This document shows, piece after piece, positions 1 to 64,000 of a DNA stretch of 64,000 nt. A model generated the notes under the pieces. It did not search any database and was not told the DNA's origin. It was given only the letters and a program-made list of their open reading frames with translations. The stretch is taken from positions 8,692 to 72,691 of the IMG/VR virus record IMGVR_UViG_3300022745_000026; one strand, 5' to 3'. The translations under genes were made by a program, and so were the position numbers. The DNA comes from a virus. Numbering within the stretch: position 1 is the stretch's first letter; each line of letters starts with the position of its first letter.

Positions 1-2
1 GT

Positions 3-746
3 GGTGTACGTCTTACAACTTTCTCTCTCACTTACCCCCGCGTCATCCATGGAGAACTAATGACCCATAGGGTTTTCTCACGTAATGCTATGAGTTCAAG
101 GGCTATTCCAGTCTCTAAGCTAATTTCAGAAGTGTGGAACGACCCCTTCATTCCTATGGTCTGGGGCTCCAACAAGCCCGGAATGCAGGCCGGTGAAGAG
201 GTCACCGGCTGGCGCTTGGCGCTTGCCAAGCTCACTTGGGTAGCAGCCTCCAAGGCCGCCTGCGTCTTCGCATGGGCCTTGTCCAAGTTGGGGCTGCACA
301 AGCAGATCGGCAACCGAATCATGGAACCCTTCCAGTGGATGCGCACCGTACTCACCGCCACTGAGTGGGATAATTTTTTCGCTCTTCGAGACCACCCAGA
401 CGCCGAACCACACTTCCAAGCCCTGGCTCGCCGCATGCGCTTCGAGATGGACATATCAACCCCCCGCGAATTGGTACTAGGCCAGTGGCACCTGCCCTAC
501 GTTGACTCAGTTTCAGGGATTGACTGCAAGATTTCTGCCGCCCGCTGTGCCCGAGTCTCCTACTTGACACACGAGGGCAAGGCACCGAGCGTTGAAGCTG
601 ACTTGGCGCTATATGAGCGCTTGGCCGGCGGCGAGCCTATCCATGCCTCACCCTTGGAACATCAAGCGACACCAGCCCTGAGCGCCACCACCCGCAGCGG
701 TAACTTGAGGGGATGGGTTCAATTCCGTCAAGTGGTGCAAGCATGA
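3..746 (+). CDS. thyX: FAD-dependent thymidylate synthase (5' truncated by window edge)
   Basis: Frame is open from position 3 (RLTTFSLTYPRVIHGELMTHRVFSRNAMSSRAIP), containing the ThyX THRxxSxxxxSSR-type motif; also WDNFFALR, SAARCARVSY and HASPLEH. Confidence 0.9.
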   Translation, partial: GVRLTTFSLTYPRVIHGELMTHRVFSRNAMSSRAIPVSKLISEVWNDPFIPMVWGSNKPGMQAGEEVTGWRLALAKLTWVAASKAACVFAWALSKLGLHKQIGNRIMEPFQWMRTVLTATEWDNFFALRDHPDAEPHFQALARRMRFEMDISTPRELVLGQWHLPYVDSVSGIDCKISAARCARVSYLTHEGKAPSVEADLALYERLAGGEPIHASPLEHQATPALSATTRSGNLRGWVQFRQVVQA

Positions 747-1060
747 CCAAGCCGCAAATTACCGCCATCATTATGCTCCTATCCCAAATCGAAGGATGGG
801 CGTTAGCTATAAAAGAGCCTATCCCGGAAGAGGTAGGTGACTCGCTGGAAAGAGCCTTTAAGGCCCTGTTGGAGGAGTTACTAGATGAGTGATGCCTACT
901 ACGAGAAGTTAATCCGATTGGTAACCATTGGACGTATGCGACGCAGGGCAGCCTACAGGGCAAAAGTCCTTGAGGATGACAAGTGGCGGCAAATGAACAC
1001 CATGCACAGGCGACTCGGTAAGGGTTATTCGATGCTATTCAAACCAATTTTAAGGAAGAT

Positions 1061-1753
1061 ATGACAAACCTAATTGAGAGATTGAGAGAGACGGCCAGCA
1101 AGGGCGTGTTAGTTTGGGGAGACCTGCAAATGGAGGCTGCTGATACGCTTGAAGCGCTCAGCAGCAGGAACCGACAGCTTGTGGTTGAGTCCAGTAAGTA
1201 TTGTGCCGAAGTTTCCCGAGGGATGTCAGACACCATCAGGCTTATGGAGGAGCGCGACGCTCTAAAAGTAGAACTACAAAACTCGATTACACGCAGACAA
1301 GAACAAAGGGCATCAGCCGATTTTGCTGTGGCTTCATTGAAATTGGAGCGCGACACCTTGCGAGCAGAGGTGTCAAAACTGGACGTGCTTCTTGAAGAAT
1401 GCAAGATGAATTGGTCAGTCGATATTATCCAGCTTATGGCAGATCACAAGCATGAAGTTGACAACATGACATACGACTTTGATATGGTAGACAGGTTCCT
1501 CAGACAGAACCTGAGTGACGATGACTATGAGGAGTATTCGGAAGCTCTCTCAGCCATCGCGTATGCAGACCCAAGGGTGCCTGAACTCCGCTGTGCCAAC
1601 CTCGACCTGCGTGACGAGGGCATCAAGCTGCGCCGCGAACTAGACCTGTTACTGCAGGCCCACGAATCGGTGCTCAACTACTGTGATACGCTTGGCGGTG
1701 ATACCGTTGGCCGCCGCCAGACACTGGAAAGGATTAGACATGAACTGCTGTGA
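1061..1753 (+). CDS. hypothetical coiled-coil phage protein
   Basis: 230-aa ORF after AAGGAAG RBS; heptad-rich; TNLIERLR start typical of small phage proteins. Confidence 0.6.
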   Translation: MTNLIERLRETASKGVLVWGDLQMEAADTLEALSSRNRQLVVESSKYCAEVSRGMSDTIRLMEERDALKVELQNSITRRQEQRASADFAVASLKLERDTLRAEVSKLDVLLEECKMNWSVDIIQLMADHKHEVDNMTYDFDMVDRFLRQNLSDDDYEEYSEALSAIAYADPRVPELRCANLDLRDEGIKLRRELDLLLQAHESVLNYCDTLGGDTVGRRQTLERIRHELL

Positions 1754-2090
1754 CGATTATGGCCAATGTACCCAAGGGGCTAACTGCCCTGTAAGGGAGA
1801 ATAACTCCATCGAGTCCTTGGCCAAGAGCACCGCAACGCGGTATCGACCTGGCGCTCCGCCAATGTTTGAGTTCGACACCCAAGCGCTAAAGTCCTTTGT
1901 ACTCGCTTTAGACTTCAACAGGTCAATGACCAAACGTAACCCCTACTTTAACTTCAAGCGTAAAAATGACTAAAATCGACTTTGCCCTTCTTATGTCCAC
2001 TATTTGGATAGCCCCGCACACCCCAGAACCGGTGGGTAAGCTGCTATCACTAGCTTGGCTTGTGGTATCTATTATTGAGGTATTTTTACG

Positions 2091-2411
2091 ATGATCGGCC
2101 TACCGGTTACCCCCCTGCAGCGGGCAGTGATAGACCAAAAGATTGCCATTCTCATGCTAGATGAGGGCGAGGCCTGCGCGGAGCTTCTGACAGGTGTTGC
2201 TGCCACAATGGAACTTGTGCTGCTGGCCTCAAAGAAGCCGCCCAAGGCCCTGGAGTCAGACTTCCGGGCCTGCCTACACCAGATAGAGCGCAATGCGCTG
2301 CAGAAGGCCACGGTCAAGCTGATTATCAGGGGCCTTGACACCTGCCTTTGGCACGCCCCACGCATACCAAAGGCGGCCATCGACCAGGCATGGCTGAGGA
2401 TGCAGCAATGA
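2091..2411 (+). CDS. hypothetical protein
   Basis: GAGG RBS upstream; ATGA overlap with the next ORF. Confidence 0.5.
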   Translation: MIGLPVTPLQRAVIDQKIAILMLDEGEACAELLTGVAATMELVLLASKKPPKALESDFRACLHQIERNALQKATVKLIIRGLDTCLWHAPRIPKAAIDQAWLRMQQ

Positions 2412-2684
2412 AGGTCGAGATTTATGGGCCATTGCCCTACGAGACTGAGCACCTGGCAGAACTGCTCAAGCTGATACCTTTAGATGCAAAGCATGTCGTT
2501 GTGCAGGCACCACACCGCAGAGCTGTTGACCTCAAGGCCTGCCAGAGACCAGACACACTGGAACTTGCGGCCAGTGTAGACAACAGCAAATTTATTTTTT
2601 ACTCACATCACCCGACCAAGGGAATTGATGTAAAATATCAACCCTGACTTCCTCAGATTCCCTTAACCACCACGAAAGACTATC

Positions 2685-2945
2685 ATGGCACTGACCATTC
2701 ACAAAGACATTCCTCTCCCCAAGCGCACCGTTAAGCGTGAGCACAAGTATGACTTCGCCTCTTTGGCTGAAGGCGACTGCTTCATCGAAGATGAAGTTGT
2801 AAGTGTGACCAAGGTTATTAACCGCTTGTCTGCGGCTGTAACTAACTACCGCAAGTCCTATGGCGAAGGCGCTCCCAAGTTCGCAGTCCGTTCTGTTGTC
2901 ATTGACGGCAAGGATGCTGTGGGCGTGTGGCGTGTAGCCGCTTAA
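2685..2945 (+). CDS. small basic putative DNA-binding protein
   Basis: IHKDIPLP...KYDFASLAEGDCF...VGVWRV pattern common in small phage proteins; followed by a terminator. Confidence 0.55.
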   Translation: MALTIHKDIPLPKRTVKREHKYDFASLAEGDCFIEDEVVSVTKVINRLSAAVTNYRKSYGEGAPKFAVRSVVIDGKDAVGVWRVAA

Positions 2946-2964
2946 TCGGACTCAATTCCACAAC

Positions 2965-2990
2965 AAACAGGGCCTAGGCCCTGTTTTATT
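2965..2990 (+). terminator. intrinsic terminator
   Basis: Perfect palindrome AAACAGGGCCTAGGCCCTGTTT followed by a T-rich run. Confidence 0.75.
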
Positions 2991-3001
2991 TTGCCTGAAC
3001 T

Positions 3002-3178
3002 ATGACAAACCCACAAAAACCCTACAAGCCGCCTGCAGATGACTACCAAGGGCTAGAACTGAAGCCCTATGACGGACGCCCCGGCTGCAACGCAATCTTG
3101 GCCTTCCCAAGCCGAATCGGACCCTACCGCCACTTCCCCGACGGCACCAAAGTATTTCAACCAATTGAGAAAACCTAA
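3002..3178 (+). CDS. small hypothetical protein (not in ORF track)
   Basis: ATG at 3002, reads MTNPQKPYKPPADDYQGLELKPYDGRPGCNAILAFPSRIG..., stop abuts ligase ATG. Confidence 0.5.
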   Translation: MTNPQKPYKPPADDYQGLELKPYDGRPGCNAILAFPSRIGPYRHFPDGTKVFQPIEKT

Positions 3179-4036
3179 ATGTTTAAGCCCAATCTCGCAT
3201 GTGAGGCCGCAGGCCCTGTAACTTTTCCAAAGCTCGCCTCCATCAAACTCGACGGAATCCGCGTTGTCACCAAGTTCGGCGGGGCGCTCACACGGTCGCT
3301 GAAGCCAGTACCAAACTTGCACATCCGGGAGATGCTATCAAAGTACCCAAACCTGGATGGGGAGGTTATCGTCGGTTCGCCTGCAGCGCCAGACTGCTAC
3401 CGCGCCACAAACTCTGCGGTGATGTCTCACGAGGGTGAGCCGGAATTTACGTTCTACGTGTTCGACGACTTGTCAGGTGCAGGACCCTACACTGAGCGCT
3501 TGGCCCGACTGAAGGCACGGGACCTGCCAGACTTCATCAAGGTTCTGGACCAGACGTTGGTGTTCGATCAGGCTCAGCTAGATGCCTACTACAGCGATTC
3601 CCTTGAGCGCGGCTTTGAAGGCGCTATCCTTCGTAACCTAGACGCGGAGTACAAGTATGGGCGCAGCACGGCTAAGTCTCAGGACATGCTGAAGATGAAG
3701 CCATTTCAGGATTCTGAGGCAGTGATTCTGTCAGCTTACGAGGCGATGGAAAACCAGAACGAGGCCTTCACCAACGAACTCGGACAGACAGACCGAAGCA
3801 CCCATGCAGAGAACAAGGTGGGCAAGGGTATGGTGGGCGGTTTCGTAGTGAAGGACTTGAAGACAGGTGTGGAATTTAACTGTGCTCCCGGCAAGCTATC
3901 TCATGCAGAGCGGACTGAATTATTCGGCCAGCCGTTGGAGGGCAAGATTCTGAAGTACCGCTCTATGTCGTATGGCGTGAAAGACGCACCCCGCTTCCCC
4001 CGGTTCATCGGATGGCGCTCTGCTTTGGATATGTAA
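3179..4036 (+). CDS. ATP-dependent DNA ligase
   Basis: Motif I KLDGIR, III LDGEV, IIIa FYVFD, IV EGAILR, V LKMKP, VI PRFPRF. Confidence 0.93.
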   Translation: MFKPNLACEAAGPVTFPKLASIKLDGIRVVTKFGGALTRSLKPVPNLHIREMLSKYPNLDGEVIVGSPAAPDCYRATNSAVMSHEGEPEFTFYVFDDLSGAGPYTERLARLKARDLPDFIKVLDQTLVFDQAQLDAYYSDSLERGFEGAILRNLDAEYKYGRSTAKSQDMLKMKPFQDSEAVILSAYEAMENQNEAFTNELGQTDRSTHAENKVGKGMVGGFVVKDLKTGVEFNCAPGKLSHAERTELFGQPLEGKILKYRSMSYGVKDAPRFPRFIGWRSALDM

Positions 4037-4064
4037 TAATAGATTCTATTTAAGAAAGTGCTTT

Positions 4065-4664
4065 ATGAAAATTTTATGCGGGTGCGAGTATAGTGGAAAA
4101 ATACGGCAGGCATTTAGGGACCTAGGCCACGACGCCATTTCATGTGACTTACTGCCTGCCGATGACGGCAGCCCCTACCACTACCAAGGTGACGTGTTTG
4201 ACATTATCAACGACGGGTGGGACTTGGCAACATTCAACCCTCCTTGCACTTACCTGTCCGTCAGCGGCATGCACTGGACGGCGCGGGGCTTACGTGACCC
4301 CAAGCTGACCGAGGATGCTCTTGAGTTCGTACAGAAGCTGATGGACTGCAACATCCCCAAGTGGGCTTTGGAGAACCCTATCAGCATAATCAGCAGCCGA
4401 ATCCGAAAGCCGGACCAGATCATCCAGCCCTACGAATTTGGCCACGATGCCAGCAAGAAGACGTGCCTGTGGCTGAAGGGGCTCCCGCTGCTCAGGCCAA
4501 CCCAGTACGTCGAGCCTCGCATCGTCGATGGCAAGCGGCGCTGGAGTAACCAGACAGACAGCGGGCAGAATATACTGGCCCCAAGCGCAGACCGCTGGAA
4601 GCTGCGGTCCACTACGTTCGACGGAATTGCAAAAGCCATGGCAACCCAATGGTCTACCCTATGA
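4065..4664 (+). CDS. short orphan DNA cytosine (C5) methyltransferase-like protein
   Basis: N-terminal SAM-loop-like CEYSG, SCDL, catalytic PPCT, ENP and C-terminal GIAKAMA; no restriction partner. Confidence 0.75.
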   Translation: MKILCGCEYSGKIRQAFRDLGHDAISCDLLPADDGSPYHYQGDVFDIINDGWDLATFNPPCTYLSVSGMHWTARGLRDPKLTEDALEFVQKLMDCNIPKWALENPISIISSRIRKPDQIIQPYEFGHDASKKTCLWLKGLPLLRPTQYVEPRIVDGKRRWSNQTDSGQNILAPSADRWKLRSTTFDGIAKAMATQWSTL

Positions 4665-4827
4665 CACCCTGCTACCAATGCCTGACCCCTGCACCACTCA
4701 GCCCTAGGGCACGGTGCGTCACCTGCGAGTATCGGCGCTCAATCGCAAATGAGCAAGAGAACGAGATTCTCTACGCTGAGATAGACGCCCTAAAGCAGGA
4801 GATACAAAAACTTCAAAAGGACTTGTC

Positions 4828-5109
4828 ATGAGACCAATATCCGCCGGTGACCGCTGCCTTGTAGTGGGCGGCCTAGGCCAATCTAAGAGCCCGAACATCG
4901 GGCTGACTGTGACTGTTAAGTCCTTCCAAGGTGAGCATAGTGGTAGAGGACGAATCTTCCGCTGCACTGGTCAAGGTATCAAACAGTTGACTGACACAGG
5001 CTCCTATGTGGAGACAAATGAGGCGGACTTTGCCGTATCATGGCTCCAGCGAATCGACCCAACCCCAACTAAGAAAGAAGAATCCCGTGAACTTCAAGCA
5101 ACCAATTAA
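4828..5109 (+). CDS. hypothetical protein
   Basis: AAGGA RBS, ATGA overlap with upstream ORF. Confidence 0.5.
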   Translation: MRPISAGDRCLVVGGLGQSKSPNIGLTVTVKSFQGEHSGRGRIFRCTGQGIKQLTDTGSYVETNEADFAVSWLQRIDPTPTKKEESRELQATN

Positions 5110-5316
5110 CATGGCCGGCGTACAGCGGATGATAAGCTACGAGTACAAACGCGGTGCAGAGGACTACAGAGTAGTGGTTAGAACTCACGCAACCGGAACC
5201 AGCATCACAGTGCTTCTCCTTGCTCCTCACGGAGCTAAGCACCCAGTGCTTTGGCATGCAGACTGCTTGGGCATGGACGTGTTACCCGCAACAGATTTTA
5301 AGGAAGTGAGAATCTA

Positions 5317-5658
5317 ATGAACTTCAAGCAACTAGCTAAGTGGTACTGGTCCCCCAAGCACCCGACCTCCTACGTGCTTCCCCACCCCAAGGGCGGGCAC
5401 CCGGCAGGTATCGGGCTCTTGGTCAAGAAAGACCCAAGCCTGTGGCCCGCCTTTAACTTGTGCTGGGCCCGGTATGACTTGTCAACTTGGGCAGGGCAGG
5501 AGGCTGCTGTCATGTATGCGACAACAGCCAAGAAGATTTTAGAGCGACCGGCAGAAGGTGGCACACTTGGCGAACTAGCATGCCTACTTGGCCAAGACGG
5601 CTTCACCGCCTACTGTCAAGCGCACGGAATCAAGCTGCACCTCAGCTTGGTTCGCTGA
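5317..5658 (+). CDS. hypothetical protein
   Basis: TAATG and TGATG overlaps with both neighbours. Confidence 0.55.
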   Translation: MNFKQLAKWYWSPKHPTSYVLPHPKGGHPAGIGLLVKKDPSLWPAFNLCWARYDLSTWAGQEAAVMYATTAKKILERPAEGGTLGELACLLGQDGFTAYCQAHGIKLHLSLVR

Positions 5659-7046
5659 TGTACCCCAACTTCGCAGCGCTGGACGCTGCTACTGACTTCC
5701 GGACCAAGGCCGGATTCACACTCGCTGACAAGCAAGTGGCCGGCATTGAAGAGCTGGCCGCTTACCCACGCAACGCCAACTTCTCCGAGGTGGGCACGGG
5801 AAAGACGGTGATGTCCACAGCCGTCAGCCTGATGGCTGGCAAGGACACCACCTTGGTCTTGGTACCGCCAATCATCATCCCACAATGGTGCAAGTGGCTT
5901 CGCCGCTTCACAGACTCTGTAACTGATTACCGAGGCACACCTACAGAGCGACGTAAATTAAACATTACTGCCAGATTTGTAGTGATGAGTCATGCAATCT
6001 TTCGTATGGATTACGAGAAGCTATATCATGCACTGAACAGCTATGACTTGGAAGTAATAGTAGATGAGGCGCACTCACTAAAAAACCCATCTTCAATACT
6101 GTATAAAAACGTAGCTAGACTCTCAGTAGGCCACAACTTACAGCTACTGACAGGTACCCCAACTTCTAAGCCGACTGATGCCTATGCCTATATAAAGCAG
6201 AAGACTCCAAAGGTTTATCGTACCTTCGGCCACTTCGAGGGCATGCACGTTGCAGAGCGAGACTTCTTTGGCAAGGTGACCCAGTGGCAGCTACTAGACC
6301 AGGTGGCTGCCAATCTGGCATTGCAGACAGTCAAGTTCACCAAGGAAGACCTCTTCGGGCTTGACCTTGACCCCCAGTTCCCGGACTGCACCTATGACCT
6401 TGACCCGGCCCACACCAAGTTGTACGAGCGACTCATGGAAGAGCAGCTACTACTTTTGGGTGACGGTACAAAAATCGACGCAACGACAAGCACCAAGTTG
6501 TTCCACGCAGCACAGCAAATTGTCTGTAACTGGGCCCACTTCAGTGGCGAGTACAAGCGTAGCGCTATTTACGACATCATCGACCAGACTATTGAAGAGG
6601 TGCGGCCGACCGGCTCCAAGCTCATTATCTGGACGTTCTACAAGATGACCACCCGTAACGTCATGGAGTACCTGGCCGCTCAAGGCCACAAGGCAGTAGC
6701 CGCCTACGGGGAGGCCAACAGCAACAAGTCCTTCGAGCTGTTCATGGAAGACCCTACGGTACGTATCCTTGTCGCTCAGCCCCAGTCGGCAGGCGTAGGC
6801 CTCAATGCCCAAGGCGTTTGCAGCGAGATGCTCTTCGTAGAAACCCCGACGACACCGCTTCTGGCGAGGCAGGCTATTGGCCGAGTCGTCAGGATGGGCC
6901 AGAAACGCAAGCCGCGCATCAAGGTGGCTGTGGCCAATAACACCATCCAGACCAGACTACTGGGCATGCTGATGGCCAATGACGACCTTGTGAAGCGCGT
7001 GGAAAATACACGAGATTCAATTCGAGACTGGATTCGCGGAACTTAA
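5658..7046 (+). CDS. SNF2-family (SF2) helicase
   Basis: EVGTGKT, VDEAH, LTGTP, AGVGLN and QAIGRVVRMGQ motifs; likely start ATG 5658 overlapping the previous stop. Confidence 0.92.
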   Translation: MYPNFAALDAATDFRTKAGFTLADKQVAGIEELAAYPRNANFSEVGTGKTVMSTAVSLMAGKDTTLVLVPPIIIPQWCKWLRRFTDSVTDYRGTPTERRKLNITARFVVMSHAIFRMDYEKLYHALNSYDLEVIVDEAHSLKNPSSILYKNVARLSVGHNLQLLTGTPTSKPTDAYAYIKQKTPKVYRTFGHFEGMHVAERDFFGKVTQWQLLDQVAANLALQTVKFTKEDLFGLDLDPQFPDCTYDLDPAHTKLYERLMEEQLLLLGDGTKIDATTSTKLFHAAQQIVCNWAHFSGEYKRSAIYDIIDQTIEEVRPTGSKLIIWTFYKMTTRNVMEYLAAQGHKAVAAYGEANSNKSFELFMEDPTVRILVAQPQSAGVGLNAQGVCSEMLFVETPTTPLLARQAIGRVVRMGQKRKPRIKVAVANNTIQTRLLGMLMANDDLVKRVENTRDSIRDWIRGT

Positions 7047-7083
7047 TTGCCGTAGAATCCGTCGCTTCACTTATGAAACCCCT

Positions 7084-7557
7084 ATGCAAGAAAATCCACA
7101 ACTCTTACTTGAGCGTCAGTATTCTGACATCTTCGCTCAGCGACTCAGCCACGAATCAGTCTCCCGATGGGAAGCTGGACGCAGTGCCCACCGATTTGCC
7201 GCCTACAAGGACAAGCAACTGGTAATCTTCAGCCTGTTCTACGGGGAGCCACAGACAATCCGGGTGCTCACCTGTGTAGACGTGGGACTGACCATGACAG
7301 GGGGCCTGCACTCCACTTGGGTAGACGGTGACGGCAAGACTGTAGAAGTAGGCCACACACCTGTAGAGGTCTCGAACAGCGTGTTCCTGTGGCATGTCTT
7401 CCACAGCTCAGTCTCCTACATCCCACACAAGGGCAACTTTGAGGTCAAGTTCCCGCTAGCCTACCGCAGCCCCCATAACGTGCACAAGCATGCCATTGAG
7501 GGCGTGCCCTATATCCTTGAGCGAGCAGTCTTCGACTCCACTTTTCCAGGAGTCTGA
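7084..7557 (+). CDS. hypothetical protein
   Basis: 157-aa ORF between helicase and primase. Confidence 0.55.
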   Translation: MQENPQLLLERQYSDIFAQRLSHESVSRWEAGRSAHRFAAYKDKQLVIFSLFYGEPQTIRVLTCVDVGLTMTGGLHSTWVDGDGKTVEVGHTPVEVSNSVFLWHVFHSSVSYIPHKGNFEVKFPLAYRSPHNVHKHAIEGVPYILERAVFDSTFPGV

Positions 7558-7559
7558 CC

Positions 7560-10409
7560 ATGGCCAAGCTCTATAAATACTACCAACTTGTTGGTGGCCA
7601 AGAGGTGTGGCAGCCTATCCAAGCGGAGCAGACGCTGGAGAGCATACGCCCAACTTTCGTGACTATCTTGGCAGTCGATACCCTGCTGCCAGAGAAGCCA
7701 ACGAGGGAGGCTCTGGATGCTGCCAAGTACAGCGGACCACTCTACTTTGACTTGGATGCTGAGGATATTCAGGACTCTATCACTGACGCCAAGGTGGCCG
7801 TGCAGCGCCTGCAGAGTTATGGGCTTCAGGCCTACGACTTTGAGGTGTACCTGAGCGGCAAGAAGGGGCTGCACATCATCATCCCGGAAATGGCGTTCAA
7901 CCAAAAGCCGGTGCCCATGTACCGGCTGTTTGACGTTTACAAGGAAATCGCATTCAAGCTCTCCACACCCAGTACCGACCTACGGGTCTACACCGGGCGC
8001 AAGGGGCGCATGCTGCGGACCTGTTACAACGTCCGGGAGAACGGTAACTACAAGGTGCAGATTTCGCTGCAGGAGCTTGAGTCACTGACACCAGAGACCT
8101 ACAAGTCCCTGTGTGCAGCACCCCGGCATATGCCCCCAGCGCGGCCCGAGTTTCGGTTCCAGTTCGGACTATTATTCGACGAGGCAGTGCAGAAGGCAGG
8201 GGTCACGAAGAAGCGGCGTAAGCCCAAGGTGGTGACCCCCGGCCAGATTCAGCAGGACCTGCCAGTGGTGGTCAAGCTGCTCAACGGCGAGTCGGAAGCA
8301 GGCTTCAACCTGATTGCAATGCAATTGGCCTTGTATGCCCGTGAGTCCGGCTGGAGTGAGGAGCAGTTCATCAACCGAGCCCAAGGCCTGATTGCCAACC
8401 ACAAGGGAGGCTCTCGCTACGGCAGCGCCAAGGCGCGGGAGCGGGAACTCTGCAACATGCTGATGTATGTTGAGGACAACTTTGCCTACGAGTACAACAG
8501 CAGTGCCTTCGCCAAGTTGCTGACCCCTGTAGCAACCCCAGAGAGCCCCACAACAGAGGCCGGCGACATGCCCCTTGAGGACGGGGAGTACGACGGCTAT
8601 GACTGCGGGATTTACAGGGGGCCAGACGGGTACTTCACTAGAAATGATGAGGGGATTGAGAACTACTTCCTGCGCGGGATAGTCAAGGAAGTCACAACCT
8701 TGGTAGACCCAAATACAGGTGCCATCATGGCGCTCACCGGCAAGATGGCAGGACAGGACTTGACCTTTGCCCCCGAGGACTTCCAAAGTTCTTCTGCCAT
8801 GCAGAGGGCGGTATCACGTACTGGAATCTCATTTACGGCCAGCGACATTGTGGCTAGAAAGTTGTATGAAATGCTAATCGACGAGTCAAAACGGGCAGGG
8901 GCCAACACCCTGCTGGTAGAAAAGGAAGGCCTAAGTTGGTTCAAGTCTGCTCGCTCGGATGAGGAGGAGCTTCGCAAGGGGTTCCTGATTTACGCAGATG
9001 AGCGGGGTGTGAGGCCGAGTGTTCATGTGCAGGGCGACTACCCGCTGAAGTTCAACGGTTACCCAGACCCGACAGGTAAGTTCCACTCAGACCTTAGCCG
9101 GTGCCCCTCTTTTGAGGATTACTTGGCTGTGGAAGGGAATAGGGAAAAAGCCCAAGAGGCTCTGTGGAACTTGTTTAGGGCACAACCTGCCGAGGTGCTT
9201 GGTAAGCTCTTGGGCTGGCAAGTGGCATGCTTCTACCGTAGCGTATTCCATCTGTGCTACGGCAAGTTCCCCTTGCTGCACGTTGTAGGGCAAGCGGGCT
9301 CAGGCAAGTCGGAGACAAACCTTGCCTTGCTGCGCCTGCACTACCACCATGCTGACCCGGTGCAGATCAGCCCAACGTCTACGGTGTTTGCCATCCAGAG
9401 CTTTATGATGTCTTCCGCCAGCATCCCGCTGTTTGTGGACGAGTACAAGCCCAATGACATGCCGTTTGAGAAGCACCATGCCATGAAGCTGATGCTGCGG
9501 GATGCCTACAACTGCCGGCCTGTGATGCGCGGCGGCGGCAAGCGGGGGTCAGAGGGTTTTGCGAGTGTGAACGAGCAGACCTTGACAGCCCCCACAATGT
9601 TCGTAGCCGAGGCGATTGAAGCTGAGACGGCGCTCTTGGAGCGGGTGGTCTTGGCCACGTTCCGCCGGTTGCCAGGGATTAAAGGGGCTCAGCAGTTCGC
9701 CCACTTCCAGCGGTTCCAGCAGAACCAAGTTGTCCTGTCCCATATAGGGGCGTTCATACTGCAGAACATGCTGGCGCGGCTGGACAGGGAGAGCTTCTCC
9801 TCGAAGTTCGACGCGCTCTACGCAGCGGCCCGTGCCAAGCACTGCTTGCAACCCGGAGACTTGGACACCTTATCCCCGGAGGAAATCAAGCGTAAGGGGC
9901 ATGGCAGGGAGCGTATTGTCTTCAATTACGCAGTGGCAGAGTTTGGCCTTGGAGTGTTCGGCTGGGTATTGAAGACGCAGTTCGGTGATATGTTTGACAA
10001 GGAAATGGCTGAGTTGAGAAACGCATGCTATAGCCGTATGTCAGACTTGGTATCCAATACCGTACCAGAGTACGTCAGGGTGCTACAGCACCTCGGTGAT
10101 ATGAGCCACTTGCAGCCAGACTCCCAAGCTAAGCTAAACTATGGCTATGAGTTCCAGCTCAAGGACATGGGTGGACGCAGAGTTCTAGAGTTAGCGGTGA
10201 GGCCAGCGTACAATAAGTACCGCATATACTGCAAGAACTTGGGGATGAAGCCGCTGTTCAACGGTGAGGACTCTTTAGCCTTGGCACTGAAGGATTGTGG
10301 TCAGTTCATGGATATCTCTGCTGGCACTAAGCACCTACCGGCAGCGACTACTAGGCTGGACTATGAATCGCTGGTCGAAGCCGGGATGACTATTTTTGCA
10401 GAAAAGTGA
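7560..10409 (+). CDS. AEP-type primase fused to a P-loop helicase/NTPase
   Basis: AEP motifs YFDLD and SGKKGLH; Walker A GQAGSGKS, Walker B LFVDE. Confidence 0.85.
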   Translation: MAKLYKYYQLVGGQEVWQPIQAEQTLESIRPTFVTILAVDTLLPEKPTREALDAAKYSGPLYFDLDAEDIQDSITDAKVAVQRLQSYGLQAYDFEVYLSGKKGLHIIIPEMAFNQKPVPMYRLFDVYKEIAFKLSTPSTDLRVYTGRKGRMLRTCYNVRENGNYKVQISLQELESLTPETYKSLCAAPRHMPPARPEFRFQFGLLFDEAVQKAGVTKKRRKPKVVTPGQIQQDLPVVVKLLNGESEAGFNLIAMQLALYARESGWSEEQFINRAQGLIANHKGGSRYGSAKARERELCNMLMYVEDNFAYEYNSSAFAKLLTPVATPESPTTEAGDMPLEDGEYDGYDCGIYRGPDGYFTRNDEGIENYFLRGIVKEVTTLVDPNTGAIMALTGKMAGQDLTFAPEDFQSSSAMQRAVSRTGISFTASDIVARKLYEMLIDESKRAGANTLLVEKEGLSWFKSARSDEEELRKGFLIYADERGVRPSVHVQGDYPLKFNGYPDPTGKFHSDLSRCPSFEDYLAVEGNREKAQEALWNLFRAQPAEVLGKLLGWQVACFYRSVFHLCYGKFPLLHVVGQAGSGKSETNLALLRLHYHHADPVQISPTSTVFAIQSFMMSSASIPLFVDEYKPNDMPFEKHHAMKLMLRDAYNCRPVMRGGGKRGSEGFASVNEQTLTAPTMFVAEAIEAETALLERVVLATFRRLPGIKGAQQFAHFQRFQQNQVVLSHIGAFILQNMLARLDRESFSSKFDALYAAARAKHCLQPGDLDTLSPEEIKRKGHGRERIVFNYAVAEFGLGVFGWVLKTQFGDMFDKEMAELRNACYSRMSDLVSNTVPEYVRVLQHLGDMSHLQPDSQAKLNYGYEFQLKDMGGRRVLELAVRPAYNKYRIYCKNLGMKPLFNGEDSLALALKDCGQFMDISAGTKHLPAATTRLDYESLVEAGMTIFAEK

Positions 10410-10410
10410 T

Positions 10411-10436
10411 TGCATTGCCAAAAATGGCAGTATAAT
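10411..10436 (+). promoter_or_regulatory. putative promoter with overlapping TGCCA-N4-TGGCA inverted repeat
   Basis: TATAAT at 10431-10436 directly after TGCCAAAAATGGCA. Confidence 0.55.
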
Positions 10437-10510
10437 CTCTAAAACCCAAGCACCCAGCTTGGTTGGCAGGCCGGAAAGAACGGTCAAATTAAACTGAAAG
10501 TAAAATTATC

Positions 10511-11197
10511 ATGGCATTAACTAAAATCACACCCGCATTTGAGTCACAAGACGAGACCTCTAGCGCAGCACCAGAAGCAGCAACAGTAACTACAGCAGTA
10601 GCAACTACCAAGCCTTCCGCCGTAGTCGCCAAGCCAAGCTTCAGCAGCATCACCAACCCGATTACAGGGCTGAAGGATGCAGTCAAGGTGGCTTATGATA
10701 GCTTGACCTGCCTCGTAGCATCTAACGGCAACTTCCTAGAGCGGGAGAGTAAAAAGTCAGTCGGTGACGAGATTGTGTTTGAGTTGCTTAGCTGGCAAGA
10801 TAGCTATGTTGTCCAAGCTGGCGATGACAAAGCTGAAAAAACTACAGTTCGGTATAGTGACGACGGCGTAGTCTGCTCGGACGGCACCTTGGTCAAAGAA
10901 CACCTTGAGACCTTACGGGAGCTTGGTTATGAGAAGGCAAGTGTAAAAGAGCGAGCAGTAGTAGTTGGGAGTGTAATCACTTGCACTAAAGGCCCACAAC
11001 TGGTTGACGACTTGGTTCAATTTGACCTGAGCCCCAAGTCCAAAGGCAAGTTTAGCCGATACCAGTTGATGGCTCTTAATGCGTTGCGACTCGGCAAGGC
11101 AACTGCTGAATCAGTTACAAAGGTTCGTGCTCGCACTGAGATAGCGCAGGCAGGTTCTAACGCCTACACGGTAGTTGTGTTTGAGATAGCTAATTGA
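10511..11197 (+). CDS. replication protein, possibly ssDNA-binding
   Basis: Own promoter; position in replication cluster; beta-rich core. Function inferred from context only. Confidence 0.45.
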   Translation: MALTKITPAFESQDETSSAAPEAATVTTAVATTKPSAVVAKPSFSSITNPITGLKDAVKVAYDSLTCLVASNGNFLERESKKSVGDEIVFELLSWQDSYVVQAGDDKAEKTTVRYSDDGVVCSDGTLVKEHLETLRELGYEKASVKERAVVVGSVITCTKGPQLVDDLVQFDLSPKSKGKFSRYQLMALNALRLGKATAESVTKVRARTEIAQAGSNAYTVVVFEIAN

Positions 11198-11201
11198 CAC
11201 T

Positions 11202-11903
11202 ATGGGCAGGCCAAACCTTAACGTAGTAGGTAAGGTAATTGGCACACTCAAGGTAGTAGCAGAAGGCACACGTACCGAAAAAGGGTATCAAAGGTATATG
11301 TGCCTCTGCACTTTGTGTGGTGCCGAATCACTGAGAGCGAAGTCGCACCTGATAGCCTCTACACCCTTGTACTGCAAACTTTGTCATATACCGGAGAGAC
11401 TGAGAGGGGTCGATAGCCCGTTGGCTTCACACGCTGGCTCTTACTCCTATACTTACACCAAGTGGAAACAAATGTGGGCTAGGTGCCGCAGGTACCCCAA
11501 CTATGCTACTCGTACCCCACAAGGGGCGTGGTCTAAGTACGAAAATTTCTTAGAAGATATGGGGGAGTGCCCAGACGGTATGACGTTGGAAAGGCGTGAT
11601 AACAATAAAGGTTACACATCCGACAACTGCTACTGGGCCCCTTACTCTAGGCAGCTGACAAACACCGGTCGTAACCTTTATGTGCATCTGAACGGTAGGT
11701 ACGTAACCTTCACTTTTGCCTGCGAATATCTAGGGTTAAGTGCCGGGTCAGTCTACAGGCGCCTAAGCAAAGGTGTTGGTATAAAGGAAGCGTTTTTGGG
11801 TAGGCTGGACAGTGATAGGTTCTTCAAGGGGACAGAAGCTCTACAAGTAGGCCTATCAGAATCGGAGTATCAACTCTTTATAAATAACTACACTGACTCA
11901 TAA
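11202..11903 (+). CDS. HNH homing endonuclease
   Basis: CLCTLCG zinc motif, WKQMWARC, TLERRDNNKGY...NCYWA; visibly AT-richer than flanks. Confidence 0.85.
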   Translation: MGRPNLNVVGKVIGTLKVVAEGTRTEKGYQRYMCLCTLCGAESLRAKSHLIASTPLYCKLCHIPERLRGVDSPLASHAGSYSYTYTKWKQMWARCRRYPNYATRTPQGAWSKYENFLEDMGECPDGMTLERRDNNKGYTSDNCYWAPYSRQLTNTGRNLYVHLNGRYVTFTFACEYLGLSAGSVYRRLSKGVGIKEAFLGRLDSDRFFKGTEALQVGLSESEYQLFINNYTDS

Positions 11904-11904
11904 G

Positions 11905-12555
11905 ATGAACAATTACCTAATTTTAGATACAGAGACAACTGGCCTGAACGGTTCAGTCTGTGAAATCGCATGGGTCACCATGGACGAGAACCTCAACATC
12001 CTCGACCAGCACGAGACCCTTGTGGACCCCGAGCGCCAGATTGAACCTGGTGCATTTGCCATTCATGGAATATCTAACGATATGTGCGATGGCAAACCTA
12101 AACTTGCTGATGTAGCAAAACTACTTCCAGAGTCTGGGTGGATGATTTGTCATAATGCACCCTTTGATACTCGAATGATTGCTAGTGTTTACACACCAGC
12201 AGCAACCCTATGCACTCTGGCCTTGTCCAGAAAATACATTACAGGCACCACCAACCACAAGTTGGCCACCCTGCAATCGGAACTTGGTCTACCCGACCGC
12301 AAGTCCCACTCGGCCTTGGGAGACATCTTGACAGTGCATGACTTGCTGCAGGTAATCCTGCCGAAGACCGGCACGACACTGGAAGCGCTGTTCAAGCGAG
12401 CCAGTGCGCCCAAGATGCTGCATGTCATGCCCTTCGGGAAGCACAAGGGTGTTCCAATCCTTAACGTGCCCGCAGACTACCGCGCATGGCTCTTGGGTAA
12501 AGCAGGGCTCGACCAAGACCTCAAATACACCTTGGAGAAAATGAAAAATGTTTGA
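11905..12555 (+). CDS. DEDDh 3'-5' exonuclease (ExoX-like) with MPFGKHKG C-terminal domain
   Basis: LDTETTG, HNAPFD, HSALGD, MPFGKHKG. Confidence 0.9.
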   Translation: MNNYLILDTETTGLNGSVCEIAWVTMDENLNILDQHETLVDPERQIEPGAFAIHGISNDMCDGKPKLADVAKLLPESGWMICHNAPFDTRMIASVYTPAATLCTLALSRKYITGTTNHKLATLQSELGLPDRKSHSALGDILTVHDLLQVILPKTGTTLEALFKRASAPKMLHVMPFGKHKGVPILNVPADYRAWLLGKAGLDQDLKYTLEKMKNV

Positions 12556-12973
12556 TGACATCAAGAAGTTCAATACGATGTACGGGTTCCCCTGCCCGGA
12601 CAAGCCCACCCTGCCAGACGGATTCCCCCTGAAGCTGCTCAACTTCACGAAGATTCTTCGTGATGAGCTGGATGAAGGGTTTGACATTATCGAAGCCTAC
12701 AACAAAGAAGGTTCGACTGATTTAGAAACCTTGACTAACCTTGCTGACTGGTTCTCTGATGTTATGATTTACTGTGCATCGGAGGGAACCAAGTATGGTC
12801 TTCCTATGCAACAGGTGATTGACATTATCATGCAGTCTAACTTCAGCAAGATGGGAGCAGATGGAAACCCAATCAAAGACCAGTATGGGAAACTACAAAA
12901 AGGACCTAATTATTGGAAGCCAGAACCAAAGATTTCACAACTTTTATCGGAGAAACTAAATGACAACACGTAA
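12548..12973 (+). CDS. MazG-like nucleotide pyrophosphohydrolase
   Basis: DELDE...LADWFSD...SNFSK...GKLQKGPNYWKP. Confidence 0.8.
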   Translation: MFDDIKKFNTMYGFPCPDKPTLPDGFPLKLLNFTKILRDELDEGFDIIEAYNKEGSTDLETLTNLADWFSDVMIYCASEGTKYGLPMQQVIDIIMQSNFSKMGADGNPIKDQYGKLQKGPNYWKPEPKISQLLSEKLNDNT

Positions 12974-13319
12974 AATGCCTCTTGTCCTCGTTCAAAAACG
13001 AGGCCGCCCAGCCAAGGAAGCACCAAAGGAAGTACCAAAGGCTGCTCCAACCTTGGTCACCATCCTAGCGGAGCGAGGCTCTCGCTACGGTACTTTCCAA
13101 GGCCACGCTAACGTCACACAAGACTTTAAGCGGCTGCTGAAGAAGCACTTGGATTCTCGAAATAAGGTGCTGACAGATACACAACAGGAAGCCCTTGAGA
13201 TGGTGTTCCACAAGATCGGACGAATCGTAAACGGAGATGCCAATTACGATGACTCTTGGACCGATGTGGCAGGATATTCAAAATTAGTTGCAGATGAGCT
13301 GCAAGGTAACATACGCTAA
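12960..13319 (+). CDS. conserved phage protein (DUF6378-like)
   Basis: ERGSRYG...KIGRIVNGD...DSWTDVAGY. Confidence 0.75.
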   Translation: MTTRKMPLVLVQKRGRPAKEAPKEVPKAAPTLVTILAERGSRYGTFQGHANVTQDFKRLLKKHLDSRNKVLTDTQQEALEMVFHKIGRIVNGDANYDDSWTDVAGYSKLVADELQGNIR

Positions 13320-13323
13320 AACC

Positions 13324-13348
13324 AAAGCCCTCTTCGGAGGGCTTTTCT
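13324..13348 (+). terminator. intrinsic terminator
   Basis: AAAGCCCTC-TTCG-GAGGGCTTTT with a UUCG loop. Confidence 0.85.
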
Positions 13349-13363
13349 TACATTAGGAAATAT

Positions 13364-16300
13364 ATGAAAATTGCATTCGATTGTTCATCAATTATGTGGA
13401 CATGCCTCTCAGTAGGCAAAGACCAAGAAGGTTTTAACGCTGTTACAGAAGACGGCAAAGATTACTGGATAAATACCCAAGCATACGGCTACGAGAACGC
13501 CGTAAACTCCATCATCACCTCTCTCAAGAAATTCAACCTGACCCCCAAGGATGCCATCCTTGTGTTCGAGGGCCAGTCCAGCAAGGTCATGCGCGGCATG
13601 ATCGACAAAGAGTACAAGGCCGGTCGCGGCAAGCGCCCCAACGAAGCCTACGTCGAGTTCAACAACCTCAAAGGGCAGTTGCAGAGCGTCTTCTTCAAGC
13701 TAGGTGCCCTGTCCCTGACACAAGATTACGTCGAGGGCGATGACATCCTTGGCTGGCTGGCCCAGCACACGGAAGAAGACCTTGTAATCCGCTCTGGCGA
13801 CGGTGACTTGGCTGTGCTATCCGGCGTCAACGCCTACGGCGCGACAATCCACACCAGCATCGGTGACCGCGACTTGGATGAGAACCCCTTTGGGCCGTTC
13901 GAGAACCGTTGGATTAGCGTGTACAAGGCGCTGGTCGGTGACTCCTCCGACAACATCAAGGGTATCAAGGGCTTTGGCCCCGCCGCCTTCGCTGAGTTCT
14001 ACCGCGACTACGGGGACGCCGGACTTGAAGAGCTGGCCCGCTTGGCTGAGATCGGCAACTTGGACGAGTTGCACCCCGAGTGCGGTGTCAAAGTGGTCAA
14101 GAAGATTTTTGACGGCTCTGCCGAGTTCATCAAGTCATGGAAGCTGGCCAAGATTCACACCGAGTGGGTCAATACCCTACAGAACCCGTTGAAGTGGTCC
14201 CCCGGCCTGATTCGCGGCAAGGTGGATGATGAACGGCTGGCGAAGTGGCAGGGGCAGTCCCACCTTGTCTCCGGCTCCAAGTGGGAGTCATTCAAGTCGT
14301 GGGCCAAGCCTCTGATTGCCCGGTCCGACTTCGTGGCACTGGACATTGAGACTTCAACACCTGATGAGTCTGACGAGTGGGTCGAGTCCAACGGGGGCAT
14401 CGTTGATGTCATCGGCTCTGAGTTGTCCGGTATGTCACTCACCTTCGGCGACAATCTGCAGTACACCGTCTACATCCCGGTGGACCACACAGACACCGAC
14501 TGCGTACCCCTCGACGACGTGGCCGACTTCGCCATGAACCTGGGCAAGCAGTTGGTCATCCAAAACGTGGCATTCGAGGGCCCGGTGCTCTATAACGCTT
14601 GGGGTGAGCGCTTCAAGAACAACAGCTACGAGGGCTACTTGCCCAACTGGTTGGACACCAAGCTGGAAGCCTCCTACGTCAACGAGAACGAGTCCTTGGG
14701 CTTGAAGAAGCTGGCCAAGATGTATTTCGGCTACGACCAAGTTGAGTACAGCGCTGTAACAACCTTGGAAGGCCCTATCGGCACCCTGCAGGGTGGCCAG
14801 TTGCTGAGCACCTTTGACAAGTGTGTCAAAGAAGCTGTAATCCGCGAGGTCACGGCGGCTGACGTAGAGATGGAATCACAGAAGTATGCCGTGGCAATGG
14901 ACGCATGGGAGCGAGACATGCGCTCACTGGACTGTGAGACTCCGAGGCCTACCGCCACGGTCTTGGTCGAAGGCGGCACAATCGAGGTGGAGCCAGCGGT
15001 CTTCGAGGCCACCGAGCGCCGCCAGTATAAGATGCGTGAGTTGTCCGCTGCACACGTCAAGTCCTACGCTTGTGATGACACCATCGTCACCGCCTCGTTG
15101 CACAACTTCTTCAAGTTGCACATGCAACTTGAGCACCACTGGAAGGTGTACTTGGACGTTGAGATTGACGCGTCTTACCTGCATGCCCAAAGCTACGTCC
15201 ACGGCGTTAAGGTTGACGTTGCCAAGCTCTACGAATTGGCGGAGCTGGATGCGAAGACCAAGGTTGACGCCGAGGCCGTGCTGCATAAGTACCTAGTCAC
15301 CCACGGGTGGGAGGGCACTGTTGCACCTGTGTTCGAGAAGCTGGACGCAGCGGCTATCAAGCAGGCAGCACTGATTTGTGGTCAAGAGCTGAAGACGGCG
15401 ATACGCACACCGGCAAAACTTGTCCCAATGATTCAGGACAAGCTCTTGGCAGACTTGGTGTCCGCTGATGACGCCGCCGCTGTGACATGCTACGTGCATC
15501 GCCGCTTCGTCGCCGCGCCGGAGTTCAACGCAGGCAGCCCCAAGCAGATTACCAAGTTGATGTACGACGTGATGGGCTTGCCCCTGCGCTTGTTCAACAA
15601 TGGGCCAGGTACACGCTCCAACGAAGCTATCCGCAACGCCATGGACGTGCCACTGACCTTGGAGGCCTACAACGCGATGCCGCCACCACCCGGTGCTCGG
15701 CTGCCAAACCCTTCGACGGACACTACGGCGATTGCCTATGCTTTGCTGGATGCTCCAGAAGAAGAGAAGGCTGCGCTCGAGGCCTTGAAGCTGATTAAGA
15801 TGGTTCAGACACGTAGTGGACTGTACTATGAGACTTACCCTAAGTTAGTCCACTGGAAGACCGGAAGAATTCACTCTAACCACAACCAGTGTGGAACTAA
15901 TACACGCAGGGCCAGTAGCTCAGCTCCAAACCTGCAACAGCTCCCAAAACATGCTAAGATTGAAGGACAAGCTGCAAGGTTCCGCGAGGTAATCGTGCCA
16001 CATAAGCGTAACGCCGTTATCGTCTCGATGGACTTCTCTAGTCAAGAGATTCTGCTCTTGGCTGAGTGGTCCAAAGACCCGGTTCTGCGTGAAGTATTCG
16101 TAGGTGACTCACCAAAAGATATGCACTCGATTACTGGCTTAGGCATTTACAACGGACGCAATGAGGCTATAACTTATGAGCAGTTTGTCGCAGCTAAGGA
16201 TGACAAGTCTAATCCACTTCATGAGGCTGTAAAAAAGTGCAGAGCTTTAGGTAAAGCTGTTAACTTCGGAAGCCAATATAGGATTAAGCCAGGAAAACTA

Positions 16301-16837
16301 AGTCGCATGCTGATGGTAAATAAACAGGATGCTACAGACATGCTTGAGGCTAAAGCTGTAGCCTTCCCAGTAGCTGAGGCATGGGCTGAGACCGAGATGG
16401 CAGCCATATATGAGCACGGCACCGTGAAGACCTTGTTGGGGGCTGTTCGCCACCTGGCCAAGATGATTGACCAAGCGTCCAGCGGGGATGAGGAAGGGCC
16501 CCAGCGCCAAGCCTTGTCGTTCCGAATCCAAGGCTCTGCAGCCGAGATGACCAAGTTGGCTGAAGGCCGTATGTGGAAGGCCCGACTGGAGCAGGTGTTT
16601 GACTGTGAGGTCATCGCACCGATTCACGACGAGTGTGTGTTCTCTGTAGCTGTCCCGGACTTGGTGCCCTTCATGGGCGCTGCCCATGCCTGCATGGTGG
16701 GTGATTATGCTGGCATGGAGTTGCCAATCAAGAGTTCCATCTCGTTCGGCCCGTCTTTTGGCGAGCAGATTGAGATTGGTGATTTGCCTGTCGAGGCTGC
16801 CATCGTCGGCGGCCTGAAGAAAATGGAGAAAGCATGA
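13364..16837 (+). CDS. polA: family A DNA polymerase with N-terminal 5'-3' nuclease and 3'-5' exonuclease domains
   Basis: EGDD, SGDGD, GDSSDNIKGIKGFG (5' nuclease); DIETS, YACDD (exonuclease); PNLQQ, DFSSQE, KAVNFG, IQGSAA, IHDE (polymerase). Confidence 0.93.
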   Translation: MKIAFDCSSIMWTCLSVGKDQEGFNAVTEDGKDYWINTQAYGYENAVNSIITSLKKFNLTPKDAILVFEGQSSKVMRGMIDKEYKAGRGKRPNEAYVEFNNLKGQLQSVFFKLGALSLTQDYVEGDDILGWLAQHTEEDLVIRSGDGDLAVLSGVNAYGATIHTSIGDRDLDENPFGPFENRWISVYKALVGDSSDNIKGIKGFGPAAFAEFYRDYGDAGLEELARLAEIGNLDELHPECGVKVVKKIFDGSAEFIKSWKLAKIHTEWVNTLQNPLKWSPGLIRGKVDDERLAKWQGQSHLVSGSKWESFKSWAKPLIARSDFVALDIETSTPDESDEWVESNGGIVDVIGSELSGMSLTFGDNLQYTVYIPVDHTDTDCVPLDDVADFAMNLGKQLVIQNVAFEGPVLYNAWGERFKNNSYEGYLPNWLDTKLEASYVNENESLGLKKLAKMYFGYDQVEYSAVTTLEGPIGTLQGGQLLSTFDKCVKEAVIREVTAADVEMESQKYAVAMDAWERDMRSLDCETPRPTATVLVEGGTIEVEPAVFEATERRQYKMRELSAAHVKSYACDDTIVTASLHNFFKLHMQLEHHWKVYLDVEIDASYLHAQSYVHGVKVDVAKLYELAELDAKTKVDAEAVLHKYLVTHGWEGTVAPVFEKLDAAAIKQAALICGQELKTAIRTPAKLVPMIQDKLLADLVSADDAAAVTCYVHRRFVAAPEFNAGSPKQITKLMYDVMGLPLRLFNNGPGTRSNEAIRNAMDVPLTLEAYNAMPPPPGARLPNPSTDTTAIAYALLDAPEEEKAALEALKLIKMVQTRSGLYYETYPKLVHWKTGRIHSNHNQCGTNTRRASSSAPNLQQLPKHAKIEGQAARFREVIVPHKRNAVIVSMDFSSQEILLLAEWSKDPVLREVFVGDSPKDMHSITGLGIYNGRNEAITYEQFVAAKDDKSNPLHEAVKKCRALGKAVNFGSQYRIKPGKLSRMLMVNKQDATDMLEAKAVAFPVAEAWAETEMAAIYEHGTVKTLLGAVRHLAKMIDQASSGDEEGPQRQALSFRIQGSAAEMTKLAEGRMWKARLEQVFDCEVIAPIHDECVFSVAVPDLVPFMGAAHACMVGDYAGMELPIKSSISFGPSFGEQIEIGDLPVEAAIVGGLKKMEKA

Positions 16838-17154
16838 CCGCAGACCAGAAGCCCGAAACCATTCAGCAGGTGCTATCAGAGTTGTTTGGCAACCCTTGTG
16901 GAAACATAACTCTAACATTTGAGTCGGCTGACCGACTCAATTTTGGAGGTTTTACACAGGCCACTAAGGTAGTAAACATAGACTTCCACCTATGGAGCGA
17001 TAGCGGTCTAGACTATGGCCCAGACTACCGGGTAGGGTCCGTGATAGTTACAAGTGCCAGTAGGCAGGACTTTATACACAGGCTCTGGCACTGCCGCGCT
17101 ACCCTTGTATATGGACCAGAAACAGACAGAATACTTAGGAGCTTACTAGCATGA
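16834..17154 (+). CDS. hypothetical protein
   Basis: ATGA overlaps at both ends. Confidence 0.5.
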   Translation: MTADQKPETIQQVLSELFGNPCGNITLTFESADRLNFGGFTQATKVVNIDFHLWSDSGLDYGPDYRVGSVIVTSASRQDFIHRLWHCRATLVYGPETDRILRSLLA

Positions 17155-17567
17155 CTACCACAAACCGAGGCAAGGTAGCTGAGGGTCAGGTGAAGAAGAT
17201 TCTGTCTTCTATCACTAGACAAGACTTCGCGTGGAACCGGCTGCCTGACGCCCACGCGGGGTCAAGGCAGCCGACCTTGGCCGACTTCCTACTTGTAAAT
17301 CGAGGGCTGCCGATTCTGCTTGAGGTAAAAGAGACAGCCCATGACTTTAGGTTACCCGTAGGTAACTTCAAGCTAGAGAATAGGGCTAGGATGCGGATAT
17401 TCCAATTAGCAGGTGCGAAGTGCGTTATACTGATACACCATAGTAAGACTAAAGTGTGGCGGTGTACCGGCCTTGACTACTTCGGTACGCAAGATACCGG
17501 GTCTTGGGACCTTAGAAATACATCAGAACTTAACTTAAAAGAGGCAATAGAATTATGCTTACAGTAA
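17151..17567 (+). CDS. PD-(D/E)XK Holliday junction resolvase-like nuclease (RecU-like)
   Basis: RGKVAE...ADF...LEVKET. Confidence 0.75.
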   Translation: MTTTNRGKVAEGQVKKILSSITRQDFAWNRLPDAHAGSRQPTLADFLLVNRGLPILLEVKETAHDFRLPVGNFKLENRARMRIFQLAGAKCVILIHHSKTKVWRCTGLDYFGTQDTGSWDLRNTSELNLKEAIELCLQ

Positions 17568-18274
17568 AACGCATTACCCGTCCAGGCCTTCCAGAGGCTG
17601 GACGTATTTTTGGAAACCTGACTCTAGTAGGCACCCATGAGGTCGTAGGTAAGCACAGGTATGTAGATGTAAAGTGTACTTGTGGAGTAGAGAAATCCGT
17701 TAGATTCGATGGCATACTCGCTGGTCAGGTGGTATCCTGTGGTTGTGTAAGAAATGAAAGAAACAGGGTTGTAAACTTACGACACGGCAAAGGAGGTAAG
17801 GTGGCCGGCAGACACCCCATGTACAATACATGGTCTGACATGATACAGAGATGCTCTAATAAAAAATCAGCTGTTTATAAGTATTATGGGGGACGAGGCA
17901 TTACGGTATGCGACGAGTGGTTGGATTTTTGCAATTTCGACAGAGACCTAGCTAGTACATGGTTTATCGGTGCTTCGCTGGAAAGGATAGACACTATGTT
18001 AGGGTACGCCCCAGCAAACTGTCGTTGGGCTACAATGGAAGAGCAACACGAGAACACTAGAAGAAGTTACTTATTGACTTTTGAAGGGAAGAGCTACTCT
18101 ACCAAAGCATTGGCTATACACCTAGGAATATCTGTTGACTCTTTACGCCGCAAACTAAGAATATACCACGACTATAGTCTAGAGGCTATAGTCCAGTCTA
18201 TACAAAATCACACATACCTACACGTAACAGGTACAGACTCTCCCAACCAATTTAAGAGGTACAAAACATGCTAG
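17555..18274 (+). CDS. HNH homing endonuclease
   Basis: CTCG, SCGC, YYGGRGITVCDEW, SLERID...NCRWAT; AT-rich. Confidence 0.88.
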   Translation: MLTVKRITRPGLPEAGRIFGNLTLVGTHEVVGKHRYVDVKCTCGVEKSVRFDGILAGQVVSCGCVRNERNRVVNLRHGKGGKVAGRHPMYNTWSDMIQRCSNKKSAVYKYYGGRGITVCDEWLDFCNFDRDLASTWFIGASLERIDTMLGYAPANCRWATMEEQHENTRRSYLLTFEGKSYSTKALAIHLGISVDSLRRKLRIYHDYSLEAIVQSIQNHTYLHVTGTDSPNQFKRYKTC

Positions 18275-19275
18275 TATGTTGCTCCGATTTACACTTGGGG
18301 GCTATTCGTAGCTCCGGTACTACACCAGCCACCCAGTGGGCTCTACGACAGCACGCACTGCAGGAATTTGCAGGCTTTCTTCCTACAGAAGGTGACCTAC
18401 TCATAAACGGGGACTTATTTGATACGGCAAATGTACCAATCAGTGATGTGCTAAAGACATATGAGATTCTTAGTGACTGGCTTGAGGCTCACCCCAGTTC
18501 TAAGCTGTACAACTCTGCAGGTAATCACGACCTAAGCAAGACTTCTACAACGCTTTCTAGTTTTCAGTTCCTAGGTAAGCTCCTAAGCCGAAACTTCCCT
18601 GAGCGCTATGTGCATATCGAGCAGCCGACCATGACACCCTACGGGTATGTGATTCCCCACTTGGTAAACCAAGATGTGTTCGACGCCGCTCTTGCAGCCA
18701 CACCAGAGTGTGAGTACGTGTTCCTGCATGCCAACTACGATAACTTCTTTGCCAAGCAGGCGGACCAGAGCTTGAACGTCTCCAAAGAGCAGGCCGCAGC
18801 CCTGCCCTGCAAGACAGTTATCTTTGGTCACGAGCACCATGCTAGACGCTTGGGCAAGGTCCTGATTCCGGGTAACCAACTGGCTACCTCGGTCTCTGAC
18901 TGGCTCTCAGACGGCGATAAGTACAAGGTGGTCATCCGTGGCGGCTTTGGGGTTCACTTCGAGACGACAGCCCTCCGGGACCAAGAGTTTATCGAGATGA
19001 GCTGGCGTGACCTGCATCCCACCGGGCACAAGTTCATCCGAGTGAGCGGCAGTGCGGCGCAGGAAGAGGCCCACGAAGTTGTCAATGCCATAGCCGCCTT
19101 CCGGCGCACATCCGAGGCATTTGTCATCACCAACGCAGTGCAGATTGCAAGTGTCGAAGGCTTGTCCGCTGACTTTGAATCAACCCTGGAAGCTGCTAAG
19201 GGCTTTGATGTCATCAAGTGTCTGCTTGAGACGCTTGACACTGAAGAGCGGGTTGTTGTTGAAAATCTACTTTAG
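18268..19275 (+). CDS. SbcD/Mre11-like metallophosphoesterase nuclease
   Basis: SDLHLG, GDLFD, GNHD, GHEH. Confidence 0.9.
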   Translation: MLVCCSDLHLGAIRSSGTTPATQWALRQHALQEFAGFLPTEGDLLINGDLFDTANVPISDVLKTYEILSDWLEAHPSSKLYNSAGNHDLSKTSTTLSSFQFLGKLLSRNFPERYVHIEQPTMTPYGYVIPHLVNQDVFDAALAATPECEYVFLHANYDNFFAKQADQSLNVSKEQAAALPCKTVIFGHEHHARRLGKVLIPGNQLATSVSDWLSDGDKYKVVIRGGFGVHFETTALRDQEFIEMSWRDLHPTGHKFIRVSGSAAQEEAHEVVNAIAAFRRTSEAFVITNAVQIASVEGLSADFESTLEAAKGFDVIKCLLETLDTEERVVVENLL

Positions 19276-19283
19276 GAAATAAA

Positions 19284-21341
19284 ATGCTTAACTACTTAAA
19301 ACTTACTAATTTCAAACGTCACGAGTCCTTGGAAATCAACTTCGGCGGCGGTCTTCAGCTTATCCGTGCGGCTTCCGAGGCAGGTAAGTCCTCTATGCTA
19401 CAGGCCATCGCCTACGCCCTATACGGGGCACGGGCCTTACCTATGTCCTTGGCCGCTACCGTCACCTACGGCAAGCCTGAGACCTCGCTTCGTGTTCTGC
19501 TTCGCTTCTCGTTTAATGGCTCTGAATTTGAAGTAGAGCGCCATAAGGGCGGTGCTGAGCTGCGCGGTGATGGCGTTACGGCCTCTGGCCAAGCTGAGGT
19601 CACCGCTTTCGTGGACCGCCTGTTCGGCTGCTCTGCTGCCGTTGCCACATCCCTGATGTTCGCCAACCAAGGGGCTCTGCGTGGCGCTCTGGAAGGTGGC
19701 CCCGGCGCGGCGGTGTCGCTGATTGAGAAGCTGGCCGACGTGGACGCACTTGACCGCCTGGTCGAGAAGGCCCAAGAGCAACTACCCTCCGGCAACACCA
19801 AGTTGCTTGAGGCTCGTATCACTGAGCTGGCTGAGGTGAAGCCACCCGTGGCTGACTTCGCAGAGCTGGAAGGGCTCTTGGCCGAGGCTAACAAGTTCTT
19901 GGCTGTGGCCACTGCCCAAGTTGAGGCGTGCAGCGCCTTGGCTGCTACAGACACATCAGCAGCGAGCAAGTTGCTGGCTGATGCAGCCAACGCTAAGGCA
20001 GGCTTGGTTAAGGCCTCGGAAATCTATAAAAACCTATCTACGGAGGCAGAAGTCGAGGTGCCCACCCTGCTGGACACCCAATACTACCGCGATAAGGCCA
20101 CCGCGCAGTCGGCGGCGGCGGCCCTGCGGGCACAGTACGCTGAGTTCACTCGCATCGACCAGTATGAGCACGTCGCCACAAGCGAGGCGGAGTTTGCCGA
20201 TGGCAGCCTCGCCGCCGTAGCCCGCCAGAAGGCAGTACAGGCGGAGATTCTGCAGGTCACCCGTGAACTTGCCCAAGCTGAGATGGCTATTATCCAAGGG
20301 AAGCTCTGCGACTTCTGCGGCAAAGACTTCTCCGAGGTGCCGGAAGTTATCGCCAAGAACACCGCATGCGCTGCGCTGGCCGAGTCTGCCCAAGTCCGCA
20401 TGACAGCGCTCAAGGCCGAGGCAGTCGTGCTGGCCGCCCAAGTGCAGGATGTGCGTGACACCTTGTCTGCAGCTAAGGCCTTGGATGCCCAAATGGCTCG
20501 TCTGCCAGTCGAGGCCTTCGGCGGTTACCCTCGTAAGTACAAGTGGGTCGGCGGCGATGTGCCAGAACTGGACACCGCCGACTACAACAAGTTGCTGCGT
20601 GAGGTGGAGGCCAAGAACTCTGCGAGACAGTACACCTTGGCCCGGGTGGAGGCCGCCCGCAAAGGCTTGGCTGCACTGGACTTGCCTGCGCTTCAGGCGG
20701 TGTCAGATAACCTACAGTCGCAAGTTGGTAGGGCGACTGAGCTTTTGGCAGACTCCGCCAAGTGGAAGGCTGAGTTGCGTACCGCTCAGAATGATGAGAA
20801 ACAGGCGCAGGCTGAGGCTGCGGGCATAGCCATGGCCCTGGCAGTGGCCAAGGGTCAGTTCGAGGCTGCACAGGATTCCTATGCGGCATCCCAAGCGGCG
20901 TTGGCCAAGGCTAAGGAAGACCTGGCCACCTACACACTGAATAACCGGGTCATCAAGAAGATTCGTGAGGCTCGCCCCTTGGTCGCCAAGCAGCTATGGG
21001 GCACCGTCTTGGGCACCGTATCGCACTACTTCAGCCAAGTACGTGGTACCCAGTCGGTAGTCACCCGCGAAGGTGGCGGCTTCCTTGTGGACGGAAAGCC
21101 TGTGGAAGGGCTGTCCGGCTCCACGCTGGACGCCCTAGGTCTGGCTATCCGTATCGCGCTGACCCGCACATTCTTGGCCAACGTGCCATGGCTTATACTT
21201 GACGAGCCTGCAGCAGCCTGTGATAACAACCGCGAAGCAGCCATGCTTGGGGTTGTAGCAAGTTGTGGTTTTCCACAGGTGCTGATGGTAAGCCACAGTG
21301 AGCTGGGTGAGGCTTTCGCCAGCAGCGTAGTAACTTTTTAG
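19284..21341 (+). CDS. SbcC/Rad50-like SMC ATPase
   Basis: Walker A-like SEAGKSS, coiled coil with CDFC zinc hook, LSGS signature, LILDEP, VSH. Confidence 0.9.
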   Translation: MLNYLKLTNFKRHESLEINFGGGLQLIRAASEAGKSSMLQAIAYALYGARALPMSLAATVTYGKPETSLRVLLRFSFNGSEFEVERHKGGAELRGDGVTASGQAEVTAFVDRLFGCSAAVATSLMFANQGALRGALEGGPGAAVSLIEKLADVDALDRLVEKAQEQLPSGNTKLLEARITELAEVKPPVADFAELEGLLAEANKFLAVATAQVEACSALAATDTSAASKLLADAANAKAGLVKASEIYKNLSTEAEVEVPTLLDTQYYRDKATAQSAAAALRAQYAEFTRIDQYEHVATSEAEFADGSLAAVARQKAVQAEILQVTRELAQAEMAIIQGKLCDFCGKDFSEVPEVIAKNTACAALAESAQVRMTALKAEAVVLAAQVQDVRDTLSAAKALDAQMARLPVEAFGGYPRKYKWVGGDVPELDTADYNKLLREVEAKNSARQYTLARVEAARKGLAALDLPALQAVSDNLQSQVGRATELLADSAKWKAELRTAQNDEKQAQAEAAGIAMALAVAKGQFEAAQDSYAASQAALAKAKEDLATYTLNNRVIKKIREARPLVAKQLWGTVLGTVSHYFSQVRGTQSVVTREGGGFLVDGKPVEGLSGSTLDALGLAIRIALTRTFLANVPWLILDEPAAACDNNREAAMLGVVASCGFPQVLMVSHSELGEAFASSVVTF

Positions 21342-21349
21342 GACACCTG

Positions 21350-21670
21350 ATGAAAAAATCAACCCTCACACCCTCAGAGAGCAAGGTATTTTTTGCCCTG
21401 CCAGGGACCCGCATGGACCTATTGGTCAAGACAGGCCTATCCGAGGGTACGATAGCCTCGGTCTTAGCCCGGCTCACTGCTGCAGAGGTGGTGAGGGTTT
21501 CAGGTAAGTCGGCTACAGGTATCGCAGGCCGACCCTCGGCCACCTATGAATTGGTGGCCACCCCTATCACTGTCTACTATGATGGGGTACGGGTCCCCTT
21601 TGCCGAGCCTACAAAAGTACGGGCCCCTACGGACCCGCTCTTCTTGGCTTTCTTTAACCCAGCTACTTGA
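21350..21670 (+). CDS. winged-helix DNA-binding protein
   Basis: TGLSEGTIASVLARL...GRPSATYEL; last gene of the + arm. Confidence 0.6.
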   Translation: MKKSTLTPSESKVFFALPGTRMDLLVKTGLSEGTIASVLARLTAAEVVRVSGKSATGIAGRPSATYELVATPITVYYDGVRVPFAEPTKVRAPTDPLFLAFFNPAT

Positions 21671-22169
21671 TAGTGGCTTGGGCTAGTAGTTCTTTAGTAC
21701 GATCACTGCCTGCGTTCTTTCCGAACCAATAGGCACAGGCGCTAGTCCAAGCCGTACCAAGTGCTCCTAACATAATCATTAGTGGCGCGGATTCTTTAGT
21801 TTCAGGGTAAAACAGCATAACAGTTAAAACCCCGAAGAATCCCATAGTTATCAGATATGTAAGCACTGCAGGAGTTGCAGACCTTGAAGACATCTGCATA
21901 TCCCGCGCAGATTTTCTATCATCTACTGAAATCTGCTCTAACTTGATCTCATGGTCAGCCATAAACTTTTTGAAGTCTACTTCTGCCAACTTGATTTGGG
22001 AAATCTGCTCTGGAGACATCTTCCCACTATTTAGAACTTCTGTAACAGACTCTAGAGTTTTGGCCTCAATACCCAGCTTATCTGCAATGAACGATGCAGC
22101 GGCACCCCCGAGGGGCCCACCGAGAGCTGTGCCCAACATTGGAGCTAGTGCTTTAATCCAGTCGTTCAT
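21663..22169 (-). CDS. 3TM holin-like membrane protein
   Basis: APMLGTALGGPLGG, DRKSAR, two C-terminal TM helices, YWFG; adjacent to endolysin. Confidence 0.7.
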   Translation of the reverse strand: MNDWIKALAPMLGTALGGPLGGAAASFIADKLGIEAKTLESVTEVLNSGKMSPEQISQIKLAEVDFKKFMADHEIKLEQISVDDRKSARDMQMSSRSATPAVLTYLITMGFFGVLTVMLFYPETKESAPLMIMLGALGTAWTSACAYWFGKNAGSDRTKELLAQATIK

Positions 22170-22606
22170 GCGAAGGCCCTTGTTCCGTCTTGGTCTATGA
22201 TTAGGGCTTGAAGTTTTGGTTTATCACTAAAACTCACATGAACCCATCCACCACCATCCTTATCAAACTCCCTAATAAGTTGGTCATACTTTATAGGACT
22301 GTCAATGATAGCCCGAACGATGCGGTCTACGGAGCCATAGGTTGAACAAGTAAAATCTACAGCTTCTGCCTTCAGGTGCTGACTTGTACTTCTAGAACCT
22401 AAAAGTCCATTGAGAGCAGGACAGCGATAACCAGAGCTAATCCTAATTGGATTAGACCGAAGAAGAACTCGAATTTCCTCAAGTCCGAGACAGGCTCTTT
22501 TTGCTGCTTCATACAGTTCACTCGGTAAGGTGTTGTCGATTCCATGGCGAGCTGCTGTCTGGGATGCACAGAACTCTTCAAGGGTGAAGTGGGGTGATAG
22601 GTTCAT
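22166..22606 (-). CDS. peptidase M15 endolysin
   Basis: LSPHFTLEEF, SGYRC, SQH...AVD, WVHVS. Confidence 0.9.
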   Translation of the reverse strand: MNLSPHFTLEEFCASQTAARHGIDNTLPSELYEAAKRACLGLEEIRVLLRSNPIRISSGYRCPALNGLLGSRSTSQHLKAEAVDFTCSTYGSVDRIVRAIIDSPIKYDQLIREFDKDGGGWVHVSFSDKPKLQALIIDQDGTRAFA

Positions 22607-23004
22607 TTGCGCTCCAGCAGGTTGATTCGGGCATCCATGCGGGCATCGGCGATGCTGAGCTTGGTTAAGTCAGAGTGGATAGCTTGCAGATCGGAGAATA
22701 CGTACCCAGAAATCCCAAGAATCATGACTTGGGCAGTCCCAAGAACCCAAGCTAGGACCCGCCAAGCACCGCGACCTTGATTCAGCATCTGGGCATCTGC
22801 CTCAGCTTTGGCCTCGAACGCAGACAGGTGGTTATCCAACTTGTCGGCTACTTCTCTTGTAGCCTCTGTATTGGCCACCATGGAGGCATTTATGCTGTTC
22901 AAGATGATTAAGAAGGCCCGCTGCTTAGGGTCGTTCTCACCAGAAATCAGGGCTTCTATATCGCCCACCCGGTTGTCTGTACTGCGACGGCTGTGGACTG
23001 TCAT
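22603..23004 (-). CDS. single-TM membrane protein in lysis cassette
   Basis: One hydrophobic segment flanked by coiled coil; overlaps neighbours. Confidence 0.6.
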   Translation of the reverse strand: MTVHSRRSTDNRVGDIEALISGENDPKQRAFLIILNSINASMVANTEATREVADKLDNHLSAFEAKAEADAQMLNQGRGAWRVLAWVLGTAQVMILGISGYVFSDLQAIHSDLTKLSIADARMDARINLLERK

Positions 23005-23228
23005 TTTTCTGATACCGGCTGAGTTGTGATGATACGCAGCAGAGTGATAGCCACGCTGATAGCAATGCCTACGAACATCTGCTGAACCTGGTTCAGCGGC
23101 AGTAGGCCAACGTAGCCCTGCAAGATTGAAAGCACTGCCAGTGCCAAGGCGAACTGTACAGTCCGGGATTTGAGTAGTTGGAACATCGCAAGGACCTTGT
23201 GATTTGGGTTATACGAAGCATAAAGCAA
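23001..23228 (-). CDS. small 2-TM holin-like protein
   Basis: LLKSRTV...two TM helices...LRIITTQPV; true start may be the MFQLLKS ATG. Confidence 0.6.
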   Translation of the reverse strand: MLYASYNPNHKVLAMFQLLKSRTVQFALALAVLSILQGYVGLLPLNQVQQMFVGIAISVAITLLRIITTQPVSEK

Positions 23229-23278
23229 AACCTGCAGAACCCTTATGAGGTGCTGCAGGTTCCGATGAGATTGGCAGT

Positions 23279-23491
23279 TTAGCGAAGCTCAGGCGGACAT
23301 TGGTTGCGTGTGCGCTCACTGATGAAGCTCTCATAGCAGTGGTTTTTATCAAACCAGAGCAGGGTGTCGATAACCTTGGCCAGCCTTGGGCTAGTCCGGT
23401 AAGCTCGACTGCTGACGGTCTCGTCAGCCCAGCCACCGGCCAAGGTATTTACCAGCTGGTCTACTGCGATTGCAAATTGCTTGAAGCTCAT
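23279..23491 (-). CDS. conserved small phage protein
   Basis: AVDQLVN...DETVSSRAY...HC pattern. Confidence 0.6.
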   Translation of the reverse strand: MSFKQFAIAVDQLVNTLAGGWADETVSSRAYRTSPRLAKVIDTLLWFDKNHCYESFISERTRNQCPPELR

Positions 23492-23874
23492 GGCTGGGGT
23501 TCCTCATGTGCGGGAGTTGGCTCTGGTTCTGGAGTTGGCTCTACATAGGGGTGGCGCAAGTCCCAGACTATCTGAGCCTCGGCACTCAGGGTTTTATCCG
23601 CTGGGTCAGCCTCAAAGTCCAGCACCTCAAGCAACAAGGCCATGTCAGACCTTGCCTGAGTATTAGCCAAGGCTTGAGCTTCCGTGATTGCCTGCACCAT
23701 ACCAATCTCCTGCATCTCTTCTGCTGTAGCCGTTCGCATCCCTGCGATGTGCCCCAGCATGATAGTCTGCAGCTCCGTCTGCCTCTGCGGTGAGACATGA
23801 GAAGCTATTACGGTACGTCCGTGAGACAGAATATCTGCTTCACTCCATATGTCGTTTTTTAGAAAGTCAATCAT
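23488..23874 (-). CDS. hypothetical protein, possibly fibre-associated
   Basis: Directly downstream of fibre genes, translationally coupled. Confidence 0.55.
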   Translation of the reverse strand: MIDFLKNDIWSEADILSHGRTVIASHVSPQRQTELQTIMLGHIAGMRTATAEEMQEIGMVQAITEAQALANTQARSDMALLLEVLDFEADPADKTLSAEAQIVWDLRHPYVEPTPEPEPTPAHEEPQP

Positions 23875-23876
23875 GA

Positions 23877-26558
23877 TTAAACCCTAACACACATCAAAGA
23901 AATCCAATCAGACACAGAGGCACCGACTGACAAGGTAGCTGTCTCTTGAAACCCGTCACTAGACCGGCCCCAAAAAGTTCCAGTAGTAGCCTCACGCATC
24001 AATGTACCATTCTTGTAGAGCGCCTTGATGGTGAAGCCCTTGGGTGCTACGAACGCTGTCTGCGATGCAGTGGCGGTGTAGTCAAAGAACGCAGGCACAC
24101 GACCCAGCGCCTTACGTGCAATATCCTTACGGCGCAGTTCGTCACGTAGGTACATCGCTGGGGCATACACCTTGCCGCTAGATGCACCGCCTGTGAGCAC
24201 CACACCCTCATTTGCCGAGAGACTTGTGATTGCGCCAGTGGATGTAGCTTCTGAGTCGATGCGTAGCAGATCACGGAAAGAGGTGCGACCCCATGAGGTG
24301 CCCACTTGCAGCGTGTCAGCCACATCGTCGTAAGCAAGTGCAGTGACTGCTGTGGATGTACCAGCGATGGTGCATTGAGCGTTGGCTTGGAACAGCGGTA
24401 GTTCGGTCCGATAGATGTGAGCGATTTGGTCTGCGCTGGGGGCTGTTGCGGAGATGCGCCAGAGGGCCATAGAACTGCTACCGATGCCGCCGCCACCGTC
24501 CACCGCATTGCACCCAATTCGCAATTTTCCAAGTGCGTTTGTGAGCGTTGTTGCAGCAGCAGCATTCGTAATAGCCGCTTGTATTCCGTTGATATAGAGA
24601 ATCAAATTCGTGCCACTTTTAACGGCCGCCACGAATGAAGATACCCCAATCGGTAGTGCTGAAGTTCCAGTAGCGGAGAAATTGCCACCAGAGGTAACCA
24701 AGGTAATGTCAGGCAACCCCGTTGTTGCGGCTACCGATAGTCGCCAGCGAGGGGTGGATGATGTTGCGTCGGCGCGGTCCACCAATACCTGAAGTGGTGT
24801 GATGGTCGCAAGGTTGACCCAACCCATCACACAGAAGTCACCCGTACCAAAGTCCAGATTGGCACTGTAAGGCTGCTCAAGGTAGTTCGATGCACTGAAC
24901 CCAGAGTAGGCTACCAAGCCAGCACCCGAGGCCACTGCAGCCTTGGTGAGCGTACCGTTGAGGACGAGTCCGGTGTTCTTGACAGAGCGGTCTGCGTCGG
25001 CGAGTTTTACGCTGATGTTGTCAAACCCTAAAACTCCACCACTGATATTTGCATCATCCCCGGCACTCACATACATAGAAGTCGCTGTTGCAACAAAATC
25101 TAGTGAAAAACCTAGAGCACTGGCAGAAAATGTGCTAATAGCTGTAGTCGCAGAGGTACCGGCAGAGTTAGAACCAATACCAACAAATGCCCTGCTTGTT
25201 CCGCTTACAACCCTTGCGGAACCTTGCAGCCTATATGTTTTTCCAATAACACAGGCCACTGTTGACATCTGACGACCGTAGCCAGCAGATACTGTAACTT
25301 GCATCTCTCCAGCGACAGCGGCGGACGTAGAGGCGTAACTAGCAGACGTGGTCCACCCACTCGTATCCGTAGTGAACGTCCCATTAGTCACCAACTCACC
25401 ACTGGCCGTAATAGTCTCGGCTACCGTGTCGGCAAGGTAGGCACCGCGAATATCACCGGGGAGCCAGCCGCTGTTGTAGGCGTTGGTGATGTAGGCAAGC
25501 AGACTGTTAGCAGATACTGCTGGGTTATGTCTCACCGTAGACATACCAGCAGTTGACCCCATTACGGGGTTTTTAGGCCCGACCAACGCAGTGTTGCTTG
25601 ACCCACCCAGAGGCCATGCGGTAAAGGGTGTGGTAACTGATGTGAGCGCGAAGCTGGCAGAAATACCAAGTAGTGGAACAAACGTCAAGTAGTTGTTTCC
25701 GTTACCTTTCAACCATAGAGTAGTCCCAGCTATAGAGACATAACTTGCAGCGCTGGTGTTGGCGCTATTCACAACCGTCCCATCGTCCTTAATCACACTC
25801 ACACCACCAGCAGTAGCCACAGCAATAGTCGGCACTGGCAAACCCGTTGCGGGGTCTATTGGGGCGGTGTCTAGGACAGTGACGGCTAAGTCGTTGACTA
25901 CCGGATTCACAATAGCAGGAATAGTCCCACTGGTTATAGGCCCTGTAGCTGCATTTCTATTGACGATACGGTTTGCGTTGTACAGGTTCCCATTGGCATT
26001 CCTGAACCGAGTGTAGTCAGACACAAAGTCAGCTTGTGCCAAGTGTAACACTGAACCTACCACAACCTGACCATTTGAGGCTGAAAGTGACGTTAGACTG
26101 CCGTTATATAGTGTTCCACCACTGGAAGCTGTGAACACCATCCACATCGGCACACCGGGCTGAGTCAAGTCATAAATCACCACCCGTGCAGACTCAGCAA
26201 TGATAGCTACTTGTGCAGGAAATTCCCGCACATTCCCACGATAGACCTGGGTTACTGCAGGGCTGGCGGACCCAAGCTGGTAAAACAAGCCGTCGGTACT
26301 GTTCTGGAAGTAGCTCCCAACCCCTGCCCCTGGTGTGGCCCAAGCTGCCGTAGCCGTAGCTACTTGGCCGAGCCAGTTGGTACCGCCCAAGGTCTCGGTG
26401 TACCAAGACCTGTCAGCGCATCGCTTGCGCCAAGCGCCACCGTCAGAGTCCTTGCTGGTGTCATATATGATGGACTTTACCACCGTACCCTTATGTATAT
26501 TTGGGCTGAAGGCCCCAAGGTTGAGGCTTCCTACTTCCAACGTGTTGTAGTCAATCAT
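23877..26558 (-). CDS. tail fibre / receptor-binding protein with LamG-like and carbohydrate-binding-like modules
   Basis: Thr/Ala/Ser-rich; ELVTNGTF..DNISVK module; FGTGDFCVMGWV...LYING LamG-like domain. Confidence 0.75.
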   Translation of the reverse strand: MIDYNTLEVGSLNLGAFSPNIHKGTVVKSIIYDTSKDSDGGAWRKRCADRSWYTETLGGTNWLGQVATATAAWATPGAGVGSYFQNSTDGLFYQLGSASPAVTQVYRGNVREFPAQVAIIAESARVVIYDLTQPGVPMWMVFTASSGGTLYNGSLTSLSASNGQVVVGSVLHLAQADFVSDYTRFRNANGNLYNANRIVNRNAATGPITSGTIPAIVNPVVNDLAVTVLDTAPIDPATGLPVPTIAVATAGGVSVIKDDGTVVNSANTSAASYVSIAGTTLWLKGNGNNYLTFVPLLGISASFALTSVTTPFTAWPLGGSSNTALVGPKNPVMGSTAGMSTVRHNPAVSANSLLAYITNAYNSGWLPGDIRGAYLADTVAETITASGELVTNGTFTTDTSGWTTSASYASTSAAVAGEMQVTVSAGYGRQMSTVACVIGKTYRLQGSARVVSGTSRAFVGIGSNSAGTSATTAISTFSASALGFSLDFVATATSMYVSAGDDANISGGVLGFDNISVKLADADRSVKNTGLVLNGTLTKAAVASGAGLVAYSGFSASNYLEQPYSANLDFGTGDFCVMGWVNLATITPLQVLVDRADATSSTPRWRLSVAATTGLPDITLVTSGGNFSATGTSALPIGVSSFVAAVKSGTNLILYINGIQAAITNAAAATTLTNALGKLRIGCNAVDGGGGIGSSSMALWRISATAPSADQIAHIYRTELPLFQANAQCTIAGTSTAVTALAYDDVADTLQVGTSWGRTSFRDLLRIDSEATSTGAITSLSANEGVVLTGGASSGKVYAPAMYLRDELRRKDIARKALGRVPAFFDYTATASQTAFVAPKGFTIKALYKNGTLMREATTGTFWGRSSDGFQETATLSVGASVSDWISLMCVRV

Positions 26559-26561
26559 GAA

Positions 26562-29500
26562 TTAGCTCCGGGTTGTCTGTACACTGACTTGTATGCCAGC
26601 GCTGATTCCAGACGTAAAGGTGATGATGTTTTGGAACCCGTCGCTGCTGACGGAATAATCTGCAGGCGATTTTCGCACAATGCCGTTGACGTAGACAGCT
26701 CTTACATCACCATTTTTTGCAAGAGTGAATACCGTCTGGCCTGCAGTAGCGTAGAACTCCTGCCAGATCAGCTGCTTGGCCAAGGCTTTGGAGGCTGTGC
26801 CCTTGCGGCGAATCTCATCCCGCAGGTACATTGAGGGTGCGCTGACGTACCCGCTGGTGGTGCTTCCAGTCAGCACTACGCCATCGACAGACGACAGGGA
26901 CGATAGGGTAGAGGATGTAGTAGCCTCTGACTCCACACGTAGCAAGTCCCGGAAGCCTGAGCGACCCCAAGACGTGCCTACGTGTGCCGTATCGGTGCCT
27001 TCGTCGTAAGACAGGGCTGTAACGGATGTCGAGGTGCCTGCGATAGTGCATTGAGCACCTGCTTGGAACAACGGCAGTTCAGTTCGGTAGATGTGGGCAA
27101 TTTGATCTGCGCTGGGGGCAGTGGCGGAGATGCGCCAGAGTGCGAGGGACGCGAGTGCGGGATTTCCTGCCGCATGATCTACGCCGAGCCTGAATAGTGC
27201 CGTGGCGTTATTCATGGTAAGCGTTGCAGCGGTAGCCGTGGCAACTTGCACAGCATTAACGTACAAATAGACCGATGCTCCCGACTTCATACAGGCAATG
27301 AATGCAGGGCTTCCAACAGTTACAGCCCCGCCGGAGATTGGTACAGAGGTAGTTCCGTCCGTTGTGGTGAAATTCACAACACCTGTACTAGCTGCAATGT
27401 AAGCATAGATTCTTGAACCTGATGGGGTTGTGTTTTGTCGCCCAAACAAGTAGCCAAGTGAGGATAGTGAGCTCGGCGTAACCCACCCCATCACACAAAA
27501 GTCACCCGTACCGAAGTCCAAGTTAGCCGAGTAAGGCTGCTCCAAGTAGTTCGATGCACTGAACCCAGAGTAAGCCGCCAGATTTGCGCCCGAAGCCACA
27601 GCAGTCTTGGTCAAGGTTCCATTTAGTACCAAGCCGTTGTTCTTCACAGACCTGTCAGGTTCGGCGAGCTTTACGGAGATGTTGTCGAAAGCGGTGGTCT
27701 GCGTTGCAGTGCCGCCGTTAAGTAATCCCAAGTAGTGAGTTGTTTGTGTTGCTATAAAGCTGGCAGTGAGTCGCCCAGAAGCTGAAGTCTGGCTATTGAC
27801 AACCTCACCTGCATTGGCAGTAGAGTTTGACACCCGCAGAGTAGCATTGGCAGCTGTCCCCGGCGTGATAGTTATACCTACAAAGTAACTACGCCCGACC
27901 ACACAGGAGATTGCTTGATACGCTGCACCAAAGGTCTGCGATGCTGCGATAGTGAGAAGGCCTGCACCGCCAGACTGCACAAAAGTCGCGCCATTAAGAA
28001 CAGTCCATCCACTCGTGTCCGTAGTAAAGGTTCCGTTGTTAATCATCTCACTGGTGACTTTACAAGAGATATTGTCAAAGTCGTTGTATTGACCTGTGGA
28101 ACCGCCATCATTACTGAGGGTTATACCAAGGTTTGCTGCTGTTGCGGTGAAGCTCAGGGTGTTAACGCCGGCGGCCAGCCCGCTATATGCGTAGTCTGCA
28201 CCGTTGACTCCGCCAGGGCCCAAGCTGATTGATGCAGCAAAGGATGTACCTGTAGCAAAGGTCAAGCTGACAGTATAAGTACGGCCCACCAGCAATCCGG
28301 TAATCAGCTGGAACGCTGTACCAGAAGACCCTCCTGCAGCGATGGTTACCCGCATGGCACCGGATACAACACTCAGGGTAGAGTTTCCAGAGGTCCACCC
28401 GCTTGTGTCTGTAGCGAATGTACCGTTAGTCACCAACTCAGTGCCTGAGCCGTCGGTGATGGTCTCGGCAGTGGTAGAAGCCAAGGCGGCCAAGCGGGAG
28501 TCTCCAACTTGCCAGCCAGTGTTATACGCATTGGTGACCCGCGCCCTCATCGACTTGCTTGGGAAGGCTTTGTTCAGCTTATTGAGCGTGAAGGCACTGT
28601 CTATACGATGGAATATATAAGGGGCTGCAGGGATGATCTGAGACTGGTCCTCAGCGCCGCCAGAGAATAGATACCCCATACCAGAAGTAGGGGCCCAGCT
28701 TGCGGCGATAGAGCTTAACTCTTGGAAACGGAAAGTATCTGTAGTGGCGTAGCGATTTCCCATGAACAGTGTAGAACCTACAAACCCGACTGAATCCACA
28801 CGCTCTGTATTCAGACTGTTAAGCACAGTTCCATCTTGCTTGATTACGGATACACCCCCAGCCGTGGCTACGGCAATAGTTGGCGTTGGCAGCCCTGTAT
28901 AGGGGTCTGTTGGTGCATTTTCTAGGGTCGTAAGTGACACGTCATTGTTAGTACCTGCAGGCAGGTAAGTGGTGTACAGAACTTGACCCATAACCAAGGT
29001 ACCGTTACGGTTGGCTATGTTAGTGATGTAGTAGTTGGAGGCTGTAGCGTGGGTGCGGCTTCCACGGTCTGCAGTGAAATATACTAAAACAGTTCTATCA
29101 TTCTGAGCCACGGCCAAGGTGCCATTGGCGGCTGATAGTGAGTTGTTACTGGCAGCGAAGTAGCCGCCAATTCCATTGGTGAACACCATCCACATGGGGC
29201 AGCTTGCCTGAGTCAGGTCATAGATTACAACCCGTGCGGTCTCAGCTACGACGGCTACAAGTGCGGGAAATTCCCGCGTGATGCCTCGGAATACCTCAGT
29301 CGCTGAACTTACAGCGCTACCTGTCACAGCCTTATACGCAGTAGCCACCGTACCAAGTTCCAGCTGGGCACCCCAGATATAGTGGCCTTGCCCCGTCAGG
29401 AATGTTCCAAGCAGAACAATGTCATGGGTGTTAGCCGCACTTGAAGTGGCGGTATAGGTCATGGAGCAGCGGAACCAGCCGCCGCCCAAAGCCAGGATTG

Positions 29501-30851
29501 AGGAGGTGCAGTTAGTAGCGGTACTGACTGCGCCGGTGTTCAGGTTGAAGGCGGCAGCTGCTGCGCGGGTGGTGTTGTCCAAGCGAACAGTACCGTCCCC
29601 GCCAGTACCTAGCTTAATATAGGCACTATATGTATAGGTTAGGCCAGATGTGACAACAGGATTAGCGTAGACATATGGCACAGCATTAGAGAGTGAGCTT
29701 AGCTGTACGCCAGATACACCGCCATCAGGGGTTAATACAGAAACAACGGTACGTGTCGCAGAAGTATCGGTAGCCCACCCTACGTTAAAGAGTGTGGTAT
29801 CTGGTAGTAAGTTTCCATTTAGCCGGTAAAACTTATTATCAGCAGTTAGCTGATACATAGCTCCGCTTGTATCTACTGAAACATCAGCCAGTTTTACAGA
29901 AATATTATCAAAGTCTGCATACTCACCGCTTACCCAGTTGCTACCCCCAGACACAGTAACGAAGGTAGTCGTGGTTGTAGCTACGAAAGAGCCATAAGTT
30001 GTAACACCAGACACAGACCCCATAGTGAGGTTTAATAGGTTACTACCACCAGAGGTAGTTCCAACATAGAGGAACGAATTTTTACTTGCGGCATTGGCAG
30101 TGGTGAGGGTGGCTGTGATGTAATAGGTCTTTCCTACAACCGTGGTGATAGGCGTAGCTTGCGTAGCATTCGGGCCCGCACCGGTGCCAGTCACCCGAAT
30201 ACCCCCAGCGACGACGGATAGTGTGGCAACTCCACCTACCCATCCACTGGTGTCTGTAGCGAAAGTGCCGTTAGTCACCAGCTCTGGGTTCGCCAGAGAC
30301 GCAACATATGCTCGGGCAGTAGCTTCACTAGGCTGGCGGCCAATCCATCGGCTACCCCCAAGAGCTTCCGTGTACCAACTCTTGTCCGAGCAGCGCTTGC
30401 GCCACTCTCCACCATCAAAATCCTTCGACGTATCGTAGATGATAGACTTCACTACAGCTCCACCATGCAGCATCTTACCGATGCCTGCCAACTGCTCTGC
30501 GGGGGCCGTACTGGCTGCCCACGCTGCGAGGGCTAAGTCCTTCGCAGCGGCAGCGCTGGCTGCCGCTGTAGAAGTAGCGGAAGCGCTGGCTGCTGCTGCA
30601 GTAGCGCTGGCTGCAGCGGCAGCGGCATTAGTGATGGGGTTTGTAGCAGTGACAACGGCAGAAGCAGCGACGGCAGCGGCAGATGCAACTTGGGCTGCAG
30701 TCGTCAGCGTGTTGTTCTCTACGTTCTGAGCGTTCATGGCCGCAACGGCACCGGGGAGCCAAGCATGGTAGGCATCAGCCCTCACCGCAAAGTTCGGGGT
30801 GTCAACCCGACTTGGTGCCGGTGTCGTATTGATTGGGATGGTTACGGTCAT
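26562..30851 (-). CDS. large modular tail fibre / receptor-binding protein, paralog of 23877-26558
   Basis: Ala-rich N-terminal anchor, three NGTF.TDTSGW modules, WGAQLE module, LamG-like domain. Confidence 0.75.
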   Translation of the reverse strand: MTVTIPINTTPAPSRVDTPNFAVRADAYHAWLPGAVAAMNAQNVENNTLTTAAQVASAAAVAASAVVTATNPITNAAAAAASATAAAASASATSTAAASAAAAKDLALAAWAASTAPAEQLAGIGKMLHGGAVVKSIIYDTSKDFDGGEWRKRCSDKSWYTEALGGSRWIGRQPSEATARAYVASLANPELVTNGTFATDTSGWVGGVATLSVVAGGIRVTGTGAGPNATQATPITTVVGKTYYITATLTTANAASKNSFLYVGTTSGGSNLLNLTMGSVSGVTTYGSFVATTTTTFVTVSGGSNWVSGEYADFDNISVKLADVSVDTSGAMYQLTADNKFYRLNGNLLPDTTLFNVGWATDTSATRTVVSVLTPDGGVSGVQLSSLSNAVPYVYANPVVTSGLTYTYSAYIKLGTGGDGTVRLDNTTRAAAAAFNLNTGAVSTATNCTSSILALGGGWFRCSMTYTATSSAANTHDIVLLGTFLTGQGHYIWGAQLELGTVATAYKAVTGSAVSSATEVFRGITREFPALVAVVAETARVVIYDLTQASCPMWMVFTNGIGGYFAASNNSLSAANGTLAVAQNDRTVLVYFTADRGSRTHATASNYYITNIANRNGTLVMGQVLYTTYLPAGTNNDVSLTTLENAPTDPYTGLPTPTIAVATAGGVSVIKQDGTVLNSLNTERVDSVGFVGSTLFMGNRYATTDTFRFQELSSIAASWAPTSGMGYLFSGGAEDQSQIIPAAPYIFHRIDSAFTLNKLNKAFPSKSMRARVTNAYNTGWQVGDSRLAALASTTAETITDGSGTELVTNGTFATDTSGWTSGNSTLSVVSGAMRVTIAAGGSSGTAFQLITGLLVGRTYTVSLTFATGTSFAASISLGPGGVNGADYAYSGLAAGVNTLSFTATAANLGITLSNDGGSTGQYNDFDNISCKVTSEMINNGTFTTDTSGWTVLNGATFVQSGGAGLLTIAASQTFGAAYQAISCVVGRSYFVGITITPGTAANATLRVSNSTANAGEVVNSQTSASGRLTASFIATQTTHYLGLLNGGTATQTTAFDNISVKLAEPDRSVKNNGLVLNGTLTKTAVASGANLAAYSGFSASNYLEQPYSANLDFGTGDFCVMGWVTPSSLSSLGYLFGRQNTTPSGSRIYAYIAASTGVVNFTTTDGTTSVPISGGAVTVGSPAFIACMKSGASVYLYVNAVQVATATAATLTMNNATALFRLGVDHAAGNPALASLALWRISATAPSADQIAHIYRTELPLFQAGAQCTIAGTSTSVTALSYDEGTDTAHVGTSWGRSGFRDLLRVESEATTSSTLSSLSSVDGVVLTGSTTSGYVSAPSMYLRDEIRRKGTASKALAKQLIWQEFYATAGQTVFTLAKNGDVRAVYVNGIVRKSPADYSVSSDGFQNIITFTSGISAGIQVSVQTTRS

Positions 30852-32437
30852 GTGGATAGCCCTTGAATATCAAAGTTGCATAGGGAAGTAGAGTAGTATT
30901 CTACATTGATGGAGAAGTTTCGGATGTTTCCGAAGGTGGTGAGAGTGGCATATTCAGCCTCATCCGTGGTAATCCATGTGCAGGGTGTGGCCCTAAGCCC
31001 TGACAGGGTGTGGTAGACACTTCCGAGTTGAGCCTTGTCAAACAGCGTATCTACCTTTAGGTCCTTACTGTAGCCCTTCTGAACGAAGGTTGTAAGTCCA
31101 TTTGCATCAGTTTTCTTAATGCTGTAGTCAGTGATACCTATAGACGCCCCGTACTGTGAACCACCTAGATCAACTACCTGTCCAATACTTATATGCCCAC
31201 ACTGTACAGTTGAAGGCCCAGTAATCCTTATAGTTATATAAGATGAGCTATACATAGATAGGCTTGTATCCACATAGTCGGTCTCCTGTATTACAGTGGA
31301 GAAGTAGTATTGATACCAGTTTGATATATCTGCACCATCCAGGTTCTTCTTGACCACACTCATCAGCGGTCCACCTGGCTCAGACAGCACACTCACCTCA
31401 AGCGTCCCGCCGACCAAGCCGAAGATTCCGATGCCGGAACAGTAACCGGGTTGCAGAATATAAATCTGCTCCATACTGGACGAACTGGCGGTGCTGACCT
31501 GGGAGTCGAAAGCCGCCCAAGTGTTAGATGGCCCCTTGTTCAGCCAGTAAGTCGGCGATAGGTCTGGGGCATGCCCTACGTTAGGGGACAGGATGCACTC
31601 CCACACCTGATTCAAGTAGGTCACCCGGTCATTGATGGTATAGGTGGTACCCGCTGCGTAGGCCGCATTGGCATCAACCAAGTTGGTGTAAATCAGACCG
31701 CCGGTTGTTACATCGGCTGCCCGTGAGGCAGTGACGTGGGTTGTAGCGCAGTAGCTGGATAGCCCCCCCTGCTCATACTGTGCTCCCCACAGATAGGCCC
31801 CGGAAGCCCCATCCCCTGCGTATGAGCTGGTAGACCCGCTGACTAATTCAATACGGCTGGTCGCTGAGCCGGTGGTTAAGGCAGTGGCAGTCACAGCGAT
31901 TCTGTACATTCCGTTTGCAAGTGCCGTAACACTGCAGGTCAGCGTACCTGTACTGGTGAAGGCCCCTGTAGCCAAGTCAAATATAGCAAAGTCAGTAGGG
32001 GCGAAATTTGGTGAGTAGCCGGGCGAGATTCCTACTTGACGAGCCCCGGAGTAGGCTTTTATATGAACTGAGAAAGTGTAGGGCTGTCCTGCGGTGACGC
32101 TGCGACCTGCAGACGTGATGGTGTGTGCCCCTGTGCTACTATCCTCGACCAGTCGGTCCATAGATGCAGTGCCATCAGGTGCCGTTGCGGTGTTTACCGC
32201 AACGGTGGTGCCTGTTTTTGTCCATGCTACGTCCCCGAACTGGCTGCTATGAATTTGCAGGTTGGTGGTAGCCAACTCAGCCAAGAACCCATTACACACA
32301 CCAGTAAGCGGGTCAAAGGTGATGCGTGGGACATTAGCTGCTGCAGTCTGCAATACCCCAGAGCTATCCACGTAGGTCGCCGTGCTCGCTCTGGAGAATG
32401 ACCCGGCAGTCACCGGGGTTGGCTTGATTACTTTCAT
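30848..32437 (-). CDS. tail tip / minor tail protein
   Basis: Immediately after tape measure; SRASTATY...WGAQYE insert; beta-rich. Confidence 0.65.
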   Translation of the reverse strand: MKVIKPTPVTAGSFSRASTATYVDSSGVLQTAAANVPRITFDPLTGVCNGFLAELATTNLQIHSSQFGDVAWTKTGTTVAVNTATAPDGTASMDRLVEDSSTGAHTITSAGRSVTAGQPYTFSVHIKAYSGARQVGISPGYSPNFAPTDFAIFDLATGAFTSTGTLTCSVTALANGMYRIAVTATALTTGSATSRIELVSGSTSSYAGDGASGAYLWGAQYEQGGLSSYCATTHVTASRAADVTTGGLIYTNLVDANAAYAAGTTYTINDRVTYLNQVWECILSPNVGHAPDLSPTYWLNKGPSNTWAAFDSQVSTASSSSMEQIYILQPGYCSGIGIFGLVGGTLEVSVLSEPGGPLMSVVKKNLDGADISNWYQYYFSTVIQETDYVDTSLSMYSSSYITIRITGPSTVQCGHISIGQVVDLGGSQYGASIGITDYSIKKTDANGLTTFVQKGYSKDLKVDTLFDKAQLGSVYHTLSGLRATPCTWITTDEAEYATLTTFGNIRNFSINVEYYSTSLCNFDIQGLST

Positions 32438-35400
32438 GTTGCAGGGACCTCAGTAGTTTGTAGCGACTCACCGCCTTGAGTTACTTTCTTGAGCACTGCG
32501 CTGGTGTAGCCGGTGCTGCCAGCGATAGCGCGTAGCTCGTAACTCATATTCTCCAGTTGGCGGCTCTGTTGGCGCATGATCTCAGCTTGCTGGGCAATCA
32601 AGGCTTCCAGTTGTGCTGTATTGCTTCCTCCGGTGCCGTCAAGCAGGCTCTGAGTCTGTGCTGCATTATAGATGCGGCTGGGGCCAGTTGCCTCTAATTC
32701 GGGGCCATTCTCGCCCACCAAGCGCAACCCTCCGGTATGGAATCCACCTGTAGCGAAGGCGGGTATCGACTGGCCTAAGATGGCGGCAATGACCGCCCGC
32801 AATCCGCTGGCAGTTTTATCGGAGCCAGCGGCTACAGCGGCAGCGATTACATCCTGTGCGCTTCCGGTAGATGCCCCCAAGGCCAGCAGCTTCTTGTCGA
32901 TCATGTCTAGGAGAGCTAAGCTCTCAGACTTGTAGTCACCCATGGCCAAGATGTTCTTGTCCACCAAGGCTGCAACGCTCTCAGAGTCAGCCAGAACTTT
33001 GCTGACTAGGCTGTCTTGTCCGGTAGCCTGCAGAGCTTCGATCAGCGGGTTGATGAGGGAGTTCACCTTGTCGCCGGCAGCCGCCAAGCCTTCGCCTGTG
33101 GCGCTTTGGGCCAGCAGGGTTGCTTGAGCGAATTGAGACTTCAGGTCTTCAGCCTTCTGAACATCAGTCATTTGGCTGAATTTGTAGCTGCGGATTGTCT
33201 CGCGGATACCTGCGGCAGATTTGGCTAGCAGGTCAGCCAAGGCCTTCTGGGACTCATAGTATTTGACGGTCTCATCCTTCAACTTCGCCAGCTGGGTCAC
33301 TGAGGTAGAAGCCGAGTTCACGAAGTCCTGCATAGCCTTTTGGTAGGCCAGCACTGCCGCCTTGGCTACCGCTTGGGCGGAGGTTACTTGTGCCTGCAGA
33401 GCGTCACGAGTCGTAGTCTCAGCCACCAAGTTTTGGTTTGCTGCTGTCAGTGCCCCCTGACCATTTCCTCCCAGCTCGGTGATGATCTGGTTGCGTAGAG
33501 CCTGAGCCGAGTACATCTTAGCCTCAGAATCCTTCAGGGCTGCTTGGGCGCTTGTAAGAGCGTTGACAGCATCAATGTAGGACTGTGGGGTGTAGGCCTC
33601 TGAACTGCGGTTCCACCAGTCACCGACATCCCTCATCGCTCTGCTCGGGGTGGCGTTCACTACATCCTGAGCTTTAGCCACTGCGCTGTACTTGTTTGTA
33701 TAGTCAAAGTAAGCGTTACCGTAGTTGCTGGTAGCCGTGGTGTACCGAGTAGCATTGGCCTGTGCAGTATCAGCAGCAGCTTGGGCCGCAGTGATACGAG
33801 CGTTGGCGGCTGCGAGTTGCGTTGTCAGGGTGTTGAAGTTCGCGGCGGTGCTTAGAACTCCGCTGTTAGATGGGGCACCAGACTGCACGGAGGCAATGCG
33901 GCTCTCAATCTGAGATTTTGACATCGACTCAGGGGCAATGATGCCGATGGCGGCATCCCGCACTGCGATGCGCTCGGAAGAGATGTCACCCAAGACCTTG
34001 CCAATTCTACCGGCCAAGTCCTCGAATACCTTGGTGACTGTAACCATGAAGGTTTCAGTGTTCACAGAGGCCAGCGCAGCCGACAGCTTGGTGAAGTCGA
34101 TGTTGGCAGAGTCTGCAGCTATCGAGAGGCTGTAGATTTGCTGCTGCAGTCGGTAGGCCGCCTGCTGGGAGTCAGTAAATCCAGAAGTCAGCGGAGGTAT
34201 TTGGGCCTTGAAAGCCAGAACACTGCTTGCGCTGTCGCCCATGATGGAATTCATGAACAGCAACTCGTTGGACATGGCTGCAGAGGCTGCGGTGGCAGCG
34301 GCCAGCGAGCTGACCACTGGGGTAGCTGCAGTTGATGAGAGCAGCGTCAGGCTGGAGGTGACCAAGCCCAAGGACTGGACCACATCTCTTTGGCTTCCAG
34401 TGACAGCTTTCAAAATAGCCTCAGATGCAGTGACTGCGGCTTTGGAAGCCTCGTCAGCGAGCGTCTTCAGAGCTTCCGCTGTGGTGGCGAACTCAGGGGC
34501 CAAGTTCAGCAGCACGGCATGGGCTGTACGACCGGCCTCAGTGTTCAGGTCAAGGCCCTCTACAAGTGCCCGGAACCCTGCGTTTGTGCTTGGCAGGGCG
34601 TAGCCCAGCAGTGCCAAGGCCTTGCGCATCTTAGTCTGACTGTCTGCCACCTTCTCACCGCTGGTGTAGTAGGTGTCGTAGAAGGCTTGGCTGGAAGCGA
34701 TGAACTTGTCCAGACCGCCGTGGGCCTTAATCAGCTCGGCAGCGGCTGCAGCTCCCGAGATACTCACTGCGAACAAGGCGTGGTGGGTAGCTGTGAGCCA
34801 GTTGTTCACTGTGGACATACCAGAGGCCAGACGGGCCAAGGTCTCACGGGCCGACTCGCCTTCCAGGGCCATGCCGGCAATGTTAGGCACCAGCTTCAGG
34901 GCCAACTCGTCAGCCATACCCGTAAAGACCGCCAGTACGGTGTCGGAGGTAGCTCCGGCGGCTAGGTCTATGCTCTTGCTGTAGTTGGTGATGGAATCAG
35001 TGGACAGGCCCATAGCCTTGGCGGAATCTGCTGCCGCAGTCTTAACACCCTCAAAGGCAGTGGTCCAGCGCTTGGCGATTCCAGCATCAATTGCTGAAGT
35101 CTCTGTCCAAGTGCGGTCACTGGTGAACCAGCCCCCTTGCTGGTACATGTTGGCGTAATTCTGGCCGCTGAAGCCAGAAGAGCTGAAGGTGCCTCGTGTG
35201 CCCTGCTCCCGCACCTGAGTTTCACCATGACCGAAGGCACGACTGACCAGCCCACCAATGACACCCGCCACAGGTCCAATGCCGGGAATCATACTGGCAA
35301 TGCCTGCGATGGCATCAATGTTCAGGCCGTCAATCTTGAAGCCGCCGGACAGGGCTTTGCTGAGGCCGTAACCGCTGACGCCGTTCATTACAGAGCCTGC

Positions 35401-38400
35401 AATAACACCAGCCAGTTGGGCCCCGCCTGCTTGAGCAGCCATAGTGGCCGACTGCAGGGTAGCAGTGTTGGTCATACCTGCGCCGAACTCGCCCAACAAC
35501 TGGTTAGCCCCCTCACCCAAGCCAAGGGAGCTGGTGATGCTGGCTGACTTGTCCATCAAAAAGTTACCTACACTAGCACCTACGTTCATGCTGCCTGTCA
35601 GCTTGTCGTACAGGCCGCTCAGACTAGCGAGTATGGTTGAACCTGGACCACCTAGACCACCCAGAGCACCGGGTCCGCCCAATCCGCTGAGGAACCCTGT
35701 ACCACTGAAAGCGGGGCCGCCCATCATAGAGCTGAACATGGCTTGCATGTTCACCTTGATCGGCTTGCTAAGCTCATCTTCCAAGACCTTCTTCAGGTTC
35801 TTAGCGCTCTCTTCGCCGCCGGCGGTAAGACCACCGATTACAGCGTCAGCCAAGGACCCTGCCAGCTTGTCGCGCTCGGAGTTGGCCAAGATTGTTTTTG
35901 CGGTTTCCGCTGCGCGTTGTGTGATTCCGGCAGCCTTCTCGCCTTTTAGTTTATCCATCTCCGACCGGAGCGCTGCGATTTGAGCGTTGTACTTTTCCAT
36001 CAGCTCGGTGGCAGCGGTGATGGGCACACCACTATCCATTTGGGATGCAATCAAGGCGTCCAAGTTCGCTTGGGCCTCCTTCAGGTTGGGCACCAGCTTG
36101 TCGTACTGGTCATTCAAGGCTTCCTGTGCGGCTGCTGAAGCCTTTACACCTGCAGCGTAGGATGGGTCAGCGTAGCGTAGAGACTCGTCAAGCGCAGCGG
36201 CTGCGGCGGCCTTGACTTGGGCCTTGTCCTGTGCGTCCCAGAATTCTTGGGAGGTCTTCTTCAGGTCGTGCAGGGCCTTACCGACTTTGATGACTTCAGA
36301 CTCTATCAGGCGGAAGGTTGCGCTGGCTGCTTTAGCCTTCTCGGCGGAGATTTTCTCGAAGAAAGATTCGGCAGAGTTCTGGGCGCTGGAAATCTTAGTT
36401 TCCATATCCTTGACTGCCTTAGCCACTTCCTCTGATGTAGCTTGTGGGTTTGATTTTTTCCACTTATCAGTGGCTGACACGATGTTCAGAATACTGGTGG
36501 CATAGGCATCAGAGTAGGTCTTTGCATCATGCTCAAGTAGCGCAGTCTTCTCGTCAGAGAATGCCCGAGTCATAGCTAGAAGTTCAGCAAAATACTGCCC
36601 TTCTGTAATCATCTCTGCGTCCCGCTTCACCTTTAGGATTGCCAGCTTATCTGACTCTAATTTATCGAATAGGGCAAGCGCTGTTGTGTGACGCTTAGTC
36701 AGCTCAGTCAGGGTATTGTCTTGGGTGAGGTCAAGGGCAACCTTATGTGGCTTAGCCTTGCCGGCTTTAGCATCAAAAATATCTTCTTCAGAGCCTTGGA
36801 TTCCACGACGCTTAGTTTTAGATTCCGCCAAGTCGAAAGAGGCTATCTGCTTCTTGATTTGAAATAGCCTATTAGTGTCTGTAATAGTCTTTATCACGTC
36901 AGTGGACTGCTGCTGACGGATTTTTACCAACCTAGACTCCAATTCAGCTTGAGCTGTGGCATGTGCCATCTCTGGGTCATACATACTGTTACGTATAAAG
37001 TACAACTCAGACTCGGCGGCCAGCAAGCGCTCGATACCGGCCAGTTGGCGGTAGTATTCGTCAACCCGGCGCACAGCGGCTTCACCATAGGCCTTATCAG
37101 CAGCCTGACTGGCTGTCAGACCGTCTTTGCGGGCCTTCAAGGCAGACTCAGAGGCGGCCAGTTCGCTGGTAAGGCTCTCATTAAACAGGTTCATCTTCGC
37201 TTTGATGGCGGCAGACGATTCTTGCAGACCCTTCAGAGTTTTGGCGTCTTGCTTCTCCAGCGCTTCCTGAGCGCTCTCACCAGCAAAAATCCACTTGACA
37301 GCCAGAGCGCCGACGGCGGCAGTGGCGGCAATCACACCCAAAGTAACTGCTGCTATCCCGGCAACGAGCGCCCCCGTGGCCAAGGCTGACCCGGCAGCCA
37401 GTATTCCGGGGGCCAGAAGCTCTAAAGACATAGCCACGCCTGCAATACTGGAGCGCAGGGCTGCCATCACAGTGGACCCTACAGCCACCTCAGCCATGAA
37501 CGCTGTAGTTGCTGCCCGAACTGCGACGAATCCGGTAAGCAGTGCCGTCAGGGCTTCCTGGCCAAACAGTATGTAAGCTCCAGCTACGCCAAGCATTGCT
37601 TCCTTGTGCTCCCAAGCGTATTTAGTAGCGTCTACGAAGGCTAGACCCACGTTGACGGTTCCCTTGACCAAGTTCGCTAGGCCTGTCTGGAAACTGTCAC
37701 TGCTGAAGGTCTGGTGCAGTTGGTCAGCAAACACCATCAGGGAGTCAGACACAGAGCCAAACGCCTTGACTAGGCCAGTCTCTAAGGAGGCTTTCAGCGC
37801 ATCCAAGGACCCTTGAGGGGTCAGGCGCTTCTCAGCTGAAATGATAAAGTTCTTTCCGGCGGCGTTCTCAGTAGACTCTTTGCTCTTGGCTGCCATGATG
37901 TCGAATGCTTCGTTCACCGCCCTCACTCGGACGGCTGCAGCTTCAGCCTTCTTACCCTTGGCTTCAAGGGCCTCAGCCTCCTTGAGGTGCTCAGGAACCA
38001 TAGACTTCATGGTCTCCAAAGCCTTGGCTTGGGCAGCTGCAAAGGTCTTAGAGCCCCGCTCGTTAGACAGGCCTGCGAAGTAGCTGTCCTGTGAGGCCTT
38101 GGTCTTATTGATGGTGGCCAAGGTCAATTCACGGAATATCTCGATGGTGGGCTTGAGTTCACCGTCAGCCTCTCCGCCTATCTGGCGAATGTTAACTTTT
38201 AGCTGCTTCAGTGCCTCAGCTACTTTACCGCTGGTCTTAGTGATCTCAGTATAGAAATTACGATAGCTGGTACCTGCTGCTGAGCCTGTAATACCGATCT
38301 GTGCCAGTGAGCCCAAGCCTTCAGCAGTGTCAGCCAGAGATAGGTTAAAGTGCTGAGCTACTACAGAGGCAGTCTTAAACGCTTCAGCCATATCAGACAC

Positions 38401-40458
38401 CGAAGCGATAGTATCAGAGGCGGTCTTAGTTATGATGTCCTGTAAAGTCTCATACTGCTTTGCAGTGAACCCATAGGCTTGGCCGACGGCGACGGTGACT
38501 TCTGCAGCCTTTTGCATAGCCACGCCCCCCGCTGAGGCAAACCGCATCGTAGGCTCAAGAGCAGCCATTGCGTCGGCGGCGTTCAAGCCGGCCAGGGAGA
38601 GGACCTCAAGTCCCTTGGCAGCTTCCAGCGGACCGTACATACCCTTGTTACCCAACTCCAGCAGGCGGTCACGCAGCATAGCCATGTCTGCAGCCGAAGT
38701 GCCAGCTACTTCAGAGATACCAAACAGGGTGGTCTCAAACTCCTTGCCTGACTTGATAGCCCCCATCAAGCTGAAGGACACCGCAGCACCCGCCAGCAGC
38801 GGTAGGGTGTTACCCCAAGTGAGCCATAGGGCTCCGAAGCCCGATGCCAAGCCTCGTACGCTGGAGTGTAGGTTGTTACCGGATAGCGAGAGTTTCTCGA
38901 AGCTTCCAGCCAAGGCCTCTGCCTCTTTGGCATGAGACGGTAGGTTCAGGGCTGGGAGAGCCTCGGCAATTGGCTTGAGCGGGGCGACACGCATCGCGTT
39001 GTACGGTGTGTAGGAGCCGACAACCTCGTTGCCGCCCAAGCGTTGGCCAGTGTTACCTATGTTTGCAGCTTTTTGAGCCGCCAACTGGGCCTCCCACCAA
39101 GCTGCCCCTGCTGGTTTGTAGCCTTCCATTGTAGAAGCCTTCATAACTCGGGCTGTGGTCTTTTCTAGGGCTGCAACTTCCTTCAGGAGCCCAGCCTCAT
39201 ACCTCTGCATAGCCCCCTGCTGAGTAGCCAACTGGGACTCCCACCAAGCAGGCCCTGCAGGTTTGTAGCCTTCCAATGTGGAGGCCTTCATAACTCGGGC
39301 TGTGGTCTTTTCTAGGGCTGCAACTTCCTTCAGGAGCCCAGCCTCATACCTCTGTGCGGCCTCCTGCTGAGTCGCCAACTGCGACTCCCACCAAGCAGGC
39401 CCTGCAGGTTTGTAGCCTTCCAATGTGGAGGCCTTCATAACTCGGGCTGCAGCCCTGTCCAGCACGGCAGCATCCTTAGCAGCAGCCTCTACCCGAGCCA
39501 GCTCTACCTTCTTGGCGGCCAACCTGATAGCTTCTGCCTCTTTATCAGCCATAGTGCTGATAAGGGCTATCCGAGTCTCATCATGCTTGGCCAATACCAG
39601 CCCACTGCCTTGTATGCCTTGGCGAACAGTACCCACAAAGTCGGAGCCATACTTCTTGGTGGCCAGCTTCTCAGCGTCGGCAGACCCACTCTCTAGCATG
39701 CGCCGAATACTCTCGGAGCGCTTTTGAATGTTGGCCAGCATGGTGCTGGAGCCTTTTTCGCTAATCTGCTGTAAGGCCGTATTGGTGTCTGTCGCGTACT
39801 TGACATTCAGCGCCATATCTCGCTCGGCATCGGACATGCTTCTGCGGCGGGCAGCAAGCGCCTCCCGCTCGGCTTGGCGCTTCAAGCCCTCCACACGCTT
39901 GAACTCGGCAAGTTGAGCGGCCTGGAACCCGCCCAAGTTAACCCCTTGGCTCCGCCAAGCTGCCAGCTCTTCACCCTGCAACTGACCCATCACAGCTAGT
40001 CGATGTTCGTAAGCAGACTTCAGTGCCGTGGTTTGCATATGCACCAAGTTGAGGGATAGCTTATTGCCGCTCTCAATCTCCTCAAGCATCAACTCTTGGG
40101 CGTGTTTGAAGCTCCCGGCAATTCCGGTCTTCTCCATGGACTTCATTGCTTCCGACATCCGACCAAGGCTGGACTTGGATGAGGTGCCTAGCTGTTCTAC
40201 TTTTGAGTCATAAGCCGCCGCAGACTTTATGAAGGAGCCGAAAGACTCCTCCTGAGCTTTTAAGTTCTTAGCGGTGCTGGGGGAGGCAAAGGCATGCGCG
40301 AAATCCACACCAGCAGGAGCAGCAGTCTTTAGGGCGGTGGCGGCTTTGGTGGCCGTATCGCCAAGCTTGTCCAGGCTTTTATCCAGGCGGTCGAGCTTAA
40401 CCAGGTCTCCCTCGGGGATATTAACGCCTATCTCAAGTTTGTCATTGCCTTCGCTCAT
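32434..40458 (-). CDS. tail tape measure protein
   Basis: 2674 aa, Ala-rich helical, TP901-like core (GPLEAAKGLEVLSLAG), hydrophobic segments, C-terminal FATGG..VGENGPEL; follows chaperones. Confidence 0.93.
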   Translation of the reverse strand: MSEGNDKLEIGVNIPEGDLVKLDRLDKSLDKLGDTATKAATALKTAAPAGVDFAHAFASPSTAKNLKAQEESFGSFIKSAAAYDSKVEQLGTSSKSSLGRMSEAMKSMEKTGIAGSFKHAQELMLEEIESGNKLSLNLVHMQTTALKSAYEHRLAVMGQLQGEELAAWRSQGVNLGGFQAAQLAEFKRVEGLKRQAEREALAARRRSMSDAERDMALNVKYATDTNTALQQISEKGSSTMLANIQKRSESIRRMLESGSADAEKLATKKYGSDFVGTVRQGIQGSGLVLAKHDETRIALISTMADKEAEAIRLAAKKVELARVEAAAKDAAVLDRAAARVMKASTLEGYKPAGPAWWESQLATQQEAAQRYEAGLLKEVAALEKTTARVMKASTLEGYKPAGPAWWESQLATQQGAMQRYEAGLLKEVAALEKTTARVMKASTMEGYKPAGAAWWEAQLAAQKAANIGNTGQRLGGNEVVGSYTPYNAMRVAPLKPIAEALPALNLPSHAKEAEALAGSFEKLSLSGNNLHSSVRGLASGFGALWLTWGNTLPLLAGAAVSFSLMGAIKSGKEFETTLFGISEVAGTSAADMAMLRDRLLELGNKGMYGPLEAAKGLEVLSLAGLNAADAMAALEPTMRFASAGGVAMQKAAEVTVAVGQAYGFTAKQYETLQDIITKTASDTIASVSDMAEAFKTASVVAQHFNLSLADTAEGLGSLAQIGITGSAAGTSYRNFYTEITKTSGKVAEALKQLKVNIRQIGGEADGELKPTIEIFRELTLATINKTKASQDSYFAGLSNERGSKTFAAAQAKALETMKSMVPEHLKEAEALEAKGKKAEAAAVRVRAVNEAFDIMAAKSKESTENAAGKNFIISAEKRLTPQGSLDALKASLETGLVKAFGSVSDSLMVFADQLHQTFSSDSFQTGLANLVKGTVNVGLAFVDATKYAWEHKEAMLGVAGAYILFGQEALTALLTGFVAVRAATTAFMAEVAVGSTVMAALRSSIAGVAMSLELLAPGILAAGSALATGALVAGIAAVTLGVIAATAAVGALAVKWIFAGESAQEALEKQDAKTLKGLQESSAAIKAKMNLFNESLTSELAASESALKARKDGLTASQAADKAYGEAAVRRVDEYYRQLAGIERLLAAESELYFIRNSMYDPEMAHATAQAELESRLVKIRQQQSTDVIKTITDTNRLFQIKKQIASFDLAESKTKRRGIQGSEEDIFDAKAGKAKPHKVALDLTQDNTLTELTKRHTTALALFDKLESDKLAILKVKRDAEMITEGQYFAELLAMTRAFSDEKTALLEHDAKTYSDAYATSILNIVSATDKWKKSNPQATSEEVAKAVKDMETKISSAQNSAESFFEKISAEKAKAASATFRLIESEVIKVGKALHDLKKTSQEFWDAQDKAQVKAAAAAALDESLRYADPSYAAGVKASAAAQEALNDQYDKLVPNLKEAQANLDALIASQMDSGVPITAATELMEKYNAQIAALRSEMDKLKGEKAAGITQRAAETAKTILANSERDKLAGSLADAVIGGLTAGGEESAKNLKKVLEDELSKPIKVNMQAMFSSMMGGPAFSGTGFLSGLGGPGALGGLGGPGSTILASLSGLYDKLTGSMNVGASVGNFLMDKSASITSSLGLGEGANQLLGEFGAGMTNTATLQSATMAAQAGGAQLAGVIAGSVMNGVSGYGLSKALSGGFKIDGLNIDAIAGIASMIPGIGPVAGVIGGLVSRAFGHGETQVREQGTRGTFSSSGFSGQNYANMYQQGGWFTSDRTWTETSAIDAGIAKRWTTAFEGVKTAAADSAKAMGLSTDSITNYSKSIDLAAGATSDTVLAVFTGMADELALKLVPNIAGMALEGESARETLARLASGMSTVNNWLTATHHALFAVSISGAAAAAELIKAHGGLDKFIASSQAFYDTYYTSGEKVADSQTKMRKALALLGYALPSTNAGFRALVEGLDLNTEAGRTAHAVLLNLAPEFATTAEALKTLADEASKAAVTASEAILKAVTGSQRDVVQSLGLVTSSLTLLSSTAATPVVSSLAAATAASAAMSNELLFMNSIMGDSASSVLAFKAQIPPLTSGFTDSQQAAYRLQQQIYSLSIAADSANIDFTKLSAALASVNTETFMVTVTKVFEDLAGRIGKVLGDISSERIAVRDAAIGIIAPESMSKSQIESRIASVQSGAPSNSGVLSTAANFNTLTTQLAAANARITAAQAAADTAQANATRYTTATSNYGNAYFDYTNKYSAVAKAQDVVNATPSRAMRDVGDWWNRSSEAYTPQSYIDAVNALTSAQAALKDSEAKMYSAQALRNQIITELGGNGQGALTAANQNLVAETTTRDALQAQVTSAQAVAKAAVLAYQKAMQDFVNSASTSVTQLAKLKDETVKYYESQKALADLLAKSAAGIRETIRSYKFSQMTDVQKAEDLKSQFAQATLLAQSATGEGLAAAGDKVNSLINPLIEALQATGQDSLVSKVLADSESVAALVDKNILAMGDYKSESLALLDMIDKKLLALGASTGSAQDVIAAAVAAGSDKTASGLRAVIAAILGQSIPAFATGGFHTGGLRLVGENGPELEATGPSRIYNAAQTQSLLDGTGGSNTAQLEALIAQQAEIMRQQSRQLENMSYELRAIAGSTGYTSAVLKKVTQGGESLQTTEVPAT
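39078..39450 (-). repeat. 147-bp (49-aa) tandem repeat, about 2.5 copies, inside tape measure gene
   Basis: TCATAACTCGGGCTG at 39141, 39288, 39435; ARVMKAST(L/M)EGYKPAG(P/A)AWWE x3. Confidence 0.9.
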
Positions 40459-40522
40459 CGGGTGCTCCTGTAGGATTAGCGATTTTACTCGCTGCCATCG
40501 TCATTCACTAGCGACAAAAACG

Positions 40523-40550
40523 ATAAAGCCAGCACTGAGGCTGGCTTTAT
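40523..40550 (-). terminator. hairpin terminator after chaperone genes
   Basis: ATAAAGCCAG...CTGGCTTTAT inverted repeat. Confidence 0.6.
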
Positions 40551-40879
40551 TTGCTTTTCTCTGCCTGAAAAGACTTGTAGGCCCTATCAAGTACCCTTAT
40601 ACCCCACCATAGGTCTTGGGCATCATGCAGCCCTATTCTATGGTGAGCACAGTAGGCGTTGAACTCTACCAAGGTAAGCCGGTTTACCCCAGCCATCGCC
40701 GCCTGCCTCGTCTCTGACAAATCCCAGAAGACCTGCATTGTGTAGCTCAGGTGCTTCTGGATTGTCGGCCTTCTGGCCAAGGCTGCCGGCTTTATGCCTG
40801 AATTTTCTTCAAACTCAAGCAGTTCCTTTATGGAGGCACCCCACTCAAGTTCCCAGATCAGGCAGTCCTCTAGTTTTTT
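40547..40879 (-). CDS. tail assembly chaperone, -1 frameshift extension (GT-like)
   Basis: -1 frame is open from A AAA AAC (40873-40879) through KLEDCLIWELEWG... into the 40547-40780 ORF. Confidence 0.85.
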   Translation of the reverse strand, partial: KKLEDCLIWELEWGASIKELLEFEENSGIKPAALARRPTIQKHLSYTMQVFWDLSETRQAAMAGVNRLTLVEFNAYCAHHRIGLHDAQDLWWGIRVLDRAYKSFQAEKSK

Positions 40880-41271
40880 GCGTCTTCAGCCTCTTGCTCG
40901 GCCTTGAACGATTCAAAGTCTTCGCTTACGGACGAGATGTAGCGGCGGAAGTCCTTGATGGCCAACAGGCGCTTAGCATTCTCAATGCTATATTCCAGCT
41001 TCTCGCCCTTGATAGATACGTCACCCTTCCAACCCAACAGGATTGTCTTGGCCATAACTTCGCCCATCAGGCTCTCATTGAGCGCTTCAGCAGCCTCGCC
41101 CTTAGACTCCAAAGCAACTTTGTTACGCTTGTACATACTGGCCAAGAGGCGGTTGTACTTGGCGTTGCCAGCACGAGCTACCAAGAAGCTCACGCCGTTG
41201 CCGTACTCGACCCAGCGTCCGTCTTGCTCAGCTTTTTCATCTACAGCGAAGGTGGAAAAAATATCTAACAT
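40870..41271 (-). CDS. tail assembly chaperone (G-like)
   Basis: Start MLDIF at 41271 after AGGA; ends EDAKN at the slippery site; lies between tail tube and tape measure. Confidence 0.85.
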   Translation of the reverse strand: MLDIFSTFAVDEKAEQDGRWVEYGNGVSFLVARAGNAKYNRLLASMYKRNKVALESKGEAAEALNESLMGEVMAKTILLGWKGDVSIKGEKLEYSIENAKRLLAIKDFRRYISSVSEDFESFKAEQEAEDAKN

Positions 41272-41303
41272 AGGATTCCTTGTGGTGGTGGTTGATTGAT
41301 TCC

Positions 41304-41500
41304 GGTACAGAGTATATCGCAAAGTGATAGACCCACGGCTAAAGCCGGGGGCTTCATGCTTCACAGGCAATAGCCGCCACGGATGACTTACGCCCCCGCT
41401 TTGGTCTTACATCGCCTCCACATGCAGTAACGACCAATCCGGCCGCTAACATTCTTTTTGCTTCATTGCGAATATTGATTGCGGCGTTCACGTCTCTATC
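41304..41500 (-). ncRNA. predicted omega/reRNA with flank-derived guide; 5' boundary approximate
   Basis: TnpB RNAs are known to overlap the tnpB 3' end and right end; guide would begin TTTGCGATATACTCTG after TCAC. Confidence 0.6.
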
Positions 41501-42631
41501 GTGAATTTCACCGCAAGCAGCGCAAGTCCAGCCCCTAACCTCCAAGGGCATTGATGGGGCTTTAGTCAAGCAGCCAGAGCACAATTTGCTAGAAGGGAAC
41601 CACCGATTGACTTCGATGTACCCCTTGCCGGCTTTTTGTGCCTTGTACTTGATGAACCCCGTGAACATACCCCAGCCCGCATCGCCAATTGACTTTGCTA
41701 AGTTGTGGTTTTTCATCATGCCTTGCACATTCAACCCCTCGACCGCTATAACTTGGTTTTCGTCAACAATACGGCGAGACAGTTTGTGCAGGTAATCTTT
41801 TCGCTGATTTGCAACCTTGGCGTGAACCTTGGCTACCAAGACGCGAGCCTTGTTTCTATTAGCAGAGCCTTTTTGTTTGCGCGCTAGCTTTTGCTGTTTG
41901 CGCTTGAGGTTCTTTTCTGCTTTTCTAAAGAATCGTTTTGTGTCAAATTTAGAACCATCGCTTGTTACGGCGAAAGTCTCAAGACCAACATCAACACCAA
42001 TGAATTTACCCTTGTAGGAGGGTGCTGGCACTTCTAGGCCGTCATCCATCAGGATTGCAGCGTAGTAGTGACCGCTTGCATCTTTCGATACCGTGACCGT
42101 CTTCATAGTGCCAACTAGCTCACGATGCACTACAGCTTTGACGTGGCCTATTTTGGGCAGGTAAATCTTGCAACCGTCAACAATCTTGACACCCTGTGGG
42201 TATTGGATGGATTGCTTACCCTGTTTACTTTTGAACTTGGGGTACTTCGCACGCTTCTCAAAGAAATTGACGAATGCACGGGACATATGCAGGCTAACGC
42301 TTTGTAGGACTTGGCTATGCACCTGAGTCAACCAATCAAATTCTTCTTTTAGCGCAGGCAGGCGTGCATTCAGTGCAAACTGACCTAGCCCTTTGCCTGT
42401 TTCTTTGTAAGTCTCTTGTGTTTTGCCAAGCTGTTATTCCAGAACCAACGCGCACAACCAAATGCCTGAGCTAGCTTTTGCTGCTGCTGCATGTTCGGGT
42501 AGATGCGTATATGGGTTGCTTGAAACATTTGCTTATTGTATATCTAATTTATGATAAGTGCAACAAGTTGTTCAAATTATTCCGAAGTTGCCTTATACCC
42601 CAAGCCTGGGGGCGGGATTTACGGAAAACTG
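41324..42631 (-). mobile_element. tnpB-only IS200/IS605-family element (IS1341-like)
   Basis: Right end GAAG-CCCCCGGCTTTAGCCGTGGG-TCTATCAC; left end TTTAA|CAGTTTTCCGT-AAAT-hairpin; no tnpA. Confidence 0.85.
41354..42528 (-). pseudogene. tnpB: TnpB RNA-guided nuclease with a 1-nt frameshift near codon 36
   Basis: MFQATHIRIYPN...FGCARWFWN from ATG 42528 is out of frame with TQETYKETGKG...; RuvC GVDVG/VEGL/DRDVNAA and CxxC...CxxC intact. Confidence 0.85.
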
Positions 42632-42633
42632 TT

Positions 42634-42666
42634 AAAAAGGCTCCGAGAAATTTCTTTCCCGGAGCC
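42634..42666 (-). terminator. terminator of tail tube gene
   Basis: GGCTCCGGGAAA...TTTCTCGGAGCC-TTTTT on - strand. Confidence 0.8.
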
Positions 42667-42698
42667 AAAAGGTTGGTACCACCCAACCACCACGAAAT

Positions 42699-43916
42699 TT
42701 AGACAGCTGCCACGCCGAAGGCGTCTAAAAACACTACCTTCTGCAGGGTAGCATCAGCATTAGAAGCGTCACGCAAAGCAGTGAACTTAACATCAGCCAT
42801 CAAGTCAGCATCCTTGCCACCAGCGGTAATCTGGTAGGAAGAGATAGTAACTGCAGGCAGAGAGAACACATAACCGTTACCTGCGCCATCCATTGTGGAA
42901 AAGGCCAAGGAGGTCAAGGTGTTGTTCACGAACTTGTCGAAGATAGTCTTGTCGGCAAAGTAGATGGACATAGAGCCAGTCAGGGCGATAGTTCCGCTAC
43001 CGATACCAACGCTACCCAAGGAGCACAGAGCATCTTGTTCGCGCAGAGCATTGTCGTAGTCCAAGCTGAGGGACTTGACGAAGGTGCTGGACAATGGGAC
43101 ACCGCCCTCCCACACTTGGCAAGAGCTTCCTGTGACGCCGGACTGGATGTCGAAGGTGTAGCTGGACACTGGAGTTCCAGGCAACACAGTCGCAGTAGTC
43201 ATGGCTGCTTGCTTACCAACAAACGAGAAGTTGATGGTAGACAGATTACCCGACTGGATGGAAATAGCCATCTTGCTTGGGGTCATTCCAGTGAAGGCTT
43301 CAAACACGCCCACGTCAGTCATGTTCTTCTCAATGGTGTAAGAAGTCTGAGTGGTTCCATGGGTCAAGCGGCGAGTCTGCACAGAGCAGGTGGCGACAGC
43401 AGTGCCTACGGTAGCAGGGGTGCCAGCATCCAAGGTGATTACGGTGGCCGTCGGGGCAGTCACAGAACTCACGCGGAAGAGCTTACCGTTGTTCACACCG
43501 CCAGTTGTCAGACGGAACCACTGACCTTTTTTCAGGTTGGTGAAGGCGCTGGTAGTGGTGGGGGCCACAGAAGCAGTGATGGTGGTAGCAGTGAAGTCTG
43601 CAGTGAAAGTGGTGCCGATACCGTTGGTACCATGGACAGAGAACGTGCTCTGCAAGGTGGATTCCATCAGGCGGTCGTACTCGCGGTACTGCATCTCACC
43701 GTTCAGGTCCCCGGAGCACTTAGCACCAGTAGGGACCATGCTGGAGGACGAGCGGGTAGAGTTGATTTCCGTAGACACAGCTTTGGTGATGTCATAGGTC
43801 AAGCTCTCGCCGGTGATACGAATATTCAGGGGGTTACCTGCAACAGGGGTAACGCCGAAAGTGGCTTCAGGGATGTAGCGTACCTGTGCGGCGCTAGTGC
43901 TTGCGAGGATGGGCAT
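42699..43916 (-). CDS. major tail (tube) protein
   Basis: EATFGVTP..RITGESL N-terminus, Thr-rich beta protein, upstream of chaperones. Confidence 0.85.
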   Translation of the reverse strand: MPILASTSAAQVRYIPEATFGVTPVAGNPLNIRITGESLTYDITKAVSTEINSTRSSSSMVPTGAKCSGDLNGEMQYREYDRLMESTLQSTFSVHGTNGIGTTFTADFTATTITASVAPTTTSAFTNLKKGQWFRLTTGGVNNGKLFRVSSVTAPTATVITLDAGTPATVGTAVATCSVQTRRLTHGTTQTSYTIEKNMTDVGVFEAFTGMTPSKMAISIQSGNLSTINFSFVGKQAAMTTATVLPGTPVSSYTFDIQSGVTGSSCQVWEGGVPLSSTFVKSLSLDYDNALREQDALCSLGSVGIGSGTIALTGSMSIYFADKTIFDKFVNNTLTSLAFSTMDGAGNGYVFSLPAVTISSYQITAGGKDADLMADVKFTALRDASNADATLQKVVFLDAFGVAAV

Positions 43917-44024
43917 ATGTGGCTCCTAGTAAAAGATGTTGAAGTTTGCACTTTTATCTGGAACCTGTAGCCCATTTACTGCTGAGTGCGGCACTCCTGT
44001 CAGTGGGTCACTGACGACAGGTCA

Positions 44025-44438
44025 TTAGTTGTCATCAGCCCAGAATGGAACTAAGGCCGGATAGTAGACCCACCCCTTGAACGCCTGCTCTCTGGCGAAG
44101 GAGGCCATGCGAGTGCGGACACCGCCGAACTGAGAGCGCTGCAAGGCTCGATAGAAGTGCTCCAAGAGCACCAAGGCCTTGGCTGACCCTGCTCCTTCCT
44201 TGGTAGCCGCCTGCAGGTGTATCTGGCCGACCTTCCGATGTATCGGGTTTGCACTCAGGTCTGCTTGTGCGCCGTCCAAGAATCGGATGTTCACCACCAA
44301 GAACGGGTCAAGCTGCGTTGCCGTATCGACTATGATTCGGTTGTCGTATTCAATGACAAGTGGGTAGCCTGTAAAGCTGGCCTTGGCAGCTTCTACAGCA
44401 GTAACTATACTTTGACGGTGTTGTTCAAGTGTGGCCAT
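44025..44438 (-). CDS. tail terminator-like protein
   Basis: Size and synteny before tail tube; IEYDN, GAGSAKA. Confidence 0.6.
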   Translation of the reverse strand: MATLEQHRQSIVTAVEAAKASFTGYPLVIEYDNRIIVDTATQLDPFLVVNIRFLDGAQADLSANPIHRKVGQIHLQAATKEGAGSAKALVLLEHFYRALQRSQFGGVRTRMASFAREQAFKGWVYYPALVPFWADDN

Positions 44439-44968
44439 TATGAAATCCAGTTGTATTTGTACTTCTGTATAATATAGTCTACAAAAGCTATGCCTTCTAA
44501 GTGGCGATGTATAGGCCGGTAGTTGGGGTCCATGTTTCCGGTCTTGATGCTACCGGAGATTGGAGAGGAGTTGACAAGTGTTACCTTGGTATTGTATTTT
44601 ATCGTGCTGATGACAGCCAGCCCGCTTGCCAAGGGTTCTTGTATAGCCTCTGGATGGCCTGCATACCTTACCTTATCGTAGTATTCCTTGATCTGGCTGG
44701 AATCCCTATGATTAATACTACGGTACTCGTTATCTAGTTCAGTCTTATACCAGTTTTTAGTGTAGCCAGTGTGTGGACTATTAGCTGTAACTACCTGCCA
44801 GTTAGAAACGAAATCTCCAGAATACTGTGGAGATTCCTTTAGAACTGCTTTCAAAACCTGTGTAACTTTTTTCTTGACGAACTCAGTCGGCCTACTCTTG
44901 ATGAGGGCTCTTTGGGCTTTCGTTTTGCTCAGAAACGAATTTAAGTTCTTTACTTCAATTCCGGCCAT
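44438..44968 (-). CDS. neck / tail completion protein
   Basis: SPQYSGDFVSNWQV resembles the PVDTG..W motif; start MAGIEVK after GAGG. Confidence 0.6.
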   Translation of the reverse strand: MAGIEVKNLNSFLSKTKAQRALIKSRPTEFVKKKVTQVLKAVLKESPQYSGDFVSNWQVVTANSPHTGYTKNWYKTELDNEYRSINHRDSSQIKEYYDKVRYAGHPEAIQEPLASGLAVISTIKYNTKVTLVNSSPISGSIKTGNMDPNYRPIHRHLEGIAFVDYIIQKYKYNWIS

Positions 44969-44970
44969 AC

Positions 44971-45804
44971 TCAACCTCGACGGATGTGCAGGCTCCAAGC
45001 ATCTTGGTCTGAGACTATGGCAATAATTCTCCAACTCTCAGAATTAACCACTACGTTTTGACCGACTACTGGGCTAACTGACGACTTAGCAACAATCAAC
45101 GCCATGTCACCAGCCAAGTTGCTTGGGCTTGCTTGCGTGCGAAACTCATAGACCTTGTAGTAGTCCAAGAGGATTGACGGCACCGTCACGCTGGCAGCGC
45201 TGTAAGTGTCGAGCACGGGATTGTACACGCCAGTGCTGGTGAAGGTGGAGGAAATTACGCCGTAATCAATTTCGTCGCATTGAGCTGTCTTGAAGCCTTC
45301 CAAGGACAGGTGGACCGTGCGTACACGGTAGAGGGTTGGGCCCTGCTTAACCAAGGTCCCTTTTGCGATTACTGCATTCTTGCTGAAGTGGAAAATCCAG
45401 AATGGGTCATACTGGGCGTCAGTGACGCCGTTCACAGTGTCCTTCAGGTAATCCCGCTGCCCATGCTGTGCGGTAACTACGGTGCCGGAGCATGCTTGGC
45501 CAGGTGTGACAAGGCTGAATAGCCCGCTGCTTGCCTTCATCCAGTAAGACGCTCGGATAGCCCCTCCCCGCCACTCATCCAGTATTCCATCACCAACTAC
45601 CCACATCTCATTCAGTACGTTGATTGTGGAATGCGTGGGAGTGGTGATGGATGGGTCAACGCTCAGTACCCGGCGCTTAGCTGTACTGCCGTCGGGCGAG
45701 GCCTCTAGGAAGGTTGACACCTGTGCCTTGAACAGCAGAGCATTGTTGTAGGCATCGTACACCTGGCAGGTGTCAAATCGGCGGGCAGCAGCCTTTAATT
45801 TCAT
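44971..45804 (-). CDS. head closure / head-tail joining protein
   Basis: Synteny; C-terminal GVYNP...WRII pattern. Confidence 0.55.
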   Translation of the reverse strand: MKLKAAARRFDTCQVYDAYNNALLFKAQVSTFLEASPDGSTAKRRVLSVDPSITTPTHSTINVLNEMWVVGDGILDEWRGGAIRASYWMKASSGLFSLVTPGQACSGTVVTAQHGQRDYLKDTVNGVTDAQYDPFWIFHFSKNAVIAKGTLVKQGPTLYRVRTVHLSLEGFKTAQCDEIDYGVISSTFTSTGVYNPVLDTYSAASVTVPSILLDYYKVYEFRTQASPSNLAGDMALIVAKSSVSPVVGQNVVVNSESWRIIAIVSDQDAWSLHIRRG

Positions 45805-46289
45805 GCTGTCACCGGGTCTTTGGCCAGGCCTGCAGCCACTGTGAATATTGGCGTGATACTCTGGGGAGGGGTGTAGCCGTTCAAGAGGGTAAGGGAGGCT
45901 TGTAGCCGTGCCCGAATGCTGACATACCCTGCATTCACCCCGTTGCGGACAGTCTCGAAGGGGTCTGCAAAGCGCTCAAATGAGGCCCGACCGTCTGTAA
46001 CCTTTAGGGGGCTGAATAGGGGCAGGGAGGTGAGCAGTAACTTGCTGTAGGCATAGGCAGAAAACATGTTTGCTACTGCGAACACCTTGGTCTGCAGGGC
46101 TGTCCGGGACATGACAGGGGTGGCCAAGATGGAGTCCAGGAGTGCCGGCAAGGTCGAGTCTATGTCCGACAGCTCAAGTTCCAGTTGGTCGGTGAAGACC
46201 TTTAGGTCAAGTGTAGCGTCTTCGAGTTCTTCGTCGGAAACTCCAAGGACCGCTCGAACTTCATCTGGGGTGGTGCGTGTTAGGGCCAT
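45801..46289 (-). CDS. head-tail adaptor protein
   Basis: TTPDEVRAVLGVSDEEL; first joining gene after capsid. Confidence 0.6.
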   Translation of the reverse strand: MALTRTTPDEVRAVLGVSDEELEDATLDLKVFTDQLELELSDIDSTLPALLDSILATPVMSRTALQTKVFAVANMFSAYAYSKLLLTSLPLFSPLKVTDGRASFERFADPFETVRNGVNAGYVSIRARLQASLTLLNGYTPPQSITPIFTVAAGLAKDPVTA

Positions 46290-46359
46290 GCGTCGATTAT
46301 GGGCGGCTTTGTAGTTTTTGGGTGCTTAGGTGGTGGAAGATGGCAGTTTGTGATATACT

Positions 46360-46470
46360 GGCTTCAACAGCTTCTGAATACCTGTAGGAAGGGTAGAATT
46401 CAAAAGCTGTTAAAGGCCTACCGCCTGTGCTTTCGTGTTCCTACCACGGAGGTGCAGGCGGTTTTCTTTT
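46360..46470 (+). ncRNA. structured leader with two hairpins and complementary 7-nt loops
   Basis: TGATATACT extended -10 at 46351-46359; loop GTAGGAA (46384-46390) complements loop TTCCTAC (46438-46444); 18-bp stem with 4 G-U pairs then T run. Confidence 0.65.
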
Positions 46471-46480
46471 GGAGATTGAG

Positions 46481-46975
46481 ATGAAGAAGAGACCGATTCG
46501 GATTGAAGGTGACGTGGCTTATGTGACCTTAGCTTGTGGGGCGGAAGCAATCATAGACGCAGAAGACGCTGAGCTGGTGGGTCAGTATAATTGGAGCCTA
46601 TGCACTGGGTATGCAGCTACAAGCCTATACCCTGTCGGAGAGAAACGTAGAAGCATAAAACTGCATCGACTTGTTATGGGGGAACCTGAAGGTTTTGAAG
46701 TAGATCACAAGTACGGCATCAGGCTGGATAACAGAAAAGCACATTTGAGGCTGGCCACAAGATCAGATAATAACCATAATGCCAAGGTCCGTCGTGACAA
46801 TACCTCCGGTAGGAAAGGCGTTTCGTGGCATAAAAAAGTTAAAAAGTGGTTCGCCCAAATAATGTATATGGGCAAACAAAAGCATTTAGGCTACTTTTCC
46901 GACCCTGACGCTGCCTATGAGGCCTACTGCCAAGCAGCACTTAAATACCATGGCGAATTTGCCAGAACAGAATAA
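46481..46975 (+). CDS. HNH-AP2 homing endonuclease, antisense to the structural operon
   Basis: KLHRLV..VDH..LDNRK..LR (HNH); NTSGRKGVSW..KW.A.I..HLG.F..AY (AP2); GGAG RBS. Confidence 0.92.
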   Translation: MKKRPIRIEGDVAYVTLACGAEAIIDAEDAELVGQYNWSLCTGYAATSLYPVGEKRRSIKLHRLVMGEPEGFEVDHKYGIRLDNRKAHLRLATRSDNNHNAKVRRDNTSGRKGVSWHKKVKKWFAQIMYMGKQKHLGYFSDPDAAYEAYCQAALKYHGEFARTE

Positions 46976-46976
46976 T

Positions 46977-47001
46977 AAAATGGCCCTAAAAGGGCCATTT
47001 T
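46977..47001. terminator. bidirectional terminator
   Basis: AAAATGGCCCT-AAA-AGGGCCATTTT between convergent genes. Confidence 0.75.
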
Positions 47002-47192
47002 TACTTTTTAGGCTTACTCTCGTCTGGGTCCACCCATCTCTGGATGACGGGCTGGCCTTTGACCCAGTCCGTCTCCTTGGCTTTAGTTGGTACCCGTGGT
47101 TCAAAGCGGCAACCGCTTTCTGGGTCTACAAACGGAAATCCAGCTGTGTTGATTAACCAGGTGCCTGTCTTGTCGTGGATGGTTTGATTCAT
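47001..47192 (-). CDS. small hypothetical protein
   Basis: 63-aa ORF right after the capsid gene. Confidence 0.5.
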   Translation of the reverse strand: MNQTIHDKTGTWLINTAGFPFVDPESGCRFEPRVPTKAKETDWVKGQPVIQRWVDPDESKPKK

Positions 47193-47232
47193 AGGTATTC
47201 AGGGGAGACTTTCGCCTCCCCTGTTATTTTAA

Positions 47233-48447
47233 TTAGCTGATTGTCAGCACATCAAAAGGACGCAGATCGCTGTCGCCTAATGAGCGGAACACTTCCTCAG
47301 CCCAGTCAAGGCGCATAGCTGTACTGCGCTTCATGGCGTAAGCCTCAACAGCAGTGTAAGCTGCTGCAGTGTTGGTAACACGAGAGATAGCTACCGACGC
47401 ATCCAAGGCATACACCGTGTTAGCTGGCACTGGGCCACCTTCAGCAGCGGAGTCAACCAAGAAGATGCGAACGTCGTTGCCAAAGCCTACGTTAATCAAG
47501 CCTGCTTGTGGGTCTACACGAGTCAGAGTTGGGTCGTAGTTATTTGAGCCTGGACGACCTGTGCGGCCCTCAATTTTCAAATACGTGTCTAGGTCCATCA
47601 CTAAATGACTGATCTTTCGGTATTTACGGCTCCTGGCCAAAAACTTGACAAAGGCTTTGTGAGTCAGAACGCCACCTGTAGCTGCTGCATCCAGAGATGT
47701 AGAAGTCACTGCAGCAACTGCACCTACGTTCAGGTCACCATCTCCGTTGTACAGAGCATTGATATAGCGGTAAACCCGCTCGTCACGCTCGATCTGCAGG
47801 TAGTGAGCTACGGTACGAGTGACATAATCTATGTTCGTATTGCGCAGAGCAGCATCAGTCCACTCCATGCCGATATTCCAAGCGCCAATGCGACGGATAC
47901 GGTCGCTGGTCTTGAAGAACAGCATCTTGGGTGGTTCAGCGCCTTGAGCAACGCGAGCTGCTTTAGAGTCCTCTGGGCCGCCAAGTGTTTTGTAGTCCAC
48001 TACGGGCTGTTCAAAATGCTCCGTGTCAACACTGATGTTGTTGGCAATCATTTGCTCAAACACGCCAGAGTCGGTAGTGCGGTCTTTTTGCATTTCGGAA
48101 GTGATCTCACCAATAACAGCGATGTTCACAAATGCGCGAGAAGCAGTGCCGAAGGGGCTTGCGTTTTGCTGGGTGTTGGCAGAGAAGCCGGAAGAGCCTG
48201 CAGAGCCGTCCAACAGAGCACCAATTTTGGTGGCACGGAAGCCGAATGGGTTATTGCTGCCAGGGCGAACCAGGCCGATGGACGCTTTGAACTGGTCAAA
48301 AGCAGTACCAACGGACAGGTCTGCATCAGCAAACTTACGGTTCATCTCAGCGATTGGGTCGCCGGACTTCACCATTGCCACTAATTCTTCAGCACTGGGT
48401 GCCCACTGTTGTGTTCCGCCCGAGCGGTCGATGTATGCAACTTGCAT
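47233..48447 (-). CDS. major capsid protein
   Basis: About 404 aa from MQVAY after GAAAGGA RBS; follows protease and decoration genes; downstream hairpin. Confidence 0.8.
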   Translation of the reverse strand: MQVAYIDRSGGTQQWAPSAEELVAMVKSGDPIAEMNRKFADADLSVGTAFDQFKASIGLVRPGSNNPFGFRATKIGALLDGSAGSSGFSANTQQNASPFGTASRAFVNIAVIGEITSEMQKDRTTDSGVFEQMIANNISVDTEHFEQPVVDYKTLGGPEDSKAARVAQGAEPPKMLFFKTSDRIRRIGAWNIGMEWTDAALRNTNIDYVTRTVAHYLQIERDERVYRYINALYNGDGDLNVGAVAAVTSTSLDAAATGGVLTHKAFVKFLARSRKYRKISHLVMDLDTYLKIEGRTGRPGSNNYDPTLTRVDPQAGLINVGFGNDVRIFLVDSAAEGGPVPANTVYALDASVAISRVTNTAAAYTAVEAYAMKRSTAMRLDWAEEVFRSLGDSDLRPFDVLTIS

Positions 48448-48469
48448 GTTAGTTCCTTTCAATATTTGA

Positions 48470-48946
48470 TTAGTCGCGGCCAATGACACCAACAGTGCCT
48501 ACTGCGCCGGTGCCTACTGGGCCCAAGCTCAGAACACGCCACAGATACTGTTGAGTACCTTGCGAAGTTGCCTTGCAGACTTTGGGATAAGTTGTGAGGG
48601 CAGTGCCTTTTGGTACTTGAGTACCAGCAACAACCCAGTCACCAACGGAAATAACGCCGACGCCGGGGGTAGCTTGCAAGCCGTCAAAAGTCACGCGAGC
48701 GCGACCTTCGCAATAGACCGAGCCGATGGAGTAGCCGTTTTGAGGGGCCATTTCCACTGCATAGATCAGGGCTTCAATGTTATCGCCAGCCACAGCCAGG
48801 TCATAACGGGACTCACCTGCGAGTTTGACGATCTTGCCAACCTCTTTGGTGTCTACTTGGTTGCTAGTACCCGAACCTGCGCCCAGACGTACAGCCATGG
48901 CCGCTTCGTCTGGTGCTGTTGGGGAGATGAAATGGTCGAGAGCCAT
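48470..48946 (-). CDS. head decoration protein
   Basis: 158-aa Gly/Val-rich ORF between protease and capsid. Confidence 0.6.
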   Translation of the reverse strand: MALDHFISPTAPDEAAMAVRLGAGSGTSNQVDTKEVGKIVKLAGESRYDLAVAGDNIEALIYAVEMAPQNGYSIGSVYCEGRARVTFDGLQATPGVGVISVGDWVVAGTQVPKGTALTTYPKVCKATSQGTQQYLWRVLSLGPVGTGAVGTVGVIGRD

Positions 48947-48958
48947 AGTCAGGGTCCT

Positions 48959-50332
48959 TTACTTTGATTGAGAAGATTTCACCGCATGCACGAATAATGG
49001 GTTCACCAGTGCAGCTACGGGCTTATCCGATACTGCGTCTGATTTGGCTGCGGTAACACCACCCACCTTGAATTTGGATTTGAACAACTCGCTCACTCTG
49101 CTGTGTTCTGCCATGACTTCAGAGTCAGCGACGGCAGCTACATCCAAGTTTAGTGGTACGCTCATAGCCTTGATGCTGCTGCGTGCGAAAGCCAGAAGCC
49201 CAACATGAGAAGCCTCTAAGGCAGTCATCTGTGCTTTGATGGTTTCGGACTCAGCGATAGCTGCATCATGAGCCAACTTTGCTGACACGAGTTCAGCTTG
49301 CAGGCTTTCGATTGTAGGCTCAAGAGATTCAGCTGCTGCAGCCACTACGGTCTCAGTGACGACAGTAGCAGTAGCGGCCACAGCAGATTCTGTAACTTCT
49401 TCTAGGTCAATACCAGCAGCCAGTGCTGCAAGGTATTCTGGGGTAATCGGTTTAGGCATAGTTGCTCCTTCTTGCGCCTGATTATCGTCCTGTACTTCAG
49501 CAACTAAGGTAGGCTTAGTGCGAACTGCGGGTTTATTGGCAGAAGATTTCAAGGATTTTGCGTAGATGAAGGCGTCAGTGAGGGACCCAAGGCTGTCTAT
49601 CAGCCCCGCGTTCACTGCTTGCTTGCCTACAAACTCTTTCCCTTGGCCGAAGGCTGCATCTGCAGCAGTCAAGCTCATGCCACGGCTATCGGCCACATGG
49701 GTCAGGAACACATCATAAAGTGCGTTTGCTTTTGCCTGTGCATCGGCCAAGGCTTTATCTGTCAGGTCCTCATAAGGGTTCATCAGGGCTTTGTCTGTAC
49801 CTGCACGGATTACGGTGACCTTGATACCGTCATTGGCCAACTGTCGGGCCCGACTTGCATGCACCATCAGCACCCCAAGTGAGCCAGTGATAGAGGTCTC
49901 GCTTGCATACATCTTGCTGGCGCTAGACCCGAGCCACAGGGCTGCCGAGGCCATAGTACCACCTGTGTACGTGACTACAGGTTTGATCTTGTTCACTTCT
50001 GAGATCAGCTTAGCTGCGTCATTCACGCCCGCGACTGCACCGCCACCGGAGTCAATGTTCAGAAGGATGCTGTTTACAGACTTGTCAGCCACTGCCTGTA
50101 GGATTGCATCCTGAATGTCAGTGTACCCCACAATCCCAAACATACGCATGAAGCCTGCCGAGCCAGATACCAAGCTGCCTTCAATGTTAATCATGGCTAC
50201 ACCGTCCTGCACATCAACCATAGATGGCAGGCCATAAGGGTCAGTGGGCTTGGACTCGACTTTGGCAGCCTCAAAAGCATCGTAAGATGCTTGGGTGCCC
50301 AACCAGATATTTTCAAACATTAAGGTCTCCAT
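48959..50332 (-). CDS. S49 (SppA-like) prohead protease with C-terminal scaffold region
   Basis: IDSGGG, MASAALW, GSLGV, AGLID; acidic Ala-rich C-terminus with internal RBS (GAAGGAG) before MPKP. Confidence 0.9.
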   Translation of the reverse strand: METLMFENIWLGTQASYDAFEAAKVESKPTDPYGLPSMVDVQDGVAMINIEGSLVSGSAGFMRMFGIVGYTDIQDAILQAVADKSVNSILLNIDSGGGAVAGVNDAAKLISEVNKIKPVVTYTGGTMASAALWLGSSASKMYASETSITGSLGVLMVHASRARQLANDGIKVTVIRAGTDKALMNPYEDLTDKALADAQAKANALYDVFLTHVADSRGMSLTAADAAFGQGKEFVGKQAVNAGLIDSLGSLTDAFIYAKSLKSSANKPAVRTKPTLVAEVQDDNQAQEGATMPKPITPEYLAALAAGIDLEEVTESAVAATATVVTETVVAAAAESLEPTIESLQAELVSAKLAHDAAIAESETIKAQMTALEASHVGLLAFARSSIKAMSVPLNLDVAAVADSEVMAEHSRVSELFKSKFKVGGVTAAKSDAVSDKPVAALVNPLFVHAVKSSQSK

Positions 50333-50428
50333 TCAGTGGGGCTACAGGCCCGCTCAGTCGAGTCTACCCTATGCAGGGTGGAACCGGCGGACTCTGGAGA
50401 GCCAAGTGCCATATAAATGGCAGTCTCA

Positions 50429-50935
50429 TCAGGAGCTTACAGCAAAAGCATTCTCTGCTGCCTGTCGGGCTGCCCGCAGGTTGGTCTCAGCCGCCGAGCT
50501 ATTTCCTTGCATGTAACCCCATACGGCAGAGGCTATGGACTCAGGGGTCATACCTGTTCCACCCGTGGATGCTATGCTGATAGCCTGCACCGGCTGTGAG
50601 TAGTTCACCCGCACAGTGAATCCTCCGGCGGTATTGACAAATGGGTCTCCGCCACCTTCAACAAGCAGTATTCCGCTGGTTACATTCAGGGTGTGGTTGG
50701 CCTCTTGAGGTCGGATTCTCCAGCCATTCTGCAGGTAGACATAGAAAGGCACTGATGTGCCCGCAGCGACGTCAATCGCATCCCCACCGAGTAGGCGCAT
50801 CGCCTGAAGATACTTTCCGTTATCCGAAGCAGCATGCCACCGCACCCAGTCACTCCACAGTGACTGGACGCTCAGAGTTGTGGTGCCAAGTGACAGGGTG
50901 ATTAGCTTGGTCGCACCATTGAACTGCGTGGTCAT
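50429..50935 (-). CDS. hypothetical structural protein
   Basis: LWSDW..W...NGWRIRP; shares N-terminal pattern with upstream ORF. Confidence 0.6.
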   Translation of the reverse strand: MTTQFNGATKLITLSLGTTTLSVQSLWSDWVRWHAASDNGKYLQAMRLLGGDAIDVAAGTSVPFYVYLQNGWRIRPQEANHTLNVTSGILLVEGGGDPFVNTAGGFTVRVNYSQPVQAISIASTGGTGMTPESIASAVWGYMQGNSSAAETNLRAARQAAENAFAVSS

Positions 50936-50944
50936 TCGGGCCCC

Positions 50945-52318
50945 TTAGATGTAGGCGCGGTCGGTTTCAGCCACTAAAGAGATGGTGATGCCTTTTGCGC
51001 GAGAGATAGTACCCCCGAATTGTACGGGCTTTGCGCTTCCTGGCTTACCAGCGACCACAGTGACGTTGGCATCGGTGCCGGGTGTACGCCCACCTTGGGT
51101 ATTTGCATCATAGTCAAATGTGAAGCCGACGCTTCCTGCACTGAAGGTTCCTGTGATCGGAGTACCTGTGCTGTCGTTCACCGTGACAGCACCGGACTCG
51201 CCGAAGTCATCCAGTACACCGGGCAGTGTCGTGAACAGCATGCGGTAGTAGCTGCCAGAGCCCACAAGTGGTAAGTTAGCCGTAATATTGCCGCCAGAGA
51301 TATAGGGGTAGCTGCGCTGAACACTATTCTGGTCTGTAAACACAACCCGGTTGACATCGTTGCCGTTCAGGTTGGAGATGAACACGCCCTGAGTAGTGTA
51401 GAGGGTGTCACCCAAGAAGTTAACAAGCAGGCTGGCCGTCTTGCCAATGACGGTGCCGGCACCGCTGTCGATGTCGGTGTTCTGGCGCAGCAGGTACTGA
51501 ACCTTGGTGTAAATCTGCTCCAGCGTCGCACCGTTGCCGTTGATTACAACTCGGAATGGGTAGTTGGTGCCGCCGATACTCTGATTCTGGTTTGTAGCTG
51601 AGTAGGTGACAGTGATGTTGTCGTAAGGCGCGGAGGCCATAGCAGAATCAAGGTCTGTAATCTTGGTGTCAGCCTCATTGGAAAGTAGCAGGTTGACGAT
51701 ATACGCCCCTGTAGCCGTCTTGCCAGTATCGGCCAGCACGGAGTCCTTGTACTTATAGCCCTGCTCGCGGACGTAGCCCTTGAAGTAGGAACGATTATCG
51801 AACCCGCCGCTGCTGACATCCCCGTAGACCTGCACACCGATGTTTGCAGCATCAGTGAAGGTGAAGTTGGCCGAGGTGCCGCCGCTGGTCTTCTGGTAGT
51901 AGAGCTGGGCACCGCTATTCACCGTGCCCAAAGACACGATTCCGACGTAGACTCGGTTCAGTGAGCCTGTGGAGGTGATGGCGGGTAGGGCGCTGCTGCT
52001 GGAATACTCTTCCCAGCCACCATCACGCAGCATGTTGCGGGTGGTGTCATCCGCGGGCTTCCAGCTGTTATAGAATTGGCCATCAGTACCGAAGCGGTAC
52101 TGTCCAGACAAGGCGTCCAAGGCGTACATCGGGAATGGGCTATCTTGGTAAGTCGTTGTAGTCCACAGGTCGATGAACTTAGAGTAGAGTGCTTGGATAG
52201 CCACCCCATCCTTGGCCACCAGGTTTCCTGCAGCCACCAAGGTGAATGTACGGGCTGCTTCATTGATAAGCAGCTCGGTGCCTACGTTGAGCTGCCCTTT
52301 AGATGTGATCTTTGCCAT
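50945..52318 (-). CDS. hypothetical structural protein
   Basis: 457 aa, Thr/Gly-rich; LYSKFIDLW. Confidence 0.6.
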   Translation of the reverse strand: MAKITSKGQLNVGTELLINEAARTFTLVAAGNLVAKDGVAIQALYSKFIDLWTTTTYQDSPFPMYALDALSGQYRFGTDGQFYNSWKPADDTTRNMLRDGGWEEYSSSSALPAITSTGSLNRVYVGIVSLGTVNSGAQLYYQKTSGGTSANFTFTDAANIGVQVYGDVSSGGFDNRSYFKGYVREQGYKYKDSVLADTGKTATGAYIVNLLLSNEADTKITDLDSAMASAPYDNITVTYSATNQNQSIGGTNYPFRVVINGNGATLEQIYTKVQYLLRQNTDIDSGAGTVIGKTASLLVNFLGDTLYTTQGVFISNLNGNDVNRVVFTDQNSVQRSYPYISGGNITANLPLVGSGSYYRMLFTTLPGVLDDFGESGAVTVNDSTGTPITGTFSAGSVGFTFDYDANTQGGRTPGTDANVTVVAGKPGSAKPVQFGGTISRAKGITISLVAETDRAYI

Positions 52319-52326
52319 GTCTACTC

Positions 52327-54909
52327 CTACTGATAGTTTCTATCTGCCACTTGTGCGACAGGGATGGTTGCGGCAACGCCTGGCAACAGGTAGTTGCGTA
52401 TGAAAAATGGCACATACCCGGCGCACAGGATACCAATATCCACGTTCTGGATTGTAAGGTATCCATAGGTATAACTGCTGGTTGCAATGCTGTCCCCAGT
52501 GTCAATTACGTTGGTTGTCCCTGCTTGATAGACCACAATGTCTGACCCAGGCTGGATGCCAGAGACTGTCAAACCTATGGTGTCGAGCGGGTATAGCGCT
52601 GCATTTTGAATGGCGAGTGTGGTAGTTCCGTTGACAACAAAACTCGTCAATACGTTAGTCGTATTCGCTACGGCGCATGTAATTCTAAATTTGAACTTAA
52701 ATCCGATCGTCGGGCTGATACCAGTCTCGGCTAGCAAGTTTGCGTTACTAACAGTCTTGAATGTTCCACTGAACCCAGAACCTTTATCTAAATCATACTC
52801 AAAATTGTGATTCACTAAACCCGTTCCGGTGTTTGCAAAGCTAGTCAACCCGGTCCACCCAAGGATATAATAGTTCCATGTCCATGTTATAGAATCACCG
52901 ACGTTCTGCATAACCAGGTAACCAGTAGATGTAAATTTGGGTGTACCCGCATTTACCGTGTAAGCGCTGGCTGTAGACAGGGACTTCTCTGTAAATACTA
53001 AAAATGCGCGTGTTGTTGTGTCAGCAGTGAAGGCATCATAGAAATGCATCCCATCAACGTGAGTGTAAGAAGTCGGAACAGAGCCGTTATTCTGCCTATT
53101 TCCACGAACAGTCGAGTTGTACCAGTTGGGGCCCTGTACAAGCGCAGCATTGGTGTTGTAGCAGTTCTGAAATCTAACAGATTGCGTTGTATTCGTAGAA
53201 CTTGACAATCCAATACGTAGGTTATTAGTCCAGATGCGCTGGAACTTGATATTCTTATTCAATCCACCGTCAGCATAGATATAACCAGTTCTAAAGGATG
53301 CGTTCGATCCACCCTCGTATGGTACTGCTGATGTTCCTGTCCCGGTAACAAGAATATCAGAGCAGGTGTTCATATAAACTAAACCACTAAGGGCATGAAC
53401 ATCAGAAACACCAACCCAGTTAGCAATATTAGTAAGAGCACCCTGCTTACAATTTGACATCAACTCTATTGCCTGAGTTGGTACTGCGGAACCAGTTGTA
53501 GCCTTTGGGTTATCAGCATAGTAGACATTAGTTACTGTCCAGTTAGAACACGCAGACATAATCAAGCGCTTACCAACAAGTTCTACGTTCGTAACCGTCA
53601 GGCTGTCGCATGTATTAAAAAATATAGGACCGGCTAGGGCCGTTGCATCAGACGCGTATTGACCACGAACATCAGTAATAGTCCAACCGCCATACAGGTT
53701 TACAAAGTAAACCGCATACCCTGCTGTAGAGATTTGCTGCGATCTTAGACCACTAATATTTGTAGCTGTACCGCCATTTAAGCACTGCTGAATTACAAAT
53801 GCGTTTGAGGCATACGGTGTTGATTGATTTGAGCAACCAATATGAACATTATTTAATATCGAAGGGGTAGAAGTTTCTGCCAAAACAAACTGCTCACAAC
53901 CGTGCATATTCTGGATATTAACAGAGTACGGTTGTTGAATATTCCAATACCAAGCCCCTGTCACTCTATCTACGCTAACAACACCAGAACTTGAAGTCGC
54001 AGTTTCATATCGAGTACCGACTGTACCACTTGGAACAGAATTAACCCCATACCCGATTGTTAAATTTGTGTTACTGCATAAGATGTTTGGAATTCTAATG
54101 TTGCAACCAGAAACTGGTAAATCACCTGCAGCAGCAGCATCTCTACCCATGCCGATAGTCATTAGATTGTTATCAGAAATTCCAACATACCTGCATCTAT
54201 TATCTGTACTCAAACTTGATGCAAGGAATAAATTTCCAGCATTAGCCCAGAATTTATATACACCAGACCCCGGTGAAGTCTCTATCTCAACCCCGCCTAC
54301 AACCGTTGTTCCAGAACCAAATGACGGTAGCTGAACTGTTTGACCGCGAACTCCCGTGGTTGTACCCAAACTAAACCAATCGCCAGACACCGTGAGTGAG
54401 TTGAGTCGGTTAATCGTCAAGGCCATCGTTTCTACACCAACAATCTCAACCCATCCAGTCTCCTCTGGGCCTGTCGCTGTCGCAGAAATCCCCGTAAGAG
54501 GCCCAGCGGCAAAGCTCCCGCCCGCCACATTGCGGACCTTCAGGTACCCAGTCGCTGGCATAGCCGCGCCAGCAGCCGTTACCGTCCCACCGACGCGAGT
54601 AGACATCACACACAGCAATTCAGCAGTAACACCGCTGGAGGATATTACCGTTCCAGAAGCGGGTACATTCCCAGAACCAGAAGTGAATGCAATTAGCTTT
54701 ACGTTTAAGCCAGAAATCGTAAGAGTTCCGCCTAAGTTAGCTGACAAGTTAATATTACCAAACGGCCCAGTTGCAGTGGACGTATTTGGTCCATATCGAG
54801 TATCTGAGTCGATTGTTAAATTACCGCCATTGACGTTATATGTGTCATTACCGCCCTTACCAGTCAGGGCGGTCATATTGGTGGTCGTTGTTATCGTGAA
54901 GGTTGTCAT
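52327..54909 (-). CDS. large Thr/Asn-rich protein with probable beta-helix region
   Basis: 860 aa; repeating Asn/Cys-laddered segments (CSNWTVTNV, CSDILVTG); AT-richer core. Confidence 0.6.
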   Translation of the reverse strand: MTTFTITTTTNMTALTGKGGNDTYNVNGGNLTIDSDTRYGPNTSTATGPFGNINLSANLGGTLTISGLNVKLIAFTSGSGNVPASGTVISSSGVTAELLCVMSTRVGGTVTAAGAAMPATGYLKVRNVAGGSFAAGPLTGISATATGPEETGWVEIVGVETMALTINRLNSLTVSGDWFSLGTTTGVRGQTVQLPSFGSGTTVVGGVEIETSPGSGVYKFWANAGNLFLASSLSTDNRCRYVGISDNNLMTIGMGRDAAAAGDLPVSGCNIRIPNILCSNTNLTIGYGVNSVPSGTVGTRYETATSSSGVVSVDRVTGAWYWNIQQPYSVNIQNMHGCEQFVLAETSTPSILNNVHIGCSNQSTPYASNAFVIQQCLNGGTATNISGLRSQQISTAGYAVYFVNLYGGWTITDVRGQYASDATALAGPIFFNTCDSLTVTNVELVGKRLIMSACSNWTVTNVYYADNPKATTGSAVPTQAIELMSNCKQGALTNIANWVGVSDVHALSGLVYMNTCSDILVTGTGTSAVPYEGGSNASFRTGYIYADGGLNKNIKFQRIWTNNLRIGLSSSTNTTQSVRFQNCYNTNAALVQGPNWYNSTVRGNRQNNGSVPTSYTHVDGMHFYDAFTADTTTRAFLVFTEKSLSTASAYTVNAGTPKFTSTGYLVMQNVGDSITWTWNYYILGWTGLTSFANTGTGLVNHNFEYDLDKGSGFSGTFKTVSNANLLAETGISPTIGFKFKFRITCAVANTTNVLTSFVVNGTTTLAIQNAALYPLDTIGLTVSGIQPGSDIVVYQAGTTNVIDTGDSIATSSYTYGYLTIQNVDIGILCAGYVPFFIRNYLLPGVAATIPVAQVADRNYQ

Positions 54910-54912
54910 TTA

Positions 54913-55092
54913 CTACCTCAGTTTTATCCATTTGTCTAACGGGCACTTGGCCTCTGTCAGGACAACCTTGCCAGCAAGAACACATTTACACTTACCACAT
55001 ACATCAGCTCCCATAACAACAACGACCTCCGGGCACTTTTTACAGATAGCCCTTCGGTCTTGTTGCTGTTGCTGGGTAGCAATGTATGTCAT
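54913..55092 (-). CDS. small Cys-rich protein (not in ORF track)
   Basis: GGAG RBS; RRAICKKC...CGKCKC...CPLDKW. Confidence 0.65.
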   Translation of the reverse strand: MTYIATQQQQQDRRAICKKCPEVVVVMGADVCGKCKCVLAGKVVLTEAKCPLDKWIKLR

Positions 55093-55103
55093 AAGTGCTC
55101 CAA

Positions 55104-55130
55104 AAGGGTGTGAGTCTAGCTCACACCCTT
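55104..55130 (-). terminator. intrinsic terminator
   Basis: AAGGGTGTGAG...CTCACACCCTT followed by T on - strand. Confidence 0.7.
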
Positions 55131-55140
55131 ATAGGACTAC

Positions 55141-56040
55141 TTAAACGCCTTGACCCAAGCCCATGCGCGAACGCATTGCGCCACGGAACACTGCACCGAT
55201 AGCGGAACAGTCAATGTCCATTACTTCGGCTTTGGTGACGAAGTGGCCATGCTCATGCTCATTACGAGCGTCAAGTTCTGCAACGGCGGCATTGGCGGCG
55301 GCAGCAGCGGCAGCAGCGGCAGCGGCTTGAGCAGTAGCAGCAGCGGCAGAAGCCAATGCGGTCTGGGCAGTAGCAGCGGCAGCGTCAGCAGTTGCCTGAG
55401 CAGCAGCAATACCGGCAGCTGAAGTGGTGAGGCCTTCAATAGCAGCTTGCAGAGCAGCGATTTGAGTCGCAGTAGCGGCATCAGATGCTTGCAGGTTAGT
55501 GATGGCGGTAGCTTGTTCAGCAATCGCAGCAGTCAGTGCGGTACAGTCGCAAGGTGTTTGGGCACCAGTGCTGTTCTGGATAGCAACGATGCTCTGGCTC
55601 AACTGGTCAACGGCAGACTGAATCGAAGTAATGCTGGACTGCAGGGCAGCATCAGCATCAAGGCGATTCTGGGTCTCAGCAGCCAAGGCAGCTTGAACGC
55701 CAGCAACAACAGCGGCCAGGTCAGCAACAGCAGTAGAGCCTTCCAGAGCCTCAACGCGAGAGCCGATGCTAGTGATAGCGGCCAAGATGGATTGTGCAGA
55801 AGCAGCGTCGCCAGCGGTGTTAGCCGACAGCAAGCTGTTCAGGGTGGCGATTTGTGCTTGAACAGCAGCAATATCAACACCTTCCAAAGCCAATACGGAA
55901 TTGACCTTTTCGTTTACGGCTTGACCAACTTCGTCACCGAAGGTAGCGGCCAAACACGAGACCAAGCTGGCCAGGTCGTCGTTGTAAGTGGAGACATTGC
56001 GACCGTGGTTATCTTGGTCAGAGTGAAAATCATGTGACAT
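55141..56040 (-). CDS. Ala-rich coiled-coil fibre-like protein
   Basis: Heptad pattern throughout; own terminator. Confidence 0.65.
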   Translation of the reverse strand: MSHDFHSDQDNHGRNVSTYNDDLASLVSCLAATFGDEVGQAVNEKVNSVLALEGVDIAAVQAQIATLNSLLSANTAGDAASAQSILAAITSIGSRVEALEGSTAVADLAAVVAGVQAALAAETQNRLDADAALQSSITSIQSAVDQLSQSIVAIQNSTGAQTPCDCTALTAAIAEQATAITNLQASDAATATQIAALQAAIEGLTTSAAGIAAAQATADAAAATAQTALASAAAATAQAAAAAAAAAAANAAVAELDARNEHEHGHFVTKAEVMDIDCSAIGAVFRGAMRSRMGLGQGV

Positions 56041-56070
56041 AATAGAGTTCCTGTGTGAAAAAGCCGCTAC

Positions 56071-56247
56071 TTACGCGAGCGGCGTTGCGTCTTTATCGCA
56101 AGCAGTCCCGTCTAGCACTGCTTGCAATTGTTGAATTCTGGCCACCTGAGCAGCAACCTCAGACTGGATGATGCAGCGAAGGATGTCACCCACTTGGGCC
56201 CCGACATCCAACATAATGCACTTCAGCCGTTCTTCCATTTCGTTCAT
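56071..56247 (-). CDS. small hypothetical protein (not in ORF track)
   Basis: ATGA overlap with upstream stop; MNEMEERLKCIMLDVGAQVG... Confidence 0.5.
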   Translation of the reverse strand: MNEMEERLKCIMLDVGAQVGDILRCIIQSEVAAQVARIQQLQAVLDGTACDKDATPLA

Positions 56248-56600
56248 AATTCAGTGATTCCAGTAAGTTGACCGCCTGAATTATAGGTGAATGTCTTGGT
56301 TTTTACCGTAAGCGGACCGAGAGTCTGCACAATTTGTGTCAGTACCCCAGCAGAGTACGTGAAAGCCTTTGCCGTGCCATCCGAGTAGTCAATCCGAACA
56401 AGCTCACCTCCCGAACCGTAAGTAAAGGTCGGAGACTTGAGTGGGTCATCGGTATTATTGACTTTATGGGCTATCAGCCCGGTGCTATCACTGATGTACA
56501 AGTCGAAGCCCGTGCCCCGACGCACCGCATAGATGGTGTCGGGGGTGAGGGTCGCCGGCAGGGCGGAGACCTCCTTACGGGCGTACAGGATAGTCGTCAT
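56244..56600 (-). CDS. hypothetical protein with YD-like repeats
   Basis: FTYGSGGEL, FTYSAGVL, FTYNSGGQL; N-terminus paralogous to 56604-57173. Confidence 0.6.
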   Translation of the reverse strand: MTTILYARKEVSALPATLTPDTIYAVRRGTGFDLYISDSTGLIAHKVNNTDDPLKSPTFTYGSGGELVRIDYSDGTAKAFTYSAGVLTQIVQTLGPLTVKTKTFTYNSGGQLTGITEL

Positions 56601-56603
56601 GGA

Positions 56604-57173
56604 TTACCAAGCGGCGTTAGCCCAGTTCGCGCCAACTGCCGTGCCGTTGTACGTCATAGAGCCGGTACCGTCCTCACCAATCTTGGCCAGCTGAGCCGCA
56701 TTGGCATGGCTATGGCGGCGGGCCACTGCATCATCAATATCAGCGACCACGCTGGAGGGGCGACCAACGATGTTGGACCACTGCAAAACGATGTCCATAC
56801 TCTCTGCCTCGGAGGCCTTCACCCAAGAGGTGGTGCCTGGGTTGTAGAGGTAAGTCGCGCCGCCGGCAGTAACCGTGGTGTCACCTGTGGCGTTGATAAC
56901 GTAGACCCACTTGGCAGAGGTCAGTGGCAGCATTGCATCACGAGCCGTGATGTCCGCTACGATGGTCAGCTGATTACCGCCGCTCATGGCGGAGGAGATC
57001 ATGCCAGCTACGTCGGTCTCATTGAGCACATGGCGAGCTGCAGTACCGGCGCTGTTGACGACGAACAGTTCCACGAGGTTGGGGTTAGAAGCTACCGATA
57101 CGGCATAGACCGCGTTGGCTTCCAGCGTTCCGGGCAGAGCCGTTACTTTGTAAAAATTGAGTGTAGTTGCCAT
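56604..57173 (-). CDS. conserved phage hypothetical (putative virion) protein
   Basis: KVTALPGTLEANAVY...VADITARD...DTTV..GGATY; AAGGA RBS. Confidence 0.65.
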   Translation of the reverse strand: MATTLNFYKVTALPGTLEANAVYAVSVASNPNLVELFVVNSAGTAARHVLNETDVAGMISSAMSGGNQLTIVADITARDAMLPLTSAKWVYVINATGDTTVTAGGATYLYNPGTTSWVKASEAESMDIVLQWSNIVGRPSSVVADIDDAVARRHSHANAAQLAKIGEDGTGSMTYNGTAVGANWANAAW

Positions 57174-57182
57174 GATATTTCC

Positions 57183-57404
57183 TTACCAGTCAGGTGTGTT
57201 AGCCCACTGTGTGTGAGCGAAAAGTCCCCCATCAACACCGAGCACAAGCTGATTGCCTGCATCCGTGCTGAGGGGTGTTGTATTTGCAGGCCCCATGGGG
57301 CCTTGAGGTCCTTGCATTACTATCTCAACAAGCATAGTCGCAGGCGCTGAGATTTCGAGCACCTCTACTGCCGGTACGATAATCTCTACGACTTCTGCTG
57401 TCAT
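57183..57404 (-). CDS. small protein with collagen-like triplets
   Basis: GPQGPMGPA; STDAGNQLVLGVDGGLF. Confidence 0.6.
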   Translation of the reverse strand: MTAEVVEIIVPAVEVLEISAPATMLVEIVMQGPQGPMGPANTTPLSTDAGNQLVLGVDGGLFAHTQWANTPDW

Positions 57405-57736
57405 AGAGTCGCATCACGGACAATGTTGAGGGTACTGGAGTCATAAGTCTTGACCCGGCCGACTCCACCCGGACTAGCAGGGTAAGTCACCTGTAAATCA
57501 AATCGGTGGGGACCAATCGGTAGACCCATTACGGAAGCAGGTGCGAGCAGGTCAATGCGTCCAGCAAGCGGTGTCAGTGTGCAGTAAGCGGATAGGTCTA
57601 CTTCTAGACTGCCGTTGGGGTCTCGAATTTGGAAAGCTACAGTCGCCCCAGTCAGGTCGAGCGGCACTAGCGCGGCATCCTTCAGAATGTAGCTGCGCTC
57701 AAAGGTATCGCCGCGAGTGTGTGAAACTATGCTCAT
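57401..57736 (-). CDS. BppU-N-like beta-sandwich anchor protein
   Basis: RGDTF...DLTGATV.FQIR...FDLQVTY. Confidence 0.65.
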   Translation of the reverse strand: MSIVSHTRGDTFERSYILKDAALVPLDLTGATVAFQIRDPNGSLEVDLSAYCTLTPLAGRIDLLAPASVMGLPIGPHRFDLQVTYPASPGGVGRVKTYDSSTLNIVRDATL

Positions 57737-57786
57737 CGTGCGATTCTAGCGGTTTCGCTAGAATCTTGGGTGCCATTTTTCAGTAG

Positions 57787-59256
57787 CTACGGCTTCGCTG
57801 GCGGACCCTTTGGCTTCGTAGGGGTCTTTGGTGTGAGGGTCTTCTCTACCGCTGAGGTACCGCTTGTAGGATTGGCAACAGGCGCTGCAGCCGCCGTACT
57901 GCGGAATAAAGTGCCGCTCTTAGGTGTGTAACCTGCAGGAGGCAACTGACCCGTCAACTTCAAGCAGGCCTCCTCATCGGAAATCATGCCCAACGATAGC
58001 AAGTCCAGGATGCGGGACTGCTCCATTGACCTGAAAGCCTCCAACTCTTTGGAGGGGCGTAGGTCAAGTTCCTCATAGGCAAACTCTACGTACCCGTCTA
58101 TACCCATGATGCGAATAGCTACCGTCAGTGCTCGGCTATAAGTCTCATTGAGCTTTCGGCGCAGCATATCCGCAGACTTCAGGTACAACAACGACTCTGT
58201 AGAACTGGCATTGGCCGAACTGCCAAACCCAAGGGCCACTGGCAGTGTCTTCACCCCAGACACCAACTTGGCATTCAGCACCTTCTGCACCTGCTCCAAG
58301 ATTTGACCCGGTTGGTGGCCGCCATCCAAGTAGGAATAATTGACCATATCAAAGGACACAAGCGCATCCTCTGGATTCAGCCCGTTAACTGTGGTCTGTA
58401 CTGCTGCAATCACCGAGTTCTGGTACTCCGCCCACTTCACAGGGTCAGCCAGAATTTCTGGAGGAGTCATCTTCTTCATCTTCTCGCTATCAATACTGGC
58501 AGACAGGCGCGGAAGAATAGCCCGCTTGAGGGTCCTACTCATGTCCTGATCGAACTCAATATCAGCGATAATGCTCTTAATAGAGGACTCAAGGGGAGAA
58601 GTAGGGTGCAACTTGGACGAACTTTGGTCAACACTGGTGTAGATAATCGTAGGTAAATCTAAATCAATCTCTGTACCCCCAATGCGCTGCTTGATCTTAA
58701 ATGAATTCTCTTCTTCATAGAAAATCAGGGTGGGAATCGCAATCACGTTGAAACTTGCTGGAACCCGTGCCTTATCCAAGGCCACTTCCAGGCAGTGTGC
58801 CCCCTCCAGCAACAGGTCTCTGGCCAAGGTCTCTGACAAGCTCTGCAGCCCCTGCTGTACACCCATACTGCCGTCTGCATTACCGAGGTAAGTCAAGCGC
58901 CGCAGCAACTCGTGCGCCAAGGCTGTTGCCGCTGGGTCCACTTGTCCGTCCAAGTTGCGCCCCACCACTGTGAAATTCTCTGGAATACCTGTGCGAATGG
59001 CAAGGTAAATGGCCGCAGACATCTCCCCGGACTGCACACTAGCCTCTTGCAGCACTTGGGAAGTCGTAGAGCGGCTACGCAGGTCAACCAAGCGGTCAAG
59101 ACTGCGTAAATTGCGGTCTTGGCGCGGCACTGCGCTAGTCGTCGGCGTGACATTGCGGCGATAACCTGGCAAGGCCTGCGGCGCATTAGGCGCTTTCGGC
59201 AGTGGTGGCGGTGTCAGTGTAGACGCTTGGAAAAATGACTTGATTGATTCAAACAT
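57787..59256 (-). CDS. portal protein
   Basis: About 489 aa from MFESIK; first large gene after terminase; helical; LGMISDEEA near C-terminus. Confidence 0.75.
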   Translation of the reverse strand: MFESIKSFFQASTLTPPPLPKAPNAPQALPGYRRNVTPTTSAVPRQDRNLRSLDRLVDLRSRSTTSQVLQEASVQSGEMSAAIYLAIRTGIPENFTVVGRNLDGQVDPAATALAHELLRRLTYLGNADGSMGVQQGLQSLSETLARDLLLEGAHCLEVALDKARVPASFNVIAIPTLIFYEEENSFKIKQRIGGTEIDLDLPTIIYTSVDQSSSKLHPTSPLESSIKSIIADIEFDQDMSRTLKRAILPRLSASIDSEKMKKMTPPEILADPVKWAEYQNSVIAAVQTTVNGLNPEDALVSFDMVNYSYLDGGHQPGQILEQVQKVLNAKLVSGVKTLPVALGFGSSANASSTESLLYLKSADMLRRKLNETYSRALTVAIRIMGIDGYVEFAYEELDLRPSKELEAFRSMEQSRILDLLSLGMISDEEACLKLTGQLPPAGYTPKSGTLFRSTAAAAPVANPTSGTSAVEKTLTPKTPTKPKGPPAKP

Positions 59257-60044
59257 AGGGGCTCCGGGGTTTGGGCCGATTCTAACAGAGGTGCTTGGAA
59301 ATCTTCGGATTCTAGGGCTCGTGGGATGGTCCAGCTGTAGCGGTTGAGGCGCTGGTGGACTCGGCTGTACGGCAGGCCAGCAACCTCGCACGCTTCCGCG
59401 AGGCATATATTCTTGCCGATATACGAGACAAGTCGGTTGTTTCGCTTGTTCCGGCCTTGTTCTATTCGAGTCGCCCACACACAGTTCTGGGGGCTATACC
59501 CTAAGTTATTGTCTTCCCGTTCCAGCGTGAGTCCGGGCTTATGGCTAGGTGCCATGTCAGAAATAAGGTTTCGAATGTCATGCCACCTTTCGCAGACTCT
59601 GATTCCGCGACCACCCCAATCGGCAAACTGCTTATTCTCGGGGTTGTAGCAGCGGCTCATCATGTTGTGGTGTGTCGCATAGAGTGGGTGCTTTTCGAGC
59701 CCGTGAGTTGTACGTGCAGCCGCTGAAACCTCCCTACTGTAGCACCCACAACTCATGGTATTGCCTCGGCGCAGTTCATTCAACACAACCCGCCTCTCAA
59801 CACCACAATCACATTGACACAACCACCTGCGATTAGACTGGCTGCAACTTTGCCCAGCAACTTCCTCAACAAGCGTAAGCCTGCTATACTTGTCACTCGG
59901 AAGGTTCTTTTCCCTACCTTTTGGTGCTGTTCTATCTGGAATTGGTGAAGAAAATTCTACGTCATGTGGAGCTCCATTTGAAAGTGGTAGGCCCAACGGT
60001 GAAAATTCCGCTGTGGCACGGTACATCAGGCCGTCCACTATCAA
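59214..60044 (-). CDS. HNH homing endonuclease (start uncertain, possibly frameshifted)
   Basis: WLCQCDCG, SCGC, WGGRGIRVCERW, TLEREDNNLGY.P.NC.WAT. Confidence 0.85.
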   Translation of the reverse strand: MIVDGLMYRATAEFSPLGLPLSNGAPHDVEFSSPIPDRTAPKGREKNLPSDKYSRLTLVEEVAGQSCSQSNRRWLCQCDCGVERRVVLNELRRGNTMSCGCYSREVSAAARTTHGLEKHPLYATHHNMMSRCYNPENKQFADWGGRGIRVCERWHDIRNLISDMAPSHKPGLTLEREDNNLGYSPQNCVWATRIEQGRNKRNNRLVSYIGKNICLAEACEVAGLPYSRVHQRLNRYSWTIPRALESEDFQAPLLESAQTPEPLCLNQSSHFSKRLH

Positions 60045-60086
60045 ATGAAGCTTCAGGCCACAGGTTTAGGCTTTTCACAGCCCTGC
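59966..60086 (-). ncRNA. structured leader with long stem and two predicted pseudoknot pairings
   Basis: TAGAAT -10 at 60091-60096; 18/20-bp stem 60035-60054 with 59968-59987; GTGAAA loop vs TTTCAC; CTGTGGC vs GCCACAG. Confidence 0.55.
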
Positions 60087-60102
60087 AAGAATTCTACCAC
60101 AA

Positions 60103-61776
60103 CTACTTCCGCACCGTAAAACTCGTCACGAGGGGGACCGCGCCCGCGTTCGTCCAGCTTCCGGCGGTCCCGCGCAACAGGCAGGCCGTCAGCAGGTACA
60201 TCAAGCTGAAGTGGTAGTGGTCCTCATGGTCGGTTTTTTTCCAGATGTGGGTTAACTCATCACGAACGAACTCTTGGGCCCTTTTCAATGAAAGCATCTG
60301 AGACATAAACTTTGCATCGTCGCCGGACCGGTGAATTATGATTTTTCGCTCCTTAAAGAGTGAAAGGACTTTATCAAGCATGGCTGTGCGGGCAATCTTT
60401 ACCAGGCGTAAATTCAGCTTTCCTTCTTCCTTGTCCTCCTCCTTTTGGTGGCTGGTGAACAATTCAGGGTTCTTGGAACTGGAAAACATAGCACCCCAAG
60501 CTCGGGGGTCGTAGTCCGTGATCTTGGTTATCAAGTGTGTTTCCGGCTGTGTATCATGCACACTCACCACCACCTTGAACTGAGCACACAACTCTCGCCT
60601 ACGCATCTCAAATATGGAGAGTGGTATAGCCTCTCGGTGTACCGTCAGCAGTGTGCCATCCGCTGTCAACCTGCCGATAGTCACATGGCATAATTGACCC
60701 ATATCAGCCCCAAGACAGTGTAACTCGCTTGAATCTAGCGGGCTGTCCACAAGCGCAGCTTCAAGGTCTTTCAAAGTAATCTGCTCGTTCTCTTCTTCAG
60801 CCACCTCCCCCAAGCACTGGTTCAGGAACTCTGAGCGCTTGGTAAATTCCGTGCTTACCCGCACGAAATAGCTGGGTTTCAGTACCTCACAGGCTGTCGC
60901 AGGGCTGATGTAGTAAGTGTGCGCCTCGTAATTATCATTATCGTTCTCACAAACCCACTCCATGCTAGTCTCTTTCAACTTGGGGTCCCTACCACACTCC
61001 GGGCAATTCCACCGGGCCTTTTGCCAAGCAATATCCTTGATGGATGTGGCAGTAATGTCCGTCATATCCCCAAGAAATCCCGGAATCACGATGTCAGTGT
61101 GAAAACTCGGCATCCACAAGTGGCTGCAGCAGCCGCACTTCGCCATGTGCCGGTAGCGCTTGGAAGTCTCAGCTTCCTTGCTGATGCCGAGCCCTCCAAT
61201 CGTTGGGGTAGAGAATTGCTTGACAATCTGGAGTTTTGAGGCTTGTAGGCGTGAGCGAAACTGCTTCACCGTGTCAGGGTCGCACCTGTCCAGCTCGTCG
61301 AGCACAAGGCAGTCAGCACTAATGGACAAGGCTGCGGTCTCGCTCTTAGTACCTCGTGTAAATAGGAAGTTCTGCCCTATCTTTTTCAGTTCAACAGAGT
61401 CAGTATCCTTATCGACCATGCGTCTCAATGCAGGTGACTCGTTTATAAGTGGGTTGACTTTTGTAGTGGTCAGCTTACTTGCATCTCCAGCACTCGGGAG
61501 GCCGTAGATTACATTAAACTTTGGCTGAGTAGCCATCCCGGCTAAGAAATAGGCGATAGTTGAGGTTGTAGCCCCGATTTGAGCCAATTTTACGATGTTT
61601 GTCGCCCTACTTGTGTCGTTTACGATGTCTTTTTGGAACTGATAGCCGTTCTTGAAGGACATGCGGCGACCTTCCAAGTAGATGTTCTTCTCGATATAAT
61701 CTGACAAATTGTGTAGGTGATACCTGTTGGACACATCATCCACAAGTCTTTGGAAGTGTTCTGTAGCCAAGTTCAT
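60103..61776 (-). CDS. terL: terminase large subunit (lambda gpA-like)
   Basis: KLAQIGAT, VLDELD, FSTPT, CxxC zinc motifs, LGADMG, DHYHF. Confidence 0.9.
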   Translation of the reverse strand: MNLATEHFQRLVDDVSNRYHLHNLSDYIEKNIYLEGRRMSFKNGYQFQKDIVNDTSRATNIVKLAQIGATTSTIAYFLAGMATQPKFNVIYGLPSAGDASKLTTTKVNPLINESPALRRMVDKDTDSVELKKIGQNFLFTRGTKSETAALSISADCLVLDELDRCDPDTVKQFRSRLQASKLQIVKQFSTPTIGGLGISKEAETSKRYRHMAKCGCCSHLWMPSFHTDIVIPGFLGDMTDITATSIKDIAWQKARWNCPECGRDPKLKETSMEWVCENDNDNYEAHTYYISPATACEVLKPSYFVRVSTEFTKRSEFLNQCLGEVAEEENEQITLKDLEAALVDSPLDSSELHCLGADMGQLCHVTIGRLTADGTLLTVHREAIPLSIFEMRRRELCAQFKVVVSVHDTQPETHLITKITDYDPRAWGAMFSSSKNPELFTSHQKEEDKEEGKLNLRLVKIARTAMLDKVLSLFKERKIIIHRSGDDAKFMSQMLSLKRAQEFVRDELTHIWKKTDHEDHYHFSLMYLLTACLLRGTAGSWTNAGAVPLVTSFTVRK

Positions 61777-62114
61777 AGCTTCAGCGCCCCCTTATACGTG
61801 TCAAAGAACTCTTGCTGTAGGTCTGGGAACTGTTTTAGGCTGTGGCTGAGTGCCATTTCCACTCGTTTTAGCTCCTCCAACGTATGCAGGTCGCTCTGCA
61901 GTTTCACAAGTTGGGAGATGACTGACCCGATAGCGTTCAAGGCTTGTACCCGATAATTCAAGGGCTCCTCTGACAGTTCAGCATCCTGCAGCATGTCCTT
62001 GGCCTTCTGGTACTGGCGCAGAAGCTCAGTGTGTAGGTCAAGTGGGCCCTCCTTGGGCTCTGGGGGCGGTGGCGCAGCTTTCTTTTGCGCGTAGATTTCG
62101 TCAAGCGATGCCAT
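61773..62114 (-). CDS. putative terminase small subunit
   Basis: Helical 113-aa ORF coupled to terL. Confidence 0.55.
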   Translation of the reverse strand: MASLDEIYAQKKAAPPPPEPKEGPLDLHTELLRQYQKAKDMLQDAELSEEPLNYRVQALNAIGSVISQLVKLQSDLHTLEELKRVEMALSHSLKQFPDLQQEFFDTYKGALKL

Positions 62115-62409
62115 TTTTGTACTCCTTCAGCCGACGGAAAAAGGTTCTGGGGCTGGTGAATGACAAGGCCGCCGCCTGCTTCGCTGAAATCCCTTGGCTC
62201 AGGTACTGTGCCACGATCCGATTTTGGAATTCGATTCGGGTTCGGCGTAGGAGTTTGGGGTCACGTCGCGGTTTGCGTGCTGGCAGGCTTTTGCCCACCC
62301 AAGATTCACTGTATCCAAGGTCCTTTGCGAGCTGGCGCACGGTCAAGGTTCGGTTGTACAGCGCGTCTAGCTGTTCGGGTGTGACGAGTTGGGCAAGGGT
62401 CTTACGCAT
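62101..62409 (-). CDS. double helix-turn-helix DNA-binding protein
   Basis: TVRQLAKDLGYSESWV and SAKQAAALSFTSPRTFFRRL. Confidence 0.7.
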   Translation of the reverse strand: MRKTLAQLVTPEQLDALYNRTLTVRQLAKDLGYSESWVGKSLPARKPRRDPKLLRRTRIEFQNRIVAQYLSQGISAKQAAALSFTSPRTFFRRLKEYKNGIA

Positions 62410-62487
62410 GTTGGGGTTCTTGTTGGTGTCATTGTGGCAGCATTGTACAGGGTTTGGGGGAAATGGCAGGTTTGGGTGGAGGGGGCG

Positions 62488-62545
62488 TTTTGTTGGGCCG
62501 TTTTGTTGGGCCGTTTTTGTTGGGCCGTTTTTGTTGGGCCGTTTT
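62488..62545. repeat. four tandem copies of T4-5-GTTGGGCCG
   Basis: Read directly; non-coding, upstream of packaging genes. Confidence 0.9.
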
Positions 62546-62816
62546 GGCAGAAAAATTGGCGAATTTTTGAGGGGCCTGGACTGGCGAGGCCGCCTTCCTG
62601 GTTTATAAGTGGTGTACGTCGCCTAACATGAAAACCCCACAACGTCAACATTTATTTTGTTGCATAAAACGACCTGGCAGAGACCAGACGCTGGTGAAGC
62701 CTAAAATGCAAAATAAAATTAAATTTATCCCTAAAACATAAAATTCTCATGTAAAATCTCTATCAGGGTTCAAAATTAGACTTACTAATTACCCCAGGCG
62801 CCTATGGTGCCATTTT

Positions 62817-63512
62817 ATGAAAAGGTTTGCTATGTCCACAGTTTCCGTTTCCGTTTCCGTTCTCGCCACTATCTCCAATGTGACGGCTGCACAGCTTGAC
62901 GCGGCCAATGCCACTATTAAAAAAGCGGGTGGCACGCAACAAGCTCTAAGCGCGTATCTACGCACCGGACAAAAAACACACGCTACGACGGGCGCTCTAG
63001 CGTACGTGTGGAATGGCGTCCGCGAATTGCTGGCTGATGGTCAAAAAAGCAAGCTTCAAGGCTTTTCCCTTGCATCAAAAAAAGATAGTGCAGCATTAGA
63101 TACCCTGCGCAATCTCGGTATCGTGAGCGAATCCGGCGCTGTGATTGTTGGTGTCGAGCCCACCTTCAAGGGTAGCAAAGACGATAAGGATTGGAGCGAG
63201 AAATTCCCCCAGTTTTTGGCGCTGGTGCAAGCCAATGAGGCGGTCATTGCAGCGAAAAAAGCCCCCGTCAAAAAAGCCACCACCACCGAAGCCACCACCA
63301 CCGAAGCCACCACCACCGAAGCCACCACCACCGAAGCCACCACCACCGAAGCCCCAAAAACTCCCGGACAAATTGACGACGATACTACTGCCCACATCAT
63401 CGCCCGAATCAATGCCGGCATGTTATCTAATGACAACATCAAGGCGCTATTGGCAGTGTTAGCCCCTCATGGCGTAAAACCCGCACCGAAAAAACAAGCT
63501 GTAAACGCCTAA
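62817..63512 (+). CDS. hypothetical protein with ATTTE repeats; first gene of a divergent unit
   Basis: 231-aa ORF after AT-rich promoter region (TAAAAT at 62752); start may be MSTVS after AAGG. Confidence 0.65.
   Translation: MKRFAMSTVSVSVSVLATISNVTAAQLDAANATIKKAGGTQQALSAYLRTGQKTHATTGALAYVWNGVRELLADGQKSKLQGFSLASKKDSAALDTLRNLGIVSESGAVIVGVEPTFKGSKDDKDWSEKFPQFLALVQANEAVIAAKKAPVKKATTTEATTTEATTTEATTTEATTTEAPKTPGQIDDDTTAHIIARINAGMLSNDNIKALLAVLAPHGVKPAPKKQAVNA
63276..63350 (+). repeat. 5 x 15-bp GCCACCACCACCGAA (ATTTE)
   Basis: Read directly. Confidence 0.95.
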
Positions 63513-63517
63513 GCGAT

Positions 63518-63620
63518 AACCCAGCGCTTCACGCGCTGGGTTTACTTATGCCCCAGTGGCATAAGTAAACCCAGCGGACAATTTAGCATCGTCTAAATAG
63601 TCCCTTTGATCTTTAAAAAT
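63518..63620 (+). promoter_or_regulatory. overlapping alternative hairpins plus boxA-like sequence
   Basis: 10-bp hairpin 63518-63542; perfect 19-bp inverted repeat 63534-63576; TGATCTTTAAAAAT at 63607-63620. Confidence 0.5.
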
Positions 63621-63807
63621 TAGTTCTCCTAAATGATGCAAAGTGCAGCACGCCATGAAGGTGTGTGTCGCGTACTATTTGTTTAGTCCTGGGTGTTTTA
63701 TCCCGTGTCGGTCCCGTTATTCGGTCCCGTATCGCGTGCAGTGTGATAGCTGCTATTCACTCGGATAGTACCCGAAAAATTTAGGGGCATATATCTTGTT
63801 TAGTGCA

Positions 63808-63975
63808 GTGGCTCTGCCCGTGGCTCTGCCCGTGGCTCTGCCAGTGGCTCTGCCCGTGGCTCTGCCCGTGGCTCTGCCCGTGGCTCTGCCCGTGGCTCTG
63901 CCAGTGGCTCTGCCCGTGGCTCTGCCCGTGGCTCTGCCCGTGGCTCTGCCCGTGGCTCTGCCCGTGGCTCTGCCC
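63808..63975. repeat. 14 x 12-bp GTGGCTCTGCC(C/A) tandem array
   Basis: Read directly; units 3 and 8 end in A. Confidence 0.95.
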
Positions 63976-64000
63976 ACGCACCAGAAAAATCAGCTTCATG

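What the first reader, a model, noticed from the sequence alone, without database searches (positions are those of the whole stretch)
46351..46975. HNH-AP2 nuclease preceded by a promoter-driven kissing-loop RNA
Seen: an extended -10 (TGATATACT, 46351-46359). Hairpin 1 pairs AACAGCTT/AAGCTGTT, TGAAT/ATTCA and ACCT/GGGT and presents loop GTAGGAA (46384-46390). Hairpin 2 (46420-46462) has 18 contiguous pairs, four of them G-U, so it folds well only as + strand RNA, and presents loop TTCCTAC, the exact reverse complement of loop 1. It is followed by TTTTCTTTT, GGAG and the ATG. The unit sits antisense inside the head operon and ends at its own terminator. Known: phage homing endonucleases can be held down by RBS-masking hairpins (T4 I-TevI), and some HNH nucleases travel with structured RNAs (HEARO/IscB). 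Inference: a ~110-nt terminated RNA that is either an attenuator switched by the loop-loop pair or an RNA partner of the nuclease. I do not recognise it as a described family.
Basis: partly seen in the sequence, partly recalled or inferred. Interest (0 to 1): 0.8.

Follow-up and report, generated by a model that had tools for sequence, protein, structure and literature searches.

The report
Kissing-loop leader RNA of homing-endonuclease cassette
A selfish DNA-cutting-enzyme gene in this freshwater phage carries its own promoter and a roughly 105-base folded RNA leader, whose two hairpin tips pair with each other and which ends in a transcription stop signal, so it most likely limits how much of the enzyme is made.

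Summary
At 46351-46480 (+) there is an extended -10 box, hairpin 1 (loop GTAGGAA), an 18-bp terminator hairpin 2 (loop TTCCTAC), a U-tract, GGAG and the ATG of a 164-aa HNH_3/AP2 nuclease.

One such loop match in 64 kb is about what chance gives. Comparison decides it. Relatives keep the two hairpins but change the loops in step: GTCGCAA/TTGCGAC, GAACAAG/CTTGTTC and TTGGCCG/CGGCCAA. In a 7-sequence structural alignment the loop-loop helix is paired in 49 of 49 cells, and 5 of its 7 pairs change on both sides. G-U pairs show that the + strand RNA is the folded species.

An empty site in a related phage shows that promoter, leader and gene form one 620-bp insert, 46347-46966. Close homologues without the leader exist, so it is not an obligatory RNA partner. 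There is no Rfam match.

A second leader of the same design (GUGAAA/UUUCAC) heads another HNH gene at about 60000 (-).

The likely role is attenuation of nuclease expression. Whether the loops pair within one RNA or between RNAs is open, and I found no expression data.

This scan has noted the same design in at least 43 other genomes. I did not check those notes.

The parts
46347..46966 (+). Inserted mobile cassette: promoter, leader and HNH-AP2 gene
   Evidence: The flanks match the empty site of relative L201 up to GGCAG (46346) on one side and from CAGAA (46967) on the other.
46351..46359 (+). Extended -10 promoter-like box TGATATACT
   Evidence: Read. TGnTAnnnT is present in 12 of 12 leaders examined, at a fixed distance before hairpin 1. 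The -35/-10 scan did not list it.
46366..46411 (+). Hairpin 1, with a conserved 3-nt bulge; loop GTAGGAA at 46384-46390
   Evidence: Fold. Helices 1 and 2 are 97.5% and 94.3% paired, and 8 of their 17 pairs change on both sides.
46384..46390 (+). Loop 1, the 5' partner of the 7-bp loop-loop (kissing) helix
   Evidence: 49 of 49 cells are Watson-Crick, and 5 of 7 pairs change on both sides.
46420..46462 (+). Hairpin 2, the stem of an intrinsic terminator: 18 bp with a G-U-rich middle; loop TTCCTAC at 46438-46444
   Evidence: Helix 4 is 97.6% paired, and 10 of its 18 pairs change on both sides.
46463..46470 (+). U-tract of the terminator (TTTCTTTT)
   Evidence: A U-rich tract follows hairpin 2 in all four loop classes.
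46471..46474 (+). Shine-Dalgarno GGAG, 6 nt before the ATG
   Evidence: It is conserved in the relatives.
46481..46975 (+). HNH_3/AP2 homing-endonuclease gene, 164 aa
   Evidence: The N-terminus aligns with homologues from M1. The 182-aa GTG ORF call runs through hairpin 2.
46977..47001 (.). Bidirectional terminator of the head operon; it was there before the insertion and is not part of the cassette
   Evidence: It is present at the empty site in L201.
59966..60099 (-). Second leader of the same design ('type B'). TGGTAGAAT at 60099-60091; hairpin-1 loop GUGAAA at 60078-60073; complement UUUCAC at 60004-59999, in the unpaired top of a long stem whose 3' arm covers the SD
   Evidence: Relatives L289 and L290 keep the loop pair.
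59217..59965 (-). Second leader-bearing HNH gene (phrog_374). Its ATG at 59965 is out of frame with the long ORF
   Evidence: L289 has one more base after ATGAC and is in frame.

Best explanation
This is the expression-control leader of a free-standing homing-endonuclease cassette.

A sigma-70-type extended -10 promoter starts transcription at about 46366, at the foot of hairpin 1. About 100 nt later a strong intrinsic terminator (hairpin 2 plus the U-tract) sits directly against the SD. By default, then, most transcripts should end as an RNA of about 105 nt, and only read-through transcripts encode the nuclease. The nuclease is thereby kept low.

The 7-nt apical loops of the two hairpins base-pair, and that pairing is under selection.

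My preferred mechanism follows the guanidine-IV riboswitch. The loop-loop helix forms once the upper half of hairpin 2 is made. With only an 8-nt linker, it then competes sterically with zipping of the lower half of the terminator. The pairing would therefore set, or let some factor set, the fraction of read-through.

Shown here: the structure, the loop covariation, the strand, and membership in the mobile cassette.

Inferred: promoter activity, termination, the effect of the loop pairing, and the steric argument.
For: - Fold and terminator.
- Four loop-pair classes lie upstream of close HNH-AP2 homologues. GTAGGAA/TTCCTAC: window, L001/L002, L089, L206. GTCGCAA/TTGCGAC: L003, L093. GAACAAG/CTTGTTC: L090. 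TTGGCCG/CGGCCAA: L092 and a second gene in L192.
- The complementarity stops exactly at the 7 loop bases in the window, L003 and L090, judged by eye.
- Alignment A9 was fitted to the nested structure only. On it the loop-loop helix is 100% paired (49 cells) and 5 of its 7 pairs change on both sides. The whole structure is 97.6% paired against 78.9% in shuffles (0 of 500 reach it) and 36-46% when partners are slid.
- Strand: 24 G-U cells against 5 A.C cells in the nested helices.
- Covariance model R2 scores the 7 distinct leaders at 65-124 bits. Nothing else in 184 sources exceeds 25.2 bits.
- Cassette: empty site in L201/L202. The leaders have at least 4 different upstream flanks. One leader heads a nuclease with a different N-terminal domain.
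- TGnTAnnnT is present in 12 of 12 leaders.
- Leaderless HNH genes mostly abut or overlap an upstream ORF: L004, L015/L091, L291/L292, phage Pam5, and the window's own 11202 and 17555. This fits a leader that serves stand-alone expression.
- The middle of hairpin 2 is weak or interrupted in every class (pairs 73-80). This fits two-step zipping.
- Precedent for a kissing loop competing with a growing terminator stem through linker strain: PMC11611296, passages read.
Against: - There are no transcript data for the leader. The one RNA run found holds a contig that covers only 47012-47100.
- The promoter is a consensus match only. The -35/-10 scan did not list it.
- Stepwise MFE folding shows no alternative antiterminator structure, so any switch rests wholly on the loop pairing, which 2D folding cannot score.
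- In class 4 and in type B the complement lies in an unpaired junction on top of the long stem, and hairpin 1 is short. There the pairing and the full stem may coexist.
- In type B the long stem covers the SD instead of ending in a clean U-tract, so the output may be translational there.
- L012 sits at the same insertion point with no leader at all.
- The host is unknown.
Confidence: 0.5

Rival explanations
1. The terminated RNA of about 105 nt is itself the functional product, and the loops pair between molecules. In the second case leader concentration, and hence phage genome copy number, feeds back on termination.
For: - Geometry (inference). Two stems of about 17-18 bp joined by an 8-nt linker cannot easily stack end to end through a 7-bp loop helix within one molecule. 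An antiparallel dimer needs no strain.
- Loops of 7 nt that pair over all 7 bases resemble the classical intermolecular kissing complexes (ColE1 RNA I/RNA II, recalled).
- Two leaders in one phage always carry different loop pairs: the window, G002 and G001.
- Precedent: covariation first read as tertiary turned out to be an intermolecular kissing loop in the phage RNA ROOL (bioRxiv 10.1101/2024.12.08.627333, passages).
Against: - Covariation cannot separate cis from trans.
- Different loops in one phage are expected by chance anyway.
- There is no evidence that the short RNA accumulates.
- Hairpin 1 has a conserved 3-nt bulge that could act as a hinge for pairing in cis.
Confidence: 0.25
2. 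The fold is static. The terminator only insulates or limits the gene at a fixed ratio. The loop-loop pairing merely compacts and stabilises the RNA, for example by protecting the 5' end against RNase E or exonucleases, and does no switching.
For: - Hairpin 1 starts at the predicted +1. 5'-terminal hairpins stabilising bacterial mRNAs is established knowledge (recalled).
- No alternative fold was found.
- T-even homing-endonuclease genes use plain hairpins and terminators (PMC2988022, passages).
Against: Keeping 7 of 7 Watson-Crick loop pairs through at least 6 compensated substitutions is strong selection for a merely stabilising contact. A plain terminator needs no partner hairpin.
Confidence: 0.12
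3. The two 7-bp words are inverted DNA half-sites for a protein. One candidate is the AP2 domain of the nuclease acting as an autorepressor, as I-TevI does at its operator.
For: - I-TevI autorepression through an operator over its promoter (PMC2988022, passages).
- The words form an inverted repeat in the DNA 51-57 bp apart.
Against: - The words always lie exactly in hairpin loops flanked by covarying stems. Those stems hold 24 G-U cells, which indicates RNA.
- The spacing of 51-57 bp is not helically phased.
- Loop class does not follow the protein. L089's AP2 region differs widely from the window's but its loops are the same. L003 and the L192 second gene have similar AP2 regions but different loops.
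Confidence: 0.05
4. The RNA is a bound cofactor or guide of the nuclease, as the HEARO/omega RNA is for IscB/IsrB.
For: The leader is co-inherited with the nuclease gene in one cassette.
Against: - Homologues 56-63% identical have no leader.
- The same leader precedes a nuclease with another N-terminal domain.
- The protein is a 164-aa HNH_3/AP2 homing endonuclease with its own DNA-binding domain.
- There is no Rfam HEARO match.
Confidence: 0.04

Closest known systems
Guanidine-IV riboswitch (mepA motif)
   Same: The loop of a 5' hairpin forms a kissing loop with the loop of a second hairpin that grows into an intrinsic terminator. The kissing loop and the full terminator compete, partly because the growing stem shortens the linker (PMC11611296, passages).
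   Different: - No Rfam match even at E up to 10 or at gathering score in relatives.
- The loops here are free to change as long as they stay complementary, so no conserved ligand pocket is visible.
- The pairing is 7 Watson-Crick pairs.
- It heads selfish nuclease genes, not guanidine exporters.
- There is no evidence of a ligand.
Regulatory hairpins and terminators of T-even homing-endonuclease genes (I-TevI/II/III, segB, mobE, segF, seg43(25))
   Same: Very stable RNA structures directly upstream of, or in the 5' part of, the nuclease gene restrict its expression. seg43(25) has a hairpin that ends just before an unsequestered RBS, as hairpin 2 does here. mobE and segF carry intrinsic terminators (PMC2988022, passages).
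   Different: - Those have no second hairpin and no loop-loop pairing.
- They rely on a late or middle promoter embedded in the hairpin. Here the promoter lies upstream of both hairpins, and I saw no conserved embedded promoter.
- Only the type-B leader covers the SD.
   Same: A phage-encoded RNA carries two mutually complementary loops that covary, and the covariation can reflect pairing between copies (bioRxiv 10.1101/2024.12.08.627333, passages).
   Different: The RNA here is much smaller. It always lies between a promoter and a nuclease gene. It ends in a terminator. It shows no link to packaging or cages, and oligomerisation is untested.
Promoter-proximal terminated leaders: lambda PR'-6S RNA-tR' (recalled); the greA leader GraL RNAs (PMC2836576, search listing only)
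   Same: A promoter is followed within about 100-200 nt by a terminator. A short RNA is the main product, and the gene depends on read-through.
   Different: No antiterminator protein or qut-like site was identified. The loop-loop pairing has no counterpart in those systems.
HEARO / IscB-IsrB omega RNA
   Same: A structured RNA lies next to an HNH-domain gene.
   Different: There is no sequence or structure match. The RNA is about 105 nt rather than about 300 nt. The protein is not IscB-like. Homologues work without the leader.

Membership tests
Intrinsic (Rho-independent) terminator | G+C-rich stem-loop followed at once by a U-rich tract on the transcribed strand | tested here: met
   18-bp stem with 10 G-C pairs, followed by TTTCTTTT. 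The same holds in classes 2-4.
Intrinsic (Rho-independent) terminator | Transcripts end there | not testable with these tools
   The one RNA run found covers only 47012-47100.
Sigma-70 extended -10 promoter | TGn immediately 5' of a TATAAT-like hexamer | tested here: met
   TGATATACT at 46351-46359. TGnTAnnnT is present in 12 of 12 leaders. There is no good -35, and the -35/-10 scan did not list the site. Activity was not tested.
Guanidine-IV riboswitch (mepA motif, Rfam) | Match to the family's covariance model, with its conserved loop nucleotides | tested here: not met
   No such hit at E up to 10 in 46000-47300, nor at gathering score in 7 related loci.
Guanidine-IV riboswitch (mepA motif, Rfam) | Kissing loop between a 5' hairpin and the terminator hairpin | tested here: met
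   Covarying 7-bp loop-loop helix. This is a likeness of design, not membership.
Guanidine-IV riboswitch (mepA motif, Rfam) | Lies upstream of guanidine-related genes (mepA-type exporters) | tested here: not met
   Downstream genes are HNH nucleases in all 9 type-A leader loci and all 3 type-B leader loci.
T-even type RBS-sequestering HEG hairpin with embedded promoter | The hairpin pairs over the Shine-Dalgarno sequence | tested here: not met
   In the leader of this finding, GGAG lies 3' of hairpin 2 and is at most marginally paired. The feature is met only in the second, type-B leader.
T-even type RBS-sequestering HEG hairpin with embedded promoter | A late or middle promoter inside the hairpin gives a shorter, open transcript | tested here: inconclusive
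   By eye I saw no conserved -10-like box inside the leaders of classes 1-3 (alignment). The phage's late-promoter motif is unknown.
HEARO / IscB omega RNA | Match to the Rfam HEARO model, and an IscB/IsrB-type protein | tested here: not met
   No hit. The protein is 164 aa, HNH_3 plus AP2.
phi29-type pRNA | Match to the Rfam pRNA model; a packaging role | tested here: not met
   No hit. The element travels with the nuclease gene to at least 4 different genomic sites.
Free-standing HNH homing-endonuclease cassette | HNH nuclease gene present or absent at the same site in otherwise collinear relatives | tested here: met
   L201/L202 are empty. The window, L001/L002, L206 and L012 are occupied at the same junction. 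Cleavage activity was not tested.

The most novel reading that the evidence does not exclude
The leader is a self-recognising RNA. Each homing-endonuclease cassette would then measure its own transcript or genome dosage with a private 7-nt 'address', and shut its nuclease off by a sense-RNA version of antisense attenuation. That would be a new regulatory principle for mobile elements.
Probability: 0.2. Interest if true: 0.85.

Novelty: new variant of a known kind. Interest (0 to 1): 0.7.

Why it matters
Homing endonucleases must be expressed without harming their phage. So far the known controls are plain hairpins, embedded promoters and autorepression in T4-type phages.

Here a compact promoter-leader-terminator module moves with the nuclease gene as one cassette. 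It carries a loop-loop pairing that evolution keeps while changing its letters freely.

That gives a small, experimentally tractable natural example of a kissing loop coupled to an intrinsic terminator with no evident ligand. It also provides sets of naturally different loop pairs (four here, plus the type-B pair), whose lack of cross-pairing is assumed and untested, that could serve as parts for RNA-based transcription control.

It matches no Rfam family, and my 6 paper searches did not find it. Notes of this scan suggest the design recurs in many phage groups.

Tried and rejected
**Searches that found nothing relevant**
- Rfam at E up to 10 on 46000-47300 gave only sub-threshold chance hits. 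At gathering score on 7 related loci it gave none.
- blastn of 45800-47300 against GenBank phages found no match.
- tblastn of the nuclease against GenBank phages: the best hit is Pseudanabaena phage Pam5 at 47%. Its gene overlaps the upstream CDS and has no leader.
- The genome-contig scan gave 16 loci, all at 44% identity or less, and none has a leader.
- A structure-aware DNA pattern for classes 1-3 in IMG/VR returned 6 stretches. Three were known. The three new ones (L298, L300, L301) have no R2 match, so they are chance.
- R1 on whole related records found only one copy per record in G001 and G005. The loose first look missed G002, although L003 lies in it.

**Scans for the design elsewhere**
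- I scanned the upstream windows of 255 HNH loci for a closed 7-nt loop with its complement downstream. There were 18 hits, where about 12 are expected from the overall rate of 337 per 1.58 Mb. Four of the 18 are the known leaders.
- I folded four others (L224, L269, L245, L065). They show no such design.

**Expression**
- One metatranscriptome run (X14) held 7% of the sampled words. Its contig covers only 47012-47100. The DNA runs X4-X6 hold partial contigs. This gives no information on the leader.

**Alignment and folding**
- MAFFT alignments A3 and A6 put loop 1 of class 1 one column off from the other classes, so I did not use them for counts.
- Alignments A5 and A7 contain minus-strand and chance rows, so I did not use them either.
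- Stepwise folding found no alternative antiterminator.

**Unresolved**
- The class-5 leader of L005-L007/L014 has hairpin-1 loop UUGGAG and a later CUCCAG, which would give 5 Watson-Crick pairs and 1 G-U. I left it as a candidate only.

**Not seen**
- The supplementary tables of PMC10690425 list candidate structured RNAs of IMG/VR with their downstream genes and might include this motif. Supplements are closed, and the main text does not mention HNH.
- Protein look-alikes with N-terminal extensions (P0002, P0014, P0016, P0024, P0030, P0032, P0035) suggest more leaders. I could not fetch their DNA.
Full report
**1. What is in the sequence**

The window is bases 8692-72691 of a 72.7-kb virus record that CheckV rates as complete. 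Its best DNA holders are freshwater metagenome runs. Early genes run on the + strand to about 21.3 kb. The structural genes run on the - strand from about 61.8 kb down to 21.7 kb. They include the large terminase at 60103-61776, the protease at 48959-50332, the major head protein at 47233-48492 and a head-closure protein at 44971-45804.

The finding lies between the major-head-protein region and a 162-aa gene (45801-46289, -), on the opposite strand.
- TGATATACT at 46351-46359.
- Hairpin 1 at 46366-46411, with loop GTAGGAA at 46384-46390.
- Hairpin 2 at 46420-46462: 18 contiguous pairs, 4 of them G-U, with loop TTCCTAC at 46438-46444.
- TTTCTTTT, then GGAG at 46471-46474, then ATG at 46481.

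The ORF 46481-46975 encodes 164 aa with HNH_3 above Pfam's cut-off and AP2 just below it. It matches phrog_99, HNH endonuclease, at 3e-43.

The + strand RNA folds into exactly these two hairpins at -50.7 kcal/mol, z -6.3. The terminator scan lists hairpin 2 as a + strand site.

**2. Is it more than chance?**

On its own, no. A crude scan for two closed 7-nt loops that are exact complements within 150 nt finds this site and nothing else in the window. It also finds 11 unrelated pairs in the 1.17 Mb scanned, so about one per window is expected. The - strand also folds well, z -5.6. The case rests on comparison with relatives.

**3. Relatives**

Protein-guided scans of IMG/VR, JGI/ENA metagenomes and GTDB genomes gave about 180 HNH-AP2 loci. 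Leaders like the window's occur only next to the closest homologues, at about 59-93% identity. They fall into four loop classes.

| Class | Loop 1 / loop 2 | Loci |
|---|---|---|
| 1 | GTAGGAA / TTCCTAC | window, L001/L002, L089, L206 |
| 2 | GTCGCAA / TTGCGAC | L003, L093 |
| 3 | GAACAAG / CTTGTTC | L090 |
| 4 | TTGGCCG / CGGCCAA | L092, and a second HNH gene on the L003 contig |

In class 4 the complement sits in a 7-nt joiner between two small hairpins on top of the terminator stem, and hairpin 1 is only 7 bp. By eye, in the window, L003 and L090 the complementarity ends exactly at the loop borders.

**4. Formal test**

I built a covariance model from the class-1 sequences (R1). It found classes 2 and 3. 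I rebuilt the model from those matches (R2).

R2 scores the leaders at 65-124 bits. There are 8 matches and 7 distinct leaders, because L192 repeats L003. Nothing else exceeds 25.2 bits in 100 sources, and there was no match at all in 84 more.

The clean 7-row alignment A9 is fitted to the nested helices only, so the loop-loop helix is an independent test. Results:
- The loop-loop helix is paired in 100% of 49 cells, and 5 of its 7 pairs change on both sides.
- The whole structure is 97.6% paired, against 78.9% in column shuffles (0 of 500 reach it) and 36-46% with partners slid by 1-3 columns.
- 23 of 42 pairs change on both sides.

Caveats: there are only three independent classes in the alignment, class-1 rows are close kin, and the nested part of the alignment leans towards the model.

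The strand is settled by the wobble pairs. The nested helices hold 207 Watson-Crick, 24 G-U, 5 A.C and 2 other cells. The + strand RNA therefore pairs in 231 of 238 cells, while its complement would pair in only 212. All 49 loop-loop cells are Watson-Crick.

**5. It belongs to the mobile cassette**

Relatives of the neighbouring 162-aa gene include L201/L202, where the site is empty. There the order is major head protein, a hairpin, a 67-aa ORF, a bidirectional terminator and then, directly, the sequence that in the window follows 46346. The window's insert is therefore 46347-46966, which is exactly promoter box, leader and nuclease gene. The terminator at 46977-47001 was already there.

- L206 has a class-1 leader at the same site, with many compensated stem changes. 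It heads a 237-aa nuclease with a different, cysteine-rich N-terminal domain.
- L012 has a 60%-identical nuclease at the same junction with no leader.
- Leader-bearing cassettes have at least four different upstream flanks.
- Each related record searched holds only one copy of this leader.

**6. A second leader in the window**

I checked it. On the - strand, TGGTAGAAT (60099-60091) is followed by a hairpin with loop GUGAAA (60078-60073). Then comes a long stem whose unpaired top carries UUUCAC (60004-59999) and whose 3' arm pairs over the GGAG.

Relatives L289 and L290 keep GUGAAA/UUUCAC, although L290's long stem has a different sequence. L291 and L292 have no leader and overlap an upstream ORF.

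All 12 leaders examined have TGnTAnnnT just upstream.

The window's two other HNH genes, at 11202 and 17555 (phrog_374), abut or overlap upstream ORFs and have no leader. Leaders thus go with stand-alone cassettes. Leaderless genes are mostly coupled to a gene in front, with L012 the exception.

**7. How it probably works**

Shown: a conserved RNA fold on the sense strand, a canonical terminator against the SD, selected loop-loop pairing, and co-mobility with the nuclease gene.

Inferred: transcription starts about 7 nt after the -10 box, at the foot of hairpin 1, and most transcripts stop at the U-tract as an RNA of about 105 nt. Read-through makes the nuclease mRNA.

Stepwise folding gives no alternative antiterminator, so any modulation must come from the loop pairing. 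Its duplex free energy is -6.5 to -10.9 kcal/mol.

My preferred model borrows from the guanidine-IV riboswitch, where a kissing loop and the growing terminator stem compete because the stem shortens the linker (PMC11611296, passages). Here the linker is 8 nt. The middle of hairpin 2 is G-U-rich or interrupted in every class (pairs 73-80). The loop helix could therefore form on the upper half and hinder zipping of the lower half. This steric argument is my own estimate, not a computation.

The main rival is pairing between molecules. An antiparallel dimer needs no strain. In the phage RNA ROOL, covariation first read as tertiary proved to be intermolecular. I cannot separate the two readings with these tools.

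Two readings are unlikely:
- The RNA-partner reading, because close homologues lack the leader.
- The DNA half-site reading, because the words always lie in loops of G-U-containing covarying stems, their spacing of 51-57 bp is not phased, and loop class does not follow the AP2 sequence.

**8. Against what is known**

There is no Rfam match.

I ran six paper searches. They covered homing endonuclease with kissing and terminator; mobE and Aeh1; kissing loop with intrinsic terminator and leader; loop-loop attenuation; HNH with structured RNA and covariation; and guanidine-IV. None found a description of this leader.

The T4-group review describes RBS-sequestering hairpins with embedded promoters, terminators in mobE and segF, a hairpin just before an open RBS in seg43(25), and I-TevI autorepression (PMC2988022, passages). 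It describes nothing with a partner hairpin.

The survey of structured RNAs in IMG/VR does not mention HNH in its main text. I could not see its supplements.

Notes of this scan report the same design in front of HNH, GIY-YIG, LAGLIDADG and TnpB genes in at least 43 other genomes. Those are unchecked AI notes. Within my own 255 HNH loci the design is not enriched beyond the family described here.

**9. Verdict**

I class it as a new variant of a known kind, namely leader control of homing-endonuclease genes and terminators governed by a kissing loop. Interest 0.7.

Noticed in passing
window 59950-60100 (-): A second promoter-leader unit of the same design (loop GUGAAA, complement UUUCAC) lies ahead of a phrog_374 HNH gene just downstream of the large terminase. 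Here the long stem covers the SD instead of ending in a clean U-tract.
   Followed up: yes
window 59955-59965 (-): The ATG behind that leader reads ATG ACG TAG, out of frame with the long ORF 59214-60044. Relative L289 has one more base (ATG ACA GTA GAA ...) and is in frame. The window's copy therefore has a 1-nt frameshift at codons 2-3, or a sequencing error.
   Followed up: partly
window 46481-46540 versus L003 3001-3060: The first 60 nt or so of the nuclease ORF are nearly identical between the window and L003, although the proteins are only 62% identical overall and the leaders belong to different loop classes. This suggests mosaic recombination within the cassettes.
   Followed up: no
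L012 1440-1500 (same junction as window 46346/46347): A 60%-identical HNH-AP2 gene sits at exactly the same insertion point, with only a 16-nt 5' region and no promoter box or hairpins. It may be a deletion derivative, since short GGCAGTTT/GGCGGTTTT repeats flank the window's leader. How it is transcribed is unclear.
   Followed up: partly
L192 (contig of L003), genes starting at 4665 and 8640 (-): One 46-kb phage contig carries two HNH-AP2 cassettes with different loop pairs (GTCGCAA/TTGCGAC and TTGGCCG/CGGCCAA).
   Followed up: yes
L005-L007/L014, about 140 nt upstream of the HNH start: Another structured leader lies behind TGGTATAAA at the terminase-downstream site. Its hairpin loop is UUGGAG, and a later CUCCAG lies inside a long stem that reaches the start codon. 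It is a possible further variant of the design, with a G-U in the loop pairing.
   Followed up: partly
window 47200-47223: A G+C-rich hairpin lies immediately after the major-head-protein gene. It is conserved with sequence changes at the same place in L201, and is probably an attenuator that sets head-protein stoichiometry.
   Followed up: no
window 62475-62556, 63244-63363, 63772-63999: Three arrays of short tandem repeats lie near the divergent region between the late and early genes: 13-14-nt TTTTGTTGGGCCG units, 15-nt units, and at least 13 copies of the 12-nt GTGGCTCTGCCC. They are iteron- or origin-like, or may be coding repeats.
   Followed up: no
window 39074-39514: Three tandem 147-nt repeats (100/90/68% identity) lie inside the 2674-aa ORF 32434-40458 (-).
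   Followed up: no
window 11202-11903 and 17555-18274 (+): Two further phrog_374 HNH genes are embedded in early operons without leaders. The phage carries four HNH genes in all.
   Followed up: partly

What the first reader, a model, noticed from the sequence alone, without database searches (positions are those of the whole stretch)
59957..60096. Second, sequence-unrelated pseudoknotted leader in front of the terL-portal HNH
Seen on the - strand: TAGAAT, then hairpin GGCT-GTGAAA-AGCC, a linker CTGTGGC, then a long rod. The rod pairs GAAGCTTCATTTGATAGTGG with CCACTTTCAAATGGAGCTCC (18/20), extends through GGCCTGATG/CGTTGGGCC and is capped by loop GCCACA. The unpaired TTTTCAC (59999-60005) complements the GTGAAA loop, and the GCCACA(G) cap complements the linker, giving two long-range pairings. 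The 3' arm of the rod buries a GGAG RBS. Inference: a compact tertiary RNA controlling or accompanying the nuclease.
Basis: partly seen in the sequence, partly recalled or inferred. Interest (0 to 1): 0.7.

Follow-up and report, generated by a model that had tools for sequence, protein, structure and literature searches.

The report
Conserved folded leader locking a start site
In front of a selfish DNA-cutting gene of a lake phage lies a conserved RNA leader of about 120 bases that folds into a long rod hiding the ribosome landing site, probably keeping the nuclease's production very low, though in this phage the gene's normal start is broken by a one-base deletion.

Summary
On the - strand, 60083-59967 folds into a small 5' hairpin (loop GUGAAA) plus a rod of about 90 nt (MFE -53.7 kcal/mol, z -4.69, 0 of 200 shuffles as stable). 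The rod pairs the GGAG ribosome binding site.

I found three sequence types of this leader in five distinct sequences (six loci). Type A is the window, L082 and L083. Type B is L164 and L169. Type C is L040, from another phage. Across them, 96% of pair cells hold and 20 of 38 pairs change on both sides.

No Rfam family matches. The leader is an island of 96-100% identity between flanks of 55-90%.

The hairpin loop and a 9-nt bulge (AAYUUUCAC) are invariant and complementary, 35 of 35 cells, but only one pair covaries. The linker/apical-loop pairing has weak statistical support and cannot coexist with the full rod.

The leader is not specific to HNH genes. Type C precedes a 59-aa ORF and a replication gene.

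My reading is a translation-locking leader, possibly with a delaying early fold.

In the window a 1-nt deletion turns the HNH start into ATG-ACG-TAG.

Earlier scan notes cover this same genome only.

The parts
60091..60120 (-). Promoter-like site: TTTACG, 18-nt spacer, TG-n-TAGAAT. It overlaps the terL stop codon (TAG, 60105-60103) and ends 7 nt before hairpin H1.
   Evidence: 9 of 12 matches, TG present. TGnTAGAAT is kept in L082, L164 and L169. That it acts as a promoter is inferred; no RNA 5' end data were available.
60068..60083 (-). Hairpin H1: GGGCU-GUGAAA-AGCCU. The stem has 5 bp. The loop GUGAAA (60078-60073) is invariant in all five sequences.
   Evidence: The stem covaries between types (GGGCU/AGCCU in A against ACGCU/AGCGU in type C).
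60057..60063 (-). Linker segment X (CUGUGGC), the exact complement of the apical loop X' (GCCACAG, 60017-60011).
   Evidence: Longest Watson-Crick match is 7 nt, p about 0.01 by shuffling. Type B has CUGGGG/CCCCAG and type C has GGCGG/CCGCC, with weaker statistics.
60035..60055 (-). 5' arm of the lower rod (P2a). It contains the conserved UUGA-U-AG with a U.U mismatch.
60024..60032 (-). 5' strand of the upper rod (P2b). It contains ATG 60026, which in this window is in frame with the HNH body.
60008..60021 (-). Apical hairpin P3: CCGU-GCCACA-GCGG. All 4 stem pairs covary between types.
   Evidence: helix 4: 4 of 4 pairs change on both sides and 100% of cells are paired.
59999..60007 (-). Nine-nucleotide bulge AAUUUUCAC, present as AAYUUUCAC in all types. 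It is the complement of the H1 loop plus the loop's 3' neighbour.
   Evidence: 35 of 35 cells paired, 6 pairs invariant, 1 pair seen as A-U, G.U and G-C.
59990..59998 (-). 3' strand of the upper rod (P2b).
59967..59987 (-). 3' arm of the lower rod. It holds the Shine-Dalgarno-like GGAG (59975-59972). C at 59969 makes an A.C mismatch, which is A-U in L082 and in the contig of run X4.
59957..59965 (-). ATG-ACG-TAG: the ancestral HNH start codon, now followed by a stop. One base is missing between 59961 and 59960; relatives read ATG ACA GTA GAA (MTVEF...).
59214..59956 (-). Body of the HNH endonuclease gene (phrog_374). Its 3' end overlaps the portal start at 59256.
60103..61776 (-). Large terminase gene upstream of the leader.

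Best explanation
This is a cis-acting 5' leader of an mRNA, about 120 nt long, belonging to a small family not yet described in freshwater phages.

Shown:
- A 5-6 bp hairpin (H1) with an invariant GUGAAA loop lies 6-7 nt behind a -10-like hexamer.
- It is followed by a rod of about 90 nt (-45 to -58 kcal/mol).
- The rod's 3' arm pairs the Shine-Dalgarno-like purines of the first downstream gene and ends at the start codon, or inside it in type B.
- The rod keeps its pairs through many double changes in three otherwise dissimilar sequence types.
- The leader is the best conserved stretch of the locus.

Inferred:
- At equilibrium the rod locks the translation start, so the downstream gene (here a homing-type HNH nuclease) is made only rarely.
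- A rod this stable should not open by itself, so expression needs a way round it. The way I favour is that the leader first folds differently while it is being transcribed. The H1 loop would pair with the invariant bulge (GUGAAAR with YUUUCAC), and the linker X with the apical loop X'. Both partners are made before the 3' arm. This early 5' fold would delay the lock and give ribosomes a short window, as in the delayed folding of the MS2 maturation-gene leader.
- Cleavage of the rod by RNase III is the main alternative release.

In this particular phage a 1-nt deletion has destroyed the normal HNH start, so the leader now fronts a broken or N-terminally re-started gene.
For: Fold stability:
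- Window z -4.69 (0 of 200 shuffles).
- L082 z -4.72 (0 of 200).
- L040 z -5.48 (0 of 200).

Covariation on 5 sequences of 3 types:
- 96.2% of 186 cells are paired, against 74.0% in shuffles (0 of 500 shuffles reach it).
- 20 of 38 pairs change on both sides.
- Slid controls give 33-47% paired and 0-2 such pairs.
- RNAalifold on the same alignment predicts the same helices: 37 pairs, 20 compensatory, covariation term -9.25.

Family relationship:
- A model built from types B and C alone finds type A at 75-79 bits, E about 1e-16.

Conservation:
- Window against L082: leader 98-100% identical, between terL end 75-80% and HNH 55-70%.
- L164 against L169: leader 96-98%, against terL end 80-90% and HNH 60-75%.

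Start-site burial and coding:
- SD-like purines are paired in the rod in all three types.
- The ORFs that cross the conserved bulge are in three different frames in A, B and C. This is my reading, and it argues against coding constraint.

Pairing favours the sense strand in type A: -53.7 against -44.0 kcal/mol, owing to G.U pairs.

Long-range complementarities:
- Loop/bulge is complementary in 35 of 35 cells. The seventh pair occurs as A-U, G.U and G-C.
- TTTCAC occurs downstream in only about 4% of shuffles.
- X:X' appears in the predicted nascent MFE at some lengths in 4 of 5 sequences.

Precedents:
- Start-site-sequestering hairpins of phage homing endonuclease genes I-TevI, mobE and segB (PMC3014915, passages read).
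- MS2 delayed folding (PMC4615214, passages read).
Against: - No RNA evidence for the leader. The only RNA-library contig laid covers 59595-59842 inside the gene, with 11 differences, and may be DNA carry-over.
- The type B fold is not more stable than shuffles: z -1.21, 26 of 200 shuffles as stable. Its strand asymmetry is small or reversed.
- The promoter is only a consensus match, and the scan found none in front of type C (0 found).
- The loop/bulge pairing has no significant covariation (148 of 500 shuffles reach it). It appears in the nascent MFE in only 2 of 5 sequences, with ensemble probability 0.01-0.03 in the type A (L082) and type C sequences tested.
- X:X' statistics are weak: p 0.03-0.09 in type B and 0.16-0.25 in type C. 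By duplex energy p is 0.19 even for type A; in that call the linkers for types B and C were cut short by my automatic boundaries.
- The forced alternative fold is about 15-28 kcal/mol (mostly about 20) less stable than the rod.
- The family is tiny: 5 distinct sequences in 3 types. The alignment behind the pair counts was fitted to the model's structure.
- In the window the gene behind the leader has lost its start.
Confidence: 0.55

Rival explanations
1. The rod is an RNase III processing site. It would be cut by host RNase III either to unmask the start site (as in lambda cIII and adhE) or to destroy the message. On this view H1 and the conserved bulge serve stability or enzyme positioning, not an alternative fold.
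For: - The lower helix has 20-24 bp with a single conserved U.U or U.C mismatch at its centre.
- The rod is too stable to open spontaneously (-45 to -58 kcal/mol).
- RNase III unmasking of occluded ribosome binding sites, and RNase III sites in lambda, T7 and T3, are described in PMC5371410 (passages read).
Against: - It does not explain why the H1 loop and the bulge are invariant and complementary.
- No cleavage data exist, and the host and its RNase III are unknown.
- It is compatible with the main reading rather than exclusive of it.
Confidence: 0.15
2. One reading: a compact tertiary RNA in which the rod, the loop/bulge pairing and the linker/cap pairing all form together (a double pseudoknot). 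It would act as a sensor or a protein-binding platform.
For: - Both complementarities exist in all three types.
- Linker length rises with rod length: roughly 11, 12 and 14 nt for about 27, 32 and 33 stacked layers in C, A and B. This is my count, with n = 3.
Against: - X lies 1-2 nt from the rod base while X' is the apical loop more than 30 stacked pairs away, so X:X' and the full rod exclude each other unless the rod bends back sharply (my inference; no 3D tool was available).
- The loop/bulge contact would need a fully stretched linker.
- X:X' is statistically weak.
Confidence: 0.1
3. A DNA-level element: an inverted repeat serving as a recombination or homing-site feature, a cruciform or an operator of the HNH cassette, not an RNA.
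For: - An HNH gene of the same family (phrog_374) lies next to the leader at both independent loci.
- TAGAAT-like words recur at the cassette borders.
- Type B folds about equally well on either strand.
Against: - G.U pairs make type A about 10 kcal/mol better on the sense strand.
- Covariation keeps G.U-compatible pairs.
- The element always ends at a start codon with the SD inside the 3' arm.
- H1 sits at a fixed distance behind a -10-like hexamer.
Confidence: 0.06
4. The region is coding: an N-terminal extension of the HNH protein or a conserved upstream ORF, and the palindrome is incidental.
For: - In the window the HNH frame is open from ATG 60026 or TTG 60044.
- Database proteins P0010 and P0011 carry an N-terminal extension M[HY]RATAEFSP... 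that matches this stretch.
Against: - Relatives start at M(T/K)VEF or MF... directly behind the rod.
- The window's open frame is the result of a 1-nt deletion that is absent from another sample and from L082.
- The frame through the conserved bulge differs in A, B and C, and type B has no ATG in the leader.
- The PHROG match to the HNH family starts only at residue 42 of the extended ORF.
Confidence: 0.04

Closest known systems
Start-site-sequestering hairpins of phage homing endonuclease genes: T4 I-TevI, Aeromonas phage Aeh1 mobE, and (implicated) T4 segB
   Same: - The Shine-Dalgarno sequence and/or start codon of a selfish nuclease gene is locked in an RNA helix that limits translation (PMC3014915, passages read).
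- The gene here is a free-standing HNH (phrog_374) that is missing from a related phage (L173).
   Different: - The rod here is much longer and more stable (about 90 nt, -45 to -58 kcal/mol).
- It carries a 5' hairpin and an invariant bulge complementary to that hairpin's loop.
- No usable internal late promoter that would free the start site was found. The only consensus hit inside the rod places its -10 hexamer behind the start codon.
- The same leader also fronts a non-nuclease gene (type C).
[quoted passage not shown]
   Same: A final long-distance pairing hides the ribosome binding site, and an earlier-forming metastable structure postpones it, so that only fresh RNA is translated (PMC4615214, passages read). 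Here too the candidate early partners (X', bulge) are made before the locking 3' arm.
   Different: - This is a DNA phage mRNA, not an RNA genome.
- The early fold here is only predicted: X:X' in 4 of 5 and loop/bulge in 2 of 5 nascent MFEs.
- There is no sequence or Rfam relation.
The other HNH-AP2 leaders of this same phage (earlier scan notes e1-6199903 and e1-6199912)
   Same: - A -10-like element, a first hairpin whose loop (there GUAGGAA) is complementary to a loop further on (there UUCCUAC), then GGAG-ATG. I read those two heptamers.
- The pattern GU-NNN-AA / UU-NNN-AC also fits GUGAAAA / UUUUCAC.
   Different: - There the second element is a terminator-like hairpin with a U-run, and the partner sits in its loop. 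Here it is a long rod without a U-run, and the partner is a bulge about 30 pairs above the base.
- The two are not detectably related: no R1 or R2 hit at 46351-46480.
RNase III-controlled leaders (lambda cIII, E. coli adhE, T7 processing sites)
   Same: A long double-stranded leader that occludes a ribosome binding site (PMC5371410, passages read).
   Different: Cleavage is untested here. The conserved single-stranded motifs are not part of those sites, as far as I recall (recalled, not tested).
Lambdoid boxB (nut) hairpins
   Same: H1 has a 5-bp stem closed by U-A and a purine-rich loop starting with G, placed early in a transcript. The resemblance is recalled from memory and comes from no call.
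   Different: H1 has a hexaloop rather than a pentaloop. No boxA-like element or N-like gene was identified. This was not tested here.

Membership tests
Any Rfam 15 family | A covariance-model match at or near the family's gathering score | tested here: not met
   with E-value threshold 10 on 59000-61000: 4 matches. The only one overlapping the leader is MIR5638 at 9 bits against a gathering score of 500.
Start-site-sequestering hairpin of phage homing endonuclease genes (I-TevI / mobE type) | The Shine-Dalgarno sequence and/or start codon is base-paired in a local helix | tested here: met
   - GGAG 59975-59972 is paired in the MFE.
- AAGG and the AU of AUG are paired in type B.
- AGGUGA is paired in type C.
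- The pairs are kept with covariation.
Start-site-sequestering hairpin of phage homing endonuclease genes (I-TevI / mobE type) | The downstream gene is a homing endonuclease | tested here: inconclusive
   - Types A and B front an HNH of phrog_374. The gene is absent from relative L173, where terL abuts portal.
- Type C fronts a 59-aa ORF followed by a replication initiator.
- Homing activity itself was not tested.
Start-site-sequestering hairpin of phage homing endonuclease genes (I-TevI / mobE type) | A later promoter inside the hairpin yields transcripts that lack the 5' arm (T4 I-TevI) | tested here: not met
   The only consensus site inside the rod (TTCAAA, 17-nt spacer, TAGAAT; 59982-59954) has its -10 hexamer downstream of the start codon, so it could not express the gene.
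Delayed-folding leader (MS2 maturation gene type) | A final structure that pairs the ribosome binding site with an upstream complementary strand | tested here: met
Delayed-folding leader (MS2 maturation gene type) | A metastable structure formed earlier in synthesis that postpones the final pairing | tested here: inconclusive
   - Nascent-length MFEs contain X:X' in 4 of 5 sequences and loop/bulge in 2 of 5.
- findpath barriers from the nascent fold to the rod are 9-24 kcal/mol.
- Nested-model predictions only; no kinetic simulation with pseudoknots was run.
Delayed-folding leader (MS2 maturation gene type) | Translation limited to nascent or unfolded RNA | not testable with these tools
   Needs in vitro or in vivo expression kinetics.
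Pseudoknot / kissing interaction (loop GUGAAAR with bulge YUUUCAC) | Complementarity is kept in all members | tested here: met
   35 of 35 cells paired, against 40-57% in slid controls.
Pseudoknot / kissing interaction (loop GUGAAAR with bulge YUUUCAC) | Compensatory covariation beyond chance | tested here: inconclusive
   6 pairs are invariant and 1 pair occurs as A-U (2 sequences), G-C (2) and G.U (1). 148 of 500 shuffles reach the observed value.
Pseudoknot (linker X with apical loop X') | Complementarity beyond chance in independent types | tested here: inconclusive
   type A 7 nt, p 0.01 (the type the idea came from); type B 6 nt, p 0.03-0.09; type C 5 nt, p 0.16-0.25.
RNase III substrate | About two turns or more of nearly continuous double-stranded RNA | tested here: met
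   The lower rod has 20-24 bp with one mismatch.
RNase III substrate | Cleavage by RNase III | not testable with these tools
   Needs an enzyme assay.
Lambdoid nut/boxB | A GNRA-like pentaloop hairpin bound by an N-type protein, with boxA | not tested
   The resemblance of H1 is recalled only. No call addressed it.

The most novel reading that the evidence does not exclude
A portable, self-timing translation switch. A 5' pseudoknot clamp (H1 loop with the invariant bulge, plus linker with apical loop) would form on the nascent RNA and briefly hold off an ultra-stable rod that then locks the ribosome binding site for good. Each transcript would be translated only in a short burst. The module would be shared between an early replication operon in one phage and a homing-nuclease cassette in another, which may have captured it.
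Probability: 0.25. Interest if true: 0.7.

Novelty: new variant of a known kind. Interest (0 to 1): 0.5.

Why it matters
Homing endonucleases must be made in tiny, well-timed amounts, and only a few of their control devices are known (T4 I-TevI, Aeh1 mobE).

Here a leader backed by covariation, with no Rfam counterpart, shows a much heavier lock than those. It also has two invariant, mutually complementary single-stranded motifs.

The family also documents that such a leader moves between gene contexts.

Finally, it flags that the HNH gene of this phage has just lost its start codon context, which is useful for annotation.

Tried and rejected
Searches that found nothing or too little:
- Rfam gave nothing.
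- blastn of the terL-HNH-portal stretch against GenBank phages gave no match.
I therefore could not fetch the DNA behind the closest HNH homologs. These include P0002, P0004, P0005, P0007-P0009, P0012 and P0017, and especially P0010 and P0011, whose N-terminal extensions show a further leader variant.
The close relatives L082 and L083 were missed by both and were found by DNA pattern instead.
- The metagenome scan returned 5 loci, of which only L164 was close.
- The pattern scan for hairpin plus bulge in viral contigs gave 7 hits. Four were known members. Three (L174, L176, L177) have no H1 stem on reading.
- The same pattern in genome contigs gave 62 hits, with no convincing model match. In a search of 65 sources (those 62 plus L174, L176 and L177) the best was 13.4 bits, E 0.81.
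- A pattern with variable loop and bulge triplets gave 80 hits. That list was evidently capped, since known members were not listed. None of the 80 had complementary triplets, so the scan is uninformative about covariation.
- Models R1 and R2 found no further member in the other HNH loci. R1 hit 1 of 84 sources (L040) and 0 of 80. R2 hit 0 of 84 and 0 of 80.
- Only one copy per record was found in G000, G001 and G002. The first-look filter of that tool missed the known copy in G004.

Analyses that did not work as intended:
- The MAFFT alignment of types A and B put the 3' arms out of register: only the 5 H1 pairs coincided. I used Infernal alignments instead.
- The duplex-energy shuffle test of X:X' was uninformative, and my automatic linker boundaries were wrong for types B and C. 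It was replaced by the longest-match test.

Sequencing runs:
- All runs were available only as contigs, so no RNA 5' ends could be seen. The RNA-library run X14 does not cover the leader.

Ideas rejected or left as leads:
- Intrinsic terminator or attenuator: no U-run follows the rod in any type.
- Conserved upstream ORF: the start codons and frames differ between types.
- CRP-like operator halves: the spacing is about 70 nt.
- Weak model hit at window 5419-5477 (15.8 bits): it shows no resemblance on reading.
- boxB resemblance: kept as a recalled lead only.

Other limits:
- Paper PMC2655525 is not held; its content is cited only through the review PMC3014915.
- Supplementary files were not consulted.
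Full report
**Where it lies.** On the - strand the large terminase gene (61776-60103; PF05876, phrog_675) ends with TAG at 60105-60103. A gene of the HNH family phrog_374 follows, with its core from about 59921 to the stop at 59214. Then comes the portal gene (phrog_3753). The finding covers the stretch between the terL stop and the HNH core.

- The 140 nt fold to -53.7 kcal/mol. Shuffles give -36.5 +/- 3.7, so z is -4.69, and 0 of 200 shuffles fold as well.
- The fold is a 5-bp hairpin H1 (60083-60068, loop GUGAAA) followed by a rod.
- The rod has a lower helix of 20-21 pairs with one U.U mismatch (60055-60035 with 59987-59967) and an upper helix of 9 pairs with three G.U pairs.
- At the top is a 4-bp apical hairpin with loop GCCACA, next to a 9-nt bulge AAUUUUCAC.
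- GGAG (59975-59972) is paired in the 3' arm.
- UUUUCAC is the complement of GUGAAAA, and GCCACAG is the complement of the linker CUGUGGC.
- Rfam has no family for it.

**A correction about the gene.** The ATG behind GGAG (59965) is followed by ACG TAG.
- Database homologs start M(T/K)VEFSSPIP or MF(S/N)..., directly behind the rod.
- Relative L082 reads ATG ACA GTA GAA.
- Contigs of a possible source run reproduce the window exactly: 0 differences over 1301 nt.
- A contig from another sample carries one extra base between 59960 and 59961, giving ATG ACA GTA GAA. It also carries a C-to-U change at 59969 that turns the rod's A.C mismatch into A-U.
- So this phage carries a 1-nt deletion in codon 2 of the HNH gene. 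The body is then in frame only with ATG 60026 or TTG 60044, both buried in the rod.
- The extended open frame is therefore an accident of the deletion, not evidence that the leader is coding.

**Relatives.** I used pattern and protein scans instead.
- Type A is the window, L082 and L083. They are nearly identical, with 2 differences in about 123 nt.
- Type B is L164 and L169. They share the same terL end, the same TGnTAGAAT and the same H1, but the sequence behind H1 is quite different. It again forms a rod that ends in the HNH start ATGTTT.
- Type C is L040. It was found by covariance model R1 (built from type A) at 46.8 bits, E 9e-11, and folds with z -5.48.
- A model built only from types B and C finds type A at 75-79 bits.
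- No other member turned up. The other 159 of 160 HNH-family loci fetched had none. The pattern hits in 596 Gb of prokaryote genomes had none. There are no second copies in the same phage records.

**Shared architecture.** The order of elements is:
- a -10-like hexamer;
- 6-7 nt;
- H1, with a covarying stem and an invariant GUGAAA loop;
- (U)AAA;
- linker X;
- the 5' arm of the rod, with a conserved central UUGA-U-A(A)G opposite CUU-Y-UCAA;
- a short upper helix;
- a 4-bp hairpin P3 carrying X' in or beside its loop;
- the invariant bulge AAYUUUCAC;
- the 3' strand of the upper helix;
- the 3' arm holding SD-like purines;
- the start codon.

Pair counts on the Infernal alignment of the five distinct sequences support this.
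- 96.2% of 186 cells are paired, against 74.0% in shuffles (0 of 500 shuffles reach it).
- 20 of 38 pairs change on both sides.
- Slid controls give 33-47% paired.
- RNAalifold predicts the same helices.
- Caveats: there are only three independent types, and the alignment was fitted to the structure.
- Against: type B on its own is not more stable than shuffles (z -1.21, 26 of 200).

**Selection on the leader.**
- Window against L082: the leader is 98-100% identical, while the terL end is 75-80% and the HNH gene 55-70%.
- L164 against L169: the leader is 96-98%, against terL end 80-90% and HNH 60-75%.
- The few differences within a type fall on loops, mismatches or wobble positions.
- ORFs crossing the bulge use three different frames in the three types (my reading).
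- In type A the sense strand folds about 10 kcal/mol better than the antisense, because of G.U pairs. This is not so in type B.
- Together this argues for constraint on an RNA, not on a protein or on duplex DNA.

**The two long-range pairings: loop and bulge.**
- GUGAAAR pairs with YUUUCAC in 35 of 35 cells.
- The seventh pair occurs as A-U, G.U and G-C. The other six pairs never vary.
- Covariation is therefore not significant (148 of 500 shuffles reach it).
- The strength of the case is that the two longest invariant single-stranded stretches of the family are each other's complement.
- TTTCAC occurs downstream in about 4% of shuffles.

**The two long-range pairings: linker and apical loop.**
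- The pairs are CUGUGGC/GCCACAG in A, CUGGGG/CCCCAG in B and GGCGG/CCGCC in C.
- The chance levels are p 0.01 in A, 0.03-0.09 in B and 0.16-0.25 in C. This is suggestive only.
- X lies 1-2 nt from the base of a stack of more than 30 pairs, and X' sits at its apex.
- I therefore infer that X:X' and the complete rod exclude each other. The compact double pseudoknot is unlikely.

**An alternative fold.**
- Forced folds with both pairings are about 15-28 kcal/mol (mostly about 20) less stable than the rod.
- At transcript lengths before the 3' arm exists, the MFE contains X:X' in 4 of 5 sequences and loop/bulge in 2 of 5.
- The estimated barriers from the nascent fold to the rod are 9-24 kcal/mol.

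**Context.**
- L173, a relative with 60% terL and 59% portal identity, has terL followed after 48 nt by portal, with no HNH gene. The HNH gene is therefore optional, as expected of a homing-type element.
- The word GTTAGAATC of the L173 spacer recurs just upstream of the window's portal start, inside the HNH 3' end. This suggests that leader plus HNH were inserted into a short terL-portal spacer.
- In type C the leader follows an HNH gene of the same family. That gene was itself inserted with a duplication of the last roughly 25-30 codons of the upstream gene. The leader there fronts a 59-aa ORF coupled to a replication initiator, phrog_2509.
- The leader is thus a general device of the first gene behind it, not a part of the nuclease.
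- The promoter reading rests on a consensus match for types A and B and on a TAAAAT hexamer I read in type C. The scan did not score a promoter there (0 found).

**Mechanism.**
- Shown: a conserved rod that pairs the SD and abuts the start codon.
- Inferred: it represses translation, as do the known hairpins of I-TevI, mobE and segB (PMC3014915, passages read).
- A rod of -45 to -58 kcal/mol will not breathe open, so some release is needed.
- I favour a transient 5' fold (loop/bulge plus X:X') that delays the lock, by analogy with the MS2 maturation gene (PMC4615214, passages read).
- RNase III cleavage is the main rival and may act as well (PMC5371410, passages read).
- No RNA data bear on this. 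The single RNA-library contig lies inside the gene body and differs at 11 places.

**Verdict.** The structure is real and conserved. The translation-lock reading is well grounded. The pseudoknot part is an open and testable lead. I class it as a new variant of a known kind, of moderate interest. The earlier notes of this scan concern the same genome only.

Noticed in passing
window 59957-59965 (-): The HNH start reads ATG-ACG-TAG because one base is missing relative to L082 and to a contig from another sample (ATG ACA GTA GAA). The gene body is otherwise identical to database protein P0001. This is a fresh frameshift, or a re-start from ATG 60026.
   Followed up: yes
L040 121-160 and 868-908: The HNH gene of this contig is flanked by a direct duplication of the last roughly 25-30 codons of the upstream gene (...ECGLTKT..RDGC.VWI...). 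The upstream gene keeps its end and the HNH ORF runs into the second copy. This looks like an insertion footprint of a homing element.
   Followed up: partly
window 60096-60091, 59959-59954, 59319-59314 and 59284-59279 (-); L173 4661-4666: The hexamer TAGAAT recurs in several places: at the terL stop, at codons 3-4 of the HNH gene, twice in the HNH 3' end (the second as GTTAGAATC just before the portal start), and in the terL-portal spacer of the HNH-less relative. These may be cassette borders or reused -10 elements.
   Followed up: partly
window 60040/59982 (-), and the same position in L040 and L164: A single U.U mismatch (U.C in type B) sits at the centre of the lower rod. It is flanked by the most conserved pairs of the rod (UUGA-U-AG opposite CU-U-UCAA). 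It may be a recognition point for an RNase or a protein.
   Followed up: no
window 59595-59842: A 248-nt contig from a freshwater metatranscriptome library matches the HNH body with 11 differences. It comes from a relative, and DNA carry-over cannot be excluded.
   Followed up: partly
window 63753-64000: A run of 12-nt tandem repeats reads as GRAT / PVAL / SHGQ-type peptide repeats in several frames, at the end of the window.
   Followed up: no
window 63280-63350 (+), inside ORF 62817-63512: A protein with five tandem TTEA(T) repeats and a Lys/Ala-rich tail, on the opposite strand to the packaging genes.
   Followed up: no
window 46351-46480 (+): The other HNH-AP2 leader has GUAGGAA in a first hairpin loop and UUCCUAC in the loop of a terminator-like hairpin. 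This is the same kind of loop complementarity as here, but the two are unrelated by covariance model.
   Followed up: partly
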